This document shows, one piece after another, positions 1 through 64,000 of a DNA stretch of 64,000 bases (its first letter is position 1; each line of letters starts with the position of its first letter). Source of the DNA: Sarea resinae (lineage: Eukaryota). Where the stretch lies: positions 62,001 through 126,000 of the forward strand of contig JAPEUD010000020.1 in assembly GCA_026026165.1 (NCBI GenBank), given 5' to 3'. The position numbers and the translations under genes were made by a program. Below the pieces are notes generated by a model that searched no databases, had not been told where the DNA came from, and was given only the letters and a program-made list of their open reading frames with translations.

Positions 1-36
1 CATCTACAGAGCAATCCTTAGGCCTGACATTTGTAG

Positions 37-429
37 ATCCCTTCGCAAGTTTCAGACCAAGGAATCTACGGTCGCCAAACTATTTGCCAAGCATATCAAA
101 TTGAAGGATGCCATAGAATTTGTGAAGAAGACCAAGTTTGGCATCGCGGTTGGAACTCCTGCACGGTTGACGGATCTTGTTCAAGCTGGTGAGTCCTGCA
201 CTTTCAATCATCCCATCGAGTCCGTTTTACCATTCTAACAGATGTAGGAGCCCTATCACTCGACAAAGTGCACCGAATAATGGTGGACAGTTCTCATATT
301 GATCAGAAAAAGAGAGGAATTCTCGACATGAAGGAAACGCAGATTCCTCTGATAGGGTTTCTCAATCTGAAGGGGCTGAAGGATCGTTACGGCCAAGACA
401 GTAGGGGTGTTGATCTATTGTTTTACTGA
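37..429 (+). CDS. CMS1: 3' part of Cms1-like 90S pre-ribosome protein (gene begins upstream of the window)
   Basis: Spliced translation (intron ~189-248): ...VAKLFAKHIKLKDAIEFVKKTKFGIAVGTPARLTDLVQAGALSLDKVHRIMVDSSHIDQKKRGILDMKETQ...LLFY*. KLFAKH, GTP.R and DQK.R motifs are typical of Cms1. Confidence 0.85.
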
Positions 430-917
430 TGGGCACGCAAGCAATTGTAATGCCCAATGAAATCGGAACGTCAGCGAAAAAGGAAAATTACTGTTTCAGG
501 CGCATTGTTCAACTGGCCGTGCTTTTATTGCTGTTGATAGACAGGGCGGCTCATGAGGTAGTAAGCGGGTCTTCATATATGTTTGCACCGGCTCAACGGC
601 AATTGCATGAGTTCTGAAATGCGCACCTGCTCGAACTTTCGGATGACGCTTTCACTGTGAATTGGAAGCAGCCACTATGAGGATTGCACTGTCGTTTCCT
701 GCGAGATGAATCGACTCTTCCATCTCTACGCGAACCCTCCCACTACCTGACCGTTGACCTCTTTCGTTCCATATCTACCTCTGGGACCTCAACTTGGCCA
801 ACCAAACCACTGCCCACAGCAAATTCAACAGTCACTCGTTTCAACAGTCCTTTCAGTCCCTCTGCGTGCTCAATTAATCTCTTGTCTTTCTTCGGTCTTT
901 GTCCTTTGTCCTTCGCC

Positions 918-1609
918 ATGAAGCTTCAGGCAATCTTTCTTCTCGCTGCCTTCGGGTCATCAGAGGTCCTTGCTGAAGGCGCCGGATTCAAAGTTCCTAG
1001 TAGGTCGCCCATGACTCTGCAGTCAAGCATTGGTCAGCCTTCTGACTCATCTGCTGCAGACTGCGTTTCGAAGTGCTGGGAGAACTCCAAGTTCATCACT
1101 GCTTGTCCCGACGAGATAAAATGCTTGTGTGAAGACGTTGAATTCCAAGCCGTATGTCTCAGACCTCGGGCACATCTCTCTACAACACGGCAATTGACAG
1201 GAAGCTGACAAGCTGACACGCTCCGTAGGCTTTCCACCAGTGCCTCTACTCCCAGTGCCAGACGGCTCAATTTGGCTCTGCTCTACATACAGCTCTCATG
1301 AGATGCTCAGAGTATGACGTCGACGGCTCTATCTCTTCGCACTTTCTCCGTCAAGACCTCCGCAAGCGCGACGCCCCAGACGCTCAATACATTTCTGGTC
1401 TGGGCCAGCCATCAGCCGTCTATTCGGTCCACCGCCGTGGCAGTGTGTCTGCCTCAGCCTACGCTCGTCCTACTATGGCAGAGCGCGCCGACTATGGCCC
1501 ATATGGCGGGATGGATCAAGCTACGACTACTGCCGCTCCGTCTAGTCTCATTTCTCAGTATGAGTATGGAACTTCGGAACCTGTGTTGAATCCAGCTGTT
1601 CGCCATTGA
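918..1609 (+). CDS. Secreted CFEM-domain protein
   Basis: ATG 918 with signal-peptide-like MKLQAIFLLAAFG. Intron 1152-1228 (GTATGT..CTGAC..TAG) joins CVSKC...CPDEIKCLC to FHQCLYSQC...MRC, giving the 8-Cys CFEM spacing. Ser/Thr/Ala-rich tail. Confidence 0.75.
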
Positions 1610-1903
1610 CCGCCGGGTGGGGCATTCTCCTCCCATGGCTATCAGCAGCGCCGTATGATGGCAGCTTTCCGGTTTCTCGCACATAATCCCATTGCCCTGC
1701 CGAACCTTGCAGCTGTCAGCATACACCTAATAATATCAACCTTACATCAACACGCACGTCGAGTATGGTTGGAGGCCGTAGAGGTGTCTTCAGCTATTGG
1801 GAACCCCATCAGGACGAAAGAGCTTCTTATTTGCATAATCCTTCCACTGCAGCCTTTTTTCCATGTTCGCTTTGATTTTTCTGTATACAATTTTGCTATC
1901 CTC

Positions 1904-1905
<2 letters not shown>

Positions 1906-1937
<32 letters not shown>
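1906..1937. repeat. Poly-C homopolymer (~32 nt)
   Basis: Direct reading of the sequence. Confidence 0.95.
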
Positions 1938-3235
1938 ATATGCCCATCACCCCAGCATTTCCGGCCATGATCAAGATACGAGGAGCGCGGTTTGCTTTTT
2001 CAAATCATCACGAAAGCTAAGGCGGATATGACTGTGATGTTTTCTCTCCGCTTCGAGTAAGTCAGTAAGTACTCCTCATGTCGATCATGTACTCTTCTAG
2101 CTCGACGGTTTTCTCCCTGTGTCTTCGCCCATATTCGCACATTTCTTTTTCTCGCTCCGCCGTTCAGCTGTCTTATAGAGCTTAGTTTGTTGTCACGCCT
2201 TAGCTGAAAGGAGGCAAAAAGAGCGCGCGACGCGACTCCTCTCCTCCATTAACTTATTTCATGGAAGACCAACGATTAACAGATTAGAAGAAGAATGGAC
2301 CTCAATCATCCTTTAAGAATCCGGGTTCGTATCTTACTGTCTTGTACGTTCTGGAGCTCGGTGAGGCGCGCTGCTATACATACAGTGAGGTAGACAAATG
2401 TGCATGATCCCCGGCGGTGCGGGCTTATAGTAAGGTAGTCTTCTTAGCTGTTTTGCTCCTGATTAGCAGGGCACACCTAATAGATACCTTTGGCGATTTG
2501 GCGAAGAGGCACGGAAGAGCTTGATACTGATCCCTCCCCGCACGACGGCTTTTGCCCCTATTTCCCCCCCTATTCTTCCCCCTATTCTTTCCCTATTCCC
2601 TCTATTTCCTCCCACACCCCTCCCCCCTCTCCCACTGGTCATTTTTATTTAGCAGAGAGATAGTATCCCGAAAGAAGAATTATTCCCATTCCCATTTGAC
2701 CTTTTCTTTTTTTTTTCTTTTTGTTTTTGGCAAAATGAGAAAAGTTCCCTCAGGTAAGAAAGAGGACAAGATGGCTCTTTTTTTAGGAGGGGGCGGGGGC
2801 GGGGGGGGGGAATACGAGCTCTTCTTTCTGTGCTGAGTTGTTTTTTTGGATTAGCGGGGGTAGGGGGGGGGTTTGTATATTTTCTATTGCTGCTGCTACT
2901 ACTGAACCGACTGAATTGCTGGACCTGGACCCGTCTTCTAATTCGCATTGGATTGATTGATTGATTCGAATCACTTTTCGTCAGATGGTCTCGGATGGTC
3001 TCGGGGTGGTGGATGGGTGGTCGATGGCGGGAGAACACAAGTAAGTGTTAGTGTCAGTGTACTTCATAGGTGGAAGTGTAAGGACAGGACAGGAAAGGAG
3101 AGGAAAGGAAACGTTGATGCTACTGTTTTGTTTTGTTTTGTATATGTTACCATTGTGGGTGGGTGGGTGGGTGGGTAGAGGAAGGGAAGGGGTATGTGGA
3201 TATTAGGTACGTAGGTAGGTAGATAGAGGAAGGGG

Positions 3236-3315
3236 AAGGGAAGGGAAGGGAAGGGAAGGGAAGGGAAGGGAAGGGAAGGGAAGGGAAGGGAAGGGAAGGG
3301 AAGGAAAGGGAAGGG
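3236..3315. repeat. (AAGGG)n pentanucleotide microsatellite in an SSR-rich intergenic region
   Basis: 13 perfect AAGGG units at 3236-3300 plus degenerate flanks; (GGAT)n, (AG)n and (GGGT)n nearby. Confidence 0.95.
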
Positions 3316-4192
3316 TAAGGGACGTGTGTATGTTTGTGTGTATTTAATCATGTATTGGATATGGGACACTGAAGACTGTATGTACTACAGGAGGATGTAT
3401 AGATGTATGGATGGATGGATGGATGTATATACATTGTTCCGAATTGATCAAGGTAGGGTATGGTACCTATGGTACGGGTATGCTAAGTGTGTGTCTTTGC
3501 GTGACAGAGAGAGAGAGAGAGAGACAGAGTGTGTGCGTGCGTGCTAGGCTAGGGTATGCATGCATGCACGCACGTCTGGATAGATGGATGGAAGCGGTTC
3601 TCCAGCCCCACGCACGTAAGGTAAAGGGTTAAAAAAAAAGAAAGTAAAAAGATAAACGCCGGTACAAGTGCCCTCCGCATCCCCCGGGATTGATCTATAT
3701 GGAGACAAGAAAGGTAGGGAGAGGGTGGTAGGAGGGTTGTAGGGAGGTGGTCGGTAGGTTGGGGATTATCCGTTCGGACCTAGGAGGACCTAGGAGAGGG
3801 AAGAGAAGGAAATACAAAGGAGAGCAAGGATGGGAAAGCGAAGGATCTTTAGTAGGGATAGAGGGAGAGATGGGGGGAGGTGGATAGGTAGGTGGACATA
3901 GAGGGGGATATGATAACAAGACGACGATGTGGTAGTAGCGCCGAATTGGGTGAGTGGGTGCGCTGTGTGAGGATAGGATTAGACAGGAGATACGCTTTGA
4001 AGATCCAGTCGCTAAGACAAGATCGAGCATTCGCGAGATTCGGTTGCTGTTGGCCTTATACATAGGGAGGCGGGGTTCAGACGTCTTTGTATTTGGAAGT
4101 GTGGATTGCGATGGATGAGATATGCGACAGTGAGGCGTATGGATGTGTGAACGGGGCGCGGCAGTGTGATATTTCATGGAAGTTTCTTCGGC

Positions 4193-5497
4193 TCATCCGG
4201 CGACCAGGACCCAGACGAGAAAGACTTTGACTTCTTAGTTACGGCTCATGATAGAGGGAGCCCGAAAGGGAAACAGGATGAAGAGGAAAGGAGGTGTTGA
4301 GGATAAAACAGACGTACAGATCATGAGAATGCCAAACATCTTGGCGATGAGCCATCTGTTGCCCGAGACGCGGCCCCAGTACTGGTAAAATGTATTAGTT
4401 ATCTCGTTTGGAAAAAGATCAAGTGGAAAAGAAATGGATGACTAGAAAACATACCTTCATCAACTCACGCTGAGCGCCCTGGACGTTGTCGACAACATCT
4501 TCGGTGTTCGCGTCGATCCTCTGGATCATCTCGCTCTGCTCCGACACCATACTCGCCAGCTGTCCGAAGATCCCACCCAGCTCGCTGATCGTGCGCTCAA
4601 TAGCCTCGATGGCTTCGCCTCGAGCGTTGATGTAGCTGTTTGTGCTTTGCGCTTCTTCCATCATCATCAGCTGCTGGTCGGATTGCGGGGCGCTGCGCGC
4701 AAGTGCAGACGAGGACGACGGATCCAGGCTCAGTAGGTCGGGATCCTGGTTGTTATTTCCGTAGACCGAGGAAGGCGTGCGAGAGTTCGAGTGCGATGGC
4801 GTACTGGTGGTGGTATAGAGTGGGGAGTCGGAACGATGGGCGTCGAAGCCCGAAGATTGCGAGTGTGAGGATACCGAGGAGACGAAATTCTCGGTGCGAG
4901 AGCGCGAGGCTTGGATGTTTTTCGTGCGGACTTCGAGGACCTCTTTGAAGTTCACAGACACGTCGGCGAGTTTGCCTTGTAGCAGTACGACGACGTTCTT
5001 GTTGTGTTCGCCTTCTTGATCGCCGCCGCCGGCTGTGCGTAGGGATTGGGGGTGTTGCGATTTGGTAAAGGTCTGGAGGGACGAGATCTGTTGGTTGAGT
5101 GCCGACAGATCTTGCTTGATGATGTAGGTCAGTTCGGCGATCTCGACAGGTCGGTCGTCAAAGAGTGTCTTCCGTTTGGCCACTGCAAGTCCATGATCCT
5201 CAATCAGTAGGTGGTTACCATTGGATCGGACGAGGACATACACTCGGCCAGTCTCTCCAGCTTGGCCATCGTCCCGGTGATGCCCCTGCCGATCTCCGCG
5301 GCCCTCCTGGCAAATTCGGATCTGCCGCCTTTCCTGGCACCCTTCGCATCTGGCGATCCTTCTGCTTCTCTCCGTTGCGCGTCCGAGAGCAGTGACTGTC
5401 GCTGTGCGCCGACCTTTGTCGAAGCTTGTCGTCTTTGCACTTGGGTCAGGACGGAGCGGAACTCGCTGGTCCGGTCTTGGATGGAAGCCACAGCCAT
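4193..5497 (-). CDS. SED5: Cis-Golgi t-SNARE syntaxin 5 (4 exons)
   Basis: N-terminal MAVASIQDRTSEF (Sly1-binding-type motif), KRKTLFDDRPVEI, SNARE motif AIEAIERTISELGGIFGQLASMVSEQSEMIQRIDANTEDVV, and C-terminal TM exons YWGRVSGNRWLIAKMFGILMI / FLVWVLVAG*. Confidence 0.96.
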
Positions 5498-5829
5498 GGC
5501 TGCGAGATGGGGCTGACGGCGGCGCTGCTCTGGATGGCGCGATTGGGGAGCGGTCTCTGTCGTGATGTGGAGATGTGGGTTGTCCGAAAGGCGGGTTGCG
5601 ACACCGAGGGGACTACCTAGATGTTGAGCTTCGCTTGATCCGATCAATTCGGGTGGCTGTAGCTGTGATGTCTCTGCGAGCAAAGGAATGGCAGATGAGG
5701 CTACGATCGCGAGGACATTGTCTGTCTGCTTGTCGGTCTGTAGACGGGGTGGACGGGTGAGGGTGATGGGAAATGGGAGATGGCAGATGGGAGATGGCAG
5801 ATGGGAAACAGTCCCTGAACGACGACAAC

Positions 5830-5868
5830 GACGGTCGGCCCCTTCGACGGTCGGCCCCTTCGACGGTC
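5830..5868. repeat. 16-bp tandem repeat (GACGGTCGGCCCCTTC x ~2.4) in the divergent SED5 / Fyv8-like promoter region
   Basis: Direct reading of the sequence. Confidence 0.85.
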
Positions 5869-6652
5869 AATCTGTCCGGATATGGATACGTCCTCGCCTC
5901 CTCACGTGACCACGATAGCCTCGTGTGGCTGACACGCGCCGACCATTAAAAGCCATCCATGGTCGGGCATCACGAATGAGAATAGCAATGATGCGGATGA
6001 ATATATGTCTCCAATATCGTCCACAGCTCCGTAGATCACATCGAAGCCCGAATAGCTTCGAGCAATTTATGGAATTGGTAGATCATAATCCATCAGCTGC
6101 AGCCTGCAGGGGTTTTTATCCTTGACGAGATGATTGACGCTTGACGCTTGACGCTCGACGCTCGACGCTTGTTCTCAGCGACTTGACGATCCGGCCCCTT
6201 CTGACTTGGCCGTGGCCCATTTTCCATTTCCATCTCACTCGCCCATCACCCATCGCAGCCTCATCTCCAGCTCTTTATCTGCAATCCCCTACGTGCTCGT
6301 TCCCGGCTCGGAATGGGACCATCCAAGGCGTAATTTGGAACTTCTCCTTTCTGCATGTCGTGGCAGTTTGATTGTCGTATCCATCCCCATTCCAACACGA
6401 GAACACGAGACGATCCCCGTCGGTATTGGACCCCTTCCCGCGACATCACTGCGACATCACTCTCGGCCTCTTCTGCCGCCACCTGGCACGAGACTTCTCC
6501 CTCTTCTTGACCGAAGAGACACCTTCACTCGATTCGAAAGCTGCTTGGGCCGTCCGTAGATGTTGCCATTAATTACGAGTACATACACTTCTCCTTGAGG
6601 GCGCCAGCAGCAACAACAACGAGCATCGTTGCCCCGGTGCCAGGTCGATATC

Positions 6653-9600
6653 ATGTCTCGCCCATATCCCCAAACCTTTGAGACGGCGCGCTCTCCTCTG
6701 TAAGTGCCAGTGCCGTGTCGAGTCCATCCGCCGCGCTGACATGCGAGCAGAGACAGACCGCCGAATTCGCCATCGCCCGTCTCGGCCGCCGGCTTCAAGA
6801 CCAACGTCAATCGCATGAAAACGAAACGATGGGTCGAAGCGAAATCATACTCGTACGATGGCGATGACTGGGGAGAGGTCGATGATTATGATGAATATGG
6901 CGTCGACGACGAGCCATCGCCTCCACCACAGCAGCCCACGGGCGTCCGGCACCAGGGCCAGACCGTGGCCGCGACAAGCACCCACCCATCACATCCACCG
7001 ATCAAAGGGCGAGCGAACTCGTTCGACCGAGGAGACGAGTCTAGAGCGTTTTCCGCCAGCGAACCTCATCCACGAGCAGCTTCGCCGCCTCAGCCAGAAC
7101 ACAGACAAGGCCCTTCGACCCGCTTCTCTCAGATGGGCGTCGCTGGTGCCGGTCCTCGCCCTCTTCAGATCCGGACTGAATCCCCCGTACAGCCGCAGCA
7201 ACAATACCCCCCTTCTCCCAACGCTGTCAACTACAGGGGGGTGTCATACTCACCTACTTCTCGACAACCCGGTTCACGCTCACAATCTATGAACAGCAAC
7301 ACCCCTTCTGCTGATGATTTTCAGAACCGTCGAGACTTCTCTCCATCTGCCGTGCCTCAGCCGCTTTCATCTCGCGCATCTCCCGCTCCTCAGACTCGAG
7401 GAGAGTCCCCGTCAGGCCGATATCCTCCTCGAAAGAGTAGCTTGAGCCAGATGAACCCAGCACGTGCCTCGAGGACGTCGCAGGATGGCTTCGCTCGCTC
7501 CTCGGACGAAGACTTGGTTCGCGACCAGAATGCCAGTCCCCCAGCGAGAGGACGGACCGCCAGCAATTCTTCGTCGTCATCCTTTGTTCGTCCCGCAGAC
7601 ATCTACAAGCGTATGGCAGAGGAACGGGAGCGCGAGAGACAGTCGCTTGAATCGGGTCGACCCAGCCTCGATTCAGTGCTAGGCTTGGAAGGATCGGGGA
7701 ATCTAAGAGAGCGGACAAGCTCAGAGAGCCTGAACAGAGGTCCAAGACGTAGGACCAGCATGGAAGGCGCGGATGAGGGAGACTCCCGGAGGCTCAAACC
7801 CATGCTCGACCCTGTGACGGAAAGGAAAAGCGAATATGGGTTCGATGGGTTTTCTATGGATGACCCATCAATTTCCAAGCCTTCAGTTGCAAAGCCTGGG
7901 CCTCCTGCACTGGGCCAGCCAATGCTTCCCAACGTCGATCACGTCGGAAGTTTTGGAGATGACTTCTTTTCCGGCCCCGGGCCTCAAAGTGAACAACAGT
8001 CGGCGGGTAATCTGGCTCCACCTAGCGGTACTGGTGAACCTGATGCCTCTCTTCAACATCAGCCATCTTTGGGGTTCCGTTCCGTGGTCCACCAAGCCTT
8101 TGACAGGCCAGAAGAAGACCAGTCAAAATCTATTCCGCCAACCCCATCTTCCACGAATGCCAGTGTAGGGGTGAAGCGGACGGACAGCGACAGCACCGCG
8201 GGTATAAGCCCTATCATGAGTAGAGTACCGAGTGCCTCAACCGCCGCCGCGAAAGCCAAGGAAAATGAAGCACGAATTGTGTCTACTCCCGCAATCGCCG
8301 AGGAAAACGAGTCAGGACCAATTTCGCCCGAGCTACATCAGATACCCAGGAAACCTTCACCAGCTCACTCTCGCAATGTCTCATCTGAATCCACGCCAGC
8401 GTCTTTCAAGCAGGGACATCGGCGGAATTTGAGCACTCCCAGTCCCGGAAATAGTCCGGCCCGAGCTCCCGCTGTTGAGGTCAACAAGGAGACACCGGTC
8501 GGAGAAGAAGCCAGTATATCTCCAGCAAGTCCAAATCAGGATCTTACTGCTCGGGAAGTCGATATCGCTTCCGCTGTCAATTCGAGTCCTGATAAAGAGG
8601 TCGAGGGTGCAGCAGATGCGATTCACGATGCTAGATCTTCTTTCCTCGAGTCTCGACGGAGTCCTGTAGAGTCACCAACAGGCAATGAGCTGCCTCGGTC
8701 GAAAGACGAGGATCAGGTTGGCACCTCTCGCCCAGAGGCGGATCGATCTAAGAGCTTCAGGCCATCACTTCCGGGAGGCTGGGTTTCTTACGCAACTACT
8801 GCGGAAGCACCGGCTGACGACGGTGGACTTGTTCGCAGTCAAACACCTGAACAAGCTCGCCCCAACATGGATGGCGGTGATGATCTTGACAAAACGCCAA
8901 CGGCCTCGCAACAGCCCTTTGCCGAATCAAGGGACGCTTCTTTCGCGCAAGAGCCGTTTGCTGCTGTTGCTGCCGCAGGTACTGCTATGGCTGAAGCGAT
9001 TGCCGCCGCCGCAGGGTATGGAGAACAATCACCTGAAAAATCCGAATCGGCAACAGGTGAGCCTCGCGGTGTCGAGGACCGCCTTGTTTCTGGCCAGTCC
9101 TCTGCAGCGGAAGACGAACATTCTCAGAAGGAACCTACTTCCTCAACCATGCCGCCTCCACCTCGTCCAGCGGCCGTTCAGAAGACTCTTTCATCTACGT
9201 CCACCATCCCTCCGACCCCTCCGCCCAAGGATACTCCCCTAAACGAAGAAGCTGCGGGGGGTCATTACTTTTCACCTCCAGTACCTCTGAAACAGAGAGC
9301 TCTAGATCTCTCCAACCTACCGGAGATTGCTCCACCGGTTCGACCACCTATGCTGCCTTCTATGAGCACGGATCCTTCCCCGCAGGACCAGGAAAGCGAT
9401 CGGCTCAGGAAAGAGATCGTGAAAAGCTTGAGCCCCATGCCATCCGACGATCCTGGCCTCCCAGAGGCGGACGAAAATACGACCCGCTCATCGGCGGTGT
9501 ACGCTGATCCAACTCGCGAGAGCACCCTGCTTCCCAGTGAATATGAAAGCTACTGGGGAAGCAATGATGCGATAGAAGAGAAGACAGAGAAGGAACGCGA

Positions 9601-10957
9601 ACCGCAGAGTTCTGGCCACCTCGGGCGGGATAGTTTACCTGCAGCTCCTCCCACTGATCAAGGCGTGATGGAGGAACTACATGGTACACCACCTATCCCT
9701 CCAGAAGGCTCGGAAATGGCTTCAAAGACAATATTTGATGCGCGACCAAGTCTCCTTCCGAGGCGATTTTCCTGGGAGGAGGCTTCGGAGGAGGAGCCAA
9801 CTCCCGCAGGGGAAGTAGGACCCCGCAATGAGACAGTCAATCAGCCCGAAAGTTCTGAGGTCTCGAGATCCAACTCCGACTTGAATCAGCTCGAAGGTAG
9901 TCAGCCTTGGCAGTCGGAAACATCACAACATCCCGCGGCTGGGGCACTGAAAGTCCAGAACGATGAAGACTTGGAGAGTCCTTACTTCGCACCCGTGCCA
10001 GTGGAGAATGTCGAGAAGCCGACCGTGCGAATCATCGGATCAGAAGAATCAGATTCACCCACTGCCCATCCCTTCCGTCCTCTCAGCTCCGAAGGACTTG
10101 AGGTTGCTGATGGTAGCGAGTGGGACATTAGTGGCCGGAACGGAAGCACTGTCAGCGCCGTATCGCCAGACACCCCCGAACTAGCAACACCCTCAGATGC
10201 CAAGCAGCAGAGCATTGAAGAGCTCCCCGCCACAGAGAGGACCACCAGCACGTCCAAAGAAGACCCCCTCGCCATTGCCGATCCAATTCCAGTCGCTCGC
10301 ACTACTTCCGCTGGGGCCTCTTCACGTCCCAAAACCTTGGGCTTCCGCGAAATCCTCGCCATGAAAAATTCCGATGACCGCATCGCTGCTTTCAATGCCA
10401 CGCGCGTCCAATTCGCGTCCATGGATACCGGTCTGTCAAATTGGCTCTCCGTCACCACCTCGGCGCTCCCGGAGCACGCCGATCTCCTCTCCACGGCAGG
10501 TCGTCCCACCGCCCCCATCGATGTAACGTCCATGGCGCATAAATCGACTCTGTCGAAGGCCATCTTCACTCGCTCGCACTCTAGTCGCGTCGCCCCGCAG
10601 CAGCCCTACTACCAGCAATACCTCAATTTCTCTACTACCAACACTAGCAAGCCGAATAACTCAGCGGGCGCCAGTTCCGCCGACGCTGGTGCGACTCCCT
10701 CTCCTGCCAGCGCCGCCCGCCGCACCTCGGGACTCTTCTCCTCGTCTCCCGCGTCGGCGCTGTCGCCGGGTAACTCGGGCGGCGGTATCGCGACTAGTAC
10801 GGGTACGGTCCGGGTTACGGGTGCGCACGTCCAGGCCAAGGGCAAGGATCTTCTGCATTCCGCGGGCTTGTTTGGGGGCAAGGCAAATACCGCTGCTAGG
10901 GGTTTCCTGTCAAAGGGAAAGCATAAGCTCAGGCCTAGTGGCGCCGGTGCCGAGTGA
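6653..10957 (+). CDS. Large, mostly disordered conserved fungal protein, Fyv8-like
   Basis: 1380-aa ORF 6815-10957 plus a probable short first exon from ATG 6653 (donor GTAAGT at ~6700). Conserved islands KRWVEAKSYSYDGDDWG, FVRPADIYKRM, GFRSVVHQAF, DRLRKEIVKSL and RIAAFNATR..FASMDTGLSNWL. The Fyv8 label rests on recalled motif resemblance. Confidence 0.75.
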
Positions 10958-12051
10958 GCTGGTTTCTGTTTCGTGTGGTTGGGCCGGGTGGGATTCGGTA
11001 GGTTGTGTCAAGATGGCTGAAGGAGACGTTCACGTGTCCCACCGTCAGGGTCTAGCTACTATACTTTCACCATATGTAGATCTCCCCTTTTATATTTTCT
11101 TCTTTTTCTTTGACGTCTTTGGTTTGTCTTTGCCTTTGTCTCTCCTCGTCTCGCCGCGCCGCCGGCGCCGCCGTCGTCATCGACCGATGTCTACGATTTC
11201 CGTCTGGCCCATCATCCCCCAAATTGCCTCTTCTTTTTGTTTCTCATCGTCTGCTCTACTACGGGGGACATTCGACGAAGGAATCGCACGGGAGGGAAAG
11301 CGTTGGCGTTTTCCTTTTGAGGGGTGTGTTTTTTCTCTCATGTCTCCTACAGGGCTGAAATTGGGCATCGTTTGTATATAGGGATTTGAAATGGTTGATA
11401 GTTGCATGGATGGACGGACAATCCTTGATCGCAAATAAAGTTTGTCTTACCTTTGCCTGACTTGGATTAAGTCTAGTGAGTGAGTTGCTTTGCTTTTCTT
11501 GATGTTGAACAATATCGATGTTGATGTCAGTGATTTTCTTGACGTAGGTAGATCACAGGAGTGAGAAAATCTGCTTCTGATGAATCTACTCTCAGATTTA
11601 TTCCGTCATTCTTACCTACTCACCTTACCCACCTACCTAGCATATCAAGCAGGGGGAAAAGAAAGCCGATATTTCGACATCGAGTCCGATCTTTTCCTTA
11701 GCTTACCTAGGTACCTTACGTAGGTATGCATGGATGCATACATGCATCCATGTATGTCTCGTAGGCAGCTAAAGTAGTCAAGAGTACCAAGGTAGACAAG
11801 GTAGGTAGGTAGGTAGGTAGGCTTCCGTGGTTGTTTGGGAAAGCTTAGGTCCGGTAGATGGGACGAGCGGTTTTGTTGTTTGTGCGTTGTTGGTTGTGGG
11901 ATCAAAGTAGCGCTCTATCTATCTAGCTTCTCTATCTTGTCTGTAGATGCATCTACGTCCTACGTCCCATGTCCCATGTCCCATGTCCCACGTTCGGGCA
12001 ATGCGTATCTGTCTATATCTATCGGACTGCTTTGAGACGCTCTCTCGCCCC

Positions 12052-12088
<37 letters not shown>

Positions 12089-13928
12089 TACGAAGGTTGA
12101 AAACACTCACTCCTCTACCGAGACCGAAACCGAGAAATCGCAGTTGAAATTGCCATTGAAAATGCCAGTGAAAAATGACGCTGAAACGGGGACTGAAACC
12201 GGGATGGGATGTTACCTACGTAGGGAGGGATACACGTAACGGATCGTGGACTAGGCGTGGCCTTGTTTCCGTGGCAGGTTAGGAGAGGGGGGAGCGGGGT
12301 TGCTGTACATTTTTCTCTTCTTGGCCTCGTCTTTAGTGGCTTGGGTTGTGGTTATTGATGAGGCAGAGGCAGAGGAAGAGGAAGAGAGAGAGCGTGAGCG
12401 TGAGGGAGAGCGTAAGGGAGATGGACTGGGTTGGTTGAGTAGATATCTGTATGTACATGTGGGTGGTATGGCATGGTATGGTTGGCTTCGGGATGCGGGA
12501 TGTGCAGACAGGATGTAGAGAGAGACGGAGACAGAGAAGGAGACCGAGGGGGATAGATGCAATGACGCTGGGAGGCCGTAGGTAGGAGTTACTTTGTCTA
12601 CCTACTACTGCAAATAAGGTATCTGGACAGATAGCTTCCACTTAGTATCTCTCTATATCTAAACAGCACCGGGAGATTTGTCTTGTCTTGTCTGTCTATC
12701 TATCTAGTCTTTCTCAGAGTGACAGAAGGGAAGAGCGAGGGCGCGCGCGAGAGGGAGGGAGGGAGGGAGGGAGGGAGAGAGATAGAGATTAACGCATAGA
12801 GAGATCAGCAGTATAATCACACACCGACGCGTTCATACACTTCGCCGTCCAAGAATACCAGCCGTTTTCCTTTCAGCTCATCTCTGTGCAGTCTGCTCGT
12901 GTGTGCTGGAAGAGCTTTTTTGTGGCCGGATCCACCTTTCTGGATTTATGCTTTCTTCGTTGTTGTAGTCTCCTCGAGAGCCATAGCTAGCTGATGGTTG
13001 GTGAATCGTGATCGTGTTCGAATTCGAGACTTGTGGTCTGGTATCTGTATCGAGAAGAACACTACGAACCTAGAGCCGGCATCCATAGCCAGCCGTCAAG
13101 ACATAATTCCGCGGACTCGCCGTCTGTGTGAAGAAGACCCCCGGCCCAGACCCACAGGCAGCGGCTGATCAATCCGATGGATGATCCATGCGATGATGCA
13201 TGCGCTCAGTGGGCAACGCAATCTGGTCTGGCGAGTATCTTGCCCGATATTTTCATGCACCGGCACGAGTAACGAGCGGGACTTCGAGAAACAGTTCCTG
13301 GTTCATGACACGACACGATACTATTCCACTGGGAAGAGGAGGGCAACGGACATCTTTGCAGCTGCTGGCCCATAGTAGAACATTAGTCGGGCTGTTTCTG
13401 CTGCTAGCTCTCTGAACAACCGTCTACCTATGTGTCCATGTGAGCGATCTTGTATAGCAGGCATGTGTATCTGGGGTAGAATCATTGCGCGAGAGGAGAG
13501 ACAGAGGGGTTTCAGAATAGGTGATACGATTAGCGTGTGGCTGGTGCTTATAGCGCATTGTACAAGATCCCGCCACCTACTCGACACCTCGCTAACTCTA
13601 CCGTGAACCAAATGCACCCTATACCAGACGAGACGTAAGACAGAGAGGGTGTGATATGGTAGGTAGAGAAAACGGGGGCGAGGTGGGGGAGGTCGTACTC
13701 GTATGGCCCCAGCGGATTCATCATTATGTGTTTGTGTTTCAAGTTCGTGATTGTGGTTGTCGTTGGGGAGTCGTCAAGGCGGAGAGGATAATGTAGAAGA
13801 AATAAAAATATAGGCTTACATTTCGGATCTCTTTTCGACGTCCCATGTCCCATAGAGCAAGCGCCTCCGACCTCCAAAATCCGCCACAAGAACAAACACC
13901 AACCGACACGTGAAGCAACTCTGCCGTG

Positions 13929-14991
13929 CTACTCCAATCTGACTTTGCCCCTCTTCCGTCGCATATCCTCGACCTTTCGGCGATCCTCCTCGAAGCGGCG
14001 CACCAACTCCCCGGCTCGCGCCTTCTGCTTCTCGCGGATCTGGAACCGGTAGAAATCGCCGCGAGACGCTCGCCCGCGCTCCTCTTTCTCCTTTTGCTGC
14101 AGGGCTTTCTCAAGCGCTTCTTCTTGCCGTGCGGGTCCCACGCGCCCGCCTCGGGTTACGGTGGTGAAGCCGTCTTCGTCTGGCACGGAGCGCGATAGCG
14201 CGAGCGCGGCGGCACGCTGCGCCTCAAGCCGTGTAAAGAGCGTTAGGTAGGTGCTGGTTGCGTCGAAGAGTGCCGTGTGGGATGGGTGTAGGAGGGAGGC
14301 GTGCGTGCTGTAGCCTGGGGGAAGAGGCAGGGTTAGTCTCTTGTGTTCAAGTGTCTGTGAGGGGAGAAAAAGAAAAAAGTAAAGGGGACTCCGTACGGTG
14401 CGAGCCCAGTGGCGGGATCTTATCCTCTATCCCTAACGCCTTCTCGCTCCACACAATCCGCGTGCCACGCTTCCGTATTTTCCTAATGTTCTTGAGCGCT
14501 GACTCCATGCTCGTGCGGTCGACAAATACTACGACTGCCGTGCTGCCACTTCGACGTAATTCGCGATCCCAGAGCTCCGGCAATGGCGCTTCGGCGTCGA
14601 GGTCAATTTCCGAGATATCTACATCGTCGGAGCTCGTGCCGCGCTTGCGCTTTTTTTGTTTCTTGAGGGTCGTCGTGGAGGCTTCTGGAGGCGCGATTGC
14701 AGGTTTGCTTGTGCTTCGACGGCCCTCGAAGGAGACTTCTTCGGTGCGGGCGCCGCCGAGCTCGTTGGCAAAGAGAGAGCGTAGGTGGGGCTCCGTTGTA
14801 TCGATTGGAAGGTTTGTGAGGAAGAGCGTGCGGGAGGTGGATGGGGTGGGGATCTTGGGCGTGTGTGGTCGGAGGTAGATGTGGTGGGTTATCGTTTGCG
14901 CTTTTGAGGCTGGGAGGGAGGGAAGAGGGGGCAGAGTCAGTGGGAGAATCAGGTAGGAGGATATTTCCAGAGACCCTTGTGGGGGTGGCAT
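13929..14991 (-). CDS. RRP7: rRNA-processing protein Rrp7 (one intron ~14314-14395)
   Basis: N-terminal HHIYLRPH...RTLFLTNLPIDTTE RRM-like domain; C-terminal PDEDGFTTVTRGGR...DFYRFQIREKQK...FEEDRRKV, the Rrp7 signature. Confidence 0.95.
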
Positions 14992-15332
14992 CTTGGGAGA
15001 AGGATGCTCGTATCCTGTTGCTGGTGCGAGGTGGGCGTTTGGTGTATGACTATGTCTGAGAAGGGTAGTAGTGGTGATGGATCCATGGATGTTTTTGGTG
15101 TTGAATCTTTTCCTTTTCGGCTAGAGTTGATCGTCGGAGTCGGCTCAACGTTTATGCGGACACCCCCCCAAAGCAAGCCCTAGCGGCGGCTAGCGACCCT
15201 TAGTGAGCGAGCCTCAGTCCAGTTCAATTCGGTTACATCATGGCATGGGCACATACCAGACATCCAGCGATTTACTATACGGCTTCAGCCCTCTAAACAC
15301 CTTCGATTTCGGTCCAGAACGCCTTTGAATAC

Positions 15333-16175
15333 ATGGCAAACTTCTCGTCCCAAGCGCCAGGGGGCTTTCTGCCTCCCACCCTGCCCTCCCCCCCCGCTTC
15401 CTCCGTCACCTCGTCCACTCTCACGGCCTCGCTCCCGGTACCCCGCGGTGCCCCACTCAAGCCCGGCAGCTCCAAAGAATCCAACTTTATCAATTACGTC
15501 GACCGGGCCATCCTGGAGATCACGAGGCGGTTTGCGAAGAAGTTCAGTGGTGGGGCCGAGGGTCAGGGGGGCGATGGCGTCAAGGGATATGAGAGCTTCA
15601 GGGAGGTGGGGAGAGATATTGAGAAACTAGTGGATGTGGTTTGGGTTTCTAGGACACGTATGAACTGCTTCTATTCCTTCGAGTGGACGGAGACTAACTT
15701 TATTCTGGTAGCCTCCCTGCAAACGCCTTATTTGCTCTCCCTGGCTCTGCTGGTGGTCACCTACCTCCCTTCTTTCCCCGCCGCGCCTCGTGCAACCTTC
15801 TCGCTCCTCCACAAGCTCGACCTAGCATTCAGCTCATTGATCCAAGGACGAGATGCAGAGACTGGGGAGGCATTACCAGGCGTGGAGGGGTCCAGAGGCG
15901 CGCTGAGCACGACGGAGAAGGTGCGCATAAAAAGTCTGGTGGAGAGAACCAGAATTGTTGTTGTAGAGACGATTCGACATCAGGAGTATGAAGAGGAGGA
16001 TGAAGAGGAGGATGCTGAGGACTCCCCAACCGAGGCCGAGACGGCCGATGAGGACTTTGACCATCCAGGGGCTGAGGGAGAGCGCTGGGAAATGGAGGTT
16101 GCGAGGGTGTATGACCGCACGTTGGTTGAGTTGGGTGAGAGCCTCGGGAGTGGTGGCGATGGTGGCCTTGGTTAA
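15333..16175 (+). CDS. Tfb6-like protein (TFIIH accessory subunit family); one 54-nt in-frame intron 15658-15711
   Basis: Motifs PLKPGSSKESNFINYVD, DIEKLVDVVWVSRTPSLQTPYLLSLA, LLHKLDLAF, TEKVRIKSLVERTR and WEMEVARVYDRTLVELG match the conserved Pezizomycotina family I recall as TFB6-domain. Divergent from RRP7. Confidence 0.7.
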   Translation: MANFSSQAPGGFLPPTLPSPPASSVTSSTLTASLPVPRGAPLKPGSSKESNFINYVDRAILEITRRFAKKFSGGAEGQGGDGVKGYESFREVGRDIEKLVDVVWVSRTRMNCFYSFEWTETNFILVASLQTPYLLSLALLVVTYLPSFPAAPRATFSLLHKLDLAFSSLIQGRDAETGEALPGVEGSRGALSTTEKVRIKSLVERTRIVVVETIRHQEYEEEDEEEDAEDSPTEAETADEDFDHPGAEGERWEMEVARVYDRTLVELGESLGSGGDGGLG

Positions 16176-17239
16176 GAGCTGCGATGTTTTGAACTTGGTC
16201 TGTCAGCTTGCTGCTCGGAAAATGCTTGTTCAGGGGTTGAATGCGGCCCCTCACGGAGAAGAATTGCGGCAAGCATCTAATCACTCACCATGCTCGTGCT
16301 GGGGCATAACTTGCCAGATGGCGCTGGCATGGCCAAAGCTCGTCAGATGTGGAGATGTCTCATGCAGCCAACGAGGAGCTTGAGGGATCCTCTTTCAGAA
16401 GTTGAGCGAGTCCTAATACCGCGAGACAGCAACCGCCAAGACATACGGCCTCTCCTTGTCTATGTTGGGCAATTTCTCTTGGGATTTAGCTGGAATTGAT
16501 CGACGAGCTTGCCATATAGGAAACCTTTACGATTCCAGCATTGACCTTGGGAATATGGGTTTTCAGTCTCCAGGGGCGGATGGTGGCTGGGTGACCTTGC
16601 CACTACAAAAGCAGGTGCCTATACCTTGTCGACGGGCAGAAGCTTTTTGAGGCAAGCTAGAGCCCTGCGAATGCTCATGCACAAAGTCGTCACTGCACAG
16701 AGAAGCTTCTGATCATGCTCAAGCGTCAGGCGATGCTTTGTGACGTGCTTTTTTGCACTTTCAAGAAAACCCGAGTCTTCAAGAGCTTCCTATGGGCACA
16801 ATAGACGTCACTTACTTCTTACACAGCTCCTACACTCACGTGGCTACACCGCCGGGAAAATCGGAACTTTCCGACGGTGAATCCCCCCCTGAGAAACACA
16901 TATCTGGACGTCACGGCAAGGCGTTGAGAGGACGCCGAAGCTCGGAACCAGTTTTATCCGAGCTAGGCAGCCACCTATCCTAGGGAATATCACACAGAGG
17001 CCCAAGGAGGGGAAAAGACGGCTTCTGCCGGCGGTGAATTCCTCAACTAACGTCCTCCTTATCGCCCACATTATGAAGCCCGTTGGAGCTCCACCGTGAA
17101 ACCCTTCTCCTTAGACTCTTCAAACAGGCAAAGACACATACTGGTGACATGCAGAAGCATGAACAGGCCTTGCGATAAGGCTCATCATTGGCCAAGGGCT
17201 GAAATGATTTGTGAAATACTGTGAATCCTCCCTCTTAAG

Positions 17240-17911
17240 CCGTCACAAGAGCTCTAGCGGCGCCGCAAAACGTGAATCTTCTCAACTCCAAAGGCAGAAA
17301 CGGTGACGCCCGCTCCGCTTTCACTTCACGGTGTCTTGAGCAGAGCATTATATAAGAAACCAGGCTGCCCGCTCTTCTTTCTCTTTCTTCTTCCCTCTTC
17401 CTACTCAGGCAGCCTCTTCTCTTTATATCTATTATCTTCAAGCTTTATATATCATGTCTTGCTATCTTTTCATCAGCATGCTTCTCGGTCTGGCCTTCGC
17501 CTCAAACTACTCTCACCAGTCGACCATGGGCTTGCTTCAAGTCTTCAACATGGATTCGACATCTCTCAACGGTAGTAAGTTAGAAAAGGTATGATCAAAG
17601 CAGTCATACACTGTGTCTCTTCCCTTTCTTATATCATCTTCAACACTCATAAGCTTGCTTCATGAAACCAGTATCACACTTGTTATTCTGTATTACATAT
17701 TCTATGTTACACTCTACAAGTCTGGTCAGCTCAGTCTATCTCTCACTGCTGTGTCTCATTCTTATAAATTACAGTTTTTCTAACCACGTCTATAGATACA
17801 AAGCCTACACCGCTGTCACGAAGACTCGAGTGCGACTGGAGTTTTAAGAACATTGGGAGAAAAGATTTGTGATATACTATAAAAGATTCAAGATATTAGA
17901 TACAAGTGACA
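17240..17911. mobile_element. Possible degenerate LTR remnant(s)
   Basis: TATATAAG followed by a pyrimidine tract; TpA-rich composition; TGTCAC(17814)...GTGACA(17911) inverted ends resembling LTR termini. No TSD or pol sequence seen. Confidence 0.3.
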
Positions 17912-17989
17912 TAAGAACATATATGGTTCGAAAGCTAGACGGATAGGTGAACAGGTGCTTTCTTTCTCCGGCCCAAATGGGCGCGACGA

Positions 17990-19610
17990 GCGCCTGGTGG
18001 CAATTATATGTGTCCTTGATTGTGAAAGATTTATCTTGCTATGCGTTGTCGAGAGAACTTGGTAATGTTTCGAACGCTTGAAACCCTATTCTGATCGCCG
18101 CGTCTTTCGCAAAGCTGGATACAGCCGCATAGAGTATGAGCAGGACATACTGTTTTGAGGAGTAATTCCATCATGACACGAGCGTGTTGGTGTCGGGCTT
18201 CTTCACCCCTTCAAAACTCTTCGATGTTGATTTCTAATGACCTAGTCTCGAGGTTCGGACACGTGACGAACTCAAGAAGTAGCCGGTGGCGGGTTGAGTG
18301 TCTGCAGCTATTGCTTTGCTTTCTCTGGAGCAAGAAAAATCCGGTAGACGTGGGTCATTCGGTGGATAGTTCATGATGTTGTTTCAAGAAACGCAGGTGT
18401 TTGTTCGGGCACCACTGAATTAGGCTAGAAGTCTTTCGATGTTTACTACTCGAGACGTATGTCCGATCGTTATATTTTCTTCGTTCTGCTTTTCTACTGC
18501 CGAATTTGCTGCTGAAAGTCCGACTAGTGCTCAAGATCGAATGTTGGTACCGAGCGCATCATCAAGACTGAACGAGGAGATGATTCCAGCTTCATTCATG
18601 CTGGTGTTGCAGAATTGGCTTTTTCCATTTGGACTGTTCAAGAGAGGCTCGTCGGAAAGAGGCATCTAAGCGTGATAGCAGTCATGCTCCGCAATGGAGC
18701 GAGCAGAGGAGACTCTGCAGCTGTGTGGCCCCATAGCTCCAGCAGGTAAATTCATTCCTATCCTCGTATCAGACCAACTCTGACATTAGCACAGCTAGGC
18801 AAGACACCTGGAATACAGCAAGTTCGTCTCTGTCCTTCTCTTCAAAGGCAGAAATCAACGATATCGTTAGTGGTAATGGCTTGGCCACAAATCCTTGCAT
18901 TCATGGCTCGAGCATCTAGACTTCCCATGCTGCGCGACGAAGGATTGTATCAATAGACCAAGTAATTGACCGCGGACGACTGAGTGTGGAGGACGAATTC
19001 TTCGCTTTCTTCTTCAGTGTTCCTGCTCTTACTCTGTCTCAGACCGTCGCGCTTGTCTTATCATGAGTCTTTGGCATACTCGCTCAAAATTAAAGCGAGT
19101 TAGTGAGATACAGGCTTAAGTATTCCGCGAGGAGAGTCTACTGAGTAATCGGAGCAAAAGCCAAAACTGGCCAACGTCGACGCGAGTCTCCAAAGAGACC
19201 AAAGAGGATACCCGAATGGCTTCAAGGCCAAGACGCAGTTGCTTGTTCTCGAACAGAACGTGATACTCTGGCAAGCGATGTCGATCAACGGGTAGTGCCA
19301 TCGCCGCGAGCTGTGTGCGCGCATTGTTTAGTCTTCTCTGCTGTGCTGTGGCTAATCTGCTCCATTCGCTAGTCACTCGAATGTCGGAAGCTCAGTGGAG
19401 CTTTGAGGGGTCTAGGCTTCACATTCTCTGAAGCCACAGGTTTCTGGTTCTGTGTGTGCTAGAGAATGTCGTTTCCTCCAGGCTCTTGCTTCGGAGCGGC
19501 TGGAGACAGAGACCAGCTCCGTCGAACACATGAGACTGGGGCTACCCTGACGAAAGAGAAGCATAGTCCACCTGACTAGTTTGATGTGGAAGCGGTCTTC
19601 TACACCCATG
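17990..19610 (-). pseudogene. Fragmented pseudogene of unknown protein
   Basis: Protein-like minus-strand pieces (SEWSRLATAQQRRLNNARTQL...FWLLLRLLSRL; ITWSIDTILRRAAWEV*; WNYSSKQYVLLILYAAVSSFAKDAAIRIGFQAFE) broken by stops. Confidence 0.4.
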
Positions 19611-20767
19611 CCAAGCTTGGAGCTGCTGATACCCAGGCCAGAGCTCGGTTCAATGCTCTTGTCTTCTGCCCGACTTTAGGATATTTTCAAGTAAGTTGCA
19701 ACTATCATCATAGCCTGACAATAACTGACAAGCCAAAAGAAAGCAGACATACCAGTCACACGACTGTAGATGCTTGCAGGACTATTACGGACCCTTGCAG
19801 GCATCATGGCTTCTTGCAGGCATCATGCTCTGCGGCGTCATTCAAGCCATTCGCCAATGTCACCGCTTCTGGTAAAGCATGGCAAGTAGCAGGATAATAC
19901 CAAGGCGATTTCGTACCCTCTATCTATTTCTTCGCTGGCTGATTGGCGGAAGATATCGGTCAGCATCGCTTTTTAGTACGTCTGGCTTCGGCAATCTTCA
20001 GAAAGGCTTCGTCCTTATAGAAGAGAGAAGAAAGCTCCTCTGGTCCTTTTCAAAGGTCATTTCGTTTAGCGGTCCGTGGAACAGAAGAGAGAAGAAAGCT
20101 CCTCTGATCCTTTCCACAAGCCATTTCGTTTATTGAACAATAGCTTTTCTGCTTGTCTGCACCGATCGATAGCGTTTGTTGCCATATTTCCTTCATTGTT
20201 GGCGCGCGTGCGCACGTTCGCAATCGCAACTCTTTCGCTGGATGGGGTGAGTTTGATATGCAGATTTGGGGCTTCTCTGGATCTTTCACCGCCATTTCGT
20301 TGCTTTGAAGTTCTTTCCTGTCTGTGTCTGGATTTTTGCAACCATGGTTTGCCTTCTTGCGGCCATTCATGTGGTCACGTGGCGCTCATGAGGCCAGTGG
20401 CACGAGGGCCTTTGTGTCGAAAGATGACCGTCTTTTAAACGCTCGATTACGCCACCGCCTTGGATGCCTTGAGGCAAGCAGCACGAGAGAGCGCATGCTC
20501 TGCTAATGCTATAAAGAGCAAAGGGTCGGAGAATCTTCGTCCGACTTTTCATTCCGTTGCTGACGCGAATACGACAAGAGAAGAGCAGCCGGCCATACTA
20601 CTCACCCAGCAATATCAAGACCAAGAAACCACATTTTGTCTTTCAAGTCGCGCGCGCGCTCCGACTTTTCTGGCTTCTACTGGTAGGACACTTCGTTGTT
20701 TCTTCTGTTTGCCTGACTGCACTTTGCGATGCAAATCAAGAAGGCGAGGCTCTTTCACAGGAGTTTC

Positions 20768-21068
20768 GTTCTTTTTCGCGGCAGATTGCAGAGACCGTAT
20801 TGAGTGGTCTCTTTAGCTTCGAGACTGGATAAGGTCATCATATTGACTGATATCTTTAGCTTCGAGACTCGACAAGATCATCATATTGACCGATATCTTT
20901 GACTTCGAGACTGGACAGGGTCATCATGTTGACCGATCTCTTCAGCTTCGAGACGGGGCAAGTTGACTATGTTCGGTGGTCTCTCTAGCTTCGGATCCGG
21001 ATAACGTGACTATGTTCAATGGCCTCTTCAACTGCGAGGCAGGTCAGCGAAACCATATTGAGTGGTCT
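20768..21068. repeat. 43-bp minisatellite, 7 diverged copies
   Basis: Units start at 20768, 20811, 20854, 20897, 20940, 20983 and 21026; consensus approx CTTTAGCTTCGAGACTGGACAAGGTCATCATATTGACCGATAT. Confidence 0.9.
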
Positions 21069-22710
21069 AACTCTGCATATTGCTAATCTGCATCCAATCG
21101 AGTGGAGCCATTCAACTGTCTCATTCGTGAGCAAACGGTAAGAGAGCCTTCATAAAAACAGAGAAGAGAAAGAAGATACGCGGCTGTCTCAAGTGCAGGA
21201 CTTATTCAGCTGCTTCGTCATGTTCTTCGATTATGAAATCCTGCGTTCGTTTGCTTCGAGGAAAAAGAACCGTAGAGCTGTTCTTTGTGGTATATCATGG
21301 AGTTCCAAATCACCAGACATGGGCTGAAAAAACCGGCGAGGGAAGCGGCCAAGTCGAGGGCGAGAACGAGGAAAGTCCAAGAGAGGATTCTAGGTCCTGC
21401 AAATAGTGTTGAATTTCAACAAGTGAGCTCAGTGCTGACAATCGAAATACACAGAACAGAAGAGCGGATGAAGCGGAAGAAGAACACGAAGAAGATGAGG
21501 AAGGAGGGAAAGAAGGGGACGACGGTGTAAGTGATACCTTAGCCCTATGAACCAATCCCTGGCTGTAATTGTTAACCAGTATATAGGACCGGTTCACCTG
21601 TGTCCAGCAGAGAAAGAAGATAAGAGACATTTAAGAAGAGGCCGTGCAGGACTTTCAAAGCCGAACCCGATATTCAATCCACGTAAGAGAAAGCATTCTG
21701 AAGTCCGGTCTAATTGTTTGAGAGTAGTTCTTTCTTAACTAACTTCGATACCGCAGTATCTTTTGCATAGGGTCTGACAGGTCGCCATACCATCTTGCAG
21801 CACCACAAGCAGCGCAACCAGTGAGCTAGGCTTGTATATATTATACTCATGCATGCAGGCATCGTTCGAGACAAGCCAGCAAGGTGCGATTTGAAAAGAG
21901 ACTTTCGAGCGAGCGTTTAGGAAGTCATCTTCTCGGGAGCAACGGGCATCGGCTGTAAGTCATACCCTACAATCCTACTATAACATCGCCTCGGAAACTT
22001 ACATATCCTCTCTGTTCAAGTCGCAAATGAGCCTTTGCATACCGCACCAGAGCTGCAACAGCGACCTGCCCGACCGGTCCGGAAATATATTCAGCCGTGT
22101 GAAGAGAGCGTCTCCGAGAAAGGCATCCATGGCCGGAGTTGAATTTATACCAAGCAACTTCCTCCGGTCTGTCATTCACGGAGGATTCACGGATTAATTC
22201 ACGGATATTCACGGCTCGAGTACAAGGTACTTCCAGGTTCCGATTGCGTATTTGTTCTTTTCGGTGGTACCTTCCAATCTCTAGATCCCGATCCCAATAT
22301 TCCGGCCGGAAAGGAGCCACGAAAGTCCGGAAGCCGGCTTGAAGCCCCTTGATGTCTGCTGGCAAGAGACAAAACGAGAATATGCTGGCTGTGGAAGCAA
22401 AAGTATGTCAGACTCGTAATATCTGCGTTACTAATATGAACGCTCTGCGATTCTGAGCTTGCCAGTGCAGAGGGAGAAGAAACGGATGTCGAATTTCGTC
22501 CTTTTAATCTTTTTCTTGACTCTAGGGAGGCCTTGCGCTTCTTCGAATTATCATTATATATCGAGGACTTTGCAACCCGGGGAAAGAAGAATGGAACGAG
22601 AAAGCTCGTCAATCTTTGGTTTTCCTTGCAGCCTCCAAGAATTCAAGCAGTAGAGTTCCGCAGAGCGAAAGCCGACGCTGATGTAGGCATCGCTAACAAT
22701 ATATCAAATA

Positions 22711-22980
22711 TTGCTAACATGAAAGGCTCCTGAAAAATCACACATTCATAGCAGAGCCGGTGTGCTTCATAGATGCAAGTCTTGACATTTGGTAAGCTCG
22801 TGAAATTCTGGTTCGTCATCGAATACGTTGCCCGGAGTGCTCTGAATTGCTAACATGAAAAGGTCCTCCTGGCATATAACGCACTCATAGCAGAGCCGGT
22901 CTGCTTTATAGATGCAAGTCTTCGCATTGTGCCAGCTCATGGTGTTCAGGTGTGTCATCGAATATTGCCCAGAGTGCTCT
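22711..22980. repeat. ~136-bp direct duplication (2 copies)
   Basis: TTGCTAACATGAAA...CATAGCAGAGCCGGT.TGCTT.ATAGATGCAAGTCTT...GTCATCGAATA...GAGTGCTCT starting at 22711 and 22847. Confidence 0.9.
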
Positions 22981-25900
22981 AAGCTGGGTAGATGACATGA
23001 GCATCGAGCTCGACTAGGAGAGCTTGCATTTACCGCACTGTCCTGTTTTCTGTATGCTGTCACATTGCGTGTAAATCATCCTTGGCTGACAATATCAACA
23101 GCTGCAACATCGCTTCTCCCAAGATAAAGAAAGCAGCGAGATTGAGTGTAGAGCTCATCGCCGTTATACTGGCCTTAGACCGTTCATGTGTCTCTCCCTA
23201 GCTGACATGACAGATAGAAGTATCGAGGCTGAGTATAGAGCTTTACTATTTCTCCCCAGCACAACTGGCGTCGGTTGTTTAACGCCGTCAAATTGTCTAT
23301 GCGTTCTTCTTAGGCAACATGATCAAGAAATATCCACTTCCTCTGGGTGGCGCGCTATCTAGAGGGATGCGGCTCGAGTCCGCCTGTCCGCAGCATGTGC
23401 GTGCGGTCTGTTGTGTCTCGCACTCCAGACCGTGGGAGCTGATGATTATATATTCGCATGGTGAGCTGCTAATGAGAGTTCTATCAGTGGACTGCATCTT
23501 CTTCTGTTTTCAGCCCTGCAGAACAACTAAATCACCAGGCCCATGCCACGTTTCTTAGCTTGAAAGTTTGTTTGAAGGCTCGTCTCGAGAGTTAATCTCT
23601 AGGACAACAGAGCACCTGATTGCTGATATTTTTAGTATTGATGGACGCCAAGAAAAGGGTTCTTTCCGATAGATCTTGAGCGCGAGAGAATAATGTTGGT
23701 TCCTGCAATAGGAACAAAATCCTTATGCGGGATGCGGAAGCAAACTTATCTTGACCGTAAGTGGTTTCGAAGCATTCCTTCATAGTATCTATCGGAGTGC
23801 CAATAAGCTTGTAATTCCTCATCCGGAGTGAGGAGAACGCTGGCTTATCTTCCTGGCATGGTATCTGCAGTCAGACGCATACTGGAGACATTGGTCTAAT
23901 GAGAGTGCGCAGCTGATAGCTAGGCTTTATTAACCATTCAGCTGCGACATCTTGTTCGAGGCCAAGTACAGTGCCATAAAGGTGCCAGGTCCAGCCTATC
24001 TTGCGCTTTGGACAAGCTATTCGATTCAATGGATCTGCTCGCTGCATCCTTCTGCCAGTTTTCTAGGAATACCTCGATCATACTAATACCGAGATGAAGA
24101 CTGATTTTGGTATGAAGGCGTAGCCTTTTCTGCTAGGCTCGTCTGATACGGAGCAATATAAAATAGAGAAGAGACACGGAATCATGGACTAAAAGGAAAC
24201 TAAATCCAATTAACATGAGAAAATGGAAAAACTTCGCAGCTGAGAGAGCTTACTTGTGCCCGCTCATTATGAGGTTTGCTGACAGACTTACAGATAGTCC
24301 CGACGTCTCAAAACTCAGACGTTCCTGGGCGAGTAACTTGTTACTATTTACTCGCCCAGGTGCGTGCGGTATCCAAGCTAAATGGCTATATCAGTGGCTC
24401 TGCTTGGTAGACGTGAGTAAGCTTTCCGGCAATTAGGAGCTCCCAAACCTCCTCGATGAGGAAGGGACAGCTTCTTAAAAGGGTCGATGATGACATTGAC
24501 ATGACGAGAAAGTTGGCGACCAATAAGTGTCTTGCCCAGAGCTCATGTCACCGAGCTAGCTTCGTCCTGTATGCAGCGGATGGAAAGCACAAGACTGGTA
24601 CATGCTCAGACTGAACAGGAACACAGCCCAGAAACTGATGGCAATTCGAGGAAGTAGTCCAAGACTAAAGAGACAAGGCCGTTGCGGGCTGTGAGCGCGG
24701 CTTTATGATTCTGACCAAGACTTATTCTTTGGATTCAGCCTATTGGCTCTGGCGATTTCGTATAGCGAATGCCCCTTTGAGTAAGGAAGAGTACGAGCTG
24801 GTAGAGAGGAGGGAGCGGGCGTGCCTTGCCTGGAATGATAGGACGGCGAGCGTGTCATAAGCAGACCATCCAACAGGGCCAATAACCTGTGGAGGTGTTG
24901 AGAGATGCTCTACAAGTAAGCTAATGGGTGCGAGGATGATCGAATTATATTGCAAATGAAGCGAAGAGTCTTGTCTGTGCGAACAGATTAAGCAGGACGA
25001 TGCTGTCGTTGGTTCCAGAACTGATTTATAGATACTTTCACTGCCTTCTTCAAGCTATCTTCTGCAAAGAGTGAGCATAGGAGATGACAAAGTTCGAATC
25101 GAGGGCGGCAAGACTGTCTGGCAGTCTTGCCTGCGTCCTTCTGCTGATAGATACGACGAGAATATCCGAGCAGCATTAATTGGCCGATGCAGAAAAAATG
25201 GCACTAAACGGATAGGAGGAACAAGTATAAGGAAAGAGCGAGTGTGAAGGTGGTCATTAAGGTGAGAGGTTCATTCAAATGGACCATCTCGCATGATGAC
25301 ATGAAGACAAATCTTTCGTTTCTTTTTGACCTGTTCGTCTCTACGGACGATCTTTTGGTCGTATACACATGGGAAAGATAATGATCCTAGCTTGAGGTTA
25401 TATGCTTTATACTCCTTGCTTACAAGAGATTTGAACAGCGACCGAGGCTACGGCCGACGCTCTGTTGATCAGACCATGTATGCTGGATTTATCTTGTTGA
25501 TGGTTATCTATATCTCGTTCAAGCTCTTCCTTTGATTCTCGTTGGAAGAAGAGTTCACGCCGATAAAAGCGGCTGTCAAGATGAGGTTGGGACATGGTGA
25601 GGACGTGGTCAGGAGACTCCATCGTCCATCCTTCGCACCTGGAAGTGTCTCCACATCTTCACTCATCTTCATCTCGGGAATCCTACTTATCGGAAAAGAA
25701 GATTCGTCTTCAGAAAGACTGCCGGCGTGTCAAAGACATTTGAGGTAATAAGTTGGCGGAGCATGGTGATAGGAGCATGGGAGGTTGAGAGGTTCAAGTT
25801 GGTAGGTATCCTGAAACTGGGCAGACTGCCACTTCACTCCTGACACTTCACTCAGCATAGGAGCATTCGAGGACTGGATTACATAATCACTCCTAGCACG

Positions 25901-27974
25901 GCAGGAATCCGGTAACGCAAGGTACCTGGCAATGGTATCAATGATAGGAGAGACGGTCGACGATGAATCTGCGTAAGTAAATGATTCGATGGGAGACAGA
26001 GACGTTCTCTGAGACGTCCAACGAAAAAGGTCAAACATTGCGGTACCGCCTTGTACTTCAGTACTTACCCCTTAGACGTCCGACGGAAATCGCCAGACTC
26101 TACCTGGTGGAAGTGGTGGAATGGTGAGACGTTCGATGAAAAACGCCTAAAATAGGGGAACTGGCAGCCATGGAAAATCTGAGACGTTCGACGAAAAAAA
26201 GTCAAAAACGATGATTGAAGGTCTAAAGATACAGGGACCAAATTCGAGAATCCAGCAGCATGAGGATCAAGGAATTTGTGTCTGTATAAACCGAGTCCTT
26301 GAAAGCTTGCTACAATTCTACACAGCCGCCTCAAATGGCGGGCTGCTGCCTCTGGCTCTATGGAAAAGGGGGTGACGATCCTAACGCTGTAAACCATTTC
26401 AGGAAGATTTCAATTGCAACGAGAGATTTGCATGATGACGCTCAAAGTCCAGACATCACTCCCTAGCTTCGTTTATCGAGCTATTAGAGCCGGAAAAGCC
26501 TCCGAAAAACAAGCTTTTGCTATCATGTTCTCTCTGCGCATGGCTAGATATGAGAAGAGTTTCTCGCCTTGAGACAACCATTGGCCAAACTTCGTATGCG
26601 ATTGCATGTCTAAGCATCAAGAGAGTATGGCATCAAGGAGGGCAAGCTTCAGCTTAACCGTTGCAGATCCGCAGAAGGGGAGCGCAGAAGACAGGTAAGA
26701 GCTCATCTGTGCCAACGAGAATATCGGGCCTTATCAGCTACGGTAATCAAAAGCTTTTTTTCCCTTGATTTCCATCCACGAAGAGATCGAATGCCCTTGG
26801 GCGTGCCGGAGGGATGTGCCCGTGGCATGAATGAGTGCTCAGTCAAAAGTAGAGCCAGAAAGACAACCGACCGAGCGAAAGTATCGCGAGGCTTTTGAGG
26901 GGGTTTTTTTCTAGAGTCGGAAAATAAGAGCATGGCTTGCACGATGAGAATATTTAGATCAGTGTTACCGACAGATAACAAGCTTCGTCTGCTTAACATT
27001 CCAAAGCAGTGACAGAGGATGCATATCTCCAAGATAAAATAGCAAGGATAACTACATCCTTAGCGAAGGGGACTCACACTCATTTTTTCCAGAATCAGGG
27101 GGTTCCCTCTTCAGCCGAAGCCAATGAGTGTCTACAGAGGACCATTGACAAGCCAGAGTCGACACTACATCAGCATACTGATGGGATATCGATCTGGGAA
27201 AGGTTACGCATTATGAAAAAGAAATCCTCATTATCAACATATAAAATACGAGGTCAGCGAACCATCCGCAGTGGTGCGACGAGTTCAGAGGAGTCAAGCT
27301 TGTTTTAATGGTAAGAGATAACAAGTGAGTCTGCGGGGGCGGCTTTAGGATCATATATATAGCGGCTGTTGTAGCTCGTCCGTCGTTGTGGGTATAATGA
27401 GCTTCAAAATCACCAGCATCCACCCGGTATAACGTCAAACAAGGCAGATTCTACAGAGACGACTCTAAGCGTGTAGGTAGTTGAGTTGGGCGATTCGGTC
27501 GCCTTGCCCCTGCCTCTGGGGAGCAAATCTTGCGGTGCAGTACGCCGCGGAATCCCGAGGAAGAGGAAGTAGCCGCGCAAGACAATTGCAGCTGCATGAA
27601 ACTTGTCGCTCCTCTGCTCTGCAATAGCATAGTAAGCTCCTCAAGCTAATTAGTCACGATCTGAACATGCTTTCGACAGGACAAGCTCGAATCTCGGGCC
27701 ATGACCGCAAGACGACTAAGCTGTCAGCGTGTAGGACAGAGGACGTTTGTCTACTCCTCGTTTTCTCTGCAGAAAACCGCGGAAGACTGAAGATTAGGCA
27801 CACGAGGACAAAGCCTCGGAGAACGACATACCGGCCCTAGATGTGGCCCGCTGAAGAGGTTAGATGCTGACGTAAAAGGGGGGCCACAGTCACCACGGAG
27901 CACATGATGACAAGCCTGCCTACAGCAGTGGCATGGCAATCATATCGTGATCCGTATTGCGTAAAAAGGTTATT

Positions 27975-29460
27975 ATCGTTACCGTGCAGACTTCAGGCCT
28001 AAGAGACCAGCTGACAATTTGGGACTATATCGGATAAAGGCAAAGGAAATCGCAGACACGTTTGATCCTAGTTATGCTGTGATCCAGAAGTGGCTCGGGC
28101 TCGACACGGACGACAACTGGACTGAAGAAGGATTAGTGGTTCTCCCAGACATCTTTGTTGGTTGGACAAGGCCGGACTACACGCGATCTTCCATGAAGAG
28201 TTTGCGATGTACGAACACCAGCGAAAAGTCAATGGAGCGGACACTCTTGGCTGGGTCCGCACCATGTTCCATTCCCATACGGAAGCTTGACAATTGCTAA
28301 TCTCTGATGATAGCCTGCCTTCATACCTCAAAAACATGTCTGAACAGGTTTTCTGCCCTTCTTTTTCGTCGTTTGTTTTTGGACATTCTGTATTGCATAC
28401 ATCTGGATTTGCTGCACGAACAATTCGGTCATCTCCTTTGATGTTGTCTGGCGGCTTCTTCTACCATTTGATCACGTGGGGTTTCTCACCTTCGTCTTAG
28501 CTGTCTGTCATGACTATCAGGCTTAGATATCTCGCCGTGTACTCAGCGAGCGTTGACGTCACTTCACCTAGTCCTCGACTCGTACGAAGCTACTGCCGTA
28601 CGGGGAGCGTCGGGTGTTTCTTCGTCCATGATGAAGATGGCCTGGTTTGTGCAAATCAAGACTCATACTAAAGTGCTGCCGTATGGGGACGGTCAATGTC
28701 GACAACGATTGGAAAAGATCCGATCGAGGACAGTCGCGACGAAACAATCGGTTTCATGCTCTTTGCTCTACAAAGAGCATCACTGCCGGTCTGCGTGATC
28801 TGACACATCAGAAGAACTTCCTGTCTATCTTGCTTTTTATCACAGAATCGCTGCAACTCAAGCAAGTTCGTTGAGCATCGCCTGAACACTGTGTAAGAAA
28901 GGTCTGGTGTCAAGCGGGGAGCTTTTCTTCTGCACGTCTCGCGGAAACAGGAGAAGTGGCTCGGTTCCAGCCTTGCTATCTTCTGGGAAACTTCAGAACG
29001 GAAAAGGCAGGACTCATGAGACTCAAGCGTAAAATTGCTGATCTTATCGCAACATCGATTGGACACCGAGGGGGTAACGGTAACAGAAGTCTGCTGTCGG
29101 CAACTGTTCTTTCCCACATCCCGCAAACAGGGCGCTGGTCCTCTGAGAAGCAGCGCGCTTCCAGCCCTGCTGTCTTCCAGAAGACCTTAGAGGAGAAGAT
29201 TGGGCTGATGACTATCGGCTTTCAGGACACAGAAGGTGATTAAATTGTCAAGTACAAGGAAGGTGACGAATACGTCAATCGCCTCGACAGACTGATGATA
29301 AATTCGAAGCTTGGAAGCCAAACTCAGCAGATAATCAGAATCCCTAGCACTGTCTGTTTGACTCTGCTGCAAGGAGACAACCAGCAAAGTATAGCAGACT
29401 TCCATCTCTTGCTTAGCAAGTCCATCTTCCGGGCGCTTGCAGATACCAGAAAATGAGCAG
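27975..29460 (+). pseudogene. Fragmented pseudogene(s) of unknown protein
   Basis: Protein-like pieces (GLYRIKAKEIADTFDPSYAVIQKWLGLD...GLVVLPDIFVGW; FQPCYLLGNFRTEKAGLMRLKRKIADLIA...FQDTEGD*IVKYKEGDEYVNRLDRLMIN...) continue across stops. Confidence 0.45.
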
Positions 29461-32424
29461 GACAATCGAAACTTCGGTGCTCGTCACGAGACCGAGAGCA
29501 ACGAAAGCCAGCAGCTGAGATGGCCATCGAAGTCGACCTCTATGCACGAGCCTGAGCGCGTCTCTCGAACTGTCGCGATGAGATTCATTCATTGATATAC
29601 GGGACGCCTAATATTGGGCGAGCATTTATCCTCTTTTTCTTCTTGTTCACCTCGAATGAGCCTCTGATGTGTCGCCTGCCAAAATTGCCAACTGAATATA
29701 GTCTGCCGCCATGAAGCTTGCGGCTTGCTATACTCGTGTCCTCGTACCGCCACATCATACTAAGACGCCGCCGAGGCGCCTTATAAGCTCTTCAGCATCG
29801 TCGTCTGCGGTCCAGAAGCTACTCAGGAAAGATGCTTTCCTTTCGATGGTCCTCACGAAACCATTTGGGACTTGGAACAGATGTGGTAAGCCAAAAGCCA
29901 AAGACGAAGCTCTACCTTCTCAAGAAAGATCAAGAGATTTTATCTCGAGAGACTCACATAGCCTAACAAGGATCCGGAAATGATGAAAAGAACGGTAGAA
30001 GATTGTTGGGATATTACACGGCAGTAAGTAGGATCATTGATACCGAGTTGCCTGACGTGTTTGGGAGTTGTGCGGTCGAGTAAGAAGAGATTAGATGGAG
30101 ACTGGGCGCAAAATAAGATAAGACAAGGAAGATACCTAGGTAGGTAATCAGAACGATCGCGATCTGGAAGTATCATGATAAGATCAATAACCTCGAAAAT
30201 ACCTTACCTGAGGTACCTAAGGTACCGTATCTTAGGTACCTTATCATGGTGATCAAGATGAGAGATCTAGATAAGATCAAACCAAAATCCGCGCCAAGCT
30301 CAACGAGCAGAGAAGAACGCAAATTCCAGCCCCTTTCCGGCAAAAGTCTCTCACAGCACGGCAAAAAGGGGGGTACGATAACCCTCAGACATCAATTTCA
30401 TCCTTGACTCGACGGCTTTTCTAATTAAGAGAATAACATCGAATTGCGACTATATACTATAGCAAATAAGGCAAGCAAAGTCCATACTACGGCACAATGC
30501 TTTTGCGGATACAAGTGTCGCGACGTCAAAAAAGGGGGTAAAACCATCAACGAAAACATCAGCAGCACTGAGAAAGTATAGAGGCACTTTCCTCGTGTAA
30601 CAATGCTCAGGTAGACACTTCAATCCGGGATCCCTGTGCTGGAGATGAGCCACTCCGACCGACTGGGGGTACCTAGACAGAGATTGCCAAGGTCTCCGTA
30701 TCAGGATGGGCAAAGCGGTCCCAGAGATCATTGAGAAAGCGGCCGCAGAGCCCAATACCAGAAACAGAAAAAGCGCCGAAAGCTACAACAAAGAACACAT
30801 GGAAAAATCCACAGCGGCACTTGCAGAGGGGCATTTCTAGTACTCTGAGCATCACGGAGACTTAACGAGGTAGAGTCCAAGGACCTCAAGAAGGAAAAGC
30901 AGCCACAAATGCTTCTTGCTCGTAATCTCTTGGTTCAGAGCTCAGGGCCTAGGTGTGGATACTACGATCTGTATCCCATACGCACACAAACAGCTCATTC
31001 CAAAAATCTGGCGCGTTGTGAGAGATTCAGCGGGACGTTGAACGCGGCTCGCGTTCCAAGGCAGGGCACGGGATGCAGGTAAATTTATCCATACGCTTCC
31101 ACGAGCTTTGCTGGCATGCTCAAGAGTTCCCACGCTCAGGCTTGTGAGTACAGGCTCTCGAACAGTCTCCACGAACATCAGAGCGGAGAGTGAAGAGGAC
31201 TACAATAGCGAGACCGTGATCTTTGTGCTCTATCTTCTAGAGGTGTAAAGCAAGCAAGGCACCACTCGAGATGAATTCCTAGAAAGAATTAGGCATTAAA
31301 GACAATCCAGACGCAGAAATGCACGATATGGTGCAGTCGTTCCGGATCGCTGCATGCTGTCTGGTAGAGGATGCTCGGGAGCCTAAAGTCTCGATCTAGC
31401 GCGTCCATCCGTGCCCGCAAGAGTCGAATAGTGCATCACGAGAAACACAGCCGCAAACTCTTCTTCTGAAGCTAAGGCATTCTTACCTGTCATTCACAAT
31501 CGCTCCTCTGGATCTCATGCTCCAGCAAGATCTGCCTCGATACGGATACTGTTCAAGCAGCCCCATCTGAGATCTGCTCGTATTCGAATTCGCTTCTTGT
31601 TTGGCGCACAGCGGCTTCCCTTGTTCCAGCCCGAGCCCTGACGTCTGCGAGTGTCTGCGATGCTGGTGCGATTAACGTTCAATGCATGGCTACGCTAAGG
31701 GACTTTAGGAACGTTCATCTCTTAGTTCTGAACGCGAATCTTCGAGCCCGAAAGAGGGACTACATGACATAGAGGCTTCCGGTGCAGCCGCCCTTCGAAT
31801 GTGGGCCTGGCGCCAGCCTCTGTGCATGAAGTTCATCCGCCGGTAGGGTCAACGTTCTGCTGGAAAGACATCAGCAGCAGCAGCAGCAGCAGCAGCCTTC
31901 ATGCTTTGCTCCAAGCCGAGCAGTGCTCATAGCACACGCTCTTCGGGCATTGCTAGGGTGCGCGCCTTTCTGGACGTAGAATGGGTCTGGCTGTGCTCGT
32001 GGGCTTCAGACATCGAACGTTGTTGTGGCTATGAAGCAAGCAACTCCCTCATGGCCTGTATGGTCGTGATCCCACACCCAAAACAGTCAGGAACCGATGA
32101 TTAGAGCCCAGACCATAGCCTTGTGGAGTGGGTACTGCTGGGAGACGAAGCAATCGGGCTCAAGGAGGCTTTAAATTCGTGGCTGGAACGAAGAGTGAAG
32201 GGAGCAGTAAAGGCTTCTCATAGTTGTCTGCGGCTACGCCGTGGGAGGACTATTACGCCGTTGAGTATACAATAACTGGCTGTCTTCGCAGCCAAGATAT
32301 TGATAACAAGGCAGGTTCCTGCTCACATGGTCTGAGCATCTTTCAACCCTTGGCACGAGAAAATTCAGCGTGTGGGGCTGAAATAATCGGGTCCCAAGAG
32401 GACTCGGGGAGTGAGATGAAGTGT

Positions 32425-32535
32425 GAGAAAGTCAGGACGCCAGGCGTAAGACGAAGCGTTAGAATGACAGGGCCTCCAGGCGTAAGACGAAGCGTGAGGA
32501 AGTCAGGACGCCAGGAGCGAAACGAAGCGTGAGGA
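32425..32535. repeat. 35-36-bp tandem repeat, 3 copies
   Basis: CAGGCGTAAGACGAAGCGT core at 32441 and 32477, with a diverged copy at 32512. Confidence 0.8.
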
Positions 32536-34479
32536 CGACAACACGGCTGAAAAAGGAAAAAGCGTCCGAATCGCACTCGCCAAGAAGAACCTGCTCGAGT
32601 TAAACGGAAGAAAAGAAGTCATGCCGCGAGAGGACGCCTAGGCTTGCAACTTCTAGCTCAAGGAACTAAGGCATCGGAACTCAATCAGGTCACAAGAGGA
32701 CTCTCGACCACTTCAGATCGTAGCAAAGTTGTGTGCTGTGGAAAATAGCATGCGGAGGAGTGTTCGAGTTACAGGAGACCTCGAAGGCTAAGAGGATGGC
32801 GATGAAGGAATAGATCAAGGTGAAGTGGAAAACGGGACAGTGATGGAGGACGAAGTGTGGAAGAGGAAGACGAAGAAGAAAGTGAGTGCACCTAGTACAG
32901 TCTTGCAACCAAAGGCAGTCTTCCGGGCGGAAAAGGAAGCAGAGCACAAAAGGAGCCGATTAAGCTACCCCTCCGAGTCAAAAGACCGCCCCGCATGTCT
33001 TCTGTCTTGCGAATTAACTCGGATTCCAGACTTCGATCACGAGATTGGAAAGCAGTGCAGAAACTCAGTGTTCCCCGATCAGGGGTTGGAAACTGATGTC
33101 GAAGAACTACGGCTGGGAAGAAAAGTATCCGAGTCCCAGGGGACAGGCCATTGAAGACCTTGATAATTTTCCCGGTCTTTATCTGCCGTGCTCAATCTCA
33201 GACTACCCCAAGGTCAGGAGCAGAGGACGCAGAGAGAACGTAGATCCGGGAACTCCCGCATGTGTTTTCTCTCTTGCTTGCCTATGAAGATCTCACAACA
33301 ATTGTTGCGCGAGCTTCTAAGTCATATTGATGGCTATCTCGTCTCGCGAAGGGAGGAGAAAAGAGTGTGAGATGAAGTGAGGCACGTCTCGTGAATGCAA
33401 ATTATACGCAGAGACTCTACAGCCTCCAACCTTTGGCGAGGGAAAACGGTCCCGGGCTGTCAGAAGTGCTTGCGTCGAAGGAAGAGCCTCGACTCTGCAC
33501 TCCACCTCTCCACGGCGAGCAAGCAAGAGCAGCGCCGGTGTCCTCTTCAAGCCATCGGCCTCAGGAACGAAAATAAAAAACCGTAATATATCCAGGGCAA
33601 AACACACCTATCCACTGGATCAAAACCATACTCGAAACCAAACAAATCAGCGCCTCGGTGCGCTCGTCGCACCACCAAGTCATTGAAAGACAATATCTGC
33701 CAACGAACCTAGGTGTATAATACTTGTGCCACATCTGACAGTCACATTCGACAGTATGCTCGATCAACTGCGACGCTGACGCTCGTCTGCTGAGTCGAGG
33801 ATGCATGGAACAGACCTACCGCGTCCGCACGCTGTCTGCCCAGCTAGAAACCGACAGCACGGCCGCAGCAGTCACCGACAGGCTCGGTGCTACTGCGAAA
33901 CCGATGCATGCATCTCTGCCTGTCTGCCTGCCTGCCTGCTTGTCTGCGAGCGAGCTCTGATACCTACCTACCTACCTAGTAGCATTCAGTAATGGTCATC
34001 CGTACAAATCAATGGTGCTCTATCAAGAATGATAGATTTAGAAATAACCCTCTCGCCGCAAAGACAACGACTTAGTCTTTTCTGTCCGGACGGAACGGAT
34101 CAAGACGCTAGAATCAGGCGGCTCTGTACCTGAATGTCTTACTTCTAAACGGTCAAACCCTGGACGAGAAATACCCCTGGATAGGGAAACGAGGAGAGGC
34201 ACTCAAAACTTGAGGCTGGTAGCGCGGAGGGTGGGGCTCCTGCCCTGATCCCTACTCATAGGGAAACCGGGGGTCGCAAAACAGATGAGAAGTCTAGTAT
34301 TACCTCGAGCACCGGGATTCTCAGCTCTAGGTTTTCGCTGGCCTAACTGTGGAATCAAATGGTTTCACCTAAGGGAACCATCTACATCGGCTCTATATGG
34401 AACGTCGGAATCTAATATGTACCCGAACAAACAAAAGCTCTTCTTAAAAGAGCCCTTCCTTTCAGTTTGGATGGTTTTG

Positions 34480-35640
34480 ATATTTATTTACCACCTACTG
34501 CGCTACTACCTTGGGTAGTAGTAAGAAATCATGCATTACTAGAAGACAGATAGCCTCCTTAATTCTAAGGCTGCCTTCTGTTATCTAGTCTGTAAGGTTG
34601 TAGAGGACATGTTATTTAGGTCTATTAGTAGAGAGTCTCTGCGTATGCAGTTATCAGCCCTAGATAGCATTTAAGAAGCTACAGAGAACTACATGACTTT
34701 ATATTTCGAAAGTCTACCTTTACTCTCTTCTAGTAAATCTATCTCTACAGATACAAGAGGCGCTACTATATAGGTAGTAGGGAAATCAGTACAACCTGAT
34801 TCTTCTACGCTGTATTAGTTGTTTAGCTTTAAATAGATACTACTTATCTCACCTAACACTAGCACTCTAAAGAAGCAACTAAATAGAAAAGATAGAAGAC
34901 AACTCTCTTTACCCTCTACAGCCTAGACCCTCTAGAGCTACCTCAGACGTCTAAAATTACAAGGACTAGTAAACAAATAAACTTGTTCCTATATAACACT
35001 ATCTAAAAAGAGACTACTATAACCTACCTAGCTTATCTAGTTTATTACCTACCTACCTATTTGCCTAGTAGGTACTATATAGCAGCGCACCTTAGAGATA
35101 TACACACTACATTTAGTAATCTACCTCTTCTACTTATATATCTGTAAAGAGAATATATTTGCCCTAAGAGTAGTCTTGTTTAAAGCTATTAGATATATTA
35201 CCTAACCTACCTATCTATCTTCTTACATAGAGAATAAGATCTACTAGCAATTCTGTTGATAGAAGGACTATACTTAAGCACTATATTTTCTAGAGAGAGA
35301 GAGAGAGAGAGGCCTGTTTATCTAAAGTAAGTATCTGCTATTATTATTATGATCATACCTCGCTGCTACAAACACTAGGTACTGTCTCCTATTTTTATAA
35401 AAGAAAGAAACAAGTGTCTTATATTAGCTACAGCCTAGCCTAGCCTAGCCTAGCCTATTGAAAATCAAATAGAAAGTAAGATAAGATAAGAGAAGGCAAG
35501 AGAAGTAGTAGCCTATAGATAACAAAAACAGAGCTAAACAAAACAGCGAATACATAGGAAGCTAGATATGTGATAGTAAAGCTAGTTCAAACAGCCTAGG
35601 TAGCTAGCCAAAGTCGCAAATATAAAAGTAATAGCCTTGG
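34480..35640. other. AT/TpA-rich, RIP-like mutated tract including (TAGCC)n and (AG)n
   Basis: Visible excess of TA/TAG/CTA and low GC compared with flanks; abrupt return to normal composition at ~35640. Confidence 0.75.
34501..34773 (+). pseudogene. Divergent histone H3-like gene inactivated by RIP-type mutation (histone-fold region)
   Basis: Frame from 34501 reads RYYLG***EIMHY*KTDSLLNSKAAFCYLVCKVVEDMLFRSISRESLRMQLSALDSI*EATENYMTLYFES...TRGATI*. It aligns with H3 [59 protein letters not shown].LFE...KRVTI. Two stops fall at conserved Gln positions. Confidence 0.8.
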
Positions 35641-35841
35641 AGATTTTCAATCCCGTGCTCTGTAGACTCTCTCCGCCGGAAGCAGGCATTCACTCTCTTC
35701 TTAATTCCTATCACTCGTTCAAATACTCAGCCACTGAACCGCATTCGTGTGCTGCTACCCACCACTCCCTGATGTACCACCGTGGAGCACCAAGCCACTT
35801 GATCCCGGTGTGTCTCCTAGCCCGTCGTTCGAGGAAGAGGA

Positions 35842-38038
35842 TCAAACCTTCTCAGGGTCGTTGATTCCTCCGTTCGTGATGACGTACGTGGCCTCCCTCT
35901 CTGGACAATCTGCATTTCGTCCGTAGACATGAGCCTCTTTTCCCTTCTGTATTTACTATCTCTGCCCGGGGTGGCCGGCGCGTTTGTAGTCACAGCATTT
36001 GCAGACAAACAGTTCGTAGGCAAAATCCAGACAGAACGTAGAGGGTATATAGACAAAACATTCGCATTCCAAAAGAACCCCTGAACACGACATAAACTCA
36101 CCAGGTGAATCCTGAATCTTGGCCACCCGCTCGTCGCCGCGTCCTTTGCGGAGGAGCACCCGAGTCGTCGAGGCGTGGGCGAGAATGTGGCCACCGACTG
36201 GTTTTCGGCCGTCAGCGCCAGCGAAGAGGGCGGATGCGCCCGGGTCGGACTGGACTTGGTTTGTCTGGTGGATGGGATGGTGAGTGGTGAAACAAGAGGT
36301 GAGGAAGCCAAAAGTTGAAATGCCTTTTGAGGGAGAGTGTGGAGAGGGGAGTGAAGAGTAGAGAAATCAAGGTACTGAGATTGAGATCTTTGGCAAGGAA
36401 AGAAGGGACGACGGAGTAGGGAACAGAGAAAAAGATTCACAAAAGGACATACCATCAGGACGCAAACATTGAACTCTTCGTGCAGGGAACGTCAGCTTCC
36501 GAATCGACCATAAGACTAGAGAGAATGAACAACAAAACATACCCTCAGCCATGTGCGCAAGCTTCGACAAGAATTGATTTAATTTCTGCTGGCGTTCGGC
36601 AAGCTCACCACGACCACTGAAATCAACTCGAAAGCAATTCATGATGCTGTCGATGATGAGGAGACGGTATTCATTGCTGGCGAATGACGCGGATAGGGTG
36701 TTGAGGAGTTCAAGTTGATGCTATATGATCAATTTTATCTGTGATTGACGATGTAAGCGTCGAGGGCTTACCTCGCTGTTAAGAGCACGAGCGTAGGCGA
36801 TGTTCTCTTGAGCTTGTTCGGGATCGACTAGAAGAGTCAATTGTTGCCATGGATAAAACAAAAGGTGAACGATACCTCCGAATCTTTCCGCAATTTGGGC
36901 AATCCTATGCTCGTCAATAAGATTCTCCAGGGAGACAAGGATACTACCTCTCCGGCCTGAAAGTTCCTTCAGTGTCTGCATTTTCTATCAGCAAGTACCT
37001 CCATTGATGGACATAGGAGCTCACCAATATACGCCGCCTTTCCCTCGGCGCCTCCCATTTCCTTCTGCCAGTCAGTAGCTATCAAGACTCTTGAGGCTAC
37101 TCCCACACCTTAGGCAGCTGAAAGATCAGCGAAGAAATTCGATGGCGCCGATGCTGCTTACCTGACAGATGACCGACATGGTATGAGATAATTGTGTCTT
37201 TCCGCAGCCTGGTGAAATTAGTCTCTGCTTTTTACAGCATCGCGTGACTGACGATATTCTCCATAGACCTTTGCGTGTCAGCGAATTTTCAAGTTTTGGA
37301 CAGGAAACATGCCTCGCTGATGCTCATGCTCTGAAAGCCGCTATTACAACGTCAGCATCATTCGCCAATTCACTCGCGATACCCACCCTCCTAAGACCGT
37401 ATCAAGTTGTTTGCTCCCCGTGGAAATTCTGACCACTTTCTTCCGCAGCTGCCCCAGCTCCTGCGCAGTCATGAAGCCGAAAGCAGATGGCTAAAAAGCA
37501 TCGGATTGTAAGGCATAGGTAAAAACGGCGGCAACAGAGATAGCAATAGCATCTCACGCCCCAGTGAAACTAACCAAACACTTCCCAACAGCCTCCTTGA
37601 CCTTCTCGACCTTGATCTCACTGAAGCCTTTAATCTTAAGCAGAGTCTTTCTCGTAGCAGCATGCACCGACTACCGTCCGACGACAGACAAGCAACAACG
37701 TCAGCCATCAACCCGATCCAGTTCAGTGACGCCAGCCCTGAGAGTGTAAGAGAACGAATAAGAAAAATATACCGCAACGGTATAATAGCCATTTGCTTTC
37801 AACTTGGTGATGTCCGCCACCCCGATGCCTGGATGGATGGGATCAGTATTGCTAGCATTTCACAGCCAGCCTCGAGAAGGCTATGCCAGAGTAGAAAGAT
37901 ACCGTGAGCTTGGATCGAGTCGATGTCGACGATAAAGGCATCCTATTTTGCAATGAGTCAGATGGTCAGTAACGTCCGGACGATGACGATGATGTGGCAT
38001 ACTTCATCATCGAACTCGTCGGCGATAGAAGCGGGCAT
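35842..38038 (-). CDS. DMC1: Meiotic recombinase Dmc1 (17 exons)
   Basis: Manual splicing gives an open frame: [44 protein letters not shown]...[38 protein letters not shown] (Walker A)...[12 protein letters not shown]...LLIIDSIM (Walker B)...[12 protein letters not shown]...NQVQSDPGA...[15 protein letters not shown]...[25 protein letters not shown]. Confidence 0.95.
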
Positions 38039-38814
38039 CTTTGTGGCTAGATTTTCTCTTCCTCTTCTCCGGAAGCTGATTGAGTATGAACAAATGAATT
38101 TCAATGATCGAAATGGCCAGGGCTGCAACGTTCATCAAGTCGAGACTGATGTATGCGTGGGTGTTGGGCACTCAACGGATGAACCGAGCGGCAGAGCATA
38201 AATACCACACATCTTGGATAGAACACACACATCACCGAAAGCACTTCTTCTGCATCAAATTTTATCATAGTGGACGTACTAATCTACCAACTGATCACAT
38301 TCACAGCCCAACAAATGGCCATTGAAGCGAAAAGTCGGCAAAAAGCCACGTACGTAAAATTTCCGGTATATCCAGCTTCAACTAGATGTCAACCTTCTCT
38401 TTCCTTACCCCGACAATCCACCAAATATCTTCTCTCTCCATCCCTCATCGCCCGTCCTCAAACTTCTCTTATCCACCCTCTCCTTCTCCGTCAGGCCCTT
38501 TGTCTGCTCTCACCTTCCAAAGTAGTGGCACAGAACAAAAGATAGCGCCATTCGTTAGGGGTCAGGATTGACCGGGATGCAACTCGTGAGTGGTGGGATT
38601 CGTTACAAACTTTTGGAGATCGTGAGCGTTAAATGTCGGTGTCGGAAAAACGAAGATGACGACCGGAGACGCTAAATTTTCGAAACCATAATGAAAAGCG
38701 GAGACGACCAAAAAGACAAGCAGAGAACCAATTATTTAAATACAGACACACAGCGCGGTCGGTCTTTGGCAGTCAAGAAGCTTCTTGAAGGAGACCCTCG
38801 GCGAACTGTCTGAT

Positions 38815-39850
38815 CTAAGCGACCGTGGCAGTAGGAGCCACGGGCTGAGCGGCAGCAGCCGGAGCAGCGACGGGGACAGGGGCGGCAGCCAGCGCGGCAC
38901 CAGCCTCACCGTTCGTCTCGGCCTCCGGGCAGTCACGAGAGATGTGACCAGCCTCACCGCAGCGGTAGCAGGTCTTGCCGGCAGTATTCAGCGGGCCTCC
39001 GTTGGGAGCAGTGCAGTCCCGAGAGATGTGTCCCTTTCGCACCATTAGTGTTACGTGCACGAGCGCCAAGGGAAATCAACGAACCAGCTTTCCGCAAGCG
39101 TAGCACTTCATGGCCTGAGCCTGGCAATCGCGGGCAAAATGGTTGGGACCGCCGCACTTGTAGCAAGTTGCGGGGCGAGGACCACCGGCAAATCCCCCAC
39201 GGAACCCACCAGCGAAACCTCCCCGAGGAACTGGTGCACCACGGCCAAGGCCGGGTTGCATGCCAGCGTTAGGGCATGAGCGCTATATCCCATCAGCTTC
39301 GTCGCTTTGCCTCTTCCTCCCTCGAAACGTACCGCGAGATGTCCAGGTTGCCCGCAAGAATAGCAGCGTCCGCTGGTGCCAGCGCCGCTGAGACGCAGGG
39401 TGGGACAGTCCGCTTGGACATGCCCTAGACCCTGGCAATGATAGCATTGCTTGGCTGAGTCACGGTGTCAGAACGTTATTGTAACCAAGAAGAATGCTGG
39501 AATGTGCGTACTCTCGGTGGTGCGAGGATGCGGGCAGCCGTTGGACTCATGTCCTGAATGGTGTGTTAGCCCTGTGGCCAGCTTGAGGCCATCGAGACCC
39601 CGAAGATGCGATGGTCCGCCTGAAACATACCAGGTTGCTTGCCTATGAGACGAATTAGCACGAACCCATCAACAAAGACGGAAGAGGAGCTTACAGTTAT
39701 AGCACAGACGCTCCGATGATGAGCAAACCTCTATGGCGAAGAGTCAGTCATCTCGAATGGCCCAGTTCGATCCCATTTCCATCGTCACATACCGGCATAA
39801 TGGCCGACGTTACCACACTTGTAACAAGCCCGACGCGATAGTGAAGACAT
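38815..39850 (-). CDS. GIS2: CCHC zinc-knuckle RNA-binding protein (Gis2/CNBP family), multi-exon
   Basis: MSSLSRRACYKCGNVGHYA..., repeated CX2CX4HX4C knuckles (CYKCGGPNHFARDC, CYACGKLGHISRDC, CYRCGEAGHISRDC) and an RGG-rich linker. Confidence 0.92.
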
Positions 39851-41616
39851 GGTGTGTCGTACTGCTATGGTCTCCTCGGTATTCTATAGGATCTCCGTCA
39901 GAAGACTGTACGTGAGAGAACCAGATAGTGCCCGTGTTCCGAGGCCAAAGCTTCGCGGCGAGCCTGACACCAATACGCAAGCCAGCAAGCTGTCGAGGAC
40001 TGATAAAAGGCCCGAGCAAAAGGGACGACCCGAACAGATCGATGCGAAGAGCCCGAAGGTGGCAGGAAAGGGCAAGTTACCTTTCCGATATCCTCTGTTT
40101 CGATGATCCTTCACCTATACCGGCAGCACGACTTAGCAACTCTGTCCTCAACTTTTTCGGTTTTTTTTTTTCTTTTTTTTATTTATTTCTCTCTGCAGCA
40201 CAGATACTCGGCAGGCGCATGGCTGGGTGTTACTCACTTCCAAGCCAATCTCCGTCCCTTCAGCCAAGCACTTCCTTCCCTCCGACGTCGATGCGCACTT
40301 CAAGGAGATTGAATGTCTTTTGGTGATTGTGATACTCTGGGGTGTTTGGGAGCGAGCAGGTCAGAAAGTAGTCGCAGCGTCGGCAGCAGCAGCAGCAGCA
40401 GCGATATGTAAGGCAAGGTTGGCGGGCAAGGTTAGGCCCCGTAGCGAGACGAGAAGGCCAAGTGCCGGTACATTCGAGCTCATCCATTGCCCATTGTTGG
40501 ACGGTTGGAGTGCCACGCTACGCGGCGAGTACTCGTCCTCTACTTTCAGGCCTCGAAGGCAGAGGCGCGAGGAGACGAGTACTGGCCCGGTACTGGCATT
40601 CCACTGGGGAGGGCATCAGTTCCCACGGGCCATTCATGACGGCGGGCCGGTGGCCTCCAGTTGCGCTGGGCACGAGTGACCAAAGTGAGAAAATTCTGAA
40701 GGGGCAGCAGGAGGTCGTACCGGTACAAGTCCGTCGACGATAGTACTTGCCTCGTACAGTTAGCCCTCTCTCGCCATCGCCGAGCCATCGCTGAGCTTGT
40801 TCCAACCGGTCGAAGCCTCGGCCGCTACCATTGGCAGGCTTGCCCTTAGTGAAGTAGTTTACATAGTACGGTTCGCGAGCATGGCGGAGAGTGTTGTGTG
40901 ACTTGGGTGCTACCTGCTCAAAGGCGCACCATCCGCATCCATCGACCGTAGCTCAGCAGTCCCGTCCTGGTATCCTCGTGCCTCCTGCGTGTCTTGGGTC
41001 TCAGACCGACCGACCATGGTCGCCTCCATGTGTCGACCTTACTACTCGGAGTAGGTAGGTACGGTGTAAGCTGTTCGGTACTCGGTAAGCACTCTCCGTT
41101 GGGTAGGTAGGTACCTATGTCATAGTACGTTCGTACCTCAAGCACGATGCAGTCATCAATGCACGAATACGCAGTACCGCGTAGCGAGCCAAGGGACGAG
41201 GAGGTACCTCTACCTCTACCACACTACCACCTTCCCTGACCACACAACTCAACATATCACGAATCAAGAGTCACGCAACCACGGCCTATCTTCTTCGTCT
41301 TCTGTTGGGCATCTCGGATGCCGACCACTAGCAGATAATGGTGTACTTCGTATTGCCATGGACTTCCATTGCGATGAGGATGGTGATTCTTGCACTCGTT
41401 GCATCGATGAGAAGGTAGATGGCAAGTACTGGAGGTGGTAGCATCCGATACCTTATTCATCAAACCAACTCCGTGTCAAAGCCTCGTCTCTCGTATAGCA
41501 CCTAGAGCCCGTACGCCCACCTGCTTTACCCCTCCGCCTTGTCCATGCAACGCATACCGCTATGAGAAGAGAATCGTAGAACAGTAGAACAGTAGAACAG
41601 TAGAACGGTAGCATCC

Positions 41617-43172
41617 TCATCGCCGCCGCCCATAATCTCGGCCGCGATCACGGTAGCGATCCACGCTCCGCTCTCGTCGCCGATCGTCAGGCCTTTGATC
41701 CGACCGCCACGACCCGTCCTCACGACCACCCCGCCCATGGGGGCTTCGACTCCGACTCCGACTCCGCGAGCGAGGCTGGCGGCCAGCGTCATATGCTTCC
41801 CGATTCCGTCGTTCCCCCCTGATATCATCTTTGTCAAACACCATTCCATATCTGCCTTGCTGACCTCTTCCGTTCTCCGCAGCCCGGTACTGCCTCTTCT
41901 TCTCAAGGTTGGAGAGACCGCCAAAGCCGCCTCCATGCTTCGCTCTCTTTGAATTGGTAGCGGTACGCCACGTCTCGGAGAGCTTGGATACCTGAAAAGA
42001 AGTAGGGTTAGCAAGTAGACAAACTCGACACAAGAACATTGCTCACGCTTTGCGAAAAGTCGACATGTATCCGATGGTCGTCGATCAAAACGCCTTGCAT
42101 CTTGAAGTATGCTTGCTCGCAATCCTTCTGGTTTTCGAACTCAATGAAAGCGTATTGTAGACTATCGCCAGTGCGCTTATCCCGGATAACTTCGCAGGAT
42201 AGAATCTTCCCAAAACGGCTGAAGATAAGCTCAAGGTCCTCATCTATCGGCCCATCATTAGAAATGTCATGATTGTAAAGTTGGTAGGGTGGCTTACCTT
42301 GCGTGACAGGATTGAGCTTGCACACAAAAAGCACGTTTTCCGGTGGCTTGACCTCTGCGAATGGTAGATCTCCAACCATCTCCAGAGTCAAGGCCTGAGC
42401 TCTGGCTTCCCTCTCCCTCCGCAATTTTTCGACAGACTCTTCGTCGGCATTTTCGTCCAGCTCTTCATCATCCGCAATCCTCACCGTAGCTAGCTGTGCC
42501 TTGGACGGCACAGGACTCTCAGGAGGCTCCACAAGGCCTTCGGGATCGTCATATGGGTCGTCAAGAATGACGGTATGCCGTACGCGAATATCCTTCAACG
42601 GCCGACCCTTGTCATCACAGAAAGCTGTGTTTATCTTTTCCAGCGCGTCGAAGCCCTCGACCACCTTGCCGAAGATTGCAGCTTTGCCATCCAAGTAGTC
42701 TAGATTGTCTCCAAGGGTGACGATAAACTGGCTCCCAGCTACCCGCTCGTCAGGATCTCGTGACCCTGGTGCCGTAGCCATGCTGACCGTCCCTCTTTCC
42801 GTGTGCTTGAGCTTCGGGTGAAATTCAACAGGGAAGGTCTTTTTGGCAGGTCCGCCGAGGAGGCCCCAAATCGACGTTCCTCCATCGCTGTCCTTGGATT
42901 GCGGTCCAATTGGATCGCCTGTCTGAAAAGAAAATTCTTTCTGCACGCCGTAGATGGGAGAGAAATTGTAGTATTTGACCTTGCACAGCTTCAGAAAGCT
43001 AGGCAGAGCGTGGGAGGTCTTAGTTGGTCTGCACTCAGCTTTCGGGGGAACTATGGGGGGACGAAAGACATAAGGGGAAGGAGCAGACTTACTTTTCACA
43101 CGCCTTTGGCGCATAATCCACCAACAGATCAATGACGATGTCGCCAACAGAGGTCTCCAAGAGGACGCTCAT
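41617..43172 (-). CDS. PPIL4: Cyclophilin-RRM protein (PPIL4 / Rct1-like)
   Basis: [16 protein letters not shown]..., cyclophilin domain ([22 protein letters not shown]), [18 protein letters not shown]...[11 protein letters not shown]...IHVDFSQSV and an RS/RD-rich tail. Confidence 0.95.
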
Positions 43173-46100
43173 CTCGAGGACGGGTATTGGGCTCCAAGGG
43201 CGCCGAGAAGGCGAAGTCGGTCGAAGCCGTTCGAAGAGTCTCTGGTGAGCGATGGTGCTCAGTGATGCAGTTGCCCATCCAATCTGATCGGTATGACCTG
43301 TTTCGGTTTATATCTCCCGGGAAGGGTCTATCAGACTATTACAGCCATGGGGACTCAAGCATCCTAGGCGATGACGCGACTGCAATAATGCGATGGAAAG
43401 TGAGCGGTCACATAGTACAGATTCACCCCAGCTTACCCTACGGAGAGAGTCGAGTCATGACGGTACCTTGGAACTGGGTACTGCGTACCTTTAATCAATC
43501 TTATCAGTGACTGATCCATCTTGACGAATTCCATCCTTCCTCCCATCGTCCCTCCCCTCCTTCCTCTCGTCTCGTCTCTTATCCTTCCTCCTCTTACCTA
43601 TTCTTCCTACCACCCTCCTCCCAGTCCCTTCCCTTACCTGAACATCTAGCTGCTTCATTCAGTCTGAACAAATGATGCATCGGGCTGCTTGCTACCAAAA
43701 TATATCCTCGTCCCACTGTACACGCCGCTCTTCACGTGCTCATATCGCGTTACCGTATTGCTCTGTCACAGTATTGCCATTCGCGTCCTGGTTCCTTTCC
43801 TTTTTCATTGCTCTTCTTTTCTTTTCTTTTTCTCGAGCTCAATCCTGAGGATTTGCCGTCTCATCGGTTATCAAAATCGGCAGGATCAGCAGGAACACCA
43901 AGATGGGCGCCGGCTACGCTTCCTCCGAGTGGCTGCCAGCAGAGACTCGATACAGAGTCCGTCCGACCAAGTACCACCAATCTGCAGTGCGACCTCATGC
44001 AAGCAAGATACGGATGCTGAGTATGCCGCTCTGGTAATCTGACGTACCGTTCTGCTGCCAGTTCATGCCCTTCGACCCTCGTCCAATGCATGTGAGAAGT
44101 CCCGGGATACTCAGCCATACCTTACTGCCTGGTATCTCTGGCCGTTGAAATTATTTTCTTGGCACGTGGTACCGTCCGAAGGCCCGCATTGTTGGCTCTA
44201 GTTCGTCGTCTACTCGTCACCTTTCTAGATTGGTAGGGCTGTACTGACAAATTCTTGGTCCATTGAACGGTTGGTCGGTGTGGGTAGCCAAGAATACAGA
44301 ACAGTGTCTCCTCCTCCACCTTTGAGCTGAGTATTTCCTGTTGATCAATCTGGCTTCCTTCTGACCCTTCATTGTCTTCGGCGTTAAGGGGCGGCAAAGC
44401 GATCGCTTAGTCTTCGTGGTCGAACCTCATTGATGATGATCTCAGGCCAACTGTCGGCTATCAAGGATCTTTTTGCCTTGTTTTCGTTGTCTTCTGAAAT
44501 ATTCTGAACTGTCATAAGTGCAAAACCTGTCCCCGATTTGTGCAGAAGTCATAATACCTGATTGGCCTGGGAGCTGTGCAGCACCGGCTACAGCCGCACT
44601 TTGCAAGCATACCCTCGCGTAATAGAGGACCCTGCTTCGCACCATGCGAGTTGAATGCACGGTGCGAATTGCTTCAGTCAAGCATTCTAGACCGTCTCTG
44701 CGGTATGGCAATACAGCATTCTCTTACTGTGTTGCGGCTGTTCTCAACCCCTTATTCCTCTGATCAGGCCATTTCGGCAAATTTATGTCTTCTAGATCAG
44801 CTTCACCGATCAGTCGGTATCTAGACCGGTTGATCTGCGTCTCTCATGCGGGTGAGTGGGGGCCGCACGACGGAAACTAGACAGGAACAACCACAAGCTC
44901 AACCCCTTAACGATCTACCGGGCACTCGATGCTGTTACCAACCTTCATTCAACGTGCATCCAATGTTCTCCAAACCTGGAAAATGCTTCCACTCTACTTG
45001 AATAAGTAGGATCTTCGCCAGGTCCATCATACACAAACCAGATCGAATCGACCAGATTCCCAGGTTCGGGCTTTTTGTAACATCATAGTTGTGGATCGTT
45101 CATACCTGCAATGTATCTAGCGATCTGCCTTCCTTTTGGCGCTAAGCTTGTCATCGTCAGCCTTTGAATCCTCCCCTGGTTCAGCGTCTTGAGATTACGG
45201 CTCGGCTTGTTCAGACACCACTACAGTAGTGGACTTCAAAAAGCTACTGCTGAAGGCAACTCGGCATATGTAGTGGCCGTGCGGCATACACCTAGCATGC
45301 GTCAAAGTTTTAGTCCTTCAAAATACGTCAACAAAAGCCCCGCATTCTCTTGCCGGTCGCCTAATTGGTGCTTTTTTCCTCGAATAGACAAGGTCCACGC
45401 TGCAAGCATTGCGGTTGCAAGGATTCTGGGATCTATGGGTCGGCAGAACAAGATCACTGGTAGTCTTTCACTCTGAGCAGAGCGCTCAAGACTTGATGGA
45501 TCCAAAGCCTATCACTCATGTCTAGGGCGCCACAAACATTCGGGCATAGCCAAAGAGAGCCTATCAGACGATCTCGGCTTTTCATTGGTATCGCGAATAC
45601 GGCTCTGAATCACAGCGAGCCATTCTTTCGGATTTTGAGAGTGTTGCCGGATTCTCGTAACCATTTGGATGTTGGGAAAGCCGGTTCTGGCTCCTGAAAA
45701 AGACCTGGAGCGGGTAATGCTCCTGTGGAAGGCTCAAGCTTCTGGAGGTACTGCTACAAAGAGCCCCATGGGACTGCTAAAACAAACTTCGATGGTTTGT
45801 AAGGAGCCAGAGGACTATGTGCTGCCGTTTGCTCAAGCATAATCATCCACTTCAGAACTCTTCACTGATGGTGTCGATTAGCTAATTGCAAACACGCGAA
45901 CCTCTTGTTCTCGGCTGTTTCAATCTCATCTTTAGAGAAATGAGGTCTTTGATTGTCAAACGCAACGTTACGGCTACCGACGTAAATATGTCTCGCAGTA
46001 TTCAGGACGAAAGTCTGTTCCAGACGCTCTTCGGTCGAGAGCTTTCTTTGCTTCAAATGCAAGAACGCTTTGCGGATGCTCCTATGGGCATTCTTTTCGG

Positions 46101-46875
46101 CCGAGACTGTCTGTCCTAATCTCTACCGATCATACCGCTACAGATGCGACCCTTTCCCTACCATTCGAAGCCTTCATGGGCCCAGAGGATATCGCCTATT
46201 AGCTATCCCCGCCATATCGCTTTCAAGAGACGTGCTACGTTCCACGTATCATTCTTGCCCCATTGGACCTGGATCGACCGTTTTCCTACGGAGATGCGGG
46301 CAGCACCGCCGACTTTCATACATCCATGCTTAGCACGATGCATGTTCCCGTGCTATGCTTACGCAGGTAGCGGTACCTGAAAGAGAGTCAGAACCGACTT
46401 GCCATCGCAAACCAGATCTGGCTCTCCTAAGCCATCAACCACTACCGACGGCGACTGGCAGCCTTCGCATACTAAAGCCTTCTAATATTCGAATAACTCT
46501 TTGATCGACCATTTACGCTAGGAGTCTCAGGCCACGTCAAAGCAATCACCCCCGAACCTCGATCCCAACTCTGAGAATTAAGGTTTTTTTATATAGGCCA
46601 TGCAACCCTCCCCCGCTCACCACCCACGCCCTGGTTCCCAGCATTCAATAATTCTGTTGACTACTGCTGTTGTTGACTGGTCGAACGACTCTTCCAGCCT
46701 TGAACTTTAAATTTTAGGTTCACCGGGGGGGGGTCGTCTAGGCGGAATTGATTTACCTATTCGCAAACAGACTTCTCTTACTGCATTTGGGTGCAGCAAT
46801 CACAGTAAGTCCATGCGTCAGCGGTCGCCTACCGTTGTTTGCCGGGACCGCAAGAGCTCAAAACTTACTTAGGCC

Positions 46876-48735
46876 ATGACACGGGCCTATTTCTCCCATC
46901 CGGATGACATCGAACCAGCATGTCGCCGTTCTAGTCGTGGGGCTATTTCTCAGCTGCCCTACCGGTCTGCTTTACCTCCAACTGCGTCTCCTTCTCTTCA
47001 CTCTTGCACCATCACTCGTCAGGGAAGTCAAACAAGCTCGGTTCCGGATCTTGATTCGGATTCTTCGAATGTGCAGCCAAGACGCCGCATTGCTGTTGCC
47101 GTCAGTACACTTCTCGTCGCATAATTCTTATGTTGAAACATTTATCCTTCTCGTAGAATGATCGATATACTCATACTAACGTCTCGCGGACTATTTCAGT
47201 GTGGAAGATGTCGGAAACGGAAAATCAAATGCAGCGGCGATCCAGGGAATGGGCGGGGATGTCAGAACTGTCGGGTAGCTGGGGCCGACTCCGAATGCGC
47301 GTTTCTTAGGGTGCAGTGCGAAGAACGCCAAATGATACTGGACCATTCCCAATTAACGCGCAGCTTCAATCAGGTCAATTCTGTCAGCACAGCTGCCATG
47401 TGGCCTTACTCTGCAAATGGACAGATAAGTCCGCCTCCATCGTCGACACCTCAACTGAGTAGCAGCCTCGACAGCCAGTCAACGGGTTCTGCATCATCCC
47501 TTTCTTTGATGTTTCCGATGGGCGGACCAAGCTGTCCGAACTACCAGAGGCTATCTGGAAGCCAAAGCTGCGGCAATGGGTCCTTCCCATCTACGTGGAG
47601 TGGAAAGCATTCATACCCCTCTCCTTATGGTATCAATTTCATCACCGAGCCTGTCGACCCTTACAATGTACATCCACCGTATATGTTACCGCCTCAGGAT
47701 TCCCTCAGTATGGGCAATTCTGTTGCGACCCAGGAGAGTCTCCGGAATTGGAATCCCATAAGCCATGGTGGTGCGCTTCCAAGCAGGGTCTTGTTTGTGG
47801 ATCCTGACTCTTCCCCAGCTTACGGGACCAGCCACGTTCCATACGCCACTTCCTGTATGTCGCGCACTCCAACCGTCACGTCAGATAGTTCTTTTTTTCC
47901 CGGTTTAACGTCCCTAGCTTCCTCGCTACCAGCTCCTGGTCCTGGCGACAGATTGCTCCCGGTTCCACGGACACAGCCTTCGGGTAGCGGTGCCAGCTCG
48001 GACTCTTTCTCGTTATCCTCGCTCTCCTCTACACAAGCTTTCAATGTGAAGAGTCTCTCCCAATGGGGTAACGAGAGCGTTGCCTCGAGTGGTAGCCAAA
48101 GCTCTACGGGCAGTGGCCCATCCACGAGCACGGCTGCTAATACCGCTACTGACTCGACCGCAATACCGTCAGAATCTAAACCCAGCACGCCAAGTGCCCC
48201 AGAATCTACCCTACCATTCCTTCCACTTACTAATAGTCCCACACAACAATCTTCACCCTCGGGCCCTTCCTCCCTAAAATACCTTTCGTCATCCTCCAGC
48301 CTCCCGCCCCCAATCACGCCTCACAATCCCTACTCCGCCTCGACAAGCACAACAAGTTCGATGTTCCCGCCGGCCTCCAGCAACGAAGCCCTCCTCCCGA
48401 GCCCCACTCACCATAGCCTGAACTATACCTCAAGCCTGTATTACAGTACGGCGTCAGACAGCACGAAACGCGGCGGCGGCAGCGATGCTCTAACCAATGA
48501 CGATGGCTCGTCCCAGTCCGACCAAAGTGGTGTTGGTGGTGGCGGGGCGACACTAGTAAATGGACGGGAGTATGTCCGGCTAGCGCAGCCACAGCCGCAG
48601 CGTTTGCTCGCCTCGAACGATGCCATCAGGAGTCAGGAGCTGCAGGTGGAGAGGCCGGGGACTGCAGTGGCAGTTGGGGCGCATCAGAGGGCAGAAGTTG
48701 GAGGATTGAGAAGGGGTGCCGGAGGGAGGTATTAG
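46876..48735 (+). CDS. Zn(II)2Cys6 transcription factor
   Basis: RRRIAVA | intron 47101-47199 | CGRCRKRKIKCSGDPGNGRGCQNCRVAGADSECAFLR | intron ~47311-47372 | Ser/Pro-rich C-terminus. A possible 5'UTR intron at 46805-46872 precedes the ATG; the start codon is uncertain. Confidence 0.88.
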
Positions 48736-49354
48736 GCTGGGCGTGTAATAAGCACTCGCTACTTACTTGCTTGACTAATAGGGGGGTTTTCTTTTTCTTT
48801 TTTCTTGGCGTCTCCTTTTCTGCCCTGTGCATGTGCATGAACATGGGATCTGGCCGTTACATCTGCCTTCTTTGCTAGCCGTTCCCCTTGATGTCAGCCA
48901 ACCAAAACTCGACCTCGGCCTCGTTCGTCCGTGATAGTCTTTTTCTTTCCTCTGGTGGCTAATTCCCTTTTCTGTTATTTGATTTGCTCGCTACCCTACC
49001 TCAATTTACTTTTACCCTAGCTTTTGGCTTTTTCTCCTCCAGCGGGCCCCTTTTTCTTTTTATTTCCTTAAAAGAGTCGCTCGCTATCTATCTACCTACC
49101 TACCTACTTATCTACTTAGCTGGTATTTGCCTAATTCATCCAAGTCTTGCTGTCCTCTCATCGTATCTGGACGCCTGCAGTCGCCTGCCGTCTATCATCT
49201 ACCATCTACCACCTACCGTCTATCATCTATCATCTGACGTACAACGTCAAATGTGTTCAATCCTGACCACCATCACCACCATCGTCATCATCTCCGTACC
49301 TATTCTAGATATTCGTTCCTCGTTATTTACTTCCCAATCTCTACCTCACAAATT

Positions 49355-49394
49355 CCTTTCCTTTCCTTTCCTTTCCTTTCCTTTCCTTTCCTTT
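49355..49394. repeat. (CCTTT)n pentanucleotide microsatellite
   Basis: Direct reading of the sequence. Confidence 0.9.
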
Positions 49395-50534
49395 CATTCA
49401 TCTTCTCTTTCGTTTCCTCTTTTCTCAATCTTTCTTTGAATTCCGAATCCTTTCTATCCCATCCCAGGTCCCAACTAATCCTGCTTTCCACTTTTCCGTT
49501 CTCCATCTCTGGATCTGTTCGCACACCCCCTCCTCTTGTGAAACTCTTCCTTCCCTCCTCCCCCTCTTTCTTCTCTAACCACGGCCCTCACCACAGGAAG
49601 GCCAAGCGCGAGTCTCGGTTCCTTGGTGCGCTGGCCTCTTAATCTCTTGGCTCCTGAATCAAATTACGGGCCATAGTCCTAGCGTTCTATATCGCCGGTT
49701 CGACGGTCTGCGAATAGCGTGCGTGCGTGCGTGCGGGCGGGCGGGCGGGCTGGAGGAAGCGACAGCAGTAGTAGCGATAAGGCGTAGACGGCGTATCTGA
49801 TATATATACTTATTCCAGCCCTTTCTTTTTTTTTGCTTTTTCACGGGACGGCTGCGGCATGCGGCATGCGGCATGCGGCTCTCTCTCTGTGACTACCTTA
49901 CTTGGGTGGTGGGTTTGGCTGGGCTTGGCTATGTGCTCTCTCTCTCTCTCTCTTTGTGTGTCTTTGACACACCTCTCCGCCTAGTTGTTGCTTAATATAT
50001 GTCACGATTGCTTTTCTAGGTTCACTTTGAGGCAGATAATCTCCGGTAAGGTACTTAATTGTTCCAAGAGATAGCGGTACTACTGGAAGGTGGATCGACT
50101 CGACTGGATTTACTAGTGAGCCTAGGTCTTTGTCTATGAGGTGTGTTATAGTGGTTGGGATCTGAACGGCTTAGGCAAAGTTTATGTGCTGTAGTGAAGG
50201 GGATAAAGGGGAGGGAGAATAGTGATATGAACACTGAGATTTGTTATACTTTTAATATCTTGGAAGCTTGTATTGATGTACAGGTATAAGTACTAATTGC
50301 TGGATGCTAACAGTAAGAGCTTCGTGACCTTGGGAAAAGTAAGTAGGCAAAGAACGCCCAAAGCTTGCCGACCCCCGCCTCCGCTCCCTGCTTTCCTTTG
50401 CCACTACGGTGGCGCCGAGCGACAGGATGCTGGCTGCTGTCTGCCTTGTAGACAGCGTGCGCAGGGGGCTATCGCCGGAAGGAAGAAAGAATAAAGGAAA
50501 GGAAAGAAGAGAGAGAGAAAGAAAGAAAGGCTTG

Positions 50535-52238
50535 TCATTTCCACAACGAATCATAGCTCGGCGGTGCTTCCGTAGGCGGTGTGTCCGGATTCGTCTCCGC
50601 TTGCCCAGGAACCCCAGCGCCATATCCTCCTCGCGCACGCAGCGCAGCGGTAGAAGAAGGCCTCGACTCAAAAGCAGCGGGGTCGTATTCTGGAAAGTCG
50701 TCCTCGCCGTCGTCGCCGAACTTGATGTCGGCGGGGAAATACGAGCTCTTCTTCTGTTTTGAGCTCGATGTTGATGGGCCAGCGATGGATGGCGAGGAGT
50801 CGAAGGCTGAGGGGTCGTAGGCGGGGAAACCGTCGTCGTGGTCGTCGTAAGTAGAGACTTTCTTATCCTTGGGATACGAGGTATGGCTGGAAGCAGGTGC
50901 TTTGCCTTTGCTTTTGCCTTTGCCCTTGCCTTTGCTTTCCTCGTGGCGATCGTCCCACTCATCGTTGCTGCTGCGATATCCTGGGTCGGATCCGTCGTCA
51001 TCACTATAGTATCTCTGCTCGTTGGCATAGCTCTGGGTCATTGGCTTGGGTTTGGGCTGGAGCGTAGGGTAAGAGCTGGATGATTGCTTGGTCTCTAGCG
51101 CTTGTTGGTGTTTCTTGAGCGCTACGAGGTATTCCGGGAGTCCCCTTGCGTCATGGTCTGCGAGGTAGTCGTCTTTGATGTATGCACCGGGAGAGTTGGG
51201 GGGTGAGGGAACGGGACTGGGGAGATGATGCTGTGTCTTATCTAGTCCACGTCGAAGCGGTGGGGATAAGCTGCGATGTCGTTGGTGGGGCGGAGATTTG
51301 CTGCGGGATTCGTATCGATCATCTCGATGACATCTAGATCTCTTTCCCTGATAGAAGACATCATCTCGAGCTGAAGGCGGCGCTTCAATTCGAATCTGCC
51401 TCCGGCGGGACACTAGTTCTGCGGGAGGTGTTTCGATTCGGGGTTTCCCTCGGCCAGGCGCCGCAGCTGGAGGCGGTGCTTCAAGTCGAAGCTGCCCCAT
51501 GCGGGGAAGAGTAGGTTTTCGAGCAATAAACGCCTCTTCGATCTCACGCCTTCCTTGTCCCGGTCTACCTACCACGACGAGCGGATATACTCGGCGCTGG
51601 TCACCACGCAGTGTACTGAACACCTCCCAATCTTGCACGTCAGGTAACGGGTTTCTTGCTCTAGGATCTCCCAAAGAATGGCCAGCTAGTCGGCGATGGC
51701 CATACGCAGGCCAAGGCTCGGCGAGCAGAAAGCAATCCATTGGGTCTCTGTGGGGATCCAAGGAGATGCCCATGAGCCTCGTGGTCGGTTCTTTCAGCAT
51801 GCAATAGTATGCAATCAAAGGAGCCCCGGGTCCGGTGACCTCATAGATGATTTTGTATTTGTAGTGTGGGCTTTCAAGCTGGACGAGGTCACCAGTCATG
51901 TACGCCTCCATCATCACCTCGGCTGGTGAGTATCCAGTGTGATCATATCTGGCGAGAATTCGTGCTCGATATAGCATTTCCTCTTTGACGCGTTCCCAAT
52001 CTTCTGCGTCAATCTCTTGAAACATATGCAGGACCTTGATACAATGACAGTCGTCGTCGTCGTATTCAAGAGTCGAATGAGGAGGAAGGTCACCATATCG
52101 GTAAAATCCCCCATTTCTGCGCGCAATAGCCTCTCTTTCTAGTCTTTGCCTAGAAGGTTGGTTTCTTCCAGACACAAAGTCTCTGACAAAAATAGGGGGT
52201 CGGTTGAATCGTATGCGGTAGGGGTGCAGGGTAGACAT
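50535..52238 (-). CDS. Unknown protein, 567 aa, intronless; paralog of 52847-54559
   Basis: Long uninterrupted ORF; TATAAAA ~145 bp upstream on the minus strand; shares motif blocks with its neighbour. Confidence 0.85.
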   Translation of the reverse strand: MSTLHPYRIRFNRPPIFVRDFVSGRNQPSRQRLEREAIARRNGGFYRYGDLPPHSTLEYDDDDCHCIKVLHMFQEIDAEDWERVKEEMLYRARILARYDHTGYSPAEVMMEAYMTGDLVQLESPHYKYKIIYEVTGPGAPLIAYYCMLKEPTTRLMGISLDPHRDPMDCFLLAEPWPAYGHRRLAGHSLGDPRARNPLPDVQDWEVFSTLRGDQRRVYPLVVVGRPGQGRREIEEAFIARKPTLPRMGQLRLEAPPPAAAPGRGKPRIETPPAELVSRRRQIRIEAPPSARDDVFYQGKRSRCHRDDRYESRSKSPPHQRHRSLSPPLRRGLDKTQHHLPSPVPSPPNSPGAYIKDDYLADHDARGLPEYLVALKKHQQALETKQSSSSYPTLQPKPKPMTQSYANEQRYYSDDDGSDPGYRSSNDEWDDRHEESKGKGKGKSKGKAPASSHTSYPKDKKVSTYDDHDDGFPAYDPSAFDSSPSIAGPSTSSSKQKKSSYFPADIKFGDDGEDDFPEYDPAAFESRPSSTAALRARGGYGAGVPGQAETNPDTPPTEAPPSYDSLWK

Positions 52239-52846
52239 CTTCGGAGTCTGCTTCTAGTAGACAAGTCGTTGGTCAAGCCGAGTAACTTAGTGAGGTTTGA
52301 AAGATTGCTGAATGTGAGTGAAAGTGTTTCTGTAATAGTGGGGATAGTGAAGAAGTCGTAGCGACAGCCGCTGCTGGAGATTTTATAGATTGACCACTCC
52401 GATCGTCGGACCCCTTCTAATTCCGAGCAAGCCATGTGAAACTTGGGTATGATGCCATGGCTGTAAGTCACCGCTTTAGATTCACTATGGAGAGATGTCA
52501 TAGGAATGAGGCTTCCAGATGAGATGATAGCTGTGTAGACCTGTCATGTTGTTAGAGGATGGTGTGACGGGGTTTGTCATCTTTCAAATTCCGAGCCATC
52601 AGAGATAAATGTAGATGTGGGGATATTCGAAGAAAAACTTATATTGCCAACTATCGTCTCTAATGAGCTAAGTTTAGATAGTAGATGCCTCCTCAAAAAA
52701 GGGGGGAGCTTCATTCAAACTGGCTACGAGACCACTTTGAAGTCTCGTCGAAAATTGAACTTAAGAGAGCACGAAAATAAATTAGCCCGAACAAAGAAAT
52801 ACACTTGCCTCTGATGCCCGCCAATTCAGTCTGCAGACCAATTCAT

Positions 52847-54559
52847 TCAACTCGATATCTCATCGTAAGCAGGCGGTGCATCCGCCGGAGGATTCTCTAG
52901 ATCTGCCGCGACAGGAGATACATCTTGAGAGACCATTTCTGCGGAAGGCATCTCAGCAGGTCTGGAAGGCCTCACTACTGCTGGAGCTATGGTAGCAGAT
53001 TGGGCAACGGCTGGAGGACGACCACCTCTGACCTGTATTTGCTTCCCTTTCCGCCTCGACCTTGGTGCAGGTCCTGATGACGACGATGAGGACAAGGAGT
53101 CAAAAGCTGAGGGACCATACTCTGGGAACTCGAAGTCGCCGCTTTTGGATTTTTTGGATCCGGACGTTTTCGGGAAAGGGGACTTGTTCTCAATCTGAGA
53201 CTCCTCTGAGTCGGATTCGTCAGAGAAAAGATTCCTTATAGGGTTATTCTGCCTCTGTCTTGAACCTGATGGGCCCGGAGATGGTGGCGGTGATTCAAAG
53301 GCAGCCGGATCGTATTCAGGAAAACCATCATCATCTTTTTGGTGAGCGCTTTCCAGGCGTTTAGGAGTGGGCGGGAGGAAGGTTTTACCAGGTGCTGGAG
53401 CAATGTCCCCGAGTCGAGACTTGTTGGGGACACCGATAGCTTTAGGGTAGCGAGCCACCTCAGAGCCGTCATCTTTATCACTTGATGAATACTCATCATC
53501 ACCCAGGTGCGCTTCAGGACCATGAGCCGGCTCCTCGCCACTAATTTGGACTTCCTCGCCAATATATCCGTGGGGCCTTGTCAGAGCATCGCTCTCCCTC
53601 TCTTTTTGCTGCAGCTCGAGAGCAAATAGGTAATCAGCATGGAGCTGTGCGTCATTCTCTGCTATGTGTTCTTCGAGGGGGTAGTCCTCAACGAACGAGC
53701 CGGGAAAAACGGGAGCAAAGTGAGATGCAGGAGAGTGAGCCCGTTGATTAGTATTGTGTGGGACACGTCGAGAGCCTGAGGATTCGGGGGATGAAGGACG
53801 GATAGAGGATGGATTGTGAGGCTCATCACGGTGGCCTCTTCGCCGTCTCGAGCGATCGCTCTCGGGAGCCTCAACACCTTCGGTAGCCTGAGGCGATGCT
53901 CCGAGCTGACTTTGGCTCCGACGGAGGGAAGGTTCTTCTGCCGAGAGCTCTTGCTGGGTGAGACTCCAGATTGGGTTTTCTGCTCCAATAGGTATGACAT
54001 CAGCAACCAAAGGGTAATGATCCTTTTGCTGGCCCTCCCTAGAATCATCCCAGTCTCGAGCTCCATGACGAGGGATGTCTGCCTGAGAGGTAGTCAAACG
54101 GTGGCCGAAGGGTGTCAATTGGTCCTTGTGACGTGAAGCCCGTTCACGAAGCATTAACACATTGCTGTCTGCTCGTTCGGGATCTAAACCAATGGCATGG
54201 AAATACAGCCTTGGGTTCTCATACAAAGCTGAACATGCAATCAGGGGGGTCTCAGGCCCTCGAATCAAAATGGCGGCTTTCCACTCCCCATTTTTTTTGC
54301 CGTACGGGAAAACGTTATAGTCGCCAGTGTCCTGAGCATCCTCGACTATCTCTGATAGCTCTTCGCGAGGATGGCCATTGTCTTTGAGGACCTTGAAGCG
54401 ATACAGTAACTCGGGCTCAAGGATCTCCCAATGCTCGACGTCAACCAACATCATTGGGAAATCGAGGCCATCTTCGCACTGGAAAATATGCCATTCATCG
54501 GGATCTTGCTCATAAAGCAACACCGGCGGGCGATTGAACCAGATCGAACACAAAGACAT
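52847..54559 (-). CDS. Unknown protein, ~570 aa, intronless; paralog of 50535-52238
   Basis: Long uninterrupted ORF. First ATG at 54559 (MSLCSIWFNRPP) aligns with the neighbour's RIRFNRPP. Confidence 0.85.
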   Translation of the reverse strand: MSLCSIWFNRPPVLLYEQDPDEWHIFQCEDGLDFPMMLVDVEHWEILEPELLYRFKVLKDNGHPREELSEIVEDAQDTGDYNVFPYGKKNGEWKAAILIRGPETPLIACSALYENPRLYFHAIGLDPERADSNVLMLRERASRHKDQLTPFGHRLTTSQADIPRHGARDWDDSREGQQKDHYPLVADVIPIGAENPIWSLTQQELSAEEPSLRRSQSQLGASPQATEGVEAPESDRSRRRRGHRDEPHNPSSIRPSSPESSGSRRVPHNTNQRAHSPASHFAPVFPGSFVEDYPLEEHIAENDAQLHADYLFALELQQKERESDALTRPHGYIGEEVQISGEEPAHGPEAHLGDDEYSSSDKDDGSEVARYPKAIGVPNKSRLGDIAPAPGKTFLPPTPKRLESAHQKDDDGFPEYDPAAFESPPPSPGPSGSRQRQNNPIRNLFSDESDSEESQIENKSPFPKTSGSKKSKSGDFEFPEYGPSAFDSLSSSSSSGPAPRSRRKGKQIQVRGGRPPAVAQSATIAPAVVRPSRPAEMPSAEMVSQDVSPVAADLENPPADAPPAYDEISS

Positions 54560-54932
54560 GGTTGTAAGCAACCGAATGCTGAAACACGTGGTTGATGAAG
54601 CCGCGGCTGATAGGAGTGAGCGCCCTACGTGTATTTCTCTGTCCGCGTCTTGAAGATGTTTGAAGTTGCAGAGAATGGAACGAGCTTCGGGAGGCGCTTT
54701 ATGAACCGGCTACCTCCATAGCTTCCACCCTCCACCCAGCTATGTGAATTCAGTCACAAATGCGTCATAACAACACTGCATTCACTGCTGGAGGCTCACA
54801 GCCCGGTGAGGCTTACCAAATCATGGTAGGTGACGAGCTTTTGTGACGTGCTATTGTGTCGATCCCATATAATCAAACCCAATTCTAGCGTAAATGGCAT
54901 TTACCGGTAAGAAAAGGTATAGCGTTTTTCTA

Positions 54933-56245
54933 TTACGAACATGGCGTGAGAGAGCTCTTTGCCTTAGCTCTCGTGATAGACAGTATACGGATGGGCGTAG
55001 ACGTAGGATGGAAGAATCCCCTCTGCTGCTCGAGCGGCAAGACGTTGAACCAGATATCTTCGAATGAAAATTTGTTTGCTCCTGCAAGCCAAAAAGGTTA
55101 GTCCTTCGACTGCCGAGTAATTGACTGCTGACATTTGGATGACCTACGGCATGCAGAAATAAAGGCCTCGAACGTCTGTTCATTACGTATAGTCGCTGCG
55201 ATGATAACTTTGGCATAGGGGTTCAATTCCATGAGGTCACGTATTGTTGACACCAATGATGGAACTACAGAGGCGTCATAGGTCTACGAGAAGTATTAGG
55301 GCTGCTTGATGTGACTTCAGGTGGGACTTACCACATCCGCTCCAAGCACAACGTCGTAGGCTGCTGAAGCGAACGTTCCACTCCCTGCCTGAACAAGGTC
55401 TCTGCCCCACCAGAGAGCCGCTGTGTCCACTTTCTCTTCCTCTAAGCCATTGAGGGCCATGTTGACTCCAAGATCTCGGACGATCCCTTCATCACCATCC
55501 GTCGCGAGCACATGCGTTGCACCGAGATGCTTCGCGCAAAGGACGGAAAGGAATCCGGTGCCGGCACCAAGTTCCAGTACTCTTTTCCCTTGGACTAGTC
55601 GCATGCCTGCAGAAGAAGACAGGTAGGCTCCAAGACGGAGAGCTGCCTCCCAAGTCCTTAGGCCAGTCGTACCAGAAGAGGAGATAAGAGTTCGCGACTC
55701 CATAACGGTCACACTCTTGGGTTCTTCGGCGGATTCCTCGGCGGGCGGCAGCATGTAGGTCACGTACGATTTCTGCTGAGCCGAAGTGAACTCTGGAGGT
55801 AACGGTGAGGCCAATAATGTGGCAAGCCGCGAGACCAGATCATCGGAGACTTCCTGCAACCACCAAAGAGATACTGAATCAGTACAGGAAACGGAAGAGC
55901 AGTACTCCGAGAAGTATTGGCATTTTGTACAGGGCAATGCTAGACAGGAAACGACAACAAGACATTGAGAAAAGCAAAGGAAAGTCATACATCCTCCTCG
56001 GGATCGACTACGGAGCTTTCGATCCGTGCAACGAGCTCCTTCAGAACACGCAACTGATACCGTTCTGGGGGAGGATGGTGCACTTCTGTTTCGTCAAACA
56101 ATGTTGCATACAACACAGACTGAAAAGCAGAGTTTCTCAAAGAGTCAGTAGAGGGAAAAGCCAGTAAGTCGACATTGAGCAATTGAGCATATTGGCGATG
56201 GAACAAGCTGAGCTGTTCACTCTGCTGGGGAGGAAGAAGCGACAT
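54933..56245 (-). CDS. EFM3: eEF2 lysine methyltransferase (Efm3/EEF2KMT family), 4 exons
   Basis: FHRQYAQL, PPERYQLRVLKEL, KSYVTY, GTTGLRTWEAAL, VLELGAGTG (SAM motif I), VLATDG, LGADVTYD and IAATIRNEQTF. Confidence 0.92.
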
Positions 56246-56471
56246 CCGGAGTAGATGATATAGCAGCCACGGCTGGCATTAATATTCGGTGATTATATAA
56301 AATGGGTGTGTCGAAGCTGTCCTTCGACAGCCATCCATCTCTATAAGAAGGTATGGCAGGTATGGTTGTTAAAGTCTGAATATAGGGAGCTTGGCCATCG
56401 ACTGACCCGCTGTCAATATCAAACATCGCGCAGTTGAGACGCATGGATGGTCATTGATTAGTAAGGCGTTG

Positions 56472-56540
56472 AACCCTAAAGATCGCTTAGATAAGGTACC
56501 TAAGGTAAGTACTTCGTCGAACTTAGGGCAAGCTAGGGCA
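56472..56540. promoter_or_regulatory. Tbf1-type TAGGG elements in the EFM3/RPS24 divergent promoter
   Basis: AACCCTAA (56472), TTAGGGCA (56523) and CTAGGGCA (56533) lie upstream of a ribosomal protein gene. TTAGGGC-like sites are known from fungal RP promoters; function here is inferred. Confidence 0.5.
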
Positions 56541-56781
56541 TTTCTCGCCAAGCCAGAGGATCAGCCGCACACTGCACGCAAGTCAAATCGGGCACCACGC
56601 AAAGGCTAAGCGAGAATTGAATTGCACGTCGATATCGCCAGCCGCCAACGACAATCCATCGACGCCTCTTCAACCCTCGCGACCCGTCGACAATACACCA
56701 CCAGCCAAACCTCCATCTCTGGAAGCAGCAGAGAAGGACAGGACAGGACATATCGGATCGATATCCACAGAAGTCGCAACC

Positions 56782-57390
56782 ATGGCCGACGCACCCGTCA
56801 CTCTGCGAACGCGCAAGTTCATCCGGAACCCGCTGCTCGCCAGGAAGCAGATGGTCGTGTAAGTCCATCCATCTAGCCACTCCTTTGCTGCCAAACGACG
56901 GAGACGCATCACCAGAGGCAGAATATGTAGAAATGGCATTCTGACAAGACGATCGCTTTGACAGTGACATCCTCCACCCCAACCGCCCCAACATCTCCAA
57001 GGACGAACTCCGCGCCAAGCTCGCCGAGCTCTACAAGGCCAGCCAGGACCAAGTCAACGTCTTCGGTCTCCGAACGCAGTATGGTGGTGGCAAGACGACC
57101 GGATTCGCCCTCATCTACGACTCGAACGAGGCCTTGAAGAAATTCGAGCCCCACTACAGATTGGTCCGCATCGGTGCCGCGAACAAGATCGAGAAGGCCA
57201 GCAGACAACAGCGTACGTACAGCCATCACAAGCTATGCGGGCAGGAAGAAGAAGAATGGTGGAACATTGCGGAGAAAGAGCATGAACTGACGGCCATCCG
57301 TGATATACAGGCAAGCAACGCAAGAACCGAAGCAAGGAGTTCCGGGGTACGGCGAAGACAAAGGGTGCCAAGAAGGGCAAGAAGGAATAA
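56782..57390 (+). CDS. RPS24: 40S ribosomal protein eS24 (3 exons)
   Basis: [50 protein letters not shown]...[21 protein letters not shown]...[29 protein letters not shown]. Confidence 0.98.
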
Positions 57391-58508
57391 GCGGTTTCAT
57401 GAAGTGGTGCTGTCCGTTGTTGTCGTCGAGGGTTTGGTGGAACGTTTGCTGGGGGAAAACTTTACTCGCAGTTGGACTGTGGGAAACAACATCAATCATG
57501 TGTACTTATGCGCATATTTGAAAAACGATCCTCTTACTCACCGCCCTCGAGATCCTGTGATTGTGTGTCTCCTCTCCGGAAGGCAAGGGTTTTCAAGCAG
57601 TTGATCGCAGGGAGGCATCATGTCGCCATCCTGTGCAGGCCGCTGCTAACTAGTACCGAAATCTCGAGACCTTATATTTGACGCTGATATTCCAGATGCC
57701 CACTCAAGATCTCACACTCTAAGCTTCGCCCGTATCCAGGCTCCAGGCCGGTGCCAACTTCGGACGAACCTATTATTACCAGCGGATGTGATGGGCCATC
57801 GAAATCAGGACCACAGCAGTCCAGACAATTTACCTGAACCTCCCCTCTGATCGCCCAGCCACGATTCCTATGTGATTTGGCCTCCACGACTGCTATACAT
57901 ATTCTAATACTGATACCAATGCCAGTACTGATACCAATACCAAGGGCGACGTAAAATCACACACACACAGAGAGAGAAAGAGAGCGAGCCTGAGAGCTCC
58001 AGTAAGCTCCAACAAATCTTCCAATACAATAAAGCCTACCCAAACACCATTGAAATCCAGCCCTGGATTAAGACCACTGTTCATAAATTACCATCACTAT
58101 CACTAATTTGTTGCCGATTAGAATGTTGTCAAGTACCTTACGTCCCACCTAAAACTCCAAACCCGCCCCGGTCTGAGAAAAAATAGACATTGATAGAGGC
58201 TTGTGATACTTATTAGACGAGAATCCTGATAACGGTGTTTCTATCCATCGTTTATAATAGAGGGAATAGCAAATTGGGGTATCTTATTTACGTAGATAAA
58301 CGGAAAATAACCTATCTACCTACCTGAGTCACTCGAGTCCCTCCTTCGCGCCGCGTTGTAGTGGCCGTGCTACCCAGTAGACTTAAAAAAATAAACCGTG
58401 AATAAAGAGAAGGAGAAATCCTTTCGAAAGCATTAGGGGTATTCCAGCCCCGAGACATATCGCTCTTCCTCGACCGAGATTTGTAAAGAATTAGAAAAAA
58501 GCATTTCA

Positions 58509-60622
58509 TCAGCCATATCGCACTCTCTTCGCGCCCCTCGAATTCTCAGGGAAGCGGAAGGATACCACGACTCCCATCTTCCGTGCCATCTGTACCGCGT
58601 CAAGGCCAACCGAAACGCAGCCGTCCAGATTCAGGTATTCTATCCTCTTTCTCTCGACTTCTTCATCGTCTTCTTCATTCACAAGTCCTTCCTCATTGTC
58701 ATCAACGTCCCCACCTGCGTTGACGACATAGTGCTTTTGGAGAGAATCCTGGTCGGTATGTTTGAGAACCAAAGCCTTGATGCCGACGCCCGTGACGCGA
58801 GTATGCGAGATATCAAGGCTTTGAAGGCAGGGTGCCAAATCGGCGAGATAGAAACAGTACTTGTCCCCGAAGTCTTGATTACCCGCAAGGGATAGGTGGG
58901 AGAGATGGGATATGAAGGGGTAAGTAAAAAAGTATTCGAGGCCAGGCCCATGGATCAGCTCACATCGCGAAAGCGACAGGCTCGTCAAGTTGCCGCCAAC
59001 CACACACCTTCCTTCGATCCTGACCCTAAGCAGCTCATTCAGGGTATCAATACCTAAAACTTTGCTATCGTCACAAACCAATGATTTTAGGTTCACCAAC
59101 GACGTGCCGTTAAGGTCTCGCTCCATGTCGTTAGACGGAAGATGCAGGGACCACATGTCTGAGAGAGTGAGGTTGACGAGAGATGGTGGAAGACGAGGAA
59201 AACCGAGTAAAGGGATCGCAGTAAGAACTAAGGATGTCAGGCGGGTGAGGTGAAGGCCATCAAACGGAAAGCCGGTGGTCTTCTTCGCCCAGTTGGTGAG
59301 GTAGAGGGTGGTTACATTTGGAATAAGAGGCAGGAGCTCGCTCTGTAGGGACATTAGAAAGTTCAACGCTTGGTCTTGTGGCCTTTTGATGTGAGAGATC
59401 AGAAAGTCTACGTACGAGGTTCAAAGCACGACTTTGTGGGTTTTGTCTTGGTCCACCGCCCAGTCGGAGGACTTGCAGATTTCCCATCATCGAACTCCAC
59501 CGCGCATAGGTGCCAGAAGAGTAGACCGACGGAAACTCTGCTCGTACCATACTTTTCGAATTGTTCAGTATCTGGGTCACGCTATCCAAGGTGATCTCAG
59601 TATCGTTTCCGAGAATCAAAGTATGTAGATTGCGCGCCAGCGGTACAGCTTCTACTACGGAAGCGCCCGAAAATCCGCTCCGGATGTCTAGGTATTCGAG
59701 CTTCCTGCATGCTGATGTAAGTGTTTTGAGGATGTTGCTGTCTTGGACAGCGACGCGATTCAGGGTTGCACTGATCATAGTGTCCTTGGATCGGCGAATG
59801 CAGGCACGAATAGCACTTAAGCGAACAGGCTTTCTGGCGATGGATAGATCCAGGTGGGACCAGAGGGATGGGAGGGAGGAGAGAAGCATGTTCCATCCTT
59901 TCGACACGCGAAGGCAACGTCTGCGTAAGGTATATAGTTAGATGGGAGCATGATTGGAGACAATCGAAACTTACACGATATTCTTGAAGTCGAGCTCTTT
60001 CATGATCAGCTCGGCCAGCTCGAGAGGAAGCATGGACAAAGGGTCTTTGGCGTTCTTGGGCTTCAATCTTGAAGCAACTTTACGCTCCATTGCTCTTAGG
60101 AGCTGATCAAAGCTATCAGATCGGCTCATCGTCGAGAAAGCCAGCATGAGGGCTTACCTCATAGTGTGGATCATCTGATGGCACATTGCGGAGTCCATAT
60201 TGATAAACATTGAGGGCCACTTCAGGCTTCTCCATATTCAGAAGTATCTTGCCGACTCGTAGATAGCCCTGATCATTTCGATTAGGATCTGCCAGCTCTC
60301 GAAGGACAATGTGTAGGAGCGTACGTTGATGCAGGCCTTTTCCAGCTGAATCATGCGCCTGGCATCTCGCAAGGCAGCTGTGAGATCGTCCAGTTTTTCG
60401 TGAGTGGCAGCACGATTGTCCAGGACAAGGACCTGACTGTCTTCGGCCAATTCTAGAGACTTGATCGGATCAGCTGCCTGCCTTCAGTGATTTGATTAAT
60501 CCATGGATTGCTGTACTCACGACGGTGAATGCTTTGAGAGCTTCCTTATAATCCTTACGTCGGTAGTACTGCTGTCCAAGTTTTTGAGCTTCGCTGGAAG
60601 ACAACGATCGATAGAGATCCAT
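58509..60622 (-). CDS. TPR + F-box + LRR protein (Pof3/Dia2-like SCF substrate adaptor), multi-exon
   Basis: N-terminal TPR (LGQQYYRRKDYKEALKAF; LDNRAATHEKL...ALRDARRMIQL), F-box DPLSMLPLELAELIMKELDF...VSKGW...LW.HLDLS, and C-terminal LRRs (LTSLSLSRC, LQSLDISHTRVTGVGIK). Confidence 0.85.
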
Positions 60623-61033
60623 GGTTCAGGAGAGACATCGATCTCAATAGACACGCATACGCTTGTCGTACTTTGGAGGAATGAATAGTATTGATATCTA
60701 CTCGGAGTAGTATTACGTGGGGAAGGTGAGTGTTCGCAGGTATCCGGATGACGCGACGGGGAGACGCGCCGATAAGAGTTGGGTACGGCAGCCGGAGCGG
60801 CAATCTATAACAAGATCTCTACTCCGGAGTAAGCTCCAGCTTTGAAGTGGCAGCCAATGCGCATTCCGAGCTGGTTGTCACCGATTTCTTACGCGCAGTG
60901 TTCCCTCTCTGGTCGCTGAAGCTTTTGTTGATCAAGACTCCATCTGATCGTATTCCTTCCACGATACCATCTTCGCTCGAAAACGTCTTGTGTCTCTGAG
61001 CCAGCTTCAATTGCGGCCAGGCCTCAAAGCAGC

Positions 61034-63257
61034 ATGACCAGCATTGACGATCTGTTCAAGGTGGGTGAATTTGGGTTCTCGCTCGAATGCCGTACTGATA
61101 CTACGTCCTAGAAACCCTCCTCAAATGGGAACAAGAGAAAGCTAGACACAAGTCGAGATCCAAGTACAAACCCCCCAGATCCATGCAGACAACGAAGACT
61201 CACGGACAGCAGATGAAATATACAAGTCTACGAAACTAGAGATCAATGGAGATGCAAAAGGGAAGGGGCGTGCCACCGTTGAGGAGGAGGAGGATGATGA
61301 TGACGGCTTCGCGGGTCCGGATCTTCCTCCTGACGACCTTGCCCCGGATGACGAAGATGGGCGCTTTTTTGGTGGAGGGATCACCAACAACACTGCCGAC
61401 ATACTGGATTACATTGATGAACGAGACAAAGATGATGCCAATGTGAGTCATTGATTGGTGCATTATGGACCTTGTTTGTCTGACCGCGCTTCAGCCAGAA
61501 AATATCGACTTGGCATGGGTCCGCAAGCTTGCTTTGAATTTTGAGAAGCGCATCTCCAAAAATGCGGAGCTCAGAGCGAAGTTCGAAGACGATCCTCAAA
61601 AGTGGGCATCCAAACTACGCTCATCGCGTTTCTTGATACACTTTACAGTACTAATTTCAAGCAGGTTCATGGGCTCCGAAGCAGACCTTGATGCGGATAT
61701 TAAAACGCTATCGATCCTAGCGGAGCACCCAGAATTATACGAAGAGTTTTGTAAACTTGGATGCGTGAACTCGCTTATCAGCTTGCTTGCCCACGAGAAC
61801 ACTGATATCGCTATCGGTGTTATCGAGATCATTGACGAACTGACTGATGAGGATGTCGAGGCGGAGCAAGCGCAGTGGGATATATTGGTCAACTCTATGG
61901 TAAGCTGCGCTTTCATGCGGTGGAATTAATTACTAAGGGGCTTGCAGCTTGAGGCAGATCTTCTAGATCTCCTGATTCAAAATCTTTCTCGTCTTAACGA
62001 GGATACAGAATCGGACAGGAACGGTGTTTACCACTCTTTAGGTAGATACTCACTCTCGAAATTTCCCTTCACAGGCTGATGAGTCAAAGGCATATTGGAG
62101 AACCTCTCATCGCAAACGGCTATTGCAGACAAGATTGGACAAGATACATCTATCATGCCATGGCTGTTGAGCCGAATGCAAAAGCGAGAATCCCCAGTGG
62201 GACAAAATAAACAATATGCCGCCGAAGTCCTCGCCATACTACTTCAAACATCTCTCCTCAACCGAAAGCGCCTCGTCGAGCTTGATGGCTTGGATGCTCT
62301 GCTGCAGCTCGTGAGTGGGTATCGTAAGAGGGACCCGGCAAAGGGGACAGAGGAAGAGGAATTTGTGGAAAATGTATTTGATTGTCTCACATGCGTAGTG
62401 GACGAACCAGAAGGCAAAACAAAATTCATTGAAGCTGAAGGTGTCGAGCTCTGTCTCATAATGCTCCGGGAGGGCAAGATGAGCAAACCCCGGGCGCTGC
62501 GAGTACTTGACCATACATTGGGAGGTCAATATGGAGGTGATGCCTGCGACAAACTAGTGGAGGCGGCAGGTCTGAAGACTGTTTTTGGAATGTTCATGAA
62601 AAAGGTGATTTTGCTGTTTCAAACGTCTCAGACAATCTTAAGGGTCGCTGACTTGGGCAACACAGCATGACAATCAATCCACCGAGCACCTTCTCGGGAT
62701 CTTCTCGTCTCTGCTGAGACTTTTACCGGGGAACTCAGCTGGCAGGATACGGACACTGGCGAAATTCGTGGAGAAAGAATATGAGAAAATAACAAAGTTG
62801 ATCAAGATACGAAGGGATTATGCCACAAGACTGGCAGCTGTGGATCAAGTAATCGCGCGGGAAAGAGCCAGCCTCAGTGCTGAGGACCAAGAAGACATGG
62901 CAGATGAATGGTTCTCTAGGAGGTTAGATGCCGGACTTTTCTGCTTACAGGTTTGCTTATTCGCCGTTCTCCCCTCGATGCTTACTGATCCTTTTCAGAC
63001 GATTGATGTAATCCTGGCATGGCTTGTAGCGGAGGACGATGGGGCCAGAACACGCATCATAGCGCTCTTGGCCGAGCGGGATGAATCACTTGCGGAAGTC
63101 AAAAGAACATTGCAAGGTAGGCCACTCAATCATGCCTGAGGGTGAATTTCATCGACTCACTTCGTTTCTAGAACAACTCGAGAGCATCACGGGTGAAGGC
63201 GAAGGTGACGAGCAGTTGGTCAAGGACATGTTGAGCACTTTGATTAGCTTCTTATGA
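61034..63257 (+). CDS. CTNNBL1: Beta-catenin-like protein 1 (Prp19/CDC5L-associated spliceosomal ARM protein), multi-exon
   Basis: MTSIDDLFK..., DEDGRFFGGG, FEKRISKNAELRAKFEDDPQKFMGSEADLD, LLAHENTDIAI, NKQYAAEVLAILLQ, EEEFVENVFDCL, RRLDAGLFCLQ; ends MLSTLISFL*. Confidence 0.95.
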
Positions 63258-63839
63258 GACGGAATGAAGGCTTTCTCTGAAGAAAAGAGCTGTAAGATTA
63301 GAAGACAATTTCAAGTGCTTAGGAAGCTTCCTATGCCTGCCTATGCTGTAAAACACCAACTGAATCGACTACTCCCTTTATTGTATCTTTAATCACCAGT
63401 GAATTCTGCGTATATGGTCTCCCTCGTGTGCGTCAACGGTCGTGCACGTCGCTCTATACCTTACCGTACAGGGCGTGCACCTTTGACCGGCTGAGTCACG
63501 TGTTGAGACGTTGCTGGGGGCTAGAACTCACAGCTCGGCTTTCAAAGAACTCGCGCCTCAGTTGCCTCATTCATCACTGCGCCCAAAATCACCGACCCAT
63601 CTACCCTCACCTCAACCTCCATCACTTGCTGCTTGCTTGGAGCGGAAGCACGCAGTCTCTTGATCAAAAGCGCTCATCCACCGTTGTGCGCTGTATGTGA
63701 ACGGAGACGGAGACAACTTGAAGTCTTGTGAGGCTTCCTTCATCTCTCTCCTGCGCGCGCCACCCTCACTGGCCATTGCCACCGACTTCTCCCACCTTCG
63801 TTGAGCGCTTCGACTGCAGCCTTGGATAATCGGGACAAG

Positions 63840-64000
63840 ATGGATAGCTATGCTGAGCCTTATGAGGATGGATACTACGGTGAGGAAGAGGACGATGGGG
63901 TCACGGCTGAGGACTGCTGGACGGTCATCTCGTCGTTCTTTGAATCCAAAGGTCTTGTCTCGCAACAGCTTGACTCCTTTGACGAGTTTGTTACCACTAC
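63840..64000 (+). CDS. RPB2: RNA polymerase II second-largest subunit, 5' end (truncated by window)
   Basis: [53 protein letters not shown] is the conserved Rpb2 N-terminus. Confidence 0.95.

Follow-up and report, generated by a model that had tools for sequence, protein, structure and literature searches.

Does the interval 34501-34773, where the open reading frame (ORF) track of the window lists no gene, conceal a histone gene, and if so, from which class of histone H3 did it descend and how was it lost? The window is the whole stretch of fungal DNA analysed here, 64 kb in length, and a preliminary description had proposed that this interval holds a divergent H3-like gene killed by mutation. 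We examined the reading frame, the composition of its surroundings, the sequence of its presumed parent and the sequencing contigs that resemble it.

A stop-riddled histone frame

All-frame translation of 34201-35100 revealed an H3-type histone fold in one frame of the forward strand (frame 34402+3k). The relic frame begins with R-Y-Y-L-G, followed by three stops and E-I-M-H-Y-stop-K-T-D-S-L-L. It continues in its middle part as L-V-C-K-V-V-E-D-M-L-F-R-S-I-S-R-E-S-L-R-M-Q-L-S-A-L-D-S-I-stop-E-A-T-E-N-Y and closes with F-E-S-L-P-L ahead of a terminal TAG. Six in-frame stops lie between 34516 and 34773, each of them TAG or TAA, so that no intact reading frame remains, and the two stops that fall within the H3 alignment both occupy H3 glutamine codons (Table 1). 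Over 91 codons the frame is free of frameshifts.

To place this similarity within the window, the whole 64 kb was searched by tblastn with a canonical H3 unit (taken from P0004). The relic matched at 34525-34722 with E=1.4e-4, the alignment comprising 23 identities over 66 positions and a 6-residue gap in loop 1. The runner-up had E=0.48, so that nothing else in the 64 kb counts as a match to H3. As a control, 400 dinucleotide-preserving shuffles of the AT-rich island that contains the relic were scored locally against H3. The island itself scored 72 at best, compared with a mean of 30.2 (sd 3.6) and a maximum of 47 for the shuffles, none of the 400 reaching 72. These results bear out the proposal of a stop-riddled H3-family gene hidden from the ORF track.

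Profile and sequence searches gave a divided answer. A phmmer search of PDB sequences with the relic returned 163 matches at E<=10, the best being 7d69_A (E=4e-4), and every one of the best 60 of these 163 matches was an H3 or Cse4 chain. The histone profile PF00125 scored 14.8 bits (E=0.036), which is under its gathering score of 26.4, so that the relic is missed by Pfam's own rule. Recognition as a histone, for which the preliminary description had looked to HMMER, is thus upheld by phmmer and falls short with the Pfam profile. A match to DUF6904 in the same frame was taken as chance, its E value being 0.01 and its 16 bits falling short of the cut-off of 27. When the read-through relic was compared by HMMER with 1.84 billion representative proteins, no close intact relative was found: the five matches at E<=1e-3 were two H3 concatemers (P0004 and P0006) and three repetitive junk sequences. 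Searches of a 5.8-billion word index with the relic, at near and at longer lengths, yielded 1 and 81 candidates, respectively, and none of these scored.

Table 1. Positions of the histone relic, its stops and its surroundings in the window
Feature	Position	Strand	Basis or remark
H3-like pseudogene core	34501..34773	+	alpha-N R-Y-R-P-G relic, alpha1, long loop 1, alpha2, weakly alignable C-terminal part
Putative N-terminal tail coding region	34417..34500	+	in-frame ATG at 34417; presumed coding
Three successive in-frame stops TAG TAG TAA	34516..34524	+	
In-frame TAG at H3 Gln of Y-Q-K	34540..34542	+	
Six extra loop-1 residues L-F-R-S-I-S	34612..34629	+	gap placement by BLAST and HMMER
In-frame TAA at H3 Gln of L-Q-E-A	34672..34674	+	
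RIP-mutated island, ~1.25 kb, presumed extent of duplicated segment	34405..35650	.	RIP indices and contig match edge
Remainder of island, presumably 3' flank of duplicated gene	34774..35650	.	RIP-like; (GA)n and (AGCCT)5 microsatellites
Rad51-family gene, two exon-like ORFs (context, not relic)	35956..36720	-	PF08423, E=7e-21 and 2e-21

The RIP island and the parent sequence

The relic forms the left fifth of an island with a strong RIP signature. In 200-base bins, the stretch from about 34400 to 35650 has a GC content of 0.30-0.40, a TpA/ApT ratio of 1.6-2.9 and a (CpA+TpG)/(ApC+GpT) ratio of 0.33-0.9, compared with 0.51, 0.73 and 1.23, respectively, for the window as a whole. The thresholds for RIP are a TpA/ApT ratio above 0.89 and a (CpA+TpG)/(ApC+GpT) ratio below 1.03, and 34401-35600 passes both as a bounded block. 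In 500-base bins, a strong composite RIP signal is seen at 34501-35500 and nowhere else in the window (GC 0.33-0.37, TpA/ApT 1.8-2.1, (CpA+TpG)/(ApC+GpT) 0.60). The RIP indices, named in the preliminary description as a check, thus agree with its reading of the mutations. On the left the island ends at 34405, where other contigs of the sequencing run described below cease to match, and on the right at about 35650, beyond which the RIP indices are at background level. In a six-frame Pfam scan of the island, no recognisable coding relic was found to the right of the histone frame. Like ordinary RIP relics of Pezizomycotina, this is a sharp AT-rich island with an excess of TpA, a depletion of CpA/TpG and stops of the TAG/TAA type, and its size is close to the minimum for unlinked duplications, which from work in Neurospora is about 1 kb for a duplication to be hit by RIP. 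It differs from them in its victim, which is a histone variant gene and not a transposon.

The island is intergenic and lies within gene-dense DNA, with the 3' end of the Rad51-family gene ~300 bp to its right; by eye, the residues of that gene look Dmc1-like. Elsewhere in the window, a TFIIH-TFB6-like ORF is 93% identical to a protein assigned to Sarea resinae through a metagenome-assembled genome (the next being from Xylona heveae, at 60%), and there are a Zn2Cys6 ORF and further fungal genes. A 1405-residue open frame at 6740-10957 (+) has no Pfam match at E<=0.001, and a CCHC zinc-knuckle ORF with two knuckles at 39108-39467 (-) is probably a Gis2-like host gene and not a retroelement Gag. 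The ~18 kb at 16200-34400 are unusually ORF-poor, with no stop-free frame of more than 172 residues, and have ordinary genes on either side; here GC is 0.45-0.53 and the RIP indices are normal. Three overlapping, purine-rich direct repeats of 70 nt, 64-79% alike, lie at 32400-32575.

If RIP had produced the relic, reversal of its changes should recover H3 residues preferentially. We scored 60 aligned core codons, of which 23 are identical to H3 and 37 are mismatched, against a permutation null in which the H3 residues were shuffled among the mismatch columns 5000 times. When T>C/A>G reversal was allowed at TpA sites only, six of the 37 regained the H3 residue, where 1.38 were expected and 3 of the 5000 permutations did as well. 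With T>C/A>G reversal permitted at every site, eight were regained (3.75 expected; 92 of 5000 permutations). Transitions in the opposite direction regained two (1.44 expected; 2214 of 5000), and the two transversion controls regained four and seven, which was not significant. At the level of single codons, TAG to CAG at 34540 regains Y-Q-K, TGT to CGT at 34591 together with AAG to GAG at 34594 regains LV-R-E, TTA to TCA at 34651 regains the Ser after LRMQ, and TAA to CAA at 34672 regains I-Q-EA. All of these had been named beforehand as C>T/G>A reversals, and their codons were confirmed. The codons CGC TAC TAC CTT GGG from 34501 can likewise be reverted to R-Y-R-P-G, the alpha-N motif.

Reversal does not, however, lead back to canonical H3. 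With C>T/G>A changes undone wherever this can be done, at most 31 of the 60 core residues were canonical and 29 still differed from H3. Because no more than 31 can be brought to the canonical residue, the parent was a divergent H3 variant, and the earlier view that the relic is not canonical H3 holds. At the Gln of P-F-Q-R-L-V the relic has TGT, which before RIP would have encoded Cys or Arg, and at the Phe of L-R-F-Q it has ATG, formerly Met, Val, Ala or Thr, so that neither the Gln nor the Phe can be recovered. L-R-M-Q thus stands in place of L-R-F-Q, as had been claimed, and no reversal gives Phe. The codon at H3 Thr107 is CTA (pre-RIP Leu or Pro); by eye, and in a weak alignment, the Thr118 position is TCT (Ser or Pro), with the Lys at 34735 corresponding to H3 Lys115. 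The relic is a RIP-inactivated pseudogene of a divergent H3 variant.

Related copies in sequencing contigs

One public sequencing run, X1, is listed as containing the region. Of the words sampled from 31-39 kb it has 99%, and the window itself probably came from this sample, which is not independent evidence. Contigs of this run were aligned on 32-38 kb at >=80% likeness, giving 19 contigs. Those of the locus itself show 0 differences from the window. Another contig matches 34597-34629, the loop-1 stretch of the relic, and its 30-base loose ends, translated by hand in the relic's frame, read Y-H-K-F-H-R-L-V-R-E before the match and G-K-S-L-H-M-Q-S-S-A behind it. This second copy, known from 93 bases only, has the same loop-1 length and the same Met, with His and Met at the positions of Gln69 and Phe85. 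Since they are common to the relic and the second copy, the Met and the +6 loop predate the duplication. The depth of the second copy is ~360, compared with 345-372 for single-copy sequence (rough values from bin depths), which makes it about single copy. Over 51 well-aligned flank bases, compared by eye, the relic and the second copy differ by 17 transitions, in both directions, and 3 transversions, and within the 93-base stretch RIP-type bases are about equal in number in the second copy and in the relic. The second copy may thus itself have been touched by RIP, and is perhaps another dead copy.

Two further X1 contigs match 34405-34440, up to and across the in-frame ATG at 34417, with a summed depth of ~3x single copy (a rough value from bin depths). 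To the left of 34405 both are unlike the window, so that the left end of the homology coincides with the edge of the RIP island. Throughout the alignment, the non-self X1 matches listed are ~33-135 bases long. Runs X2 and X3, from other organisms in the same study, gave tiny matches only, and no RNA sequencing run is listed as containing the region. The 64-kb window holds no second copy: a search for 60-mers common to the island and the remaining sequence, with purine/pyrimidine agreement at 53 or more of the 60 positions, found none. At least one related copy is present elsewhere in the genome. The claim that the gene was multicopy is thus supported, weakly, by the contigs and finds no counterpart within the window. 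Simple motifs of the (TACC)n type at 35042-35071 and 33961-33982 are matched by other X1 and X2 contigs; these recurrences were rejected as a repeat family, the sequence being of low complexity.

Parentage and origin of the relic

In the criteria of Malik and Henikoff (2003), quoted in PMC4359364, CenH3 proteins are recognised by an extended loop 1 and by lacking Gln69, Phe85 and Thr118. Aspergillus CenH3 has L-P-F-A-R at the Gln69 position and hence also lacks that Gln (PMC5307856). Loop 1 of the relic is 6 residues longer than that of canonical H3, the insertion being placed there by both BLAST and HMMER in accordance with the preliminary description, and neither Gln69 nor Phe85 is present. 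Fungal CenH3 usually has Trp where the relic has Met, and L-R-M-Q instead of L-R-W-Q is compatible with a CenH3. The likeness to CenH3 (CENP-A / Cse4 / hH3cen) extends to the H3 fold itself. The frame upstream of the core, 34417-34500, which may have been coding, carries no canonical H3 tail motif. The relic departs from a CenH3 in being dead, with six stops, in its Met, and in its C-terminal third, which aligns poorly to H3. Nor does phmmer rank Cse4 above H3 as the better match. Whereas the relic had been held not to be clearly CenH3, the loop-1, Gln69 and Phe85 diagnostics quoted in PMC4359364 point the other way, and its parent was most likely a CenH3-type gene.

Overall, we favour, with a probability of roughly 0.6, the reading that a CenH3-like gene was duplicated to an unlinked site in a fungus closely related to Sarea resinae, and that the relic is this duplicate, inactivated by RIP. 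A segment of ~1.25 kb carrying the CenH3-type gene would have been duplicated into an intergenic site downstream of the Rad51-family gene. During the sexual cycle, RIP would then have recognised the duplication and introduced C>T/G>A changes, mostly at CpA, the outcome being the six TAG/TAA stops, many residue changes and the AT-rich island. The copy at this locus is dead and makes no histone; at least one related long-loop copy elsewhere may be a working gene.

It is also conceivable, though unlikely, that the parent belonged to a lineage-specific, non-centromeric family of H3 variants with the long loop 1 and L-R-M-Q, distinct from true CenH3, which was duplicated and then subjected to RIP. 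The Met in place of the usual Trp, the existence of at least two copies and the lack of a close relative among the 1.84 billion representatives would all fit such a family, as would the phmmer E values for Cse4 (0.006-0.01) and H3 (0.0004-0.004), which show no preference for Cse4. Against this, the relic displays every one of the CenH3 fold diagnostics tested. We know of no extra H3 class of this kind described in Pezizomycotina, and a literature search found none in the passages it retrieved. In a bolder form of the idea, Sarea-like fungi would possess a small, undescribed family of H3 variants (+6 loop, L-R-M-Q) that has been copied repeatedly and of which at least one member might work beside or instead of CenH3; we regard this as similarly improbable. 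Retro-copying, or a mobile element that escaped recognition, might possibly account for the spread of such a family, and here it can be offered that the relic has no intron and that the homology begins 12 bases before the ATG.

The preliminary description had further suggested that the gene was carried by a mobile element. There is a precedent for this: hAT transposons captured canonical H3 as cDNA and multiplied it, so that six Mycosphaerellaceae genomes contain 135-784 copies, of which RIP killed all except the original (Dhillon et al. 2019, PMC6710886). Most of the hAT-borne copies are described as truncated to 71-100 residues and barely visible to the histone HMM, and many H3 copies in Pyrenophora tritici-repentis as remaining unmutated (PMC6710886). 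Both a mobile element with H3 and RIP-hidden H3 copies are therefore already known. That the present locus is a fragment of an element with a captured H3-like gene, like the hAT elements of Pseudocercospora, Cercospora, Sphaerulina and Pyrenophora, seems to us a little less probable still than a non-centromeric family. The published copies resemble the relic in being RIP-inactivated, truncated, invisible to the HMM and set in AT-rich blocks (PMC6710886), and here too there is more than one copy; the two contigs at 34405-34440 together reach roughly threefold single-copy depth.

The structure of the locus argues otherwise. A six-frame Pfam scan of 34300-35753, with stops read as X and E<=1, gave only weak matches in the H3 frame, so that the island contains no hAT or other Pfam domain apart from the weak and spurious DUF6904. 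No transition-tolerant 16-mers pair the island borders, either inverted or direct, and with neither a transposase domain nor terminal repeats the island cannot be assigned to hAT. Within 32-38 kb there are no tRNA genes and no Rfam families, and a tandem-repeat scan detected the (AGCCT)5 microsatellite only. As far as amplification is concerned, the alignment of 19 X1 contigs on 6 kb shows just a few short pieces of contigs from outside the locus at >=80% likeness, a limit at which older copies would escape detection, and the window contains no other copy. By their published description, the hAT-borne copies of Mycosphaerellaceae and Pyrenophora number in the hundreds and stem from canonical H3 cDNA, and the 9.5-kb elements around them have terminal inverted repeats and 8-bp target-site duplications (PMC6710886). 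Here, in contrast, there is one island of just 1.25 kb in gene-dense surroundings, with no transposon features and a parent that is CenH3-like. Furthermore, the TFIIH-TFB6-like ORF indicates a Sarea-like host, which is therefore not among the Dothideomycetes with hAT-borne H3 and lies outside the reported genera. The suggestion of a mobile carrier is thus not sustained, and nothing points to such an element.

That the host's canonical H3 gene was copied and the copy decayed through RIP and later drift is very improbable: although canonical H3 chains head the PDB matches and some Aspergillus species are described as having partial canonical H3 duplications (PMC5307856), this origin is opposed by the 29 of 60 core residues that RIP reversal does not restore, by the 91 codons without an indel, contrary to long neutral drift, and by the non-canonical Met and +6 loop of the second copy.

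If the parent was indeed CenH3-like, a centromere-type histone gene would have undergone duplication in a class of fungi that has received little study, with RIP removing the extra copy. Many duplications of CenH3 are on record from plants, flies, mosquitoes and nematodes, and a literature search retrieved no passage reporting a RIP-killed CenH3 copy in fungi. Copies of H3 killed by RIP are known from other fungi (PMC6710886), and in this respect the relic is a fresh example of a known process. RIP conceals genes from ORF and Pfam scans, and read-through alignment recovers them. Death by RIP is an ordinary fate of duplicated genes in such fungi, and the island left behind is likely to be a seed of heterochromatin beside a recombination gene of the Rad51 family.
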